Positions 1-64,000 of a DNA stretch of 64,000 nt are shown here, piece by piece (position 1 is the stretch's first letter; the number at the start of each line of letters is the position of its first letter). The notes under the pieces were generated by a model. That model was given only the letters and a program-made list of their open reading frames with translations, searched no databases and had not been told where the DNA came from. The DNA comes from Eledone cirrhosa. Its lineage: Eukaryota. Location: positions 194,370,001-194,434,000 of the forward strand of contig OZ024742.1 in NCBI GenBank assembly GCA_964016885.1, read 5' to 3'. The position numbers were made by a program, and so were the translations under genes.

Positions 1-53
1 GTTAGGTAGCGAGTTCGCGAGAAGTCCTATGCATGTTATTCTTGGAGTAATAA

Positions 54-299
54 TAGTGAAAGGTTGAAGAATAACATGGTCGGCTGTACAAAAAGGGTTT
101 TATTTCTAGTATTAACAATTTTTCATAGATCAGGTGAGTCTAAACGCCGCTAATCACTCGAAGTTGCGTCACTCGACCTTAAATACAGTGTTTACTTCTG
201 ATCAAATCATCGGAATACTGAAGGTTTTACATAATTGTTAATACTAGAAATAAATCCCTTTTTGTACAGCCGACCATGTTATTCTTCAATCTTTCAATA
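54..299. repeat. Fold-back unit: ~67-bp inverted arms (54-120 / 233-299) around a hammerhead-containing spacer
   Basis: ttgaagaataacatggtcggctgtacaaaaaggg...attaacaatt is mirrored by aattgttaatactag...gaccatgttattcttcaa; right end runs into TA repeats; homologous to 61905-62068 (opposite strand). Confidence 0.85.
110..217 (-). ncRNA. Type I hammerhead-like motif, CCGAUGA core, 82-nt stem II insert
   Basis: Minus strand: tatt CCGATGA tttgatcag...ctgatctat GAAA aattg TT aata; stem I tatt/aata; stem III appears to have lost one base. Confidence 0.6.
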
Positions 300-1032
300 T
301 ATATACTGTATATATATATATTATATATCAACTAGACGTTGATTAGATAGAACGTTTTTCACTACAACCCGTTTGGATCCATCATCATCATCGTCAAATC
401 TGGCAAATGTATGCTTTCTTTTATCTCGATAAAATTCATTTATCCCAATATGACTGCGTACCCTCGTAAAGTACAGAAAGCAGTATAAAGTAGACATAAA
501 AGCAAAGGTGCAATGCAGAATGTAGCTCATGTAGAATGGAATAATGGAAAACTAATAAGCAATAAGACAATACGTTGACATTCGAACTGATTTCCACAAT
601 TTTATCTTTCCTTACTTATATGATATTATCTATAAAACCTTTGAGTTTCTCTAGAATACTTGGATTATTAGCGAATAGTAATCTCGGAGATCAGAAAATT
701 CACTTTAGATGAACAGATATAAAAACGTTTTTTTCTTAATGCTTTCGTGCTTACGTCTAAATAATCGATATTCTTATTTATTTCTTCAAAGAAAACATAC
801 AAATATATTTTATTTCTTGTTTTCAACAAAATTCGGTTTCTAACAACGTTTACATAATGTCTCTAAAACAGAAACGTTGATTATCATCAATGTATTAACA
901 CAATGAAACGTCTTATTACAAGTTTCTAAGCTGTACATTAAATGTACACGGAATAAAAGCATTTACTAAGGTCTATATGCAAACACACACATACACACAC
1001 ACACACACACACACATACACACACACACACGC

Positions 1033-1084
<52 letters not shown>

Positions 1085-1988
1085 TATTTATTTATGTTCA
1101 TACACAGGATAAAAGCGCTAACTAAGGTATATAAATATAGATATATACATATATATATATAATAGATGTAGTTCAAAGCACACATGTTTATCTTCTACTA
1201 TGGTAAGCTAACATAAAAGTGAGGAGTAAGAGTCGATGACTTATATAAAAAAGTATAAAATTAATATAAATAAATAAATAATGCATAAAGTCTTCCAAAA
1301 TATCCATTAACAGGGAATTCAAGAGCTGGAATCTGAGAATGATGTAACATATCCAAGAATAGAAACTTCTTGAGTAATTTAAGAGAGTTCATTTACCTCC
1401 TTAAAATAAACCACTTAATAAATCTAATGTGATGTTCTGAATAAAGCAATTTCTCCTGCATTGCGTTGTCAAATTATGTCGATGCTAATTCATTAAAACA
1501 TATGAGGCGTATAATTAATATTTCAGTTAAACTCTGACCCGTAGGATGATACATGTAATTAGATAATTAAGGATACAAACGGAAAATAAAATATTATATT
1601 ATTCTATTATATAAATACTAGCAGAAAAACCACCCTTAGGGTGGTTTTCTGCTAGCATGTATAGTGTGTATATTGATATTATACGCACGTATATATACAT
1701 GTAGATATGATACATCAAATAAAAGCGTAATTGACACTATATAATACATAGAAATTGAACGAAGACTTATATAATCAATAAGTTAATCCATGATGCATTA
1801 AAAAAGACGATATTATATATAAACTGCATTAGGAGAAAATTAGTGACGGAAAATTAGTATGTTTATTTTATCGCCACCGGAAGTGTTGACATTTCATAAA
1901 TTTTCAAGAAGTGATTCTTTAAATAAACAAAATGTATTTAATGACCAGCCACGAAATTTAGTAGATAAATTATGTAATAATCATTCAT

Positions 1989-2168
1989 TGTGGATTGGCA
2001 ATATCGGTAGAGGGTCGGACGCTATACTTTGACGCATAGAGTTACGGCCCTTGCCATTCTGAGTTCAAATCCCGCCGAGGTTAACTCTGCCTTACGGGGT
2101 CGATAAAATAAAAGTACCAGTTATGTACTGGAGAATTTCTGGCCTTGTGCCAAAAGTAGAAACAATTA
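1989..2168 (+). mobile_element. tRNA-derived SINE
   Basis: A-box-like tggcaatatcgg, B-box gagttcaaatcc, shared core gccttacggggtcgataaaataaaagtaccagt; multiple copies in window. Confidence 0.8.
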
Positions 2169-2471
2169 TTTATTCAAAGTAATCCAACTTATTTTACAAA
2201 CGGGATAAAAAAAAATAAACCGTACGCAATCCCGCAGACCTTCCTTTATTAAAGTCTAGATTGAAAATACTGATATATTTCAAAATTTCGTCAGATCTTT
2301 AATTAACATAAGCTTAGCATATATATATATATATATATATATATTTGTAGTAAGGTTGCTTGGATGCGTCTATAGGCGGTATGACGGTTGAGCACTCTAT
2401 GCATCTTCGGAGCAGACCATGATAATATGGAAAAGGAAGATACGTCTAGTGATTTCGAAGCAAATCACTAG

Positions 2472-2564
2472 ACGTATCTGAGGAACTTGCGAATCCAGAG
2501 TCAGATTCGATCCACCAACAGATCGCACCTCGAACTGTTCGCCGGAGAAACAATTGTAATACGT
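2472..2564 (+). ncRNA. Type I hammerhead ribozyme motif with 62-nt stem II insert
   Basis: acgtat CTGAGGA acttgcgaa...ttcgccgga GAAA caattg TA atacgt; perfect 6-bp stem I, canonical core, palindromic stem III ACAATTGT, GUA site. Confidence 0.75.
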
Positions 2565-2614
2565 AATAAATTGTGTTCCGATACACCACTGATTCTTCGT
2601 TTTCCATAGCATAC

Positions 2615-2700
<86 letters not shown>

Positions 2701-2855
2701 TTGTGTGTGGGGGTGTGAGCGCGCGTGCGTGTGAGTATGTAGACATATATATAGATATATAAATGTATGCAAAAGGTAAACAGAAATAACAACACAATCG
2801 GTACAGTAAATGGAAGGAATATATTAGGTTAACGCTTGAAATAGCAGGAAGAAGG

Positions 2856-2891
2856 TCCTAACGTTTCGCACGTATGTCCTTTATCAGAAGA
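2856..2891 (-). ncRNA. Degenerate minimal hammerhead relic
   Basis: Minus: tctt CTGATAA aggac atac gtgc GAAA cg TT agga; G8>A and a stem II mismatch. Confidence 0.45.
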
Positions 2892-2992
2892 AAGAATGAG
2901 AAATAAGCTAGATTTAAGGGACGGGTGGGGTGTAATTGGAAACAAATGTATTTTGATAAAAAATAACAGGTCCATGCATACGCACACTCAGT

Positions 2993-3045
<53 letters not shown>

Positions 3046-3046
3046 C

Positions 3047-3100
<54 letters not shown>

Positions 3101-3302
3101 GAGAGAGGGAGAGAGAGAGAGTTGAATTGAAAAAATGAGAGGAACAATTCTTTATAAAAAAATAAAATATAAAAGGTTTCTATGTATCAGTGTAAACCAT
3201 CTTATCAAATAGTGAATATTACAATTAAAAAGAATTCAAAAGAATTCAAAATTTTTTAAATTAAAATTCAGTGTTGGACAATCTTTCTTGATGCGCAGCC
3301 TA

Positions 3303-3871
3303 TCTCTATATATATCAAGTTATATTCCTGTCTGTGTGTTTGTTTGTTTATTTGTTCACGAACTACTCCTATGGTTTTGGATATAAAGCCCCATAAATAT
3401 ATATATTCTGAAAATACATTGCCCAGGGTACTTGGATAAGTATATTTCATTTTAATCAAAGGGTTCCACGGGGGAACAATCCCTCGCTGAAAAAAACCCG
3501 CTGAAATGTTTTTCTTTCGATTATTTATGAAATTTAAATCATAGCTAAATGAGAAGATATGATGCCTATTCACAAAATCTCAACAAATTTCAATAATATT
3601 AAGACACCCTAATGGGGTTAAACCCCCTATTAGGCTTCCCTGGAGGCACAAACCGCCGCTGAATTTGTTTCCCTTATATTTATACGAAAGGTAAACCACA
3701 GGTAAATGGCAAGATATGATGTTCTGCAATGTTTCATGCATTACATCTTACATTGAGTAATATTGAAATGCAGAGTTTTTCTCCATAAGTTATATCACTG
3801 ATTTAAAATCAATCATCATTTTCTTACAAAAAAGAGGTGTGAATCGCAGCAAGGCGCTGGTAATTCGGCTA

Positions 3872-3872
<1 letters not shown>
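3303..3872 (+). mobile_element. Non-autonomous Helitron
   Basis: A|TC 5' end followed by tata and (gttt/gtct)n; 3' GC hairpin cagc-aaggc-gctg then CTAG|T. Confidence 0.65.
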
Positions 3873-3951
<79 letters not shown>

Positions 3952-4242
3952 CATATTTATACGAATAATAAAAAGGGCAAGAAAAATTATTAGTTTTAAC
4001 ATACATATTTAGAGAAGAGAGTTCATATCTCTGTCCGTGTTTTTCCTCCGTTCTCTGTTAGATGGCTGACAGAAATAGTAGTTTTCATTTTTTGGGGATT
4101 TGACTGGTAATATTTATATAACCAATTAAAGATTGATAATGAGTAATGAAAAATATGTTACTGTAGGAGTCATCTGTTTGAACAGTATATGTTTTACCTA
4201 ATTTCAATATTCAATGTTAAAGTTGAGTATTAATACTGAGAG

Positions 4243-4402
4243 CGACAGACACCATGCTTTGCAGCATAGAGTTATGGCCCTTTACGCTCAATTTAGAGTT
4301 CAATTCCGCCGAGGTTCAATTTGCCTTACGGGGTCGATGAAATAAAGTACCAGTAATGCCCTGAGATAATTGCTGGCATTGTGCCAAAAGTAGAAACATT
4401 AT
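4243..4402 (+). mobile_element. tRNA-derived SINE (same family as 1989-2168)
   Basis: gagttcaattccgccgaggtt...ttgccttacggggtcgatgaaataaagtaccagt...gtgccaaaagtagaaac. Confidence 0.75.
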
Positions 4403-4844
4403 TCTGCGTTATATGTTATGTTTATGCTCCTATGTAGCATAATTTTCGTAATTACTCTTAACACATGTTTCGCAAAAGACCAAATGGTTGCCTTAAACTT
4501 TACCATCAACTTCGACTAAAAAACTGATTTGTTTATCAGACGCAGTTGAGTTCATAATTGGAATATAATGATCTGTTTGTGTAAGGCATTAGACCTGTAT
4601 ATATAGAAGATTTCGCCACCACAGAACTGTCACCATTAATTCGCTGTCTGCATGTACCGGAATCTCATGAGGGAGGGTAGAGACCAAGAGTATGCATGAG
4701 ACAATAAAATTAAATATTTCTGTGTATCTGTACATTATATACCCACACTTACAAACGTACATAGACAAACAAATATATACACATATAAACACACAGTCAT
4801 GCATTCACTACATACTCTCACATCATATATAAATTATATATATA

Positions 4845-5342
4845 TTAGAATTCGGATTTACCTTCGAACATAGTTGTGTATAGATATGTATTTGAATTTC
4901 GTATTTCTAAGGAAATACACTATGTTTACAAATAAACATTTAGAAAGCCATAGCTATAAAAAAAAATCCACTGGGAGCTAACCACACCCTGCGGTGTCCG
5001 GCAGAAGCAAGGGAGACAATCATCTATGCATTTTCGAACACAAATGGTTGTCGCCGGGATGATCTTTCCAACTCTTGCAACTGCTGGACATTGAAAACAG
5101 GCGAAAATAAATAGTTTATTCGTCTGCGGAAATGATATGATTAATCTCATTTTCATATGAAGCTGTATAAGTTGGTTCAACTTATAATAGAATATAACTA
5201 GGATTTAGCTTCGAACATTGTTGTATACAAATATGTATTTGAATTTCCTAAAGAAACATGGTATGTTTATAAATAAAAATTTTGAAAGCCATAGCTATGA
5301 AAAACACACTGGCAGCTAACGCTACCCAGTGTGTTTTTCATA
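4845..5342. repeat. Partial tandem repeat (~140-bp copies about 350 bp apart)
   Basis: ggattta.cttcgaacat.gttgt...gaaagccatagctat occurs at ~4855 and ~5201. Confidence 0.7.
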
Positions 5343-5472
5343 TATATATGTACGTCATCTTAACCCCACTATCAGGCTAAATAATTTTCTTTAATTTCTT
5401 TAGTGAAAATACGGCGATAGCTTACATTTATAATTTCAAACTCGCTCGCTGTTTCGAAAATATTCTTACTTG

Positions 5473-5534
<62 letters not shown>

Positions 5535-6150
5535 CAGCGAAAAACGTATTTCGGCTGGTAGAAAAAGCGAAACGAAACGCAAGATCGTAGAAATGCTGGC
5601 AAGCGCTCAATGGTTAAAAAACCAGAGCTAAACAATATGTTAAAACGCCATACAAACTGAAAAAGTAGTTAAGAAGGCATTAACCACCTAAGCCAAAAAA
5701 CAAATCAAGCTAAACAGGTCAAACAATATGTAGTTCAAGGAGACAACACAAAGAGGTATAAAAAGTATTATTAGTTCCACGCTTTGCATTGGAAAGAGGA
5801 AAGACAGTTCTACATCTCAGGCTTTAAACGTGCGGTAATCTTTGTTTTTCGAACTTGGATATTTACTTGCGACTACACCATTTACCATTCTATCCAGTCA
5901 GTGGATTACCCACGCACCTCGAGAGAGGGAGATATAGAGATTCTGTAGTTCTGTGACCGAGGATGTACTTTCAACTGGCTGTCCCCCATTTCCTCCATCT
6001 GACAAGCCTACCATTTTGATAAACTCAACTAAAGAGCTGCCAGTGACCTATTTTTTCATAGCCTACTGATATTACTTCGCCCTTGAAGAAATCAGTCGGG
6101 ATTTTACACACCCTTCTCAGTACCCGTATATATATATATATATATATATA

Positions 6151-9100
6151 CGGCAATCTGTCTAGGAGAGTGACCACTCTGATTTCAAAGCCGGGGCGGA
6201 CAGAGCTCTTTGGCCTTGATAGGCAATCTGTCAAACCAATCCTGACTGGGTTACACGACAACATTGGTAAGCAGGTTGTCGGATCAGGAGATAAGGCAAT
6301 GATCAAGTAACTGTGAATTTGGTTCATACTACTAGAGGCAAGGCGGGCATATCAACTATTGTTCGATGTTTCGGTGAGGCACAACCGCTCTAATACAGAG
6401 TACTGCTTTCATTTGTATGGAGTAGCGACCACAAGTGTATATCCAGCTAATGAAAGCTAAATATGACACAAATCCTTCGATGTTCATCCCGCAGCGCTCG
6501 TCGCGCGGTTAAACAAGGAGCGCGTTCTGCAACGAATTCCCACATTGCAGTCGAAAAATCAGATACTGGGAAACATAGACGGAGAAAAGAACCAACCCGA
6601 CTTGTACACAGGAAGAAAGACATCTTTGCTGGTAAACTCAATGTTCAAACACTCCAGAAAGACCATGAAATCCCTGAACTTATTGCTTCAGCAGGAGCGA
6701 CCAACCATGATGTTATCTGTCTTCAGGAGCACCGGTTCATACATGAAGAGCTTGTAACAAAGGAGAAAATATTTGGCAATTGGAAGCTGATAACCTGCTG
6801 AGCTTGGGAAAACAATATGAATGCTGCAAATGGTGGAGTTGGAATGCTTTTCAGCCCGCGAGCCTATGACACACTTGCGAGTGTTGAAATGATAACAGCA
6901 AGGATAATGATAGCTACGGTTATCGGGAATCCTAAATCCACTGTAATCTCTTGCTATAGTCCAACAAATGTATGTGACATGGCCGAAGTAGAGAGGTTTT
7001 ACATGGAACTAACATCACTCACTAGACATATCCCGAAACATAATGTTCTCATCATTGGCGGAGACTTCAACGCGCGTCTTCGACAGCTTAATGGATTCAA
7101 ATTCTCATACCACTCACAAACCAATAGAAACGGTTGTATGCTAAGAGATTACTTGTGTGAGAACAATTTACGACGTCTCAACGCCATATTCCAAAAAAGA
7201 CCAGGCCAGTGGTGGACACACAAATCTCCAAATGGCGACAAGACACAACTGGATTATATCATATCAATCGAAAATGGAAGAACAGCGCAAAAAACTGCAG
7301 AGCATATGACTCATTTGTTAGTGTTGACTCGGATCATCGCATTGTCTGGGCCAAGATACGATTATGTCTCCGAGGGGATAAAAAAAAATCTGCAAATGCT
7401 AGTCCTTACAACTGGGCAGTTCTGAATACCAATCCTGAGACTTACAAAACCTTTGTAACCCAACTGAGCAACCGATTTGCTGCCCTACAAGACTCTGCGC
7501 CAACAAAATCGTCAAATTCTACATTTAACCACTTTCAAATGGCATTCAAAGAGGCAGCGGCCGACACCATCCCTTTAAAACCCAAGGTTAAAAAACGAAA
7601 ACCCTGGGAAACAGAGAGGATACGCCAAAAGCGCTAAAAGTTTCGAAAAGCTGCAGAAGTGAAAGACACTCAACGATCTCCAGAAAACATTAGTAAATTC
7701 AATGCTGCTTGTACAGCACTGATCAATCATATCTTAAGTACTGTCTTTTTTTTTATCCACCCGGAGACTTAATCGTATCTTGGCCGAGACAGCAAAAGTA
7801 GTTGCAGAAAAAGTAGTGACAGAGCTTCCAGCCAAGACGAACGTTTAAAACTGTGGCAACAACATTTTCAGAACCTACTTGGCAAAGCACCACAGATCAT
7901 CGCAGAACAAATAATACCAGTTTTTACAGAGGAACACCAAATACAGAAAGGTCCTTTCACTATGGAGGAACTACAGAAAGCAGTGAAAAGTATTGGTAAC
8001 AGAAAAGCGTGCGGACTCGATGAGATCCCAGCTGAAGTGTGGAAGGTACCTGAATTTCACCCAATCCTACTAGAGTAATGTAATAGTGTCTATAATCAAG
8101 ACCCCATAGTAAAATGGACTGAGGGATGTATACTCCCTTTTCCAAAAAAAGGCGATCACGGAATGGTTAAAAACTACCGTGGCATAACACTAATGGCAAT
8201 TGCTGCAAAGATGTACAATCTCATGTTGCTTGACAGAATAAGACCTGTAATTGACCCCTTTCTGAGAAAAAAACAAAATGGCTTCCGCACCAACAATCAA
8301 CATCAGAGCAAATACTTACTATTCGGCGTATTTTGGAAGGCGTAAAAGCCAAAAACCTCCCAGCAACTCTCCTGTTTATTGACTTTTCAAAAGTATTCGA
8401 TTCTATCAATCGTGGGAGGATGAGAGAGATACTTCTAGCCTACGGCTTGCCAAAGGAAACAGTAAATGCCATCATGATGTTATTTAAAACACTCGCGCAA
8501 TGGTGCGCTCACCTGATGGAGATACCAACTTCTTTGATATCATTGCAGGACTACTCCAACCATATATTGCAGCACACTCTTGCACCATATATTTTTATCA
8601 TCTGCCTCGACTATGTATTGAGAAAAGCCTTGATGGAAAACTTAGAGCTTGGTTTCACTCTCACAAAGCGAAAATCAGCTCAGAAAATCACCAATGCTGA
8701 CTACCTTAAGGAAGCAACATCAGTACTTCACAGCATTGAATCAGTTGCAAAGGAAATCGGACTCTATGTCAACGCAGGCAAAACAGAATATATTTGCCTG
8801 AAACAAGACCCCTCAGTTGGTATGCGAAGACTAAGCGGCGATATAATCAAGCAAGTTGACGATTTCAAATACTTGGGTAGCTATATCGCCTCCAAAGAAC
8901 ATGATGTTAACATCAGTCTGGGAAAAGCCTGGGGAGCATTGAATGTAATGGAAAAAATATGGAAATCAAACCTGCCGGCCAAACTGAAAAGGAATTTCTT
9001 CAGAGCTGCTGTGGAATCTGTGCTTGTTTATGGCTCTATCACTTGGACGCTAACGTCAAAACTGGAGAAAAAGCTAGACGGGGCATACACACGCATGCAC

Positions 9101-9441
9101 CGTGCTGCTTTAAACCTATCTTGGAGATAGCACCCAACAAATAAGAATATATGGCAATATACCACCTATCAGCAAGTCAATACGTAAACAGAGACTCAGA
9201 TTTGCTGGCCACTGTTGGCGCAGCAAGGAAGAAATAGCAGGCGATGTATTGTTATGGAGTCCATCTCATCGAGCAAGAAACGCTGGTCGTCCCAAGAAGA
9301 CATACGCCAAGCAACTTGAGGACGATACTGGATGCACTGCGAAAAATCTGGCAAACGCTATGAGAGACAGATATGAATGGAGGAAACGTGTCGTAGAAGG
9401 CTGAGTACGCTCGACCTGATGATGATGATGATGATGATGAT
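6151..9441 (+). mobile_element. RTE-clade LINE, near full length, frameshifted (APE endonuclease + reverse transcriptase)
   Basis: APE motifs NVQTL, ICLQEHR, GGDFNAR, LDYI, SDHR; RT motifs NYRGITL, FIDFSKVFDSI, FKYLGS; (GAT)n 3' tail at ~9417-9441; several stops and frameshifts. Confidence 0.9.
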
Positions 9442-9443
9442 AT

Positions 9444-9529
9444 ATATTTATATCTGCGTCCACAGAATGATTTTTATTTAGTTTCAGAAGATTCCGTTAA
9501 GGGTGAAAGCAGCGATTGTTTGCTTAAAC

Positions 9530-9573
<44 letters not shown>

Positions 9574-9658
9574 GTTTAAGCAAAATATCGCTGCTTTCGC
9601 CCTTAACGGAATCTTCTCAAACTAAAAAAAATCAATCTGTGGACGCAGAAATAAATAT
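9444..9658. repeat. ~85-bp inverted repeat around a (TA)n tract
   Basis: tctgcgtccacaga...gaagattccgttaagggtgaaagcagcgat...tgcttaaac mirrored at 9574-9658. Confidence 0.85.
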
Positions 9659-10070
9659 TTCGAAAAATGTTGCAACCAAATAGAAACAAGAAGACGATAT
9701 TTTGGTTCGTGAGGACAGTCGTAACGGGTTTGGTTGCTTAAAATTTAATCTGTTATTGTAATAAATATTTGCTCTATGGTTTTTATATATATTTATATAT
9801 ATATTGGCGATGAATTAGTTTTGCGAGGTTTTTTATATGAAATCGTGTGTCGAAACAGATATTGTTATATTTGGGGAGGGTCATATTTACGTAATATTGC
9901 CAGAATTAATAACAGAACACACTCACTGTTTGGTTGGTTTTCGCTTCTCGCTGTCTTTTATATATATATATCTGCGATCTAACTTACTCGGTCCTCAATG
10001 TTGCCATTGACTGACCGGCGGTCAAAAATAATACAGATACAATATAGACAAACACATATATATATAGTTT

Positions 10071-10113
10071 ACATAAATCTTTCGTTGCACATCTGCAACA
10101 TCGTCAGTGGTGT
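10071..10113 (-). ncRNA. Minimal hammerhead motif at 3' end of PLE
   Basis: Minus: acacca CTGACGA t gttgca gatg tgcaac GAAA gatt TA tgt; 6-bp stem II, weak stem I. Confidence 0.6.
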
Positions 10114-10397
10114 TATATTCATTGTTCCTCCTGTTGTGTTGTATGTCTACGCCATTTTTTTTTTTTTTTTTTTTTTTTTTGTTCAGTCTGTCTATATATT
10201 TATTTATTTATTTGCTTGTTTGTTTATCTTATTTTATTTTGTCTTCTTTGCGCATGCGTTTGCGTGTGTGTATAGTGTTATGTGTGATGTGTGACTAGTG
10301 TGTATAGTGTTGTGTCTGCTGGGTGACTAGTGTGTGTTTATGTGCTTGTGTATGTATTTATTTATCTTATTTTATTTAATTTAGTTTACTTATTTAT

Positions 10398-12389
10398 TTA
10401 TACTTCTCTTAGGTCAGTGTTGTTTGTTTGGGTGTTGTTGTTGTTCCACTCATTCTTTCTGTTTAGCTTTGGTCTTCTAATTTCTATTTCACTGGCCTCT
10501 CTGATTTGCCTATCTGCTGGGTCATTCCTATGTTTAGATATTATTCTAATTTCTATGTTGTCTATGTTACCGTCATGATGTTGTCTAGCATGTTCGTATA
10601 GTACTGACCCGTTTTTTCGTCCTTTTAGTTCCCCCCAGTGTTGGTCTATCCTTTCACCTATGCTACGAGCTGTCTCACCTATGTATGTTGTTGTCGTGTT
10701 TCTGCAAGTACCCTCTGTACATCTTATGCTATAGACTACGTTTCTAGTTTTACAGTTTATCCGGGGGTTCACCTTACATATGATACATTTCCTATTGGTA
10801 CAGTGGGTTTTCTTAAAAGGGTAGGTTTTGCTGATCAGGGATTTTATGGTGGTTCCTGGCTTTTCTACCACCTTTATTTTTAAGTGGGTCTTTCTCAGGG
10901 CCTTTCTACACTGGTTAGCTAATTTCCCTCCAGGGGTGGCGTCCACAAACATGACACTCTGATATCTCTGGTTGTCGTACCATGATGTGGCCTTCCCTAT
11001 CTTATGTCTAGCCCTATCTAAGCTATTCCATGATTTGCTCCTGTATAGTGGGCAAATTCCTTTCATGTCCAGTTCTATGAGGGTCTTATACTTTTCCATG
11101 GCTCCTTCGTATACTCTGACTCTGTCTCTTTGGTTGTAGCCAGAGAACTGCATGCGGTTGATGAAGTGTTGGATGTGTCCTTCCATTTCTGTTGGGTCGC
11201 ACATGCTGGACACATTCTTCATCACTCGTACCAAATCTGCGATCAGAATATTAAACTTAGCACTACTGGACATTGCTGAGTTTTTGAGTATCAGGTATTT
11301 GGAGGCCATGGGTTTAGCATAGTGTGAGTGGAGAATTTGGGCTCTCTCGTCTATAGTGTTGATCCAGAGTTCTGTGTCTAATACAGGTAGTCTATTGTTA
11401 GGGTGTTTGGAAGGGAAGTCTATAGTTACAGTTATACTCTGGAGTATGGAATTAGCTATCTGCTGGATGCTTTCCATCGTGCTACGTTCTAAATCAAACT
11501 TGTTAGTGCTCTCTAGTGGGGGTGTTCTTATAACTATATTGATATCGTCTACATAACGAGAGTACATGATGAGGTCTATGGAGCTTTCATTAAGGAGATC
11601 TTTAAGTCTCCTTTCCCACCATACCATGAAAAGGTTGGCAACATCGCCAGCTATGCTGACGCCGATGGCTGCTCCCTCATTTTGGGTGTAGATTTTCTCA
11701 TTGAACTTAAATATGTGGCCCTTTAGGGTAGTTTTGATACTAGCCCCTATTGCATGTGCGACCATTTTTCTTACCTGATCAGTGTTTTGGGGGGTCCGTA
11801 TAGCTTTGGTCCACCCAATCCACCTTCCTATGGGAGTCTTTTTAGCCATTGAGGTTATGGTGGGGGGTCTACCTCTTATAGGTCTACTAGGGCAGAAACA
11901 TCTAAGGTCATGGCTGTCTAGGTAGTCAGTGTCGTAGGTAAGTCTAAGTAGGAGGCCCAGTTCGTCTGTGTCGACGTCGCAGAACTCCACCTCACTCTCA
12001 ATGATCATCTCCACACATCTTTTCACAGCAAAATCAATGTTAATGGATGGGTACAGTGACACCACATCCATGCTGCCTATTATGCAGTTGGATAGGCTCC
12101 TGTTTTTGTTGCACTCACTGATTCTGCTGAGGAGGTCCTCTGTACTTTCACATACATCTGGGGACATCTTGATTATGGGGCGTATAACCATTGAGAGGAA
12201 GTAGGAGATCCTGTAGTTGCTAGCTATATTAGCTCCGCATACAGGTCTTGTTGGTGGTCCTATTGTCGGGTCGTCGACTGTCTTGTGGTCTTTGCGGAGC
12301 CCATACAAGGGTGGTATGCCATTGTTAGACGCCTGGAAGTTGTTGGCAGTGCGTCTGCTTGGCTTTAGGATGTCAGTCCACATCATCAT
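10398..12389 (-). CDS. PLE reverse transcriptase + GIY-YIG endonuclease
   Basis: GPPTRPV, SMDVVSLYPSI, GAAIGVSIAG, YSRYVDD, LPVLD; CxxxxCxxC linker; VVYSIRC...YIGETARS...H...H; 663 aa uninterrupted. Confidence 0.92.
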   Translation of the reverse strand: MMMWTDILKPSRRTANNFQASNNGIPPLYGLRKDHKTVDDPTIGPPTRPVCGANIASNYRISYFLSMVIRPIIKMSPDVCESTEDLLSRISECNKNRSLSNCIIGSMDVVSLYPSINIDFAVKRCVEMIIESEVEFCDVDTDELGLLLRLTYDTDYLDSHDLRCFCPSRPIRGRPPTITSMAKKTPIGRWIGWTKAIRTPQNTDQVRKMVAHAIGASIKTTLKGHIFKFNEKIYTQNEGAAIGVSIAGDVANLFMVWWERRLKDLLNESSIDLIMYSRYVDDINIVIRTPPLESTNKFDLERSTMESIQQIANSILQSITVTIDFPSKHPNNRLPVLDTELWINTIDERAQILHSHYAKPMASKYLILKNSAMSSSAKFNILIADLVRVMKNVSSMCDPTEMEGHIQHFINRMQFSGYNQRDRVRVYEGAMEKYKTLIELDMKGICPLYRSKSWNSLDRARHKIGKATSWYDNQRYQSVMFVDATPGGKLANQCRKALRKTHLKIKVVEKPGTTIKSLISKTYPFKKTHCTNRKCIICKVNPRINCKTRNVVYSIRCTEGTCRNTTTTYIGETARSIGERIDQHWGELKGRKNGSVLYEHARQHHDGNIDNIEIRIISKHRNDPADRQIREASEIEIRRPKLNRKNEWNNNNTQTNNTDLREV

Positions 12390-13756
12390 GTGAGCGTTGA
12401 GGATTTTTTTTCTCTCCCATCGTGTGTTAGTTGTGCAACTTCGCTCGTGTTGGTGATGTGGGGTTGCATTGCCTCGATGTAGTTCGGCATGCTATCTATT
12501 GACATCCTACCAGACTTATCTGTGGGTAGACACACTACCTCACCATCCCTTGTGCGCTGCTTGAGGCTAACCAAGCCTTCTACAGGTTTTATCCCAAGTT
12601 GTTGGGCCTCTGGTCTGCTCTGTCTCATAGTGTACCTGTCTACTACTTGTCTAATCTTATTTCTAGCTATGGTGAACTCTGCCTCCGTCTCGTCATCTAT
12701 TTGTTGTGGTATGCAAACTCTTTTATTAAAGGGTAACCTCGTAGGGTAGATATTACCCATCTTATATGTTTTGTCAGCTGGGTTGAAAAATAGTTTCTCT
12801 AAGGGGTTGTCGTTATTTCTATCGTCATAGTTGTGTGTGTTGCTATTATTGTTATCATGGTGGTTGTTGTTGTTTCTATCCTTAGCATTAATATTATTAT
12901 TGTTATGATTGCTAGATGTATTGTTGTTTACTTCACCGTTATTGTTGTTGTTGTTACTGCTATTTCTACCATTGTGGTTGTTACTATTATTATGTTTCTT
13001 GTTTTTGTTGATGTTGCTACATGTACTATTTCCATTATTACCACTGTGGTTATTGTTGTTGTTGTTGTTCGTATTGTTACCGTTATTACTACTGTGGTCA
13101 CTGTTGCTGTGTCTGTGGTTAACGTTTCTATTATTATTATTATTGTGGTTGTTGTTGTTCTGTCTATCGCTAGTATTATTACCATTATCACTATTTCTCA
13201 CTTTCCTGCCATTGTTATGGTTATGGCTGTTATTTCTATACCCATATATATTTATATATATTTATATATATATTTATATATATATTTATATATATTTATA
13301 TATATATTTATATATGGGGCGGTGCCCCAGCATGGCCTCAGCCGGATGGCTGAAACAGGTAAAAGAGTAATATTATCCTTATCGAGCACTCTTCAGATTT
13401 TAGCCTCCACATTTATTATTATTACACTCTCTCTATACATATATATATATAAGCAAAGCCGAATCTGTTAATTTTCAGATAGTATTCTGACGGTTGAAAT
13501 ATAAGGCATGATGGACAAATGCGCAAACGGTGGTGAACAAATTAAATTAATTCATTGACTGTTTCGGGTCATGCAGAGAGAATGCATAAAAAGATGATGG
13601 TTTCATTAATCTACCACCAAACTATCTATGCTTTCACCCATTCAATGAAATATAGCTTTACAAAAGAAATCACAAAATGAAGAACCTGAAATTAATATAA
13701 AATATGTGGCTTTCGGCTAAATTTCATTCATGCTTAAATCAAATTTTTATTAAATC

Positions 13757-13857
13757 TAAAGTATACTAAGTGGAATGACGCAAGATTGCTAGTTGATGAT
13801 TATAACACCCAAGTTGAAGTATTTGAATATAAAAGTTATTTTTTTCATAATTTAATC

Positions 13858-13935
<78 letters not shown>

Positions 13936-14044
13936 AGAGAGAGAGAGAATGAGAGAGAGAGAGAGAGAGATTGTGTATGCATATGTATTCATTTATAAGT
14001 AGATATATATACTTATATATGAATACATATGCATACACATTCTC

Positions 14045-14078
<34 letters not shown>

Positions 14079-14224
14079 GTATATATATATATATATATAT
14101 ATATACCCGAGAGTATTATGATTAAATTATGAAAAATATAAAACTTTTATGTTCAAATAATACTTCAGCTTGGGTGTTATAATCATCAACTAGCAATCTT
14201 GCATCATTCCACTTAGTATACTTT

Positions 14225-14225
<1 letters not shown>
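13757..14225. repeat. ~470-bp imperfect palindrome centred near 14005
   Basis: Unique arms 13757-13862 / 14117-14225, then (TA)n, (GA)n/(TC)n and tgtgtatgcatatgtattcat / atgaatacatatgcatacaca, all mirror-symmetric. Confidence 0.85.
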
Positions 14226-14283
<58 letters not shown>

Positions 14284-14691
14284 CATATATATACATATAT
14301 GTATATATATATATATATATATATGTGTATATATGTATTTATATGTATGTATATATAAATATCTTTGTATATATATATAGGTGGATATGTACATGCATGT
14401 ACATATATGTGTATATGTATATATATATATATGTTTATGTATGCGTGTGTGTGTGTGTGCATTTGTATAATGTTCTTGACGTTTACGGACAATTTTTTAT
14501 CAATTTCTTTCTTCTTTCATTTCTCTGTAAGAATTCTTTCTCGGGTAATCATAATAAACTTAAACAAATATCAAGAGTTCCTATGACCCAATATTTTTAT
14601 ATCTGCGAATAAGCGAACATGAAAAGAATTCTGGAGCTTCATCTTCTTTCTTTCGATGCTTTTCATCTGAAGTAGCCTTAAGATATGTGTG

Positions 14692-14724
<33 letters not shown>

Positions 14725-15039
14725 GCACATTATATATATATATATATATATATATATAGATATAGATATATGTGTGTGTGTGTGTGTGTTTATCTGCGCG
14801 TGTGTGTATGTGTGTGCGAGTGTAAACATACATACACTCACATACACGCATGCACACACTCACACATACAACACGCACGTATAGGCTGTTTTCATTTAAT
14901 CTGTTATTGCTTAAACTCATTAGATAGCGGGTGTAAAAATGTTATCTATTTAAATTAATAATAATACGTCTACGCACTTATAGTAAGGTGAGGCAGCACT
15001 ATTTTAACTAAAGTAATTAAATTTATTTGAAAAGAATAT

Positions 15040-15500
15040 AGTATTGATGTATATGATGCCAGGAGGCCCAGTGGTTGACTGAGAGCAAGATGGTTGGATA
15101 AGATCCATGAGGTAAGCTGGTCTTGCTTGGGGATACAGTAGGATCAGTTATTCGATAGAGTGTATAACTCGGAGATCATAGAACAACTCCACTAGAGCCT
15201 TTTCTTCGAATGGGGCGATCACAGCTCCAAAACTATGGGCATGTGGTTACAATGTTTCAGGAAAGAACCACTGGACATATTTTACGAGCAAAACCAACTG
15301 CCAGGAAACCCAGGAGTAGACCTCGAGCAATATGGTTGGGTAACATTTATGGGCTCGGCAGGTCACGCTTGGGGAACCAGTCGAATTAGTTGGAAATAGT
15401 TGCTTCTGACAAGAACCGCTCGAATGAGTGTTTGATGTTTCTCCATGGCCATCTCAGGAATAGGTCAGCGAAGAAGCAGAAGTATATTATGTATATATCT
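15040..15500 (+). mobile_element. Decayed RTE-type LINE 3' fragment
   Basis: Broken translation resembles the RTE C-terminus (EP.L...SQL..GHV..M..ER...KPRSRPR..W). Confidence 0.5.
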
Positions 15501-17113
15501 GTCTCCCTCCGTCCTTTTCAATTCTACCCCCCTCCCCCGATTACCTTGCAGTCAGCTCATCATTTCCCTTCCTGGTAGCGGTGTGTGTACTGTATTTTAC
15601 AGTACTTCAGTTTACTCTGCTGGAAGATTGCGATAAGGCTACATTTGTTAATGAAAGGCGTTACCACGTGCACAATAATTTCACAAGCATGCTGTTCAGT
15701 TGATCGCAGCAACTGGGAGACGGCTCTTGAATTCGACGAACGTTCAACCCATAAAATGCATGTCTCAAAATGTTAAGTTCTTCTAATATTCAGCACGGTG
15801 CCATCACTGGAATCTGACTTCACAATTATCAATACAATTGCGCATGGTCAGAACATACAATTTTCGAGACACATTTTAATGAACCAGGTTATATATTTGG
15901 ACTCCACCTAGATTCAAAGGGATAAGAGACTGTCCAAAGATCACATGGCAGTGGGCATTACAAGATTATTTGGAAGTAATCAACATCACATCGGACGGAA
16001 CCTATAGAGTAGTGGTATCAAGTAGATTGCTTGTCGTCCAATGAGTTACCCATTACAAGCAGTCATACAGCTAAGACTATGACTAAGACGGCCTTTTTTA
16101 TACGAGTTGGTATCTCAGTTGATCGAATAACAGAATAACTATCATCAAAACAGACGGGGATCCATAATTATACATTTATGTTTCACCGTTGTATTTTCCT
16201 TTCATTTGTGGTAAACATGACTGTTGTGTTTAGGAAGAGAAGTGGCAACGCAGATGCACTAGCTCAGCATATTATTTGTATTGAGTAATAGTTGTGGACG
16301 CTAACTTGTTTGAAGAATTAATACGTTTAATTTGTATTCATGGGGTTCTGAGTACGATCCCCTGTTCTGTCAACTTCAGTGAGTATTTTATTTTTTAAAA
16401 TCTTGGAAAAAAAACACATGTTAGTGGAATGAAATAGAAACTATGTAATATCCCTTCGCAAAATCGTCCGCATATTTTTCCCATCGATTCGGCTAGTGAA
16501 ACAGGTCTGAGAAATATTCTACCACTTACGTATTAATTCCCAAGTTTGCCTTTCATTTCATCAAAAAAAGAAATGCAAATCGTCGAGACCGACGTAGACT
16601 CCATCATTAGATAAATATTATCTTTTACTTTATTTGCGTTTAAAACACAAACGCTACATTACAAAATACTAATTAGCACTTAAGTGACGTGACGAGATTT
16701 TATCTTAAAACCAATCCTTACAGAATGGCATCTACATAAAATAATATTTTGGTATCTTATAATCTTGTTTCAGTAATCTTCTAATCGGATTCTTGAGATT
16801 CTTCCTCCTACAGTCCTAATATTGTGCTATATGAAACTTGTTAGAATTTATATAAATAAACATTTATGAATGAAGCTAAGTGAACTGTACGAAAGTTGAC
16901 TCTGCTTTAGAAAATCCGTCTTTTATCATACACTTTACATTGGGCTCTCCTGTAAGTAAACAGATACTAGCCCATCCTTTTACACCCCTAAGTTTCAGTC
17001 TCTCCCAATCATCTCTTTATTAATCTATCTATTTATCTATAGTTACTCTCTCTTACTCTCACACTGTCACAGGAGGAAGTCAGATTTGCAGCTTGTTATG
17101 CAACCTTATATTT

Positions 17114-17247
<134 letters not shown>

Positions 17248-17304
17248 GTGTATATATATATGTGTGTGCGTACATATGTATATATATGTGCGTATATATG
17301 TATA

Positions 17305-17420
<116 letters not shown>

Positions 17421-17679
17421 CATATTATATATAGATGGATAGGTAGATGCACTTAGCTTACGTTCTCAATTATAGTTCATCTAAGTGCGTTATATAATCA
17501 GTGAGAATGTACCACGACCCAACAGTTAGTTGGTGTTGTGACTTTGCGCTTAGTTGAGGTTTATGAAACAGGAAATGTGAACCTCAAATTAATACATGCA
17601 GAAAATATAGAATATTCAACCCAACTACCCGCCTAATACATCTAGCTGTTTCTGAATATATCTATCCTCTATCTAGCTT

Positions 17680-17756
<77 letters not shown>

Positions 17757-18073
17757 TATATATATATATATGTGTGTGTGTATAAATGAATGAAATATAT
17801 ATATATATACACTTTCTTCCCCCTCAAGCACACACAATATATCTTCTCAATCTCTTTTTTTATGAATGTGAAATCAGTTACATAAGTACCTGAATAAATT
17901 CTTTAATCTCTTTCGTTTTATATAACTTAACGGTACGTTATCATTTGTAGACAGCAGAATTACTCGTACAGATTGATATATACATACGATAAACCACGGC
18001 CACATTCACCAAATTATATTAATTTATTAAACTAAAACAGTAATAATAGAATCTGGATGTTGGCATTGCCAGC

Positions 18074-18114
<41 letters not shown>

Positions 18115-18345
18115 CTTTCTCTTCCTCACCTTCTTTTTTCTCTCTCTCTCCTCGAGAGAAACGAAAAGTCGATTTTTAATTTCCACATTACTTGACTGTT
18201 ACTTTCTTTTATGGACTTCGAAAGCAGAAATGGCAAACTTGACATAAGAGTGATTTGAACACAGGAAATAAAGAACCGTAACAAAACATAAGAAACATTA
18301 TCCCGACACCCTAACGTCCATGCCAATCCAAATTAAATAAAGTAC

Positions 18346-18688
18346 TAATTGTTTCTACTTTAGATGCAAGGCTAAAATTACTGGTACACTATTTTATCGA
18401 CCACGTAAGGATGAAAGGAAAAGCTAACCTCGACGGGATTTTAACCCAAAACATAAAGAGACGTAACTCTACCGATACTACCAATAATATCAAATAAAAA
18501 AGTAATAATTGTTTTTACTTTAGGCACACGGCCAGCAATTACCCAGTGCATTACTAGTACTTTATTTTATCGACCCCGTAAGGATGAAAGGCAAAGTCAA
18601 CCTCGGCGGGATTTGAACTCATATCGTAAGGGGACATAACTATGCTGAAAGCATGACATCCGACCCTCTACCGATACTGCCAATCCAC
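18346..18688 (-). mobile_element. Two adjacent tRNA-derived SINE copies
   Basis: ttttatcgaccccgtaaggatgaaaggcaaagtcaacctcggcgggatttgaactc and a more diverged copy at ~18346-18490. Confidence 0.8.
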
Positions 18689-19205
18689 TAATAATGTAAA
18701 TACATCTGATCAGTGAAATATCATGTTATAATTCATCTATGGCGTAACTCATGATCGTAGAGACATCGTTTCAAATCCCCGAGGAGAAAACGATATTTCC
18801 CATTTCCCCATTTCACTCGGGTGTCCAAATTGTGTTGTATTTTTATCTAAAAGAGTCCGACTTGTCATACACTGTGTCTCATTGAATCTGCACGAGAGTA
18901 GACTAGAGCTCCATGTCTATTTGGAATTCTCAGTCACTTGCAGGTTAATTTTCGAACAGAATGCTTCGTTAATCTAATCAAATGCACCACTTGGCGTCGG
19001 AATCGTTGGTGGAACAACATAAGTTAATCTGCTGAAAAGTCAAATCATGATTATTTATACTGTGAAATTTGAAAATTATTTTTATTGACACCCACCCATA
19101 TATTTATTTTACGAAATAGAGCAGTTCTTCACACATAAACAGATGCATAACCTTGAAGACATCAACAGTGTTGTTGTCCTAGAATCACTAGGCGTTGTAA
19201 GTCTT

Positions 19206-19262
<57 letters not shown>

Positions 19263-19264
<2 letters not shown>

Positions 19265-20593
19265 CGAAGGAAATGTGGTAAGGAACCAGGTGGACCATAA
19301 CGCACCAAAGTACTCAATACTTAGGGTAGTAGAGTGGGTAATAGGAATGAGTAGGACCCCGACGGCTGAGAAACAAGCCGTTTCGACGGCTAATTCTGGA
19401 CTAAATGAACATTTTTATCCTGGTATATGAATAGCCGAGCTTCTCGGGGGGTAATTCCATATATGGTAAAAGTGATTGTCACAAGGATTGGTCAAAGGTT
19501 TGTTGTTGAGACACATAATTCTATCATGGCAATTTGTGAAAGGAAGGGGTAGCTGAACCTGCCAGTAGAAGAAAGAGGGAGAGGGAGAGGGAGTGGAGGA
19601 AACCCAGTCGTGCGTTGATAGTGCCAACTACAGCAGGACAGGAGGTCAAGCAAGTATACTAGGGAGGGGAAGGGGGAGGGAGTTGAAACAATAAGTAAAT
19701 CAATATGGAGTAAATATATAGAAGAATACCAAGAATGTTAAAAATATTTTTTTTTTTTATATTTTTGGTTACGACAGTCATCAATTCTCTCACTGGTACT
19801 GCTAAACTATAGAAAAGTTTACTAGGTGGGACGGAATTCTAAAGAGACCAATTTAAGAGTTAGTAGTAATCAACCGAGTATATCTTACGGTGACAGGTAA
19901 ACAAGTGGGGGCCAAAATACTAAAGATACTACCACGAAATAATAATGCAGAGTCCCGAAACTAATACGAAATAATTGCCTCCACCCTAGGCACAAGGCAG
20001 CAACCACCCAGTGCAAAAAATAAACTAATACGAAATAATAATTCAGAATCCCGAAAATGAATACTAATACTATCTCTAAGGATGCCCCTACGATACAAAA
20101 ATTCTAGCGCAAACTACATAAATGCTCGTACGAGGTATATATGAAAAATTTGCCACCAAAAGAAAATACTGATATACGAGAAATTAAAGCAGAGATACCA
20201 CTAAGAAATGTAGAAAGCACGGAAATGGGGCAGCCATCGGATAAGAAAGCAAGTATCTGGGGTCTATCACATCTGCTATAAAAAGCGGAGTCGGCCAATT
20301 CTATCATAGAATAGGGGATGGGGGTGGGGGTACTGAGGCTACAAAGGACCGAGAGGCTACCTCGGGTGGGCGAGAAAATGAAAAATACGACGACAAAGAA
20401 GGAGGACTGGGGAGGAAGGACTAGGAAGGGATGGGGGGAAGCAGGAAATATAGAGGAAACGATAAAAATATATGAAAAAAGATCTTACGTCTACCTTTGC
20501 AAGCAGGGGTTACCCATTACAAAGTCGGCAAGTGGGGTGTTACAGCCCTTGCTGTAACACCCCAATTTTTCATATATACCTCGTACGAGCATT
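19263..20593 (-). mobile_element. PLE 3' terminus and decayed body (same family as 25897-27965)
   Basis: 19340-19700 aligns with 25897-26250; terminus shared with 23604-23808 and 52033-52227; starts at (TA)n; right boundary uncertain. Confidence 0.65.
19356..19452 (-). ncRNA. Hammerhead motif with degenerate core (CCGAGAA)
   Basis: Minus: acccc CCGAGAA gctcggcta...tagccgtc GAAA cggct-loop-agccg TC ggggt. Confidence 0.55.
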
Positions 20594-21509
20594 TATGTTT
20601 CAACGATGGGTGTTCCAGTTGTTTATGCAACAGAACAGCCTGATTCTGAATGTAACTTGTAAACGACTGAGCAGTACACAGACACATGTAACCTCAATGT
20701 AATTTCTCGGGGATTAAGTGTGACATATTTATATCTTTGAATAATATTACAATCTTTGGAAGGGATTTCCAGCAGTTTCATATCTACCCTATTTTACTTG
20801 TGAGATTGGAATCGATGCCGTTGCTGTGGTAAATGACACTTGCACAAGATGCGACGCTGTAGGCTCGAACTCATGTGCTAAAAATTGAGAGGTGGTTCTT
20901 AAATATTCCGGCATGCTGCCTCGAATGTAATAAATTGCTATTGTTGATGATAAGTTCAGCTCATCCGTACACCAACTACTTACATTTTTCCAGCCGTAAA
21001 CATTATGTATTTAGGTTCTAGATTCAATATATCAAGGTATACATTAGTCAATATATCAAGGACTACATTATTGGATGTCCCTTTTCTTTAAGACTGTAAG
21101 GTGTGTTTAGACGAACATGTGACTAATAATTTCACAGATTAAGTACTCATTGACATCTGCACCCGCTTTAGCTCGTCATTTGTTTGTATTATGGAAATGT
21201 TATTTGACATATAGAGGCTTAATTTCCTTTTCGTTCTGGAAGTCAAACGGTACATGCCAAAGTACTAATTAACACTTAAGTAGCATTACATACTATTTAA
21301 AACCTATCATTACAGAATGGCATGTTTAATAAGATACTATTTTTGTTATGTTAGTCTTGGTACAAAAGCGCTGAAATAGCAGTCTGGTTTGAAAAGACTT
21401 CGAGATTTGATTGCCTCATTAATTTCTGAGTGTTCAACTCTCGCCGAGGTCAAGTTTGCCTTTCATTCTTTCAAGATCAATAAGATATATAGCAGTTCCT
21501 GTTCTTATG

Positions 21510-21556
<47 letters not shown>

Positions 21557-23265
21557 TCTCTCTCTCTCTCCCCCCCCCTCTCTCTCTGGAAGAAATTGAC
21601 TATGGTTAAACCCGGCGAGAGATGACATCGGCTTAAAATCTTTCAGGCAACGTCCTCTGATTAATAAAGAACTATTCGTACATTAATGTTCGTATTAAAC
21701 AAATAATGTGATTATAATGCTTAATGACATTTGTATATTATTCTATCTACTATACATACACCTTTGACGAATTGTAGTGCACCTGACCACTGTATACATT
21801 AATTTCATTATTATTATTATTCATTATTATAATAGTTTCTACTTTGAGTTTGAGTACAAGGTCAATAATCTGAAGGGAAGGGGAAATTCAATTAAATCGA
21901 CCCCAGTGTACGACTGATAAATATGTTTTACCGAACTGCAATGATGAAAATTAAAGCTAATATCGGTGGAATGTGAATTACATGACACAAAACATGATTC
22001 CTGAAACTGACAATCCACCGACCTAATGCGCATGACACGAATATGTAAATACGAGTGTGGGTATGCGAATACTGTTACTGCTACTGTTACACGTTATATG
22101 TAAGTATAAGGGTAGCCATGGTGGCTTTTTATCTGCCACTCTTAAGATTCAAGTAGTTCTCTAAATAGCCTACTTATTGCAAGGAGATACACATACCCAC
22201 AGCCGCATCCACGCATATGTATTCCATATACATCTCTAACCTTTATCTCTGTCTCTTTGTATCTCTTATTTACTCTTTCGCACTCTGTTGCTTTCTCCAT
22301 CTCTTTGTGCGTCTAGGTAACTTTGTGCGTGTATTAACATAATTAACTGAGGGAAATACTTTAAATTGTCTTATGGCATATATTTGAATATGGTAGTGGC
22401 AGTGCGTAAAATGTACTTTAATTCAATGAACATTACATATTAAAGGGAAAGTGAAAAGCCAAACCTAGCGGCATATATGCATGGCTCACAAAGAAATGAT
22501 ATATAATATCAAGCAATTATCAATTAAATGTTCAAGTTAATTTACTTTAGATAGCCCTTTCTCCAAGCGTGACAAATTAATTCTGAATTAATTAAATTTA
22601 TCCCCTTGTTTTGTTATTTGGTGGATAACAATATCCACTAGGGTTTATATTTTTATTTCCGTCACCCATCTATGAAGAAGCTATCAATTACTTAAGAAAT
22701 GTTTTGCTTAAAGCATTCAGTACAGTAGTACACTTTAACTTAATTATCCAAATTCATCCTATCGACCCAAATAGATTAGCTTCAATAGAGATTTTTATTT
22801 TTATATTTTATATTATTAGCTTCAATAGAGAATTTTATTTTTATAGAAACTATATTAGCAGATGATTAATATATGTTAGTATCTATGTCAATTAAGTTGG
22901 TAATTATGTTTATTAGACTGTACCCAGGGGTCGAGAAGCCTGCAACCTGTTAGCTTTGCTTGTCTGAGCATGTCGATTCACTTCAAGATTGAGGGAGGGT
23001 TTTTTTTCTTTCTGTTTTAACATCATGAAATAATTTCTCATTTTATTTTAAATCGACTAGCTTTTGCAAATGGTTTGTTTTTGTCGTTATTCTATCTTGA
23101 GTGTTTGTTTTTTGGGGCGGGGGTGTGGGGGGGGGGGGATTTTTTTCAAATAAATTTGGAAATAAGTTTAAAGGGCACGACATTCTCTACAGCACCCTTA
23201 TGATTATAGAAAAGAATTTCTGTACAAAAAATCCAGAACTTATGTATTCCTAAATGAATTCCTAA

Positions 23266-23296
<31 letters not shown>

Positions 23297-23480
23297 CGAT
23301 ATTAACAAATGGAAACTATATTTATAAAACCATATTTATTTCATTATACATATTTCAAGGATACCAAGTTAAATTATGGTATGCCTTCATCAGACAAAAT
23401 ACAATATATTCCAGTTTTATAAATAAACATTGACGTACCCTTTCAAAATGCAACCGTTACTTTTGGAAGACATCAAGATA

Positions 23481-23546
<66 letters not shown>

Positions 23547-23603
23547 TTAATATGGATGCAAATCATTCAAACACTCGACGTCATATATATATATATATAT
23601 ATA

Positions 23604-23808
23604 TAGGTACAAGGAAGACCCCGACGGCTGAGCTCAAGCCGTTTCGACGGCTAATTCTGGACTCTCGAGTCCAGAATTAGCCGTCGAAACGGCTTGAGCT
23701 CAGCCGTCGGGGTCTTACTTGTTCCTATTACCCACTCTACTACCCTAAGTATTGAGTACTTTGGTGCGTTATGGTCCACCTGGTTCCTTACCACATTTCC
23801 TTCGTTAT
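23604..23808. mobile_element. Fold-back copy of the PLE terminus (61-bp hairpin plus tail) just upstream of the GPCR splice acceptor
   Basis: gaccccgacggctgagctcaagccgtttcgacggctaattctggactc-tc-gagtccagaattagccgtcgaaacggcttgagctcagccgtcggggtc. Confidence 0.85.
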
Positions 23809-23890
23809 ATATATATAATGATATAGATGCGTTTTATATATTTTTCTGTTTTTCTATTTCAGCCACCTCTCTCTAAAATCCACATCAAAC

Positions 23891-24259
23891 ATGGATAATA
23901 CTACAGAAGATGTGCTTACAGATGAGGCATCAACGATACCGTGTTTCAATGCATACTGTGCCTCGGACGAAGACTACATTGAAATGGTTGAAGAATTTGT
24001 TCAGCCTAATGTAGGAGAATGGATTTTAGTTGTCATCTTCATCATCCTCTTCATAGTAGGTTTGGTTGGTAACTTTCTCGTATGTTATGCAGTCATCAAA
24101 AACAGCCAGATGCGAACTGTCACCAACCTATTCATCATGAACCTAGCTCTTGCCGATTTCATGGTGATTTTGATCTGCCTGCCTTCATCCCTGCTTGTTG
24201 ATGTATCGGAAACGTGGTTTTTTGGAGAGGCAATGTGTAAAATATTCCTTTACTTGCAG
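23891..24259 (+). CDS. First coding exon of an orexin/allatotropin receptor-like class A GPCR (N-terminus to start of TM3)
   Basis: C.N.YC.SDEDYI N-terminus, EWIL...GLVGNFLVC (TM1), MRTVTNLFIMNLALAD (TM2), DVSETWFFGEAMCK..YLQ; acceptor tttctatttcAG at 23862; donor CAG|GTACGT at 24259/24260, phase 0. Confidence 0.92.
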
Positions 24260-25734
24260 GTACGTCTTGCTTTCATTTATTACTTTCCTTTTATATTCAG
24301 TTAACTTTTTCTCCTTTTGCTGTCTTTTTTATTATGGTTAATATTCATTATGGTTAATATACTTATTATACATGTGTAATTTATGTTCTTACTTTAGCTT
24401 CAGGCAAGTGCTGCCATTGTTCTTCTCATTGTTCCATGTATAATGCATGCTGATTACATATGTCTACTTCCCGTATTAATACGACAGGATGTTATTTGAC
24501 AGAGATTTGTCTCTTATGTCTAGCAGGTTCAAATACAAACTGAATCAAGTTGTAAATGTTTGAGTCATATTTGAACACATGTTTATTCAGTCAGAGTTGA
24601 CCACGGGTTAAAAAGAGCAATAACAACAATATAACAACGGTGAATACAGATGATTATGGAATAATTATATTGTAATTCAAGTTGTTGCACTCGAAATATT
24701 ATGCTGTTATTGAAAGCTGTTATTCAACATTGAGTTTGTGTCTTTTCACATGTCTACTTCAAATAAGTATATACAATGAGTGGATTTATAGTTAACTTAT
24801 AAACTGTCTTGATAATTGTAGCGCATATTTATTATTTAATGATTTAAGCTACCAGTTTTATTAGCAGAACATATATTATATGTAATCTACAGCTAATCGT
24901 ACGCTAAAATGTATAAACCTATAATTTAGTATTAGCTTTCTGTGGTAATTGTTGTCTAATTCGCAGAACTTGTGATATGACTTGAAGCAATTCAACTATA
25001 TTGAATTTTTCTAGGTTGTTATCGAGGAAATAATTGTTTTTCTTCCTAGCTTCCATGCATCAAATTATATTTATCTTATCATATATTCTACCGTAAACAT
25101 ATTATATTATATCAATGTCAGCTCGTAAGAATCAAGAGAATTACTATTTGGAGGTAATTGGTGATGTTATTAAATTTATGAACGAAACAATGAGGTCATT
25201 GTATACGGTAAGTGAATTTTTATTGAAGAAAATGTGTAAATAATGAGGGAGGGCAACTTGGCTTCCATCGGAAAAATATTCATGAATTACTTTAATAATA
25301 TCAATTATATTTCATAATAATGACTTGTAACATTATGTATGCTTAAGGGATTTTCAATATTTTTGTACTTGCGTACGTTGTAGGTGGAAACACGCGACCT
25401 AGTTATTATAACATCATGAATTGCTCTTTCAAAAGTTTGTCTCCTTATCAATAGCCTGAATTGCATTATAGCTATGTTATATAATATATGTATTGCTTAA
25501 GATGATGTGTGAAACATTATATTAGTGGTTGGGTTATGTATAAATAACACCAGAGTAATATATATTACAGCAAAGTACGTAATAAAACGAATTATGGAAA
25601 TTGCCTTCGTCCCATCTGAATTGGAAAGAAACATGAGGTTGAATGCTCGATACTACTTACACCTTTATTTATTGATTGGCTGGAGTGTGTAAAAGCAAGC
25701 CCAGATGGTCAACATTTTGAAAGATATATATATA

Positions 25735-25840
25735 TAAAATATTAAAAAAATAATGAATAAAACAATGAAACAGTTCCTTATATTAAACAAAAAAAGTTCA
25801 TTATTTAACGATCGTTTCTAGGATATATATGTGTTAGAAT
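25735..25840 (-). repeat. Truncated copy of the 29759-30170 element terminus
   Basis: aatgaataaaacaatgaaacagttccttatattaaac...aacgatcgtttctaggatatatatgtgttagaat. Confidence 0.8.
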
Positions 25841-25857
25841 ATATATGTAGATTTATC

Positions 25858-25899
<42 letters not shown>

Positions 25900-25909
25900 A
25901 ACAAGTAAG

Positions 25910-26003
25910 ACCCCGACGGCTGAGCTCAAGCCGTTTCGACGGCTAATTCTGGACTGAATGAAAATTTATTCTGGTATTTAAATAGCCGAGCTTATCAAGA
26001 GGT
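25910..26003 (-). ncRNA. Hammerhead motif with U3-A8 variant core and full stem III
   Basis: Minus: acctc TTGATAA gctcggcta...tagccgtc GAAA cggct tgagctc agccg TC ggggt. Confidence 0.65.
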
Positions 26004-27234
26004 AATTCCATATATGGTCAAAGAGATAATCACCAGGATTGGTCACATCACAAGTTAGTAGTAAATCTGTGATGGCAAATTGGTAGGGGAAGGGGTAGCA
26101 GAACCTGCCGGTAGGAGAAACAGGGAGAGGGGGTGGAGTAGACCAATTCATGCGTTGGTAGTGCCGTCTACAGCTGGGTGTGAGGTCAAAGAAGATACTG
26201 GGGAGGGGGAGGGGGAGGAAGTCGAAACGGTAAGTAAGAACAATGAAGGGTAAAACTATAAAAAGTACTGTATGGCCGAGAATATAAGGAAAATGCTATA
26301 GTAAGTTATAATATGAATTAAGAAGTAATTGAGAAGTAAAAGTTGCAGATTAAAGATTAGAAATTAAAAAAGAAAAAAGGATAAAAAAGAAGAAAAATAG
26401 GGGACCGTTAACGACATAGAATGAGTAAATTGTATAATATACTGAAATAAGGTAGAAAGATGGGTATATTTGTAAAAGATATAAAAGCGTTTGAGAAAAG
26501 AAGATTTTAAACTAATTTGGTAGTAAGATATTAGTTGTATACTTTATGGAAAATGCTATGGGATTTATGCAAGCAGAGCGAAAATAAATCCGTACGTCTA
26601 TTTATTATAGAATTAAAATTAGAGATAATGGTAAATTTCTCGGTTAGGCAGAGATTACATGTTGTGGATAGGGAAGAATTCAGGTAAGGAAAGGCGTTGC
26701 AAACCTTCCTCCAAGAAATGTTGTAGTTAATATGTTTGTCTTTTAAGGACCATATGAGTTCTGAGAGTGCCGTGTTAGTTCTTTTCAGTTGGAATTTAAA
26801 AGACGAATTGTGATTATAAAATCTTGCTTTAAAGGAAGTGGCAGTGGAACCAAAATAGGTAAAATAATTAGTACCAGTTATAACCTTACATTCATACACT
26901 AAATTTTTTTCAAGACATTGGTTACTAAGAGGACATTTAGTTCTAACAGGGCAATTGCAAAATTACGATTAGAGAAATTACCATAGTTATTAGCAAGTGA
27001 CCTAGATTTATTTATAGAAGGAATTGGATTGGAGAAGTTATTTACGACAGGTGCTAAAGTTTCACGATTTAGATTGGTGTTATGAACATTCGACAAAGTT
27101 ACGTTTGACGTCGTATTTAAATTTACGGAATCTAGCCTAGAGTTAACATTGACGTCGGGTTTACTATTGCTATTATTATGACGCTCAGTGTTGGATGGAC
27201 ATAATTTATTATTTAATAAGTAAATATCTTTAAG

Positions 27235-27781
27235 TCGTTTGGAAGCCTTGACAATGCAAATGGGTAAATCTCCGGGTAACAAGATCCGGTGGTGGAGAGA
27301 GAGATGTAAGTGGGTGTACGTTGAGATGCGTGGTGTCTGATCGATTGTTTATTTGCGGTTGCAGGCGTTTGATAAAAAGCGCTTCCTTGATACGTAACGT
27401 GCCGACGTTTCTTTCAGTCGCTAGAATTGTGACAATGGGCCTTCCGTCTTTGTTTCCGCATTTGTCTATGTGTTTCCGGAAAGACGAGGCCCTGGTTTTA
27501 GTGTGTTCTTTGATCCGGATGTGCAAAGGTCGGATTGTGTTACCTATGTAGTATTGGTTGCACCTGTCACATTCTATCTTATACACGACTTATTTGCGTA
27601 GGCAACAGTTCGCATGGCGTATCGGGCAGTCTCTGGGGGAGCATGCGTCAGTAGATTTCCCGGGTTTCCTGGAGAGGCATCTTCGCAGGGAGGGGCCCGA
27701 GTGGGCCAGGTGGATGTCGAGGCCCTCCCTCCGTATAGCCTTGCGGATAGCATTGGTGGTATTCTCGCCCAGGTGTGGCAT
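27235..27781 (-). mobile_element. Nested 5'-truncated PLE (Poseidon-like GIY-YIG)
   Basis: VYKIECDRCNQYYIGNTIRPLHIRIKEH...KEALFIKRLQPQIN; flanked by tttaag at 27229-27234 and 27782-27787. Confidence 0.8.
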
Positions 27782-27967
27782 TTTAAGGAAGCACTTGCTA
27801 TTTTATCATTATGTTTAGAGATAATGTTAGAGATGTTGGAAGTGGTGGTATAAGAGAATTTAATTGTATGTTTGTTAAAGATCTTACTCTAAATATGCAA
27901 GGGAGGGAAACATTTATCTAAGGCCCTAAAAAATAGTTTAGGAATATTACTAGTAATAGATAGAGAA

Positions 27968-29538
27968 AAAGGAGAGATTCGTCAGGAGAAAAGGAGAGAT
28001 TCGTCAGGAGAAAAGAATTGCGTTGGCCGTTGCATCGTCCGGGTTCGCTGCTACTTTGCTGCCGGTAAGCAGGACAGCACATTCAACCTTTAAACATCTC
28101 TTGGATTTAGTAAAAACTGAGACACCAACATGCAATATCAGCAAGAGTTCACACGAAGCTCTGGTTCTCAAAAAGTGTTGCCTCATTGTTTGGGATGAGT
28201 GCACACTGGCAAACAAGGGTGTTCTTGAGGCATTGAACAGGACCCTGAAAGACATTAGGTATTCTACGGCTCCTATGGGTGGCATATTCCTTCTGCTATC
28301 AGAGGATTTTCGGCAAACGCTGCCTGTCATACCCAAAGGGACAAGAACTGATGAAGTGCGTACCTGCCTTAAAGCGTCCATGTTGTGGCTCTAGGTGAAG
28401 TATTTGTACCTGAGCACAAATATGCGTGCACATTTGCATGGTGACAACATGTCTGCAGCATTTGCTCAGAATATTTTAGCACTTGGTGAGGGCAACGTCT
28501 CTGCGGATGACAAGGGCGGCATAGCAATCGACTCCCTCTGCAAAATTGTGAGCAGCCCTTCTGACCTTTGGGAAGCAGTTTTTCCTAATGTCTCAACTAA
28601 CTTTAAAAAACCTCGATTGGCTCAGCGAAAGAGCCATCCTTGCTCCGAAAAATACCATGGTTAATTTTATTAACGAGCAGCTGATTGAGAAGTTTCCCGG
28701 TAAAGAACACATCTTCAAATCTATCGACCGGACGTCAGACTTCGACGATATCGTTAATTATCCAGTTGAGTTATTAAATTCCCTTGAGCCCCGAGGGCTC
28801 CCACCTCACATTCTTAAGCCCTGGGTTGGTTGTCCCATTATGCTAATAAGGAACTTGCGTCCACCAAAGCAGTGCAACGGTACTCGCATGGTCGTCAAGT
28901 CACTGACGCCCCACTTGATCGAGGCCACCATTGTAACGGGGTGCGGGAGAGGGGAGAATGTTTTCATTCCAAGGATGAACCTTTTCCCCTCGGCGTCACA
29001 TATCCAGTTCGATTTCCGGCGATCCCAATTCTCAGTGAGACCATGTTTTGCCATGTTCATTAACAAGTCACAAGGGCAAACATTGTGGGTGGAGGGCATC
29101 CATTTGGGTGAGTCATGCTTCTCCCACGGCTAAATTTATGTTACCTGTTCTCGCGTAGGGCACAGGAATGGACTTTTTGCTTACACTCCTCAAGGGATGA
29201 CACGCAATATCTTCTACAAAGAGGTGCTATAGATGTTGGTGCAGGTGCTGGAGCTATGCCGTCTGGAAAACTGGTAGGGTCACCCATAGCGGACAGATCT
29301 GACACCCAGCGGCATCAGGGCCACCATCTTGCAACTTTGGTCTACTAAATTCGCTATTGGAAGATTATTAACCCATCATTGATTGTCCAAAATGGTAATT
29401 GGTTCGTAACTATTAATAACCGGTTCAACTGCTTTATGCACTTAATTGATAAGCTTATGCGCCTTCAAGCTACGTTTACCTGTTTGTAACTTTTCATAGC
29501 AAATGAACAAACCCGAGCAACGCCGGGCTAAACAGCTA

Positions 29539-29539
<1 letters not shown>
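27968..29539 (+). mobile_element. Helitron 3' part (PIF1 helicase pseudogene)
   Basis: VASSGFAATLL, RTAHSTFK, IVWDEC, DFRQTLPV, LPPH.L, CNGTR, INKSQGQT; 3' hairpin cccg-agcaacgc-cggg and CTAG|T at 29536-29540. Confidence 0.92.
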
Positions 29540-29627
<88 letters not shown>

Positions 29628-29758
29628 GATAAATCTACCAAGAGTTTACGGTAGTGTCCAATCCGTATGAAGAACTCAATGTATTCAGGATATCATGGAA
29701 AGAAGAGATGTAATGAAAAATCACTTTCGGTGAAAGATAAACGGTATACAGAGTCAAG

Positions 29759-30161
29759 ATAAAATATTAAACAAATAATGAATAAACAATGAAACAGTTC
29801 CTTATATTAAACAAAAAAAGTTCATTATTTAACGATCGTTTCTAGGATATATATGTGTTAGAATTGGCATGCATATTCAACAGATCTATGTACAAAATTA
29901 TACAAAATTATACAAACTATCAAGATTAAACATACATACCAACACATATATACGCCGTCTATTTCTGAAGACGGCGTATATATGTGTTGGTATGTATGTT
30001 TAATCTTGATAGTTTGTATAATTTTGTATAATTTTGTACATAGATCTGTTGAATATGCATGCCAATTCTAACACATATATATCCTAGAAACGATCGTTAA
30101 ATAATGAACTTTTTTTGTTTAATATAAGGAACTGTTTCATTGTTTATTCATTATTTGTTTA

Positions 30162-30170
<9 letters not shown>
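29759..30170. repeat. Apparently perfect palindrome, 202-bp arms, 8-nt loop
   Basis: Arms 29759-29960 and 29969-30170, loop atttctga; right end abuts (TA)n. Confidence 0.92.
29960..30103 (+). ncRNA. Type I hammerhead motif with 115-nt stem II insert
   Basis: tattt CTGAAGA cggcg tatatatgtgttgg...ctaacacatatata tccta GAAA cgatcg TT aaata; base of stem II is imperfect. Confidence 0.65.
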
Positions 30171-30227
<57 letters not shown>

Positions 30228-30228
30228 A

Positions 30229-30351
<123 letters not shown>

Positions 30352-31170
30352 TATAAATATATATATATATAGAGAGAGAGAGAGAGTGAGAGAGAGATGA
30401 GCATATATATATATATGCGTGTAGAAATATTTGTATATCTACATACATACATATATATACATGTATATACATCTATATGTATAAATCCACACACATTTAT
30501 ATATATATACAAATAATTATATATAATTTTTTGCATATATATATATTTCTAAATATATATTTATATATATATATATGAATTGATCATGTATAGATTTACA
30601 ATTGTATAACCCCTGGCGTGCTTATGAAACATGTTTCAACTAGTGATGATACTGAATATAATTTCAGTATGGACAAAAATTATTTCTGAAACCATTCAAG
30701 ATATATATTATTCTGCACTAAAAGGAAATATACACAATTAAATTATGCATTGATAAAACCTGAAAATGATTTCATAATATGTAATTCATTTGCATTCACT
30801 GACTGAATTATATTTTGACTAGTGAGAGAGATTGAATTTCATGCTTTTGCTCACAGCACAAATGACGCCATTGCATAGAAATTATTTCCACGAACAAGAG
30901 AATCTAGGTAAGTTGGAGAATAGCTAGAATTTTGCATCTTCATCTGGATTAATAATCTGCAGTACATTTATCGTGACCAACTTCAGGTATCGTTAACACC
31001 CAGCTGGTTGTATAACAGGGATTTATAGATTCCTCTTTTATGTGTAGTACTCATGCATTCACTGAAATTTAGGTCTCTCCAATACATGAAATTATCCATT
31101 TATTTCACTTTATATAAACATATATATATATATATATATGGCCACAAATGTATATATATATATATATATA

Positions 31171-32617
31171 TGAAAAAGTGAGTCCTTCATCAGTGACCCT
31201 CCAACCGTCCTCGGCATTTCATCGCTTTAAGGGCCATATGCCTCAGGTTGGTGCGAACAACGGCTAAAAAAAGTCGTTGGGACACGTAAATAAAGGGGGA
31301 CGCTAGAGTAACAACAAAAAGGGTTTAAGCAACGGAAAGTGAGTAGAAATAGACAAGTCCCAGATCTCTATGAATATAAACTCTGTGAAATCGTGAACAA
31401 GAGACGAAAGACCGTCGAACCTGGTAGAAATGTGAGCAAGGAAAGAATTTCGCCCAAGTTTGACGGGGGGAAAAAAGAGAGAGAGAGAGAGACAGAGACA
31501 GAGAAAGGAGAGAAGAGGAGGAAGAAGAAGAAGAAGAAGAAGAAGAAGAAGAAGAAGAAGATAAGGTGGTCTGGTCTGCGAATTCGGTAAACGCAAGTTT
31601 TGTGAAGTCACAGACGAAAGAGAGAGAGAAAAATAATTCCATACCAGCTCGGTCAAGACTGCGCGAGAAAAGAATTACACACAGGTCAAACTTGAAGGAG
31701 GGGGAGGAGGAGAGGTAGTGATAGAGAATGAGTGAGTGAAAGTTGAGGAGAGGGTAACAGACAGAGAGGGAGACTGCTAGAAGTGGTAAGGATACAAGGA
31801 ACGAAACAGACAGGCAGCATGGAAAAGTAATATGTGTAAATATGATGATAATAATGGAGCTGCGGCGTTGCAAATGGGATACATATGAAAAAGTGAGTCC
31901 TTCATCAGTGACCCTCCAACCGTCCTCGGCATTTCATCGCTTTAAGGGCCATATGCCTCAGGTTGGTGCGAACAACGGCTAAAAAAAGTCGTTGGGACAC
32001 GTAAATAAAGGGGGACGCTAGAGTAACAACAAAAAGGGTTTAAGCAACGGAAAGTGAGTAGAAATAGACAAGTCCCAGATCTCTATGAATATAAACTCTG
32101 TGAAATCGTGAACAAGAGACGAAAGACCGTCGAACCTGGTAGAAATGTGAGCAAGGAAAGAATTTCGCCCAAGTTTGACGGGGGGAAAAAAGAGAGAGAG
32201 AGAGAGACAGAGAAAGGAGAGAAGAGGAAGAAGAAGAAGAAGAAGAAGAAGAAGAAGAAGAAGAAGAAGAAGAAGAAGAAGAAGAAGATAAGGTGGTCTG
32301 GTCTGCGAATTCGGTAAACGCAAGTTTTGTGAAGTCACAGACGAAAGAGAGAGAGAGAAAAAAAATTCCATACCAGCTCGGTCAAGACTGCGCAAGAAAA
32401 GAATTACACACAGGTCAAACTTGAAGGAGGAGGAGGAAAGAGGAGGAGGAGAGGTAGTGACAGAGAATGAGTGAGTGAAAGTTGAGGAGAGGGTAACAGA
32501 CAGAGAGGGAGACTGCTAGAAGTGGTAAGGATACAAGGAACGAAACAGACAGGCAGCATGGAAAAGCAATATGTGTAAATATGATGATAATAATGGAGCT
32601 GCGGCGTTGCAAATGGG

Positions 32618-32624
<7 letters not shown>
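31171..32624. repeat. Head-to-tail duplication of a 715/739-bp unit
   Basis: Units 31171-31885 and 31886-32624 are near identical except for (AAG)n/(GA)n lengths; flanked by (TA)n. Confidence 0.95.
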
Positions 32625-32656
<32 letters not shown>

Positions 32657-32782
32657 AACACATCATTAAAATTTTAGACTCTACTTCACTGAAACATCTC
32701 ATTAGATATATAATATATATACATATATGTATATGTAGGTGTGTGTATGTGTGTGTAAACATATAAAACGCTTCTCGCTGAA

Positions 32783-34920
32783 GTAGAGTCACGGGACCAC
32801 CAACACGGCCAGTCTGTGGAGCTAACATTGCTAGTAACTACAGACTGTCCTACTTCCTCTGCCTGAGCATACGCCCCATCATTGAAATGCCCCCAGATGT
32901 ATGTGACAGCACGGAGGACCTCCTCAGCAGAATCGGCAAGGGTAACCGATCTAGGGACCTAACAAACTGCATTATAGGTAGTATGGATGTTGTGTCCCTG
33001 TATCCATCTATTGACGTGGATTTTGCCGTGGAGAAATGCGTAGAAATGATCAGTGAGAGCAATGTTGAGTTCCGTGGGATTGATACCAGTGAGCTGGGAC
33101 TCCTACTTAAACTTACCTATAGTAATAATTACCTAGACACATATGACCTTAGCAACCTGTACCCTACAAGACCAGCAAGAGGCAGACCACCTACCATTAC
33201 CTCAATGTCCAAGAAAACCTACACAGATAGATGGAATGGGTGGACCAGAGCCATACGGACCCCCGAAAACAACGATGAACTAAAGAAAATGATTGCACAT
33301 GCGGTGGGGGCCAGCATAAAATTAACCCTTAAGGAACATATGTTCAAATTTAATGGAAAAACATATGCCCAAGAGGAAGGAGCAGACATTGGTGTTAGAA
33401 TTGCAGGCGACATAGCTAACTTATTCATGGTATGGTGGGACAGTAGACTTAAACTTAAAATTAAAGAACAATTAGAAGACCCCTTAAACCTGATAATGTA
33501 CTCCCGCTACGTTGATGATATAAACATCGTAGTTAAAACACCCTCACTAGAGAACAGTCAGGAATTAGAGAAAAACACAATGGAAAGCATCCAGCAAATA
33601 GCTAACTCCATCCACCAGAGTATTAGAGTTACTATAGACTACCCAATAAACACCCCAACCATCGATTACCTGTACTAGACACAGAGCTCTGGTTAGATAC
33701 CATTAATAACAACAAACAAATCCTCCATTCCCATTATGCCAAACCCATGACTTCCAAATATCTGATCCACAGAAACTCAGCTGTTTCGGACCATACCAAA
33801 ATCAACATACTGATTGCAGATTTAGTACGGGTAATGAGAAACGTGTCCCGAATGTGCAACCCCGAAGAACTAGAGAGACGCATGCAACACTTCATCCACC
33901 GTATGCAGTTCTCTGGTTACAATCAGAGATATAAAATCAGAGTGTATAGAGGAGCCAGAACCAAATAGGAAAAAAATGTTAAATAATGACACAAATGGGA
34001 CCTGCCCCTTGTATAGGAGGAAATTTTGGAATACAATAGAAAGAACTAGGAATAAGGCTAATAGAATAAATTCATGGTATGATAGCAATAAATACCAGAG
34101 TGTAATGTTCATCGATACAACCCCTAGAGGTGAATTAGCTTACACATTTAGAACGGCCCTAGATAAACATAAACTCAATATTAAGATAGTAGAAAGACCA
34201 GGTACCTCCATAAAAACACTTATTAGCAAGACATACCCTTTTCAAAGACCCCCTGTATAGATAAGAAATGTATAACCTGTAAATTAAGCCCCCATATTAA
34301 CTGTAAAACTAGAAATGTAGTGTATAGCATAAGAAGTACTGAAGGAAAATGTAGAGACAAAAATATAGTGTACATATGTAAGACAGCTCGTAGTGTAGGG
34401 GAACGGATAAAGGAACACTGGCGAGACCTTCAAGATAGTAAAGAATCATCTGTACTCTACCAACATGCTAAAATAGAACATAAGGGTAAATTAGAGAACA
34501 TAGAAATAAAAATAGAATCTACACACAGAAAAGACGCAATGTTTAGACAAATCACAGAGGCAATAAACATAAAAGAATTACAACCAAAATTAAATAGAAA
34601 ACATGAGTGGAACACAACTTACAATTAAGGACAAAATGAAAACACACACGCACATAGAACAAACAACCAACCTGTAACATGTAAATAAACAAATAAATAA
34701 ACGAATATAAACACACACAGACACCCGGATGTGGCGCAGGCGCAGACTGAGCACACAACACACAAACAGAAACAAGATGGCGTAGGACAGAACAAAGGGG
34801 AGGCACAAAAACAAAGAAAAGAATCCCCAGTCACTGAAGAGGTCACAGAATGTGTGAGGAAAGAACTTTGACAATATATAAACCACCATCTAGTTGTGGA
34901 ACCAACCAACCAACCGGAAA
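32783..34920 (+). mobile_element. PLE, 5'-truncated and frameshifted, same family as 10060-13245
   Basis: GPPTRPVCGANIASNY, SMDVVSLYPSI, YSRYVDD, KTRNVVYSIR, LYQHA...H; hammerhead relic in 3' UTR. Confidence 0.92.
34830..34872 (+). ncRNA. Degenerate minimal hammerhead at PLE 3' end
   Basis: gtca CTGAAGA ggtcaca gaatg tgtgag GAAA gaac TT tgac. Confidence 0.55.
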
Positions 34921-35016
34921 TTTATAAATTCCTAAATTTATAAATGTATTATTATAAATTGAAGTGAAACACTGGTTCGTGTGTTTCTTATTGGCAACAT
35001 GACCCTCCCAAAGTAT

Positions 35017-35079
<63 letters not shown>

Positions 35080-35084
<5 letters not shown>

Positions 35085-36290
35085 AAGTAATTAAGTCAAA
35101 TAATTAAGATTTGGTTTCGTTTATTAAAGATGTACTGCTATATATATTTCGGTGACAGCCATCATTCGCTGTGACCTCTTCAGGCAGTTCGAATTGGTGT
35201 GGTAGAGACAGATAAACATGTTGTTAAAGTGTTTTACTCCGTCAATACTCCGCTATGTCCAGCTCCTGGTTGGGTTGTTATTTCTCTGAGGAACTGGAAT
35301 CATATGAATTCGAACAAACGAATTTCGGCATCATAGGACACTCACTCTCCCCATAGGTCAGTTGTGAGAACATTCCTCAGTCAAACGTATATAGAAATTT
35401 TGTTCTGATATAGTCACGATTGACGGGGTACACATTCAAGGGGACGCCTGGCCCGGTCACCATGGGGCATGGCACCGTGGCTGGGGTGTGCTGTTCTACA
35501 TGTTTGGGGTATCCGACCGGGTGACCGTGGGCCCAGTGTTAGCCGGTCCGGCCTAGGCGATGTATCTGCCCAATGTTGTGTGCTCGGTCAGGTGCGACCA
35601 TGGTTTACATATGTTTTCCACACGGGTCGCACAATGTCATCGGGGCATGGCGTCAGGTCCCCTAATCCCGTAGGGCCGTTCGGGACTGTGCGTACCCGCT
35701 CCCATGCTCCCGGCCTGCGATACCCGGAGAATTGCATGCTTGCAAATGTGCATCTTCTCTGGTATCTGCAGGTCATGATAATTTCAGACTTCAGATTGAC
35801 CGCGTCATCTTTCAGTCTGACTATCTCCATGGCCTCGCGTAGGCATAATCGTCACATTCTACTTCCAGCCGAGTATGCTCTCGCATGCCGAACGATACTC
35901 CATTCCAGGCCGTACGGAGTGCCTTGGTCTTTCAGGTCCCACACCAGGTCCGCTAACCTAGTGGAATGCCTTTTGATACGGTCCTTGAAGGAATTCGTGT
36001 GATTATACATCGGCGATTTAAAGGTCCTGGATGTTGCGCCGATGTAGGTGCGATGCCCAATTGGGGTTGTAACCACATACTTGTATATCATGTCCTTCAT
36101 CAGGCATTTTCCCTGTAGGGGGCACTGGGTACCCGATCTGCAGTTACAAGTTCTATTGTCAGTTCTTACGCATCCGATGTCCGGTCCTCGATCTGTTATG
36201 GCCCTCTCAAGGTTCCCTGGGTTTTGTTCCTCGACACTGTTGTCTCCCCTATGCCACTAGTTCCCTCTCGGCGTTGGATCACATCACCCC
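35080..36290 (-). mobile_element. Hydra-clade-like PLE 3' fragment (GIY-YIG + 3' UTR)
   Basis: CNCRSGTQCPLQGKCL (CxCx5C), IYKY...YIGATSRTFK..MYNH..SF; ends in (TA)n. Confidence 0.85.
35134..35188 (-). ncRNA. Minimal type I hammerhead ribozyme
   Basis: Minus: actgc CTGAAGA ggtcacagc gaatgatg gctgtcacc GAAA tatata TA gcagt; 5-bp stem I, 8/9-bp stem II, canonical core. Confidence 0.85.
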
Positions 36291-36569
36291 CCGCGTTCCA
36301 CTTTGGAACAATGATTATTACTGTCATTATTGTTTTATTATTGTTACTTTTCCTATATACGCACCTAAGTTTGCACCTCATACAGGTAGTATGAGGTGCA
36401 AAGCTCCTACCCTCCCGTCTTTTATTTACCCCTTTCTTTATGTATCTATTTTTTTTTTATATATCCATTTGTGAAGTTACATACAGATTTTGATGCATTC
36501 TAAAATATTGTAAATTTATTTATTTTATTTTATTATTCTATTGTGTAGACCTGTGCGTAAGTATATGTA

Positions 36570-36605
<36 letters not shown>

Positions 36606-36706
36606 CGTGGGTGTGTACGGGGGTGTGTATATGTGCATGTGTACGTATATTCATGAGCTTATGAACGCGTGTGTGTGCATGTACCTGTATGCACGTATGT
36701 AGCTGA

Positions 36707-36768
<62 letters not shown>

Positions 36769-37442
36769 ACGTATAGCTACGTATGAGTATGTGTGTGTAT
36801 GTGGGTGCACATGTATATATATGTGTGGGTGCGGGTGTATGCATATGTGGGCCTCTATATATGTGTATGTGTATTTGTGTATACATGTATATGTTTGTGT
36901 ACATCTCCCAGAAATGTGTACGGATGGATTATATATCGATTATATATACATTATTACTATTATTTTTATTATTTTTATTATTTTATCATATATTCATTGT
37001 ATATATCCGTATATATATGTATGATTGTGTGTGCATGTATATATAGATATATATATATTATATTGTATACTATATTGATATTTTATGTTATGTTATTTTA
37101 CCGTTATTTTATGTTATATTGTGTTTTTTTATTATATAATGTATTTTTATTTTACGCTTTTGTTTATATATGTATATGTGGGAACATGTATGTGTAAGCA
37201 AATATGCATATGTGCATGTGTCGGCATGTGGCCGTCTGTGTGCGTATGTATATGTAGATGGATATATGTCTGCATGTATATATGTCTGCATGTATATATG
37301 TATGCATGTATATATGTATGCATATTTGTGGGTGTGCGTATGCATGTAGTGGGCTTATATATATATATATATGTGTGTATGTATGTGTGTATATAATTTT
37401 GTGTACGTATGTGTATTTTGTATGTATGTGTGTGCATGGGTG

Positions 37443-37492
<50 letters not shown>

Positions 37493-37519
37493 AGTGTGTG
37501 TGTTTGTATATGTGTGTGT

Positions 37520-37568
<49 letters not shown>

Positions 37569-38059
37569 TGTGCGTAGGTATGTGTGTGTATATGTGTATG
37601 TTTGCGTGGGTCGTGCGTGTCGGACCGCATATATGGCGCGACTTAGACAAGCGCTAATAGGCGGTATCTAGAAGTGGGTGTGCCTGGGTCTGTGGAAGAG
37701 AGGGGGAGTGTGTGCATGTATATATATGTGTGGGTGTGTGGGGGTCTACGCATGTATCCGTACATATGTGTATGCACGCATGTGTCTGTGTCTGCCTGTG
37801 TGTATATGTGTGTGTATATATATGTGTGGGTACATACTCTGGAGTGTGAATAGACGTGTGGGATACCGAACCCAGCATGACTCCATTGAAGTGTGTCGGA
37901 CGGAAAATGGCTGATGACACCTGTAGCAGTAAATAGTGACCAGAAGTTAAGATGACGTGGAGTAACAACACCCATTGGCACAAGAGTTGGAGAGGTTTTT
38001 TTAAGGTGTTTTTTTTATGATAACACACCAGTGATAAAATTTGCTCCGAACGAACTGCC

Positions 38060-38148
38060 CGTGTGTAGGAACCTGCAGCCGTAGAATCAGCCAAATCCAT
38101 ACAGCGACCATGTCTCGAACTCCCTACCGGCGAAACAATTGTGACACG
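38060..38148 (+). ncRNA. Decayed homolog of the 2472-2564 hammerhead
   Basis: cgtgt gtagga...ctcgaact...ccggc GAAA caattg TG acacg; downstream tail also homologous; core and cleavage base mutated. Confidence 0.55.
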
Positions 38149-38354
38149 CAATAAATTGGGTCCAGATGCATCACTGATTTTTCGTTCCCTTATACTATAT
38201 ATATATAATTATAAAATGTGGAGGAGCACACGAGTTGGAATATATCATCATCATCATCATCATCATCATTTTACGTCCGCTTTTCCCTGCTTGCAAGGGT
38301 GGGACGGGTCTTATTCAGCACAGCATCTCTCCATATATTTATATATATGTAAAT

Positions 38355-39765
38355 AGGGAGAAAAAAAACGATTATTAGGAAGAACATTTTTTTTTTTTCC
38401 TTTATTTTTTTCTCTTTTTTCTGGGTTAGAAAATGTTTAAAACAAAATATTTTACTTTGTGTGAAATGTTAAGGTATTAGTTAATTATTTATTAATTAAC
38501 AATAGCATTGATTTATTTAGTTATTAATTTATTTATTTAATAATTGTCAATTACCGGTTTGTATTGGTATAAAATGTAGGAGAGAAAATAAGGTGATGAT
38601 GAACATGTTAAGGAAATGGTAAAGTGTTAAGGTATTAGTTAATTATTTATTAATTAACAATAGCATTGATTGATTTATTTATTAATTTATTTATTTAATA
38701 ATTGTAAATTACCGGTGTGTATTGGTATAAAATGTAGGAGAGAAAATAAAGTGATGTTGAACATGTTAAGGAAATGGGAAAGAAAGAATAATATTATTTA
38801 CAATCAAGGTTTTTGAAGTAAAAAGAAAAAGAATAGCGGGGGGGGGGGGTATGTGAAACATGTTAAGGTAATGGGAAAGAAAGAATAATATTATTTACAG
38901 GCATAGTTCTTGAGGATAAGCAGTTCAAAAAGTGTTATTATGGCAGGAACGCTTAGAGAAGTTGATCCAGAATGGAGACAAATGGTAGTCGGGAGTTGGA
39001 TATGTTTTCCCTTTTCAGAGAGTTAATATGCAGGGGGAGGTAATTCAGGGTGGTTGGGTAGAAGAAAGAGAGGAGAGGGGGTAATTAATTTATATAAAAA
39101 AAGGATTAGGTAGGATGTGAGGGAGGTAACTCTTTAGAGAACGTTGGAATTTGGGCCTTTGGTTCATTGTTCGTTCCAGTTTTCGTTTAGTCCGAAGTTT
39201 AGTCCATTAAGTAGAGGTTGGAATTTGTTAATGAAGTACGTTTCCTTATTGGTACGATGGATGAACGAAGAGTTGTCTATGAATTTGTAAACGGGGATAA
39301 TTTTAAAGTTTGGTTGTTGGTTAGCTGCACAATTGCGATATGTTCACTAAAAGCAATCTTTCTTTATTCTTGTATTTTGATTGGTGATCTATGGACGGTC
39401 ATACGTTGTCCTATGTTGTGCTCCCGACAACCAGAGCAGGTCAAAACATAGATTAGGTTTACAGATGCACGTGAAAAGTTGTATTTAACTGTAAAATGTT
39501 GTCCTTGTTTAAAGTGGAATGTTGAATCTTCTATTAGATTTATGCATATTCCACAGTTTAGCCTTCCGCATTTATTTTTACTGTAGGGTTCATTGTGAGG
39601 GTTGGTTGGATTTTGGCTTGTGTGAGGATGTTTTTTATGGATTTAGGTTGTCTTTTGCTCTTTATGATGTCGTGTGTTTGGAGGATTTTGTTCATTCTTG
39701 TGTCTCCTTTTAGTAAAGGAATGTTCTGGAGGATGGTGTCGAATGCCTCATTGTTGAGGGGTTGT
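38355..39765 (-). mobile_element. Decayed Neptune-like PLE 3' fragment
   Basis: Minus translation ...NFSRASVNLIYVLTCSGCREHNIGQ.. near 39400-39560; long AT-rich UTR with internal ~160-bp duplication (38467-38790). Confidence 0.6.
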
Positions 39766-39789
39766 TACTAGTACTCTTTATCGGTCGCA

Positions 39790-39922
39790 ACTCCAGGTAG
39801 AAGGAACAGCGTGAAATAAAGTGTCTTGCTCAAGGACATAACGCATCGTCCGGTCCAGGAATCAAACTCACAACCTCAAGATCGTGAATCCAATTGTTTA
39901 ACCATTCAGCCACACGCCTTCA
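39790..39922 (-). mobile_element. Second tRNA-derived SINE family (CORE-like)
   Basis: Minus: ggcgtgtggctgaatggttaa...gagtttgattcc...gtccttgagcaagacactttatttcac. Confidence 0.7.
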
Positions 39923-39936
39923 TATTTATATATATA

Positions 39937-40291
39937 CTAGACCACCGGTGACCCGTTGGGCCATGTTCACTTAAAAATAATTTTTAAATAATTAAAATAT
40001 ACACAAAATGTATATAATGTAAAATGACATTGGAAAGCCAATATATATATACACATATGCGTGTATGTGTGTGTGTGTATGTACGTATATATATATATGT
40101 ATGTTTGTATGTGGGGGTTTCTGTGGCCTATATACACTGGTCACAGACACACATACACATACATCCTGTCCTAACACAAATTATAAGATACATATAACTT
40201 AATATTCAGTCACCAAATTCCAGCTCGATACAGTAATGCTGTATTCAATTCTTTGAAGTCACTTGTCATAATGTCATTTAACAACACCACC

Positions 40292-40345
<54 letters not shown>

Positions 40346-43300
40346 ACCACTATCTGCGTTTGTATTCACATTTCAATGGTACCTTACTTTCAAAGAATGT
40401 TTCCATTATGCGCTGATTTGGCTACTTATAAAGGTACCGGAAAAAACACGCGTATCTCGGGAACCCGTGGTCCGATTTACGTGAAACTTGTCTTTTCACT
40501 GTATTATTCACAAGTATTTTCACAAAGAAAATATCAAATCATTTTTCACTAATAGCTATCCAATCACTCCACTTAAAAATTCTATTTTCTATATCTCTAT
40601 GGATGCTTGATTGTTGGTTCTGAAAGATTTTTCTGCTTAAAAAGTTGCAATGTTAAAGAAAAGCTGGTTTTATTTAGAAAAATTTGAAAGAAATTATTCT
40701 TACTTCTCTTAATTTTTCCTTTTCCTTTCATTTTCTGACGTCGGAATCAACATTTTCTCATATTTCCGCTGTTACAGTTTGTTCAAGAGAATGCTTTTGA
40801 TGACAACATTCTTAGTTGATTGGGTATCCTTCAGAAACACTCTGAGATTTTCTTTTCGTTTTCCGCGGCTAAGGGCTACATACAGTTGACCGTGTTGGAA
40901 TACAGGTCGTTCCAGATAAACCAAGACGTTTTCCATAGTTTGTCCTTGTGCTTTATGAATAGTCATAGCGAAGCACGACTGAAGCACCATCACTCACAGC
41001 ATTATAGGATCGGTACTCTTTTATGGTTCCAGGGAAGCGTCTGATACAGGTGGAATTGATGCTTCTCATCATTTCATTGAAAGGTACTAAGATGCAATTG
41101 TTCGAAAACACTTCAGCTGGATTGTCGAATGAGGGGTAGATGAAATCAATACATTCTTCCATGGTTGTTGCTTGGAGAACCATTTCTTTTGGCAAAATAA
41201 TTTCCTAATTTTCAGGGGTTTTTTATCTTATCTTCTCCAATATCCAATAGGAACTGTGAATAGTCTCCTGCTCCCCCACCCAATCGCATGTTTGTCTTCA
41301 ACTGAAATGTTTTGAAGCTTCGACATAAGTATGATTTTTTTAATGCAGGCGTTTTCCACGTTCGCTTCATTTCCCCTTTTCACTACCGGAAGAAGCTGAC
41401 GGAAATCGCCACAACAATTGTCAAAATTCCACCGAATGCCTCATTGTTGTCGCATATGTCACGCAGAGTGAGGTCAACAGCTTCGAAGCTTTCCCTCCGA
41501 ATCATAGGACACTCATCCCAACCAAACAATCAGCCTTGTATGCTGGAAAAGGTTTGCCGTCTTTGAGTTTTTATCAATGTTGCACAGAACATTTTCTTTC
41601 ACTACTATCGGTATTTTGAACCTAGAATGTGCTGTTCTCCCACCATGCATCAGTGTTGCGGCAATGCCAGATTAGGCAACATCAATAGCCACGTTACCGT
41701 TTCCCCTGAATTTTGAACGAATTAAGTTAATCAGAAATGTTTTTCCTGTTCCACCTGGAGCGTCAATGAAAATCAATGCAGATGTGTTCGTCTCTAAACT
41801 GTTACAAACGAAGTCGTACACGTGTTTTTGTTCACTATTCAATAGAGGCCCCGTCTCTTCTACAAATCGTCGCTGCTCTTCTCTGGTGTATTGCAATTCA
41901 TGCAATAACTCCAAATTGCCAATATCCTCATTAGCAACAATATTAATTGGCCTTGACAAGTTAAAGTCACTAAGACTTTTGCCCAGGTCGTTAAGTTTGT
42001 CTTCAAAATACAGAAGACATTGATCATCATAACTCTCGTTAATCAAAAGGTTAGAGCTTCTGGTAGTCCTTTTTTCTATTTGAAGGTAATCCTCAGACAG
42101 CAAATTCTTAAATCGAACCCATAAAGCACTGGAATTGTCAATTTCCGTATTTGTGAGGAGCACGATGAATAGATCTCTCATGTTTTGGGAAGCCTTGGTC
42201 GCTCAGCATCTTCCAGAGTCTGCTGCCAATGAACATCCGATTGAAGCAAACCTTTCTCTCTGCAGACGTCTTTGAATAATGGAAGGAGTTTTCCATCACA
42301 CATTTTCAAAAAGTTGAAGGATACTGGCCCTTTGACGTGATGCAGAAGGTGTCTTAAATAATACAGGTCATCACTCCGTGGAAGAAACAGTGCATACTCT
42401 TCCCAAAACGTTCGCCTCAAAAATCCCTGGATACTGCTCAACTATTTTCCCCACCTTTCTCCTTTCCCATCTCTTATTACTCCAAGTTTAAAACTTTGGC
42501 ACATCGGCATAATACGATGTTTTTGAAAACGGATCGCGATCGCAAAGATCCATGAACTCAGTCCGAGTCGTCTTAGCCATGTTATTGTTTACTTTAACAA
42601 CAGCACTGACCCGAAAGAAGATTTGATTTTCCGCAGGTAGATGAACTTGAAGGTGAACTACGACCGGTTCTCTCTCATGAATTGGAAATCCAAGTACCAA
42701 GGCAACAGCTTCTGAAGGACCGATATATCCTCCTGTTAAATACTGTATTATCTCATCCTCCCTGTTCCCTCCAAACATTGCCTGACCACTGCCCTTCATG
42801 GTATATTTGATAACGTATTTGATCGATTTCACGGAAGAGCACATCTCTACGTTTAGGAGGCAGTTGAACACTTTTAATAGTTTCATATTGTAGGGAACCA
42901 CCCATTCCGAAGTTATATTTCGGCTTCCCCTTCCTTCTTGGTGCCCCTCAAATCCTCCCATTCCTGGAGACCGTCTTCTGTACACAAGATAAGAGTCTTC
43001 TACACACAATGTATATTCATTGAAAGGCTTAGGGTACCGCTTACTGCACGTTCCATCTTTCCAACACAGCGAATTGTTAGAGCAATTCGGACCGTGGATC
43101 ATGTGCTTCAGCACCAATTCATGACCCTCTGGATCTTTGTTTGGATCTGGTATTTCGGCTTGAACAAATTTATCATATTCCTGCGGTCTGGGCTTGGAGG
43201 CTTCAATGAGCCATAGCAAACAGAGCCCATGAGGAAGACATCGCTTTTGATATTCGACTGTCAGCACGTAAGCTATGCACTTGCCAAATAGGCCATCTAC

Positions 43301-45558
43301 TCCAGTAAGATACTTTCTTAACAGTTTCCGCTTCAGGTCAAATACTCTGGCAATTAAATCTGGCCTGTCGTGTGGCTTCTGATTCAGGAATAGGTTTTGC
43401 CGGATTTCAGGCCAGTTTTGATTGCATGTCATTGTGATGAAGAAAGAAGGATTGCCGTACTTCCGTATGTACATCATGGCATCCTGGCATCGCTCCATCA
43501 TATATCTCGGTCCACCGACAAATGTGGAAGAGAGTATGATTCGCCTGCCAATATTGCGAAAATCACCATCATCATTCAATGCGTCAAGAAGGCCCTTGTA
43601 TGTTGTAGATCGCAATGATGTTTGATTCATTCGGACGTATTGCAGTCTATCTCCTTCAATCTTCGCAGCCATGTCAACCAAATATTGCTGAAATAAACGA
43701 CCGCCTCTGAGAAGTTGGTTGAATTAATTCTTATGGTTCATTATTCGATATGCATAGTAGCGCATTGGCGTCAACTTCTTGTTGTTGTTCATTAACAGCT
43801 CATGATGCTATCCGTCATCGCCAAAAGGAAAAAGTAGAACATACTGCAAACTGTCATAGGACCGATGGAACTCTGAGATTATTTCCAATTGTCCGCCCCT
43901 TTCTTTCAACACAATGTACCGTGCTTTTGCTTGAAGTTCGGTGTTGTTTTGTATAATAACGGCCACTTCGTTTGCAGTTTGTGCATTGATCTTCTCTCAT
44001 GTTCCATTGCTGGCCTCCTGTCAGGATCAATAATAATCGAAGATTCGGGAATATTTTTAATCTGTTCTTTTGCATGAAGCAGCGTAAGGGTTATATTGTC
44101 TGAGTATTATTTCCAATAATTCAACTATGTCGCGCTAAATGCCATCGTTATGGAGTATCCTGATCCTCAAATCAACACTATCCTGAGGATCCAAGAAGTA
44201 AATTTGAAGAAATTGGGGTTGTTCGTTGGGATTAGGGGTTAAGGAACCGATGTAATGGTGAATTTGACCATGAATAACGATAGAAAGATTCCATCCACTC
44301 CTTGAGGAACGAACTACTTCGGCCCCAAAAGATGTCATTTGGAACAGCCAGTTGTATTGCTGAGGTCGTTCCTAAACTCGTTTGCCCTAGGTTGATCAGT
44401 ACTAAATAAACTGTGAAGTTCCTGGGGTAATGGCTGCAGATTCCCCAACCTGACTTCATGCAGCAAAAGTTCGCAGTTTCACTATGAAAAATGATTGCAT
44501 GACAACAGACACAGATCTTATTCATCTGTCCAACATCAGCAGAGAGATCACGTCGTTGAACTATCCTTGCTCTATCCCTAATGGTTTTTTGGCAAAGACG
44601 TTCATTTCTCCGACCATCCGATTCACGATCTCTCCTGCTTCCGTCTCTTTCCCTCTGTTCCGCCAGACGCGCAGCCCTTGCTATATCAGTCTCATCGATC
44701 CTTCTATTCGCATGGCTGTCCCGATCTTGTTGGCGTTGTCCACTATCTTGCTCACCTTCCCCGACTCTCCTTAGCCGTGCTTTCTTTCCCCTATCAACAG
44801 ACCAACCAGATGTTTTCTTTCTTCCTCGCCGAGGCATTATTTAAGAATCTAAGATCGTATTCACCTTGGAAAAAATTCCTAATACCTCAACAAATATTTT
44901 TTTTAAATCATCATTTAGAAATATTTCTAAATAATGAAAATATTGTCTGTTTAAACAACTCGTATTTTTCAAATCATATTCACTTAAAAAATACTTATTA
45001 ATAATTAAAATATTCTGTTTAAAGAAAGCTGAAATATATATACTCGGTGTACAAATAATTTGTAATTTTTATGTCATTTTCACTTAAGAATATTTTCTGA
45101 ATATGCCAAGAAATATTTTTTCCATCGTATTCACTTGAAAATATTTTTAAAAAAATGAAGATATTGTCTATGTATTTACACAAATTCACTTTAAAATATT
45201 TCTAAATAATTGAAATATTCTTTTTAACAAAAGCAAAAATATAAACACCTACTGTTTAACACCAACTGGTATTTTTCAGTGATATTCACTTAATGCTATT
45301 CTGATAATTAAAACATTGTCTGTTTAAAGAAAGCTCAAATATAGATACTTGAAGTACAAACAACTTGGAGCTTTGAAATCATATTCACTGAGAAATCACT
45401 GAAAAATCTTTTTTTAATAATTATTAAAAATATTTCTCGACTGATGAAAATAGGTTATGTTTATTTACATCAAACTTGTTTTATCCCAATTTCAGGGTTA
45501 TGTCACCTACAGGGCTATTTTTCCATTGTGCACCGTTTTGGGTATTTACGAAGGTATC

Positions 45559-45593
<35 letters not shown>

Positions 45594-46304
45594 TATATAT
45601 ATATATATATATATATGTCTCTAACTTAAGTACTGTTACACACATTCACATATACACACACATGTCTCTAAGTACGTAAACACATGCACTGGGACACATA
45701 AACATACACATATACACGGTGGCAGTATAACTGCGAAAGAGAGAGAAAGAAATAACGTTATGGATAGGGGGGAAATTTAAAATAAATAAAAATTAAGGAC
45801 CCTCACTCTCTCTTTCTCTCTCTCACCCCCTCTCTGTCTCTCTTACCTACAGAATGGACAAAACAAAAAACAAACGGATTATTTCTTTCGATATTCATTA
45901 TAAAATAAGATAAATTGAATTTAGATGAATTCCTTGCTATATTTGGAAAATTGAAAATATTTTCCATGAGCGATTTACGCCAAACTTGTTTTATTCAGAG
46001 TATTTTCTCATTATGCAATGTTTTCGCTATTTACGAAGTTTAGCAGGGTTATGTTAATTTCGAGATATTTTCCCAGTATGCACCGTTGTGGCTATTTACG
46101 AAGGTACCCCCAAAACCCGGGAATCTCGGGAACACGGGGTCATATTTTCGCGAAACTTGTTCATTCAATTTGTATTCCCATTTCAGAGGCAACTTCCTTT
46201 CAAAGTATTTACCCATTATGCGCCGTTTTGGGTCTATTACATAGCAGACAAGCAAGCACGCAAGCAAGAACGCAAGATCAGAGTTTTAGTAGTATATAAA
46301 TAGA
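39937..46304 (-). mobile_element. Full-length decayed autonomous Helitron (RepHel)
   Basis: 5' A|TC at 46304, 3' hairpin ggccc-aac-gggtc plus CTAG|T at 39937; RepHel reading frame 44837-40772. Confidence 0.88.
40772..44837 (-). pseudogene. Helitron RepHel (HUH Rep + PIF1 helicase), multiple frameshifts
   Basis: FITMTCNQNWPEI, VEYQKRCLPHGL (HUH damaged), IKYVIKYTMKG, FIDAPGGTGKTF, AMTIHKAQGQT, HGQLYVALSR. Confidence 0.93.
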
Positions 46305-46484
46305 TATACATATATATATACACATATATATGACAAGAAGGAAGAAGAAGAATATACACACACACACACATATATATATATATATTATATATATATACAC
46401 ATATATGTGTGTGTGTATGTGTATATATATATATGTGTATGCATATATATAGTTGAAATTGAAAGTTCGAATAGGGAGAGAGCA

Positions 46485-46579
<95 letters not shown>

Positions 46580-46713
46580 ACAAGAGTGTTGTTTGTCTTA
46601 GTTGTTACGTAGTAACTTCCTGGTGATAGGAAGGTCCTAGCGATCCAAAGAGCTACACGTCTGTAGTTCATCCTAGGAAGATTATATTGAATGACGGAGT
46701 ATTCATTTATGAA

Positions 46714-46885
46714 ATAATTGTTTCTACTTTTGACACAAGGCCAGCAATTAATCCAGTGTAAGACTGGTACTTTATTTTATCGACCCCGTAAGGATGAAAG
46801 GCAAAGTTAACCTCGGCGGGATTTGATCTCAGATCATAAAGGGCCGTAACTCTTTGCTGCAAAGCATGACATCCGACCCTCTACC
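46714..46885 (-). mobile_element. tRNA-derived SINE
   Basis: ctggtactttattttatcgaccccgtaaggatgaaaggcaaagttaacctcggcgggatttgatctc. Confidence 0.8.
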
Positions 46886-46914
46886 GATACTGACAATCCA
46901 CCGCTTATTCATGT

Positions 46915-47190
46915 ATCAAATAATGGTAGGTAAGACGGGATTAATTCACTATAATTGTTTATTGCATTATATATATTTCTTTTACATGGCCATTCGCGTG
47001 ACTTCGTCAGATGCTTACGCAATCACTACTAGGTGGACGTGCATGGTCACCGGCATATCACAATGATTGCACAACTGCACCAATAATTGCGAATGCATCT
47101 AAGTCACATGAATAACCATGTAACAGAAATATATATATTGCAATAAACAATTATGATGATTTAATACCGTCTTAACTACCACTATTTGAT
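46915..47190. repeat. Diverged fold-back element with a hammerhead in each arm
   Basis: atcaaataatggtaggtaagacgg...ttacatgg...gtgactt..agatgc mirrored by gcatct aagtcac...ccatgtaa...ccgtcttaactaccactatttgat. Confidence 0.8.
46964..47014 (-). ncRNA. Minimal hammerhead motif (core intact, stem II decayed)
   Basis: Minus: gcat CTGACGA agtcacgcgaatggccatgtaaaa GAAA tatata TA atgc. Confidence 0.6.
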
Positions 47191-47193
47191 TGA

Positions 47194-47263
<70 letters not shown>

Positions 47264-47296
47264 GTCTTAACTACCACTATTTGATTGATATATATA

Positions 47297-47328
<32 letters not shown>

Positions 47329-47331
<3 letters not shown>

Positions 47332-47934
47332 TGGCTGCCAACTCGTTTTCGAGTACGACCACTACTTTATATCCATGTAGGAGAACCCCTACCGATGCGC
47401 TGAACGAGTGTGAATTTTTAGTCCAGCCAGCGACTTGAACACTCTGGTACAATCACTACATTTGTGACAATTATTGACACAGTGCTGGGCCCAGGTACCA
47501 TGTGACGGCAAGTGCAGAGAGATCTCCAGATATAAAGCAATGCCTGTGCCGTGAAGCTTTTATAGTGAGCAAAGGCACTGCACAAAGCCAGTCCCACTCA
47601 CTTAATCAAGATGATATTTACCAAAAAGAAGAACAAGTCAACATCATTGGATACCATCAGGGTTGAAGGTGTTATATCAGAGTTTTCCTTCTCCTAGAAT
47701 TCTGCCTTGACACAGGCTAAGGGGTCATCTCTCCCAGTGATTTGGGATGGCCATTGACTCTTAAGAGCTCCTTTGCCCTTTGACAGGTTTTGTTTTTAGT
47801 CCTGCAGGATGTCCAAAGTCACCCTCCTCACCAAGAAACCTTGGTGGGGTTGCCAGTTTAGTCGCCAACGACCCGACCATGAGACAGGTTGTACTGGGAT
47901 ACATGTTACCAGTAGCACCAACTGGTGACCTGAC
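47329..47934 (-). mobile_element. RTE-related non-coding fragment (5' UTR-like) between (TA)n tracts
   Basis: Minus ctaggagaaggaaaactctgat resembles RTE 5' ctaggagagtgaccactctgat at ~6162; aagcaatgcctgtgc..tgaagctttt shared with ~62127. Confidence 0.45.
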
Positions 47935-47952
47935 ATATATATATACATACAA

Positions 47953-48007
<55 letters not shown>

Positions 48008-48059
48008 CATACATACATACATACATACATACATACGTACACTACACACACATATGTAT

Positions 48060-48093
<34 letters not shown>

Positions 48094-48115
48094 TATGCTT
48101 GTATGCATATATATA

Positions 48116-48989
<874 letters not shown>

Positions 48990-48997
48990 TTATATAT

Positions 48998-49034
<37 letters not shown>

Positions 49035-50018
49035 ATCTCTCCCTGTGTGTGTGTGTCTGTATGTATGTCCATATGTATGTATGTATATATGTATTTATGT
49101 AAGTATATAGGTATGTATATATGTACGTGTGTAAGTATATATGTATGTAAGTATATAGGTATGTATGTATGATCTTCTGGTTTCATAATTTTATAAATGT
49201 TTACCAATAGAGTCAGACTCGGTTTCTAACATAGACACGAAACTCTCTCGTTTGAATTTAAACAACATCAACTAGGTAGATATGTATGCATGCATGTGTG
49301 TGCAGATATGGATGTTATTGTATGTGTGGATGTGTATGTTTTGAGTTAAATGTGTGCATAAGCATATGTCATGTACATGACTACATGCGGTTATTGTATG
49401 TATGCTTATATGTATGTATACAGGAAACTGGGATAACTCCGACATAAAATCTGTGGCTCAGTAGTTACCGATGATGTTGATCTTTTCTTCTTTTCAGGTT
49501 TCAGCTGTTGTCGCTAAGAGAGTGGGATTGGCTCAGTGCATAGTCTTTCCTCACTTTAAAAAGAATCTTCACGCACAGGTATTGCAGGATAGAATTAATG
49601 AGGGGTCAGCCATCGTGTGTGTATGTATAGAGTCTTTTCTCAGCAGTTTCATCGATATGCTTAGTGCTGTTCTTATGTGTCGTCCCTTAACTCCTGATGA
49701 TGTTGACGGAGCACTATTGCCTTTTCTGAAACTTGGTAGATAGTGCTCCCTTTCTATGTTGGGTGACAGCCGATTTCTTCCAGCAAAGAGTGGAGAGAAT
49801 ATGAGATAGAGATATCGGGAGAGAAGCAGTCCCAGTAGCAGACTTATACCTTTGTATCCTCGAAAGGATGAAAAATCAAAATTGACCTTAAGTCGATTTG
49901 AGCGCAAATCGTTCTATGATATGGTCTAAAGACGCTACCAATTTACCTCTTGCTCTCATTATATACATTGAATGTATATTAAGCCGACCCGATCCTTCAA
50001 ATTATGCATCTACTTCAT

Positions 50019-50220
<202 letters not shown>

Positions 50221-51251
50221 ACTCTCACTAGTTTCAATGTGTTGGCTCTCAATTTCAAACTTAATGTTCTGTCCTTATATACATTCACTGTATTATAAGT
50301 CATTCGAATTCATGATGCTATTTCTTCACACAGTTGTTAGTTTTCCTCTTCCTATCTTCCAATTTAATTTACATCCAATTAATATTCGCTGTAAACCATT
50401 CTTTCGCCTAATTAAACTACTTCTGTAGTAACGCGGCTATAAATTTGTAAATGTACAATGTAGCTTCAAAATCAGGTACTTTGCTAATTACCTAACTGAC
50501 ATTTATACATATTAAGCCGCTAGTGTAAAATACTATTACACAATAATGCATAAGCTGCAGTGACCTACATATGCAACAAAACCAACATCAATAATAATTG
50601 TAAGGATAATTTCTAACACTGTGGTAAGGTTAGAATGTTTTAATAAAGGGGAATAACTAACTATAATGACACAAGTATGCCAGAACTATTAATCTAAAAT
50701 TTGAATTAAGACTTTGAAGGAAAACATAATCGAATAAAAAGGTTTCATATTATTGAATTATGTTAAAAAAAAGAATCTTTGATAATTTTAAGATGGATTA
50801 AATTGATTTGAATACATTTGGAATGCTTAACACAGATGTCGACAGATAACATGACGGTTTATGGAATGGTGCTTTTGAGACTGGGGAAACTATGGTTTCA
50901 AAAAAATAAAACGGACTCGTTTTCCGCAATATTCTGTTTAATATTATATTGGAAATAAATTGATCTTAATTACGATTAATTTAAATTAGAAGGTGATTTC
51001 TCCTCCAATATGACTGACTGAGCACACACTTGTTTCTCCCAGAAAAATGTTTCCCTTTCCCTTTTCTTCTCACGTATTTAAATTTCTTGGAATAAAATTT
51101 AAACAATAGTTGGCAATCCAAAGATCGTGGTTTCGATTCAAATCGTGTGGACAAAAATACTTCACTGATTGGTATTCATAAAAAACCCCAATTATTTTTA
51201 AGTGAACGTGGTCTAGTGTTGAATAAAATCATAACTAAAAATACTTCTGGA

Positions 51252-51388
51252 ATTTTCATTTAACTGACCCTTCTGTATTTTCTTTTAACCGATTCTCTTG
51301 TATTTTCTTTTAACTGATCTTCCTTTATTTTCTTTTAACTGATCCACCTTTATTTTCTATTAACTGATCCTCCTGTATTTCCTTTAAC
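51252..51388. repeat. 25-bp minisatellite, ~5.5 copies
   Basis: Consensus attttcttttaactgatcctcctgt. Confidence 0.85.
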
Positions 51389-51741
51389 AAAAGTCAGGAT
51401 CTGTTTAGCACACCCTCATATATATTTGTGTGCGTGCCTCTGCTTTTTGTGTGCATTAATGCTTTTATTATTCATTTCAAACTTAAACTATATGCATTGA
51501 TATAGTTTTTATCCGTTATTATTCTTAGCATACATAAATCTTAATACAAGTGGTTTCTATTTTTAAGTATTGGTATTGATTGTATTGTTCTGATATGCAT
51601 TTGAATAAGGTGACTGACATACATCCATATTTCGTCTTAGCTTTGAAATAGTAGCTCGACACTTCTAAGAGGTTACACGAAGTATTATGATCACTCTATA
51701 AATGTCAATTTTTATCTAATATTAATATTAAAATAACAATG

Positions 51742-51794
<53 letters not shown>

Positions 51795-51798
51795 CATT

Positions 51799-51841
<43 letters not shown>

Positions 51842-51988
51842 TAAACCACCCGTGACTCTTTGGGTCAGGCTCAGTTCAAAATATTTCTTTTTGAATCATG
51901 TTCATTTAAATAAAAACATTTCTAAACAATTAAAATATACACAGGCATGTGTATAGTGTGAAATGAAACTGTGAAATGAAACTGTGTT

Positions 51989-52032
<44 letters not shown>

Positions 52033-52035
<3 letters not shown>

Positions 52036-52227
52036 CAAATGGTAAGGTAACAGATTGTAAGGAACCAGATGGACCATAACGCACCAGATTACTCAATACT
52101 TAGAGTAGTAGAGTGTGAAATAGGAAAAAGTATGACCCCGACGGCAGAGCTCAAGCCGTTTAGACGGCTATTTCTGGAAATACTCCAGAAATAGCCGTCG
52201 AAACGGCTTAAGGTCTGCCCTCGGGGT
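52033..52227. mobile_element. Second fold-back copy of the 25897-family PLE terminus
   Basis: accccgacggcagagctcaagccgtttagacggctatttctgga-aatac-tccagaaatagccgtcgaaacggcttaaggtctgccctcggggt. Confidence 0.8.
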
Positions 52228-52255
52228 AATATTTTTTTATATATATGTATATATA

Positions 52256-52325
52256 TATAAGTATGTATACGTACATACATATATGTATACAGACGTACAG
52301 TAGTATGTATAGATATACATACATG

Positions 52326-52382
<57 letters not shown>

Positions 52383-53130
52383 GTATGGATTTACCGAACA
52401 TTTATTATAATGCTCGGTGTGTTTGTAAACAAACATCCCGAATTAAACCGTACAGTGTTTAGCAACCATCGTTGCTCTTTTGTTCAACACTGACAAAGGA
52501 ACGATGTACTACTTAATTCGGGATGTTTGTTTACAAACACACCGAGCATTATAATAAATGTTCGGTAAATCCATACGTACATATATATATATGTGTGCAT
52601 GTGTATATATATACATGCTACTGTACTCTGTATACATATATGTATGTACGTATACATACTTATATTTAAGTAACAGCCGTACTAAGAGTGAGAAATGAAA
52701 TTTCGTTTCATTTTTTCCATTTATCGTTTTCGGTGCGCCCCGCCGACTAACTCACTCGATATGCAAATTAGGCTGCTCAGCCGTTAATATGCATAAGGAA
52801 AGTATATACTTTCAGACATTCAATCATCTGGCAGGAAGGTATAAGGTATTGACGATAGCCAATAAGCTTGAAACTATTACGTCGTTCCTTTGTCAGTGTT
52901 GAACAAAAGAGCAACGATGGTTGCTAGACACTGTACGGCTTAATTCGGGATGTTTGTTTGCAAACACACCGAGCATTATAATAAATGTTCGGTAAATCCA
53001 TACGTACATATATATATATATATATATATATGTGCATGTATGTATATATATATACATACTAATGTACGTCTGTATACATATATGTATGTACGTATACATA
53101 CTTATATTTATGTAACAGCCGTACTAAGAG
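52256..53130. repeat. Composite inverted plus direct repeat
   Basis: 52256-52446 inverted vs 52513-52664; longer copy at 52882-53130; partial copy at 60968-61110. Confidence 0.85.
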
Positions 53131-53210
53131 TATTAACGGCGAAAAACACTTTAACAACATGTGTACCTGTCACTACCACACCAATTCGAACTGCTTGAAG
53201 AGGTCACAGC
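53126..53210 (+). mobile_element. Fragment of the 35080-family PLE terminus ending inside its hammerhead
   Basis: aaacactttaacaacatg...ccacaccaattcgaactgcttgaagaggtcacagc matches the reverse complement of 35168-35250. Confidence 0.75.
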
Positions 53211-53612
53211 CCAGGATGGGTTCCACCAGGCTTAAAATACCCAGAAAACGCCGTATACCACTACGGTTCCCCCACGATTCCATCAGGAGTATTCACGGGA
53301 CCATAGCATACATACTTCTCATAAATGAAATCGACTTTATTTATCCGAAACAGTGTAAATGAAAAGTAATTAGAATTAATAATGAATATGAAATATTCAA
53401 AAGTCTCCAATTGTAAAAATATGTTACAAACACTGGCGACAACAAATTGAATAACAATTCTAGGTATAGCATAAATTACATGTTAGGCCATTAGCATTTA
53501 ATATATACATTCTAGATTGGTGTCTCTTCCATGAATGTAGATCAATTATATTCCGTAAAGCTAAATGTCAAATGCCTACACACACACTCACATACATATA
53601 CTCCTCCCTCTA

Positions 53613-53647
<35 letters not shown>

Positions 53648-53666
53648 CTTTCTCTCCCTCTATAAC

Positions 53667-54471
53667 CTGTTAGTTCTTTCGTTACTTTGGTATGGTGTGT
53701 TAGATTTTGCCTACCACAATGTTTAATTTGTCAAGCTATTTAAACGTATGTTATTACTCTAAGGACCTACCTTGTCGAGTGCTTTGCTAACTCATTTATA
53801 TCGTAGATCGAATTTGCTTGCACACCGCCAAAGATTCGATTTTACTAAGCATCCAATTATATTACTTTCTCCTAGATTTAACAATTAACTAATTAATTTA
53901 ATTAGACAATTCAGTTGATTGGTTAATTATTTGTGTTTGTTTAATAACATCTGGTCGAGAGCTTATTCTGAAAGTTAGCGGAAATTATAATATTTCCTTT
54001 GTCTAACATTTTGAATGACCCGCCAAAAACCGGGGGTTATTTCCCTTGCTGGAAATTACACGTGACAACAAAATATACGATGAGCTGCTGCTAGCGGCAA
54101 CATTTAGTATCTCGCCCCGTTCTTTGGTAGAACGAAATCCTGTTGATGAAATGAATCCTCTGTTCGATCCTGAATACCACGAGCCTGCCAGTTACGTAAG
54201 TCTGATATTTGATTTCGGATTCATAGAAACACTTTAAACGTATAACGTTTGATTTGTCCAGGTGTAATTTTTTCAAACTGTTAGTTCTTTCGTTACTTTG
54301 GTAATGTGTGTTAGATTTTGCCTACCACAATGTGCAATTTGTCAAGCTATTTAAACGTATGTTATTAATCTAAGGACCTACCTTGTCGAGTGCTTTGCTA
54401 ATTCATTCATATCGTAGGTCGAATTTGCTTGCACACCGCCAAAGATTCGATTTTACTAAGCATCCAATTAT
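53667..54471 (+). repeat. Partial tandem: ~195-bp direct repeats with 611-bp period and a hammerhead relic between them
   Basis: ctgttagttctttcgttactttgg...catccaattata at 53667 and 54278; TTGATGA a atgaatcc...ggattcat a GAAA at 54143-54229. Confidence 0.8.
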
Positions 54472-54481
54472 ATATATATAT

Positions 54482-57400
54482 ATTCCACCTGCCACCCCCT
54501 CCTCGCCCACGCCATCCTCCTCTTCATCCAAAACCTCAACCACGACCTCTTCTCCTTCCTCACCTCCACCAAAGCCCGTAAGCTACACTCACTCCTCCCA
54601 ACCACCCCCATCCACCACCACCCGCCCATCCTTATGAGCCCCCCACACCCATCCCTCCCATCCCCGCCACTCTCCACCCTCCCTCTACCCACACCCCTAC
54701 CCAATCTCCACCCTCCACCTCACCCCTCACCACACCCTCCCTTCCTCCCTCACACACACAAACCCCCCCACTTTTTGTCACGATACCCCCTGACCTCCCC
54801 CTCTCCGCACCTGAGCGCTCACTCCTTAGTAGAGGCCTTCGCTTCATACCCCACAATCCGCACAGCGACTAATTCCGCATCCGAACGGAAGTCGAGCGAT
54901 TCGTGCGACGCACGAAGCTACAGGCACATTTCGGTCAAACGCCACCGGCTCCGAACGACCCGGAACCGTTTCTCGCCCTGGGCCGACGACCATCTTCTTG
55001 GACGCCAGCCCCAGGGCAATTTAGCACCCTGGACGCGTTCGTCGATGCCAGCCGTAGCGCCGTAAATCGTTTCGACTTCCGCCACCGTTCCAAACGGAAT
55101 AACATCACACGGGGCGAACTCCTCGCTCTCCGCTCCCCCCGTAGCCGAGATGACATCGTCATCAAACCGATGGATAGGGAGGCGCCGTGGTGGTGTAGCG
55201 CGCGGACCTCGACACGGCCGAAGCCCTCAGGCAGCTCCGTAACCCCCTCTTCTACCGCGCTCTACCCTCCGATCCTACACCCCTCTACCAACAACAAGTT
55301 TCCTCCACCATCCAACACCTTGTCTCCTTCTCCCTCCTCCCCCACCGCTTCCCACCTCATCATCCGCACCCCCGCACCCCCCGAACGCCCACCATCTACT
55401 TCCTCCCCAAACTCCACAAACCCGACAACGCCGGCCGCCCCATCATCTCCGCTTGCAACTGCCACACCGAACTCATCTCCGCCTTTCTTGACTCCATCCT
55501 AGACCCCTTGTCATCACCCTCCCCTCCCACATCTCCGACACCAACCACGCCCTGCGCCTTTTCGACTCCTTCACCTACCCACCCGGCCCACAGCCCTTCC
55601 TCTTCACTCTAGATATCAAGTCCCTCTTTACCGTCATCCTCCACGCCGACGGCCTACGTGCCCTCAAGCACTACCTCGACCTTCGCCTCTCCCCCCTCCC
55701 CTCCACCCCAACCGTCCTTCGCCTCGCCGAGCTGGTCCTCATCCTCTACTGTTTCTCCTTCTGGGGTGAGTTTTACCAACAGGTTACGGGGGTAGCCATG
55801 GGTACAAGAATGGGCCCAAACTATGCCAACCTTTTTGTTGGCCATGTTGTGGCCCAAATCTTTGCCCAGTACACCGGCCCCACGCCCGAACTGTACGGTC
55901 GTTACATCGACGATTGTATCGGAGCCACGACCCTCACCCGAGAACAGCTCGACTCTTTTCTCTCCTTCTTCTGCTCCTTCCATCCCTCCCTCCACTTCAC
56001 CACCTCTATCTCCACCACCCACGTCCACTTCTTCGACATCTCCGTCTCCTTCGACCCCTCCCACCACTCCCTCGTCACCTCCGCCTTCTTCAAACCCACT
56101 GACACCCACTCCTACCTCGACTTCACCTCTTCCCACCCTACACACACTAAACACTCTATTCCCTACTCCCAACTCCTCAGGATCCGCCGCCTCTGTATCC
56201 GAGATGCTGACTTTGAGTCCCAGGCCCTTTCCCTAGTCAGCCATTTAATCCGCAGAGGTTACCCCTCCTCTCTCGTCCACATCGTGCCCGTGCTGTCCAC
56301 CGCTCCACCACCCTCACCCCACTCCACCGCACACCCACGCACCGTCTCCCCTTCCCCATCACCTACCACCCCTCCACCATACCCCTCCACCGCACCATCC
56401 TCCGTCACTTCCGACGCCTCCAGTCCGACGCCTCCACCTTCCACATCTTCCCAGCCCCACCAATCCCCTCCTTCAAACGCGCACGCAATCTCCGCACCCT
56501 CCTCGTCAACAGCTCCCTACCACCCAACCCACGGACCCCCCCGGTTCCCTTCCCTGTTCCAGGCCCCGCTGCAACACCTGTCCCTACATCACCAACACCA
56601 CCACCTTCCAGGGTCCCAACGGCCACTCTCTCTCTGTCCGGCATGCCTTCCGCTGCACCTCCTCCAACCTAGTCTACGGACTTCGCTGCACGGAGTGCAG
56701 CGCAACCTACGTCGGACAGACTGGACGTCGCCTGGCGGACCGGTTTACTGAACACCTCCGAGATATTCGTCTCGGTGGTAGTTCCCCCATTGCCCGCCAC
56801 TTTGGTGCCCCTTGACATTCCGCACACCACCTCACAGTCTGTGGCCTACTCCAATGCCAGGGAACACCCGCCACTCTACTCAGGGTCGAACAACGAACCA
56901 TCTTCACCCTACAGACAACCCCCGCCACCCACCCCCACCCCGCCGGCCTGAACTCCCCACCCTTATTCCTTTAGCCTTCCCCCACACATATCCCCCTCTA
57001 ACATAACTAACACACCCCTCCTTTTCACCGCCCACCCCACAACTAACAATACTAACACCTCCACCCCACACCCGACCACCCTTCCCCAGCTAACTTACTA
57101 ACATCCCTCCCTTCTTCTCCCTCCTCTCCTTATCACACGCACACACCCACCGGTACATATATACACGCGCTCACACTAAACACACACCCTACTACCACCA
57201 CTAACCCTCACCCCCACAGATCCACCCCACCACCCCGCAACTAACATCACTAACACCCCCCGACCCCACGGACACGAACACACACACCCACTTACACCAT
57301 CACTCTACAGGCAACTAACATCACTAACACCCCCCAACCCTACTCACACGAGACCACACACCCTCTTACACCACCCACTCTACACACACTACCACCACTG

Positions 57401-58559
57401 ACGCCCTCTCACACCCGCATTCAACCCTTTCCCCACCTCCAGTATACTAACACCCACTAACACCCCCTTCACCACACACACACTCATCCAAACACGCACA
57501 CACACACCAGTACACTACACTCCCTCCATCGACCCCCACACCCTTCTCTCCCCGCTCCACCCACACCCTTTCTCACACACACACCCATCCCACTAACACC
57601 TCTACTAATACACCCCCCTCCACACTCCAACTTTCACACCTACCCATCCTCTCCCCTGTCCACCGCACACCCGCACACACTGACACACCGACTTTCTTGA
57701 CTTACCATTCTACCCGACTGCTGACCACCTCCCCGCACAAACAGACACATAACCCTCTCCTGCCTTGACCCTGTGACCACTTCCTGTTGCGCGTGCACCA
57801 CACATCTCCCCTCTTCCGACCAATCTCTTCACGGATTACACATATTGAACATCGATCCCTACAATCCCCTACATCCCAAGGATATTACCCAGCATTCCAC
57901 CACATCCTCTATGGAACTTCGTTAAGGACTCACCCACTGACATATACTCAAAAAACTGTTTTTCCCACACGCCACCTACATCCACAACACGCATAAACAC
58001 CACACACACACGTGCGTACCACCACATATTTACACACTCAGCCTCCGGAATCCTCTCCCCCTACCCCTCTGACCCCTCCCCATCCACACACGCCCACACA
58101 CTCCCACCTACACCCCACCCTACACACACCTCTTCCTGACCATGCAACCTCGTTCTTCCCCCAACTCTTACTTTCACATACACACACACACACACGTACA
58201 CCTACACACACACACACCACCTTCAACCCTCCCCGCTCGGACACCCCGCCTCTCTCTCCCCACTCCACCCGCCACCTCCCCTATACGCCCCACACCCTTG
58301 CACCACCTGTTTTACTTCATGTTTATTTTTATTATGCTTTTATATTTAATTTCATTTGTACCGTTTCGTCTCACCCCCTTTTTTCTATATGTCCCTCCAC
58401 CACTCCCCTACACACCCTTGGAACTCTCTTCCCACACACTTTTCACCTGAAGAAGGGCTTATGCCCGAAACGTCGTTCCCCACCACCACCCCACTCTCAA
58501 GAGCGTGAAACTAATAACCATTGTTCGTACTGCCTCGCTTTTGTTCCCGTTCAATTTTT

Positions 58560-58562
<3 letters not shown>
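54482..58562 (+). mobile_element. C-rich Neptune-like PLE, frameshifted, inserted in (TA)n
   Basis: IVIKP.D, YFLPKLHK, FTLDIKSLFT, GVAMGTRMGPNYANLF, RYIDD, KPTD.HSYL...SSHP, CNTC, CTSSNLVYGLRC..C..YVGQT.R.L.DRFTEH; long C/A-rich 3' UTR. Confidence 0.92.
58444..58477 (+). ncRNA. Minimal hammerhead motif at PLE 3' end
   Basis: cac CTGAAGA a gggc ttat gccc GAAA cg TC gt; stem I only 2 bp. Confidence 0.65.
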
Positions 58563-58620
<58 letters not shown>

Positions 58621-60392
58621 TATATACATATATGTGTGTGTATGTATGTATGTATGTATATATATATACATATATATATATATGTGTGTGTGTGTGTGTT
58701 TGTGTGTTTAAGTGTGTGTATTAAGCATAAACAAACAATTCAATCATTTTTTTTTCGATATTAAACCATATGGTGGTTACTTTATAAGTTTATGGTCCAC
58801 ATCTTGGAGAATGATGGACGGCTGACAGACTCAGTCTTCTCGCCACCACCCTCACCTTCACCCTCATCACCCACTTTGCACCTCACCAAGCCGAAGCAAA
58901 CTTCAACACCTGGCCTTTTCATCCCAGAGTGTTGAATATTTGGAAGCCGCTGCTCAGGTATTTACCGAAAGAGTGGATTTACAAGAATTAAAAAAATATT
59001 ATCAACGACTTCTCCGGTTTTGGAGGGCCTGTAAAGTCCGTGTGCACGGCCCCTCCTTTCATGTAACATCCCAGTCATGTGAAAGCCAAACGCACTGCCA
59101 ATTTCCCCAGACCTGCCAAGAAAAAAAACCTATAAACAAAATAGCTTTTATTAAAATCATTAAACGAGTTTCTTACAATTAGTTCTTTATACTTATTTCC
59201 TATGGGATTGATATTGTCTTTCGTCTAATTATTTGGAATGAAAGGAATGACAATTGTATACTGTGGGTGTTTAAATTGAATCGATGCATAGTCAGATGGA
59301 AAGGAAATATTTATTGTAGTATTAGTATTGTAGTAATTTTGTAGGTGTGAAACATAGTAGTATAGTTAGGTGGAAAATAATTATATTTTAGCAATAGTAT
59401 TGGCGTATAAAATAGTACTATATTAGAGGTGTAAAACAAATATATTTTACAGACAAATGTTACACAATGGTGTAAAATATTAACAAATGATAAAAACAAA
59501 ATTAAGCAATGAAAAAATGGGAAAAAGGTTAAAAAAAGATCTGGATGTATAGGAAAGTAAAGGTAAAGACTTGTACGTGCCATAAATGAGAAGTCAAGGG
59601 GGGAAAGAACAAGGCCTATAAGAAAAGGGCAATGTTTGTTGGAAAGAGAGAGGGAATTCGAGAGCATGACATTCTCTACACATATTTCGGGGTGGTGTTT
59701 CGGCTGCATCCTGTTGACAAAACAGCAAAGGTGTTTCCACGGACAATGGCCAGTGACATCCGCTGCAACAGCTATCCTATCTGAAGGGGCTCCTTCCTCA
59801 GACGGGACGGGCAGCTGACGTTCCGATTTTATGGAGGAGATCGGCTGAACCGGGCTCAAGGACGCCTGAGGTCTCGACGGTAACCTGTCTAAAATAGTAG
59901 TGGAGCTGACACTTCGACACAGTTTCTATACCACCAAAACACTGATAAATCAGGTATTAGTAACGCACGATGACTCAGGAACCACTCTAAACACGTGAAC
60001 ACTGTCGAGCAACGCGCTAGCAATAGCAGTCACATCCCCTTCATATACTACCCAACTACCTACATATAGACCCCCCCCCCCCCCCCCAATATGTAATACA
60101 AGATATTTAAAAGGATGGCATGTACACAGCTGGAGTTAATTTTGCCGCAGAATTACTTGATCAGGACTGAACAGAAGCTAAAAAAACAACAGCAACAGCA
60201 ACAGCAACAATTAATACAACAACCAACAACATTCTACATGAAGTATGCTGGAAATAATTAATATATTACAATATTTAACCGGATACTGTACTATGATTAG
60301 ATCGTTATAATGCCCACATTCCTACAAGTAATGTTTAGATGCTGGCCTGGTTCTGTGGGTAAAATATCTCTTCACAACCACGAGGTCAGGTT

Positions 60393-60457
<65 letters not shown>

Positions 60458-60510
60458 TAAAACCAATGAAGAAAAACAAAGAACAAGTTCCTTATATTAA
60501 AAAATTCATC

Positions 60511-60636
60511 ATTTTACGATCGTTTCTAGGATATATATGTGTGTTGGTATGTGTATCATATAGATCTATGTAAACATTTTACAAAATATCAGAAGAAATA
60601 TACATACCTTCACATATATATGCTGTCTTCAGAAAT
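60511..60636 (-). ncRNA. Diverged non-palindromic homolog of the 29960-30103 long-stem-II hammerhead
   Basis: Minus: ttattt CTGAAGA cagca tatatatgtg...cacatatata tccta GAAA cgatcg TA aaatga. Confidence 0.6.
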
Positions 60637-60853
60637 AATAGATATTCTTGTGATCAATTATATTTTATTATACATATTTCAGAGGCACTGGGTTAAGTTT
60701 AATAGTAGGTCCTCATCAGATAAAATATGATGATGCATGACATACCCTGACATAGTAGATCGTTAAGATTCAGTCATGGTAGTGATTACCATATGACAAT
60801 CTATTGTTGTAAAACTCATTCTTTGATGTATTCATTGAACCTTGTTTAACTTT

Positions 60854-60908
<55 letters not shown>

Positions 60909-60937
60909 ACTTTTAAATATATATATATATTTAATAA

Positions 60938-60969
<32 letters not shown>

Positions 60970-61129
60970 GGAAAAAAATGAAACGAAATTTCATTTCTCA
61001 CTCTTAGTACGGCTGTTACTAAATATAAGTATGTATACGTACATACATACATGTATACAGACGTACAGTAGTATGTATATATATACATACATGCACACAC
61101 ACATATATATATACGTATCGTTTTTACCG

Positions 61130-61292
61130 AGGCGGTGGTTTGGCAGTATCGGTAGAGGGTAGGATGCCATGCTTTGACGCAAAGAGTTACCTCCCTTTAT
61201 GGTCTGAGTTCAAATCCCGCCGAGGTTAAAATAAAGTACCAGTAATACACTGGAATAATTGCTGGCCTTGTGCCAAAAGTAGAAATAATTAT
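61130..61292 (+). mobile_element. tRNA-derived SINE (internally deleted)
   Basis: ggcggtggtttggcagtatcggtagaggg...gagttcaaatcccgccgaggtt...aaagtaccagt...gtgccaaaagtagaaataatt. Confidence 0.8.
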
Positions 61293-61904
61293 AATAACTA
61301 CATACCAACCCACTATTATTAACTGTCAACAGACCAACTAATCACTAAATTAACATAATAAACATCCTAACATTTCTTTCACTTTCTTTCACTCTCTCTC
61401 CCTAAAGCTATTTCACCTCTTACCCTATATCCTATATCTCTTAGCCTCTCACCTAACTTCTCATCTATTATGCTATTTATCATTATATTCTCTCTTCCTA
61501 CTCTAACCATCTGTGATTTATCCAATACATATGTATATATTTAATATTTATTTTCATATTAATAATATTCCTACCATCACATCTTTATACTTACACACCA
61601 CTATACCACCACCAGCAGCACCACCACCACCACTATTTTCAACAATCATATTATGTTCATATTTTTTTTTCACGTATATATATTTTTTTTTTACTTATTT
61701 TTTATCATCTTCATTCTAACTTCTTTATTATTATTTTTTACTTTTTCTTTTTTCTTTTTCTTTTTCTTTTTCTTTTTCTTTTTCTTTTTCTTTTTCTTTT
61801 TCTTTTTCTTTTTCTTTTTCTTTTTTTTTTCTTTCTATATTATTGATGTTGTTATTTGAATTCTCCGTAGTATTAATACAGACATCGAGTATAATTTTGT
61901 CAGT

Positions 61905-62010
61905 TATTCCGATGATTTGATTAGGCATACACTGTATTTAAGGTTGAGTGACATAACTTCTAGTGATTAGCAACCTTTAGACATCCTAATCAATGAAACA
62001 CTTGTTAATA
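61905..62010 (+). ncRNA. Hammerhead-like motif, CCGAUGA core, 79-nt stem II insert
   Basis: tatt CCGATGA tttgattagg...cctaatcaat GAAA cacttg TT aata. Confidence 0.65.
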
Positions 62011-62389
62011 CAGTAAATAAAACCCTTTTTGTACTGTTGACAATGTTATTCTTCACTCTTTCACTATATATATATATGATGAGTGCAAACCAGGCCAGCA
62101 ACACGAACCTGTAACATACCCTGAACAAGCAATGCCTGTGCTTTGAAGCTTTTTTTTAAGTGGAGAAAGGACTTGCACTCGACCACACCACTCTATAAGC
62201 ATCGAAAAGGAGAACTGGTCAACATCACCGGCAAATGGCGGATGAACTCAACAGAGTCAACAGCCATCCAAATAGTACTTTCGTTTCCCTTTTTTTTCAC
62301 CTGGGATATAAAGGAGCCCAGTTGTTGTCACAATACCTTTCTAAGTCAGGGAAAATCTAAAATAAAACCTGTGGCTTCGAAGCATCCGA

Positions 62390-62481
<92 letters not shown>

Positions 62482-62482
<1 letters not shown>

Positions 62483-62910
62483 GAATAACGTTAAAACGAT
62501 TTAAGTGACCATATACACCCAGTACTTACTTAATCGATCTCTTTCTATCAAACTGTTAAATTAGGATACGTAAATACAGACATACACACGCTCATACATA
62601 TATATGCACATACAAAACACACATATATGCAATATATCGTAATGTTTAAACATCCTTTCTCATTGCTTTCAAAACACACACACACACATATATATGTATA
62701 TATGGGTGTGTGTGTGGGTGTGTGTGTGTTTTGAATGTAATGAGAAAGGATGTTTAATCATTACGATATATATGTATATATGTGCGCCTTTGTATGTCCA
62801 TATATATGAGCGTGTGTATGTTTGAGTTTACGTATCCTAATTTAACAGTTTGATAGAAAGAGATCGATTAAGTAAGTACTGGGTCACTTAAATCGTTTTA
62901 ACGTTATTCC
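62482..62910. repeat. ~430-bp imperfect palindrome centred near 62695
   Basis: ggaataacgttaaaacgatttaagtgacc...cagtacttacttaatcgatctc...(CA)n | (TG)n...gagatcgattaagtaagtactg...aacgttattcc. Confidence 0.88.
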
Positions 62911-63039
62911 CACACCATGGCTGCAAGTTAATTGTTGAAACTAGTCTAATGCTTAAAGTGTTGGTAAGATTGAATGTAACAATATTGTGGACACATAACA
63001 ATAGGATATGATGATGGGTCGCCATCTTGATATTTCATT

Positions 63040-63174
<135 letters not shown>

Positions 63175-63214
63175 GCCACTACCTCTACTACTACTACTAA
63201 TAATAATAATAATA

Positions 63215-64000
63215 TTAATGCTTTCTTTATTAACCACAAGGGTTTACACAAAGTAGACATTAAGGACAGTACAGGACAATACAGGACGATACAAATGGGC
63301 ATTTCTGCGTGTAAACAAAACAAAAACAGGATGTAATCAAATATAACAATGAAAAATTCCCCCAATAGGGGGGAGACTTCCGAGGGACATTTGTGGAGAA
63401 AGCCCATTAAAAGACCACAGTGTCCCTGACCACCAGGGCAAGTGCCCTCTCCCAGTTTTCCACCTTTAATTTACAGACACATACTCAGAGTAGGCCCATT
63501 CACTCGGGCCATTCTTGCTTCTCTCACCCATCTTTCAACAAAATGCTGGGAAAAGAGCACTTCCCTCTCTACCATGATTTTCCTTTTCAAATGAAATTTG
63601 AAAAAGTTAATCAGGGCATCACCGAACAGGTAAGTGCTCGTCTTCAGCCCTTTCAAACGTGTCCACTATACTATCTCTTTCGCCATGGCCACCATACAGA
63701 TAAAAACTGACTGCCCTTCCCGGCTAAAGGAAGAGGGCGGGGCAATCCTCACGATGGACTCAGCTGATAACTGGATCCGTCCTACACGTGGACGGTATTG
63801 GCGCCCTGCGCGCATATCGGACATGCCCGGCTGACGGAACTTCCATGCCTGTAGAGTTTAGCCCGAACTGGCAAAGCTCCTCGGTAGCACTGCCAGGCCA
63901 GGGATTTCTGGAACGTGTCCATAGGCCCCGGCCTGAAATTTCTTCGGAAGAAATTGGCTAGTTGATTTTCGTCGACGCCTAGAGTTTCTCCAAGTACGGC
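63215..64000 (-). mobile_element. Tx1/L1-like LINE 3' end
   Basis: Minus translation ...RACPICAQ...VAMAKEIV.WTRLK...FVERW; 3' end runs into (TAT)n/(TAG)n microsatellite 63040-63214. Confidence 0.6.

Follow-up and report, generated by a model that had tools for sequence, protein, structure and literature searches.

A likely Penelope-like retroelement remnant in Eledone cirrhosa carries a predicted hammerhead with a long, covarying stem II

We report that positions 2343-2608 of a 64-kb window of the Eledone cirrhosa genome (the whole 64,000-nt stretch analysed here) form, with a probability that we put near 85%, a short, rearranged pLTR of a Hydra-clade Penelope-like retroelement (PLE), bearing a type I hammerhead, for which cleavage is predicted in dimer form only, and an adjoining 18-mer that is likely a scar of insertion. 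The initial annotation of this AT-rich, microsatellite-dense window had described the hammerhead candidate and its hairpin and had missed the parent retroelement, which we identify as a probable Hydra-clade PLE. What is new, judging from sequence, is that stem II of a Hydra-type PLE hammerhead is extended and covaries. The role of the hammerhead in PLEs is described as unsettled in the literature (PMC11167929 among the sources), and seven subfamilies that share a long stem II, with cores ranging from canonical to likely impaired, provide a test of whether fold or chemistry is under selection.

Anatomy of the motif

Features of the insertion and of its sister copy in the window are as follows.

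2319..2344, no strand: (TA)n target microsatellite on the left side; Hydra elements prefer to insert at (TA)n
2343..2440, minus strand: inverted arm, piece 1, comprising the 3' end of the pLTR and its tail of ~80 nt (+214 to about +120 from core C3)
2438..2466, minus strand: inverted arm, piece 2, which holds the 18-mer (positions +1 to -27)
2451..2466, no strand: fold-back pivot, an inverted copy of the native mini-hairpin GATTT-GCTTCG-AAATC
2472..2477, plus strand: 5' strand of stem I, ACGTAT
2478..2484, plus strand: core CUGAGGA (C3-A9), canonical here and the same in 53 of 65 subfamily A copies
2485..2546, plus strand: extended stem II of 62 nt between the core halves, with an A-A mismatch at its base
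2547..2558, plus strand: GAAA, a 2-bp stem III with a palindromic loop (predicted dimer helix) and the GUA site
2559..2564, plus strand: 3' strand of stem I, ATACGT
2565..2608, plus strand: 3' part of the pLTR, with AATAAA (2565) and a short 3' end, then (TA)n/(TG)n
[quoted passage not shown]
38040..38196, plus strand: copy of sister subfamily E, with a decayed core and a GUG site

The hammerhead parts that the initial annotation had listed are all present on direct sequence check: the core CTGAGGA at 2478-2484, the perfect stem I acgtat/atacgt at 2472-2477 and 2559-2564, the 62 nt that separate the core halves (2485-2546) and, within GAAACAATTGTA at 2547-2558, the palindrome ACAATTGT of stem III together with the GUA site. 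Cleavage of the motif at 2472-2564 is predicted between 2558 and 2559.

The parent element is a PLE of probable Hydra type

A search of the 3.0-Gb assembly with 2380-2620 returned 2574 first-look candidates, of which the best 40 were scored. Copies end at about +135 or about +214 from C3 and then run into (TA)n. We walked upstream from eight long loci and examined 20 further loci. A GIY-YIG fragment lies in the same orientation 1.5-2 kb upstream of the motif in four of the eight long loci; a genome search with this fragment gave 55,604 candidates (the best 150 scored). Two loci demonstrate the linkage to reverse transcriptase (RT) and endonuclease (EN): L092 carries RT, EN and a 94% identical subfamily A motif, while L094, of subfamily B, comprises a pLTR with tail, RT, EN, UTR and a second pLTR, with an 85% identical motif and a tail that passes into the ORF region at its 5' end. 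[quoted passage not shown] Direct and inverted pLTRs with an optional tail are likewise as in PLEs, the tail being ~80 nt versus the usual 30-40.

The Hydra clade is defined by RW[KR], DKT, CxCx5C, CxxC and CxH (PMC8557442, section 11). We found RWR, DKT, CxCx5C and CxxC in L094, CxCx5C, CxxC and CxH in L084, and CxCx5C and CxH in the EN of L092; the RT motifs are read from the sister subfamily loci L094 and L084, L092 giving EN motifs only. These marks, together with insertion at (TA)n, fit membership of the Hydra clade. No intact subfamily A ORF was found among the loci examined. Between RT and EN, near the thumb region, the ORF of the parent family (L084-L093) contains long low-complexity insertions rich in Thr, Arg and Pro, reminiscent of the N-rich inserts in rotifer Penelopes (PMC3846280).

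The 5' ends of the sense arms in the 30 close loci (L001-L030) gather at -32 to -38 from the core in 17 cases, a possible transcription start or truncation hot spot. Short copies could instead be a self-amplifying non-autonomous element, either retrozyme or SINE-like, rather than truncated PLE ends. Such an element would suit the close start of the sense arm, at most 38 nt from the core in 28 of the 30 close loci and at -32 to -38 in the 17 just mentioned, as well as the 2574 first-look candidates for the motif against 327 for the UTR just upstream; animal retrozymes have also been proposed as PLE derivatives in parts of the literature. But the query itself favoured short copies, the ends match the PLE tail, and the arms vary from copy to copy. 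Moreover, non-LTR retrozymes are described as tandem, whereas the mapped loci contain no head-to-tail arrays: their arms lie head-to-head in single insertions. We regard a non-autonomous element as unlikely and take the short copies to be truncated PLE ends.

A covarying hammerhead fold with a long stem II

We scanned 891,836 bases in 214 records, a sample enriched for the families searched, with a descriptor combining the core, GAAA, a self-complementary stem III and a stem I of at least 5 bp. It found 145 distinct motifs in the sample and 0 in each of five shuffles. Genome-wide, the exact pattern of core, stem I, GAAA, stem III and site matched 217 times and its control 0 times, and 50 shuffles of the window contained on average 0.02 long-stem matches. 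The motif has CUGAnGA, GAAA and NUH placed in a three-way junction with an open stem I; the base of stem II lacks the G10.1-C11.1 pair, being A-A in the window copy and paired only in subfamilies G and H. Rfam reported no hammerhead among 11 matches at E<=10 on 2400-2610, and only hairpin- and microsatellite-type matches among the 150 of 263 matches listed for the whole window. The long stem II likely explains the missed match at 2400-2610, and descriptor and Rfam searches undercount such motifs.

The 207 distinct copies fell into seven clusters (187 copies) and 20 singletons, and 11 rows were aligned: the window copy, the seven cluster representatives and three further variants. Across these 11 representatives RNAalifold, unprompted, recovered a consensus made up of stem I, a single long stem II with interruptions and a stem III of 2 bp; 11 of its 27 pairs show two-sided changes. 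This bears out the hammerhead architecture that had been proposed and makes the long "insert" of the initial annotation a genuine, covarying stem II. In the named structure, 90.9% of 308 cells are paired and two-sided changes occur at 11 of 28 pairs; none of 500 shuffles reaches its covariation score and 469 of 500 are at least as high in pair-type count; these figures are not probabilities, and the shuffle and slide controls overstate significance because the rows are related (two are nearly identical) and the structure was derived from those same rows. Covariation is present in stems I to III, with statistics that are inflated by the related rows. The majority insert folds to the same hairpin in all seven subfamilies, with z between -0.6 and -2.9. 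The palindrome of stem III is kept as AAUU, AUAU or GAUU, with AUUU in one subfamily; C3, G5, G8, A9, GAAA and GUA are invariant in all 11 rows. The base of stem II is a mismatch (A-A, A-C or A-G) in five of the seven subfamilies; U-U is given as the best tolerated mispair at this position (PMC3088659), and many published Hydra motifs are mismatched there as well (PMC8557442).

A merely accidental likeness, in which selection acts on no RNA structure, is barely credible for the motif. The lack of an Rfam match and the failure of the window copy's insert to fold end to end would agree with it, yet the aligned representatives covary, in 7/7 subfamilies the majority insert has this long hairpin as its MFE, and the position at the PLE 3' end agrees with that of published Hydra hammerheads (PMC8557442). 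Two other readings of the neighbouring sequence were rejected. One took the 62-nt insert for an intron, as the D. virilis motif abuts an intron according to passages of PMC4209133; it is a covarying hairpin of constant length. The other took a native 3' flank fold (GGAAC with GUUCC, stem III with AAUUGU), which also abolishes stem I in the ensemble of the window copy, for a family-level switch; it lacks covariation support, with a two-sided change at 1 of 11 pairs and as high a value in 236 of 500 shuffles.

In the folding models, the palindromic stem III predicts action as a dimer. For a typical subfamily A copy (L012), the predicted homodimer MFE is exactly the active strand-swapped dimer, at -55.0 kcal/mol; for a subfamily G copy, the predicted dimer MFE (-60.9 kcal/mol) differs from the active dimer (-57.6 kcal/mol).

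The core is canonical in subfamilies A, G and H. It has drifted in the other four: to CCGUCGA in C (18 of 29 copies), to CUGAAGGA in E (21 of 38), to CUGAAAGA in F (three of three) and to CCGAGGA in B (four of five). Several subfamilies thus retain the fold while the catalytic core drifts. Changes of A6 and an insertion after A6 lower activity in other hammerheads (PMC3088659), and in a lizard PLE core mutants had no effect on in vitro insertion while cleavage required protein (PMC11167929). These points, and the persistence of the stems and of GAAA and GUA in B, C, E and F, would agree with a fold kept mainly as a platform that binds or positions the RT-endonuclease, with self-cleavage weak or lost in some lineages. 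Such a function, which is compatible with the PLE origin and differs from it only in what the fold is for, strikes us as possible but doubtful: A, G and H retain the canonical core, C3, G5, G8, A9, GAAA and GUA vary in none of the 11 aligned rows, and the covariation of the palindromic stem III is what catalytic dimers would show.

The 18-mer is likely a stump of an inverted arm

As the initial annotation stated, the 18-mer at 2438-2455 is the exact reverse complement of 2462-2479, across a 6-nt loop, and covers the 5' strand of stem I and the first bases of the core. Its claim that the 18-mer would sequester stem I also holds in folding predictions for a transcript that starts upstream: the predicted stem I probability is 0.7-0.9 without the 18-mer and 0.0 with it, and with the 18-mer the hammerhead-like fold is predicted at -17.0 kcal/mol versus an MFE of -40.9 kcal/mol (a gap of about 24). 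The description of this hairpin as "built-in" did not survive comparison with other copies. Each of its two junctions has exactly one exact match in the 3.0-Gb assembly, at the window locus itself, and among 30 close loci an inverted piece that stops after 18 nt occurs in the window copy only.

The left arm reads as a reversed element, from +214 to about +120, followed by a 121-nt jump at a shared AGA and then by +1 to -27; pieces 1 and 2 meet in a 3-nt AGA/TCT microhomology (2438-2440), where these 121 nt were lost. The sense arm follows through the AAATC of the native GATTT-GCTTCG-AAATC mini-hairpin, and this AAATC, at the fold-back pivot (2451..2466), is common to both arms. Within the window there are four perfect inverted repeats with arms of at least 18 and loops of up to 30, one being a 202-bp fold-back.

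Head-to-head arms recur in the family. In the 30 close loci, which were obtained with a query that favoured the inverted-arm layout and include two that are arms of one place and two that are a near duplicate, an inverted piece adjoins the sense arm in 27 and ends at many positions. It covers stem I in eight, seven of which continue to +60 through +214 and span most or all of the ribozyme; the window copy alone stops at +1. Adjacent inverted arms were also seen in 7/20 loci of subfamily G, 7/20 of H and 9/20 of C, and in 0/30 of E, for which the query favoured long copies. In long copies native UTR occupies the position of the 18-mer, as seen in all 24 loci that were selected for this UTR and mapped. 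Many inverted tail pieces break off around +111 to +131, a little inside the 3' end of the sense arm, as twin priming would give.

Taken together, the 18-mer is likely the stump of an inverted, truncated pLTR arm of the kind typical of PLE insertions, left after the 121-nt deletion. The sense arm holds the sequence that is missing from the left arm, and a snap-back copy of an already deleted strand is therefore rejected; either two cDNAs were presumably joined or the deletion came later.

A selected antisense switch, which would keep the ribozyme off until transcription starts internally or an opening factor acts, would profit from the perfect 18-bp complement over stem I and C3-U4 and from a pairing that is predicted to win by about 24 kcal/mol. 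We consider it very unlikely, and the comparison of copies largely refutes it. Among the copies we found neither recurrence with fixed ends nor covariation of the 18-mer; against a switch also stand junctions that occur once in 3.0 Gb and lie on microhomologies, inverted pieces that end at many different positions among the close loci, junction palindromes that are a described PLE by-product (PMC3846280), and a stem II that is decaying in the window copy. A "built-in switch" is unsupported, and the locus itself is ordinary transposon debris.

The two copies in the window

The window copy had been put forward as the best long-insert hammerhead candidate, an assessment that does not hold: three private substitutions (2505, 2516 and 2534) set it apart from the subfamily A majority and weaken its stem II. 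At the same three positions it differs from bulk contigs of one sequencing run, which show the family in bulk. Its insert folds at -14.8 kcal/mol versus -21.0 for the majority, and not end to end, with stem II pair probabilities of 0.16-0.34 at best. Being single, with a weakened stem II and predicted to be hairpin-blocked if read through from upstream, the window copy is likely inert.

The homolog at 38 kb is 79% identical to the window motif over 73 nt. A genome search for its subfamily, E, returned 2434 candidates (the best 40 scored). The change of stem I from cgtat/atacg to cgtgt/acacg, which the initial annotation had called compensatory, is genuine covariation of subfamily E, an A-U to G-C exchange that stands in the alignment; the copy in which it was noticed has a decayed core. 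CUGA is lost in this copy, whose core is GTAGGA against CTGAAGGA in 21 of 38 subfamily E copies, and its site is GTG (GUG in RNA) where 35 of 38 read GTA. Compared with the EN pieces that precede subfamily A copies, the GIY-YIG fragment at 35855..36256 shows 50-84% identity.

A proposed course of events

PLE RTs are reported to start at two internal sites that define the tail, which equals the gap between them, with both strands nicked at AT-rich DNA (PMC11167929). Known traits of PLE insertions include an inverted 5'-truncated arm, a tail that is optional, and palindromes of 18 and 38 bp at the junctions (PMC3846280). In the scheme we propose, the element's RT-endonuclease would have opened the (TA)n target and begun copying at two points within the pLTR; both arms would then have met head-to-head at the native GATTT/AAATC mini-hairpin; and the left arm would have lost 121 nt at the 3-nt microhomology, during copying or in later repair of the palindrome, leaving 18 complementary bases.

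In the parent element, two ribozymes may pair through the palindromic stem III, swap stem I strands and cut after GUA. Cleavage would probably be slow or protein-assisted. Metazoan PLE hammerheads are described as cutting weakly, as dimers (PMC4209133), and the lizard PLE hammerhead as cutting only with protein and being dispensable for in vitro insertion (PMC11167929). The starts at -32 to -38 in 17 of 30 sense arms may mark an RNA 5' end, in which case the upstream pLTR would have given rise to most copies as short products.

Relation to described PLE hammerheads

The motif shares with the Hydra-clade PLE hammerheads of Craig et al. 2021 (PMC8557442, section 11 and File S2) its type I architecture, its place near the 3' end, the CUGAnGA core, a frequent mismatch at the base of stem II and a short self-complementary stem III, and the elements share the (TA)n target and the RW[KR]/DKT/CxCx5C marks. 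They differ in stem II, which with its loop measures at most ~24 nt in the 26 rows listed in File S2 and is short there, whereas it is 61-62 nt here, with bulges and an internal loop. With a 3' UTR of 1.5-2 kb and a long low-complexity linker, the element here is also longer than the Hydra elements described there (<3 kb).

Minimal metazoan PLE hammerheads (Cervera and de la Pena 2014, PMC4209133) are likewise located in the pLTR, have a palindromic stem III, a predicted dimer form and low expected activity, and occur in opposite-strand pairs 100-700 bp apart; their helix II has 6-8 bp with a conserved G10.1-C11.1, compared with ~20 interrupted bp, usually without that pair, here. The Anolis Poseidon element PAc (Frangieh et al. 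2024, PMC11167929) shares two 3' ends that define the tail, AT-rich targets and a hammerhead upstream of the RT start sites; it belongs to another clade, its ORF starts inside the hammerhead and its stem II is short. From the inverted pLTRs of Adineta Penelopes (Arkhipova et al. 2013, PMC3846280), with head-to-head arms, an optional tail, microhomology deletions and 18- and 38-bp palindromes at the pLTR 5' end, our locus shows no difference in kind, except that the leftover arm here covers stem I of the ribozyme.

Two spike-moss PLE-X1 hammerheads reach a stem II region of about 48-53 nt and are flagged as deviating (PMC8557442, File S2), and the "half-core" cases in Naiad have core halves 35-50 nt apart. 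Both belong to other clades and deviate from descriptors, and the passages compared show no covariation for them. A search of the open-access literature found no prior description of long-stem-II PLE hammerheads.

Long versions of stem II recur in this genome: 61-62 nt here and 79-115 nt in further local families, while still others have 14-52 nt. It is conceivable, though we would bet against it, that the PLEs of this animal lineage repeatedly extended stem II to 60-115 nt, that the RT-endonuclease uses the long arm as its recognition domain and that the fold outlives catalysis in some subfamilies. If so, these folds would make up a class of ribozymes that Rfam and standard descriptors miss; this would account for the "half-core" cases in the literature, and the PLE hammerhead would do more than cleave.

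Other families and genes

A second hammerhead-like family has a stem II of 80-115 nt and a Hydra-type EN upstream in three of 20 loci. At 29759-30170 it forms a perfect 202-bp inverted repeat with an 8-nt loop, the pivot lying in the hammerhead-like core (115-nt stem II), and it recurs at 60505-60640 on the minus strand with a 99-nt stem II; 630 first-look candidates were found. In five rows of this family (motifs at 60632 and 29965) the long hairpin is kept, with two-sided change at 0 of 30 pairs, and RNAalifold paired the core with GAAA instead, leaving the hammerhead fold unconfirmed. A third family, with a CCGATGA core and a stem II of ~79 nt (79 nt in the motif at 61909), is found at 53-300, as a head-to-head palindrome, and at 61900-62067; by eye, one apparent two-sided change separates stem II of the two copies. 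The segment 35285-35400 (plus strand) holds CTGAGGA followed by weak hairpins, and no GAAA/stem III partner was seen in it.

Related PLE genes with RT and GIY-YIG-like domains, 72% identical in DNA, lie at 10401-12491 (minus strand, a 697-aa open frame) and 32782-34625 (plus strand); they have a CxxC linker that is not of Hydra type, and their Pfam RT matches are below cut-off. A frameshifted RT and GIY-YIG element at 54873-56812 (plus strand), also with a CxxC linker, is presumably Neptune-like. The degenerate LINE at 6454-9127 (plus strand), with endonuclease and RT frames, we take to be RTE-like, and 27960-29130 (plus strand) and 41675-43723 (minus strand) we assume to be fragments of Helitron-like helicase/Rep genes. 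An apparent first coding exon of a rhodopsin-type GPCR, which we take to be neuropeptide receptor-like, lies at 23822-24301 (plus strand), with the window motif ~21 kb upstream of it and the 38-kb copy downstream.

Outside the window, L063 (4183-7620) and L058 carry a 782-aa Hydra-type ORF in tandem and inverted copies that are 99% identical, with a hammerhead-like motif ~0.95 kb downstream (91-nt stem II, palindromic stem III). This is likely a young family and a good test case.
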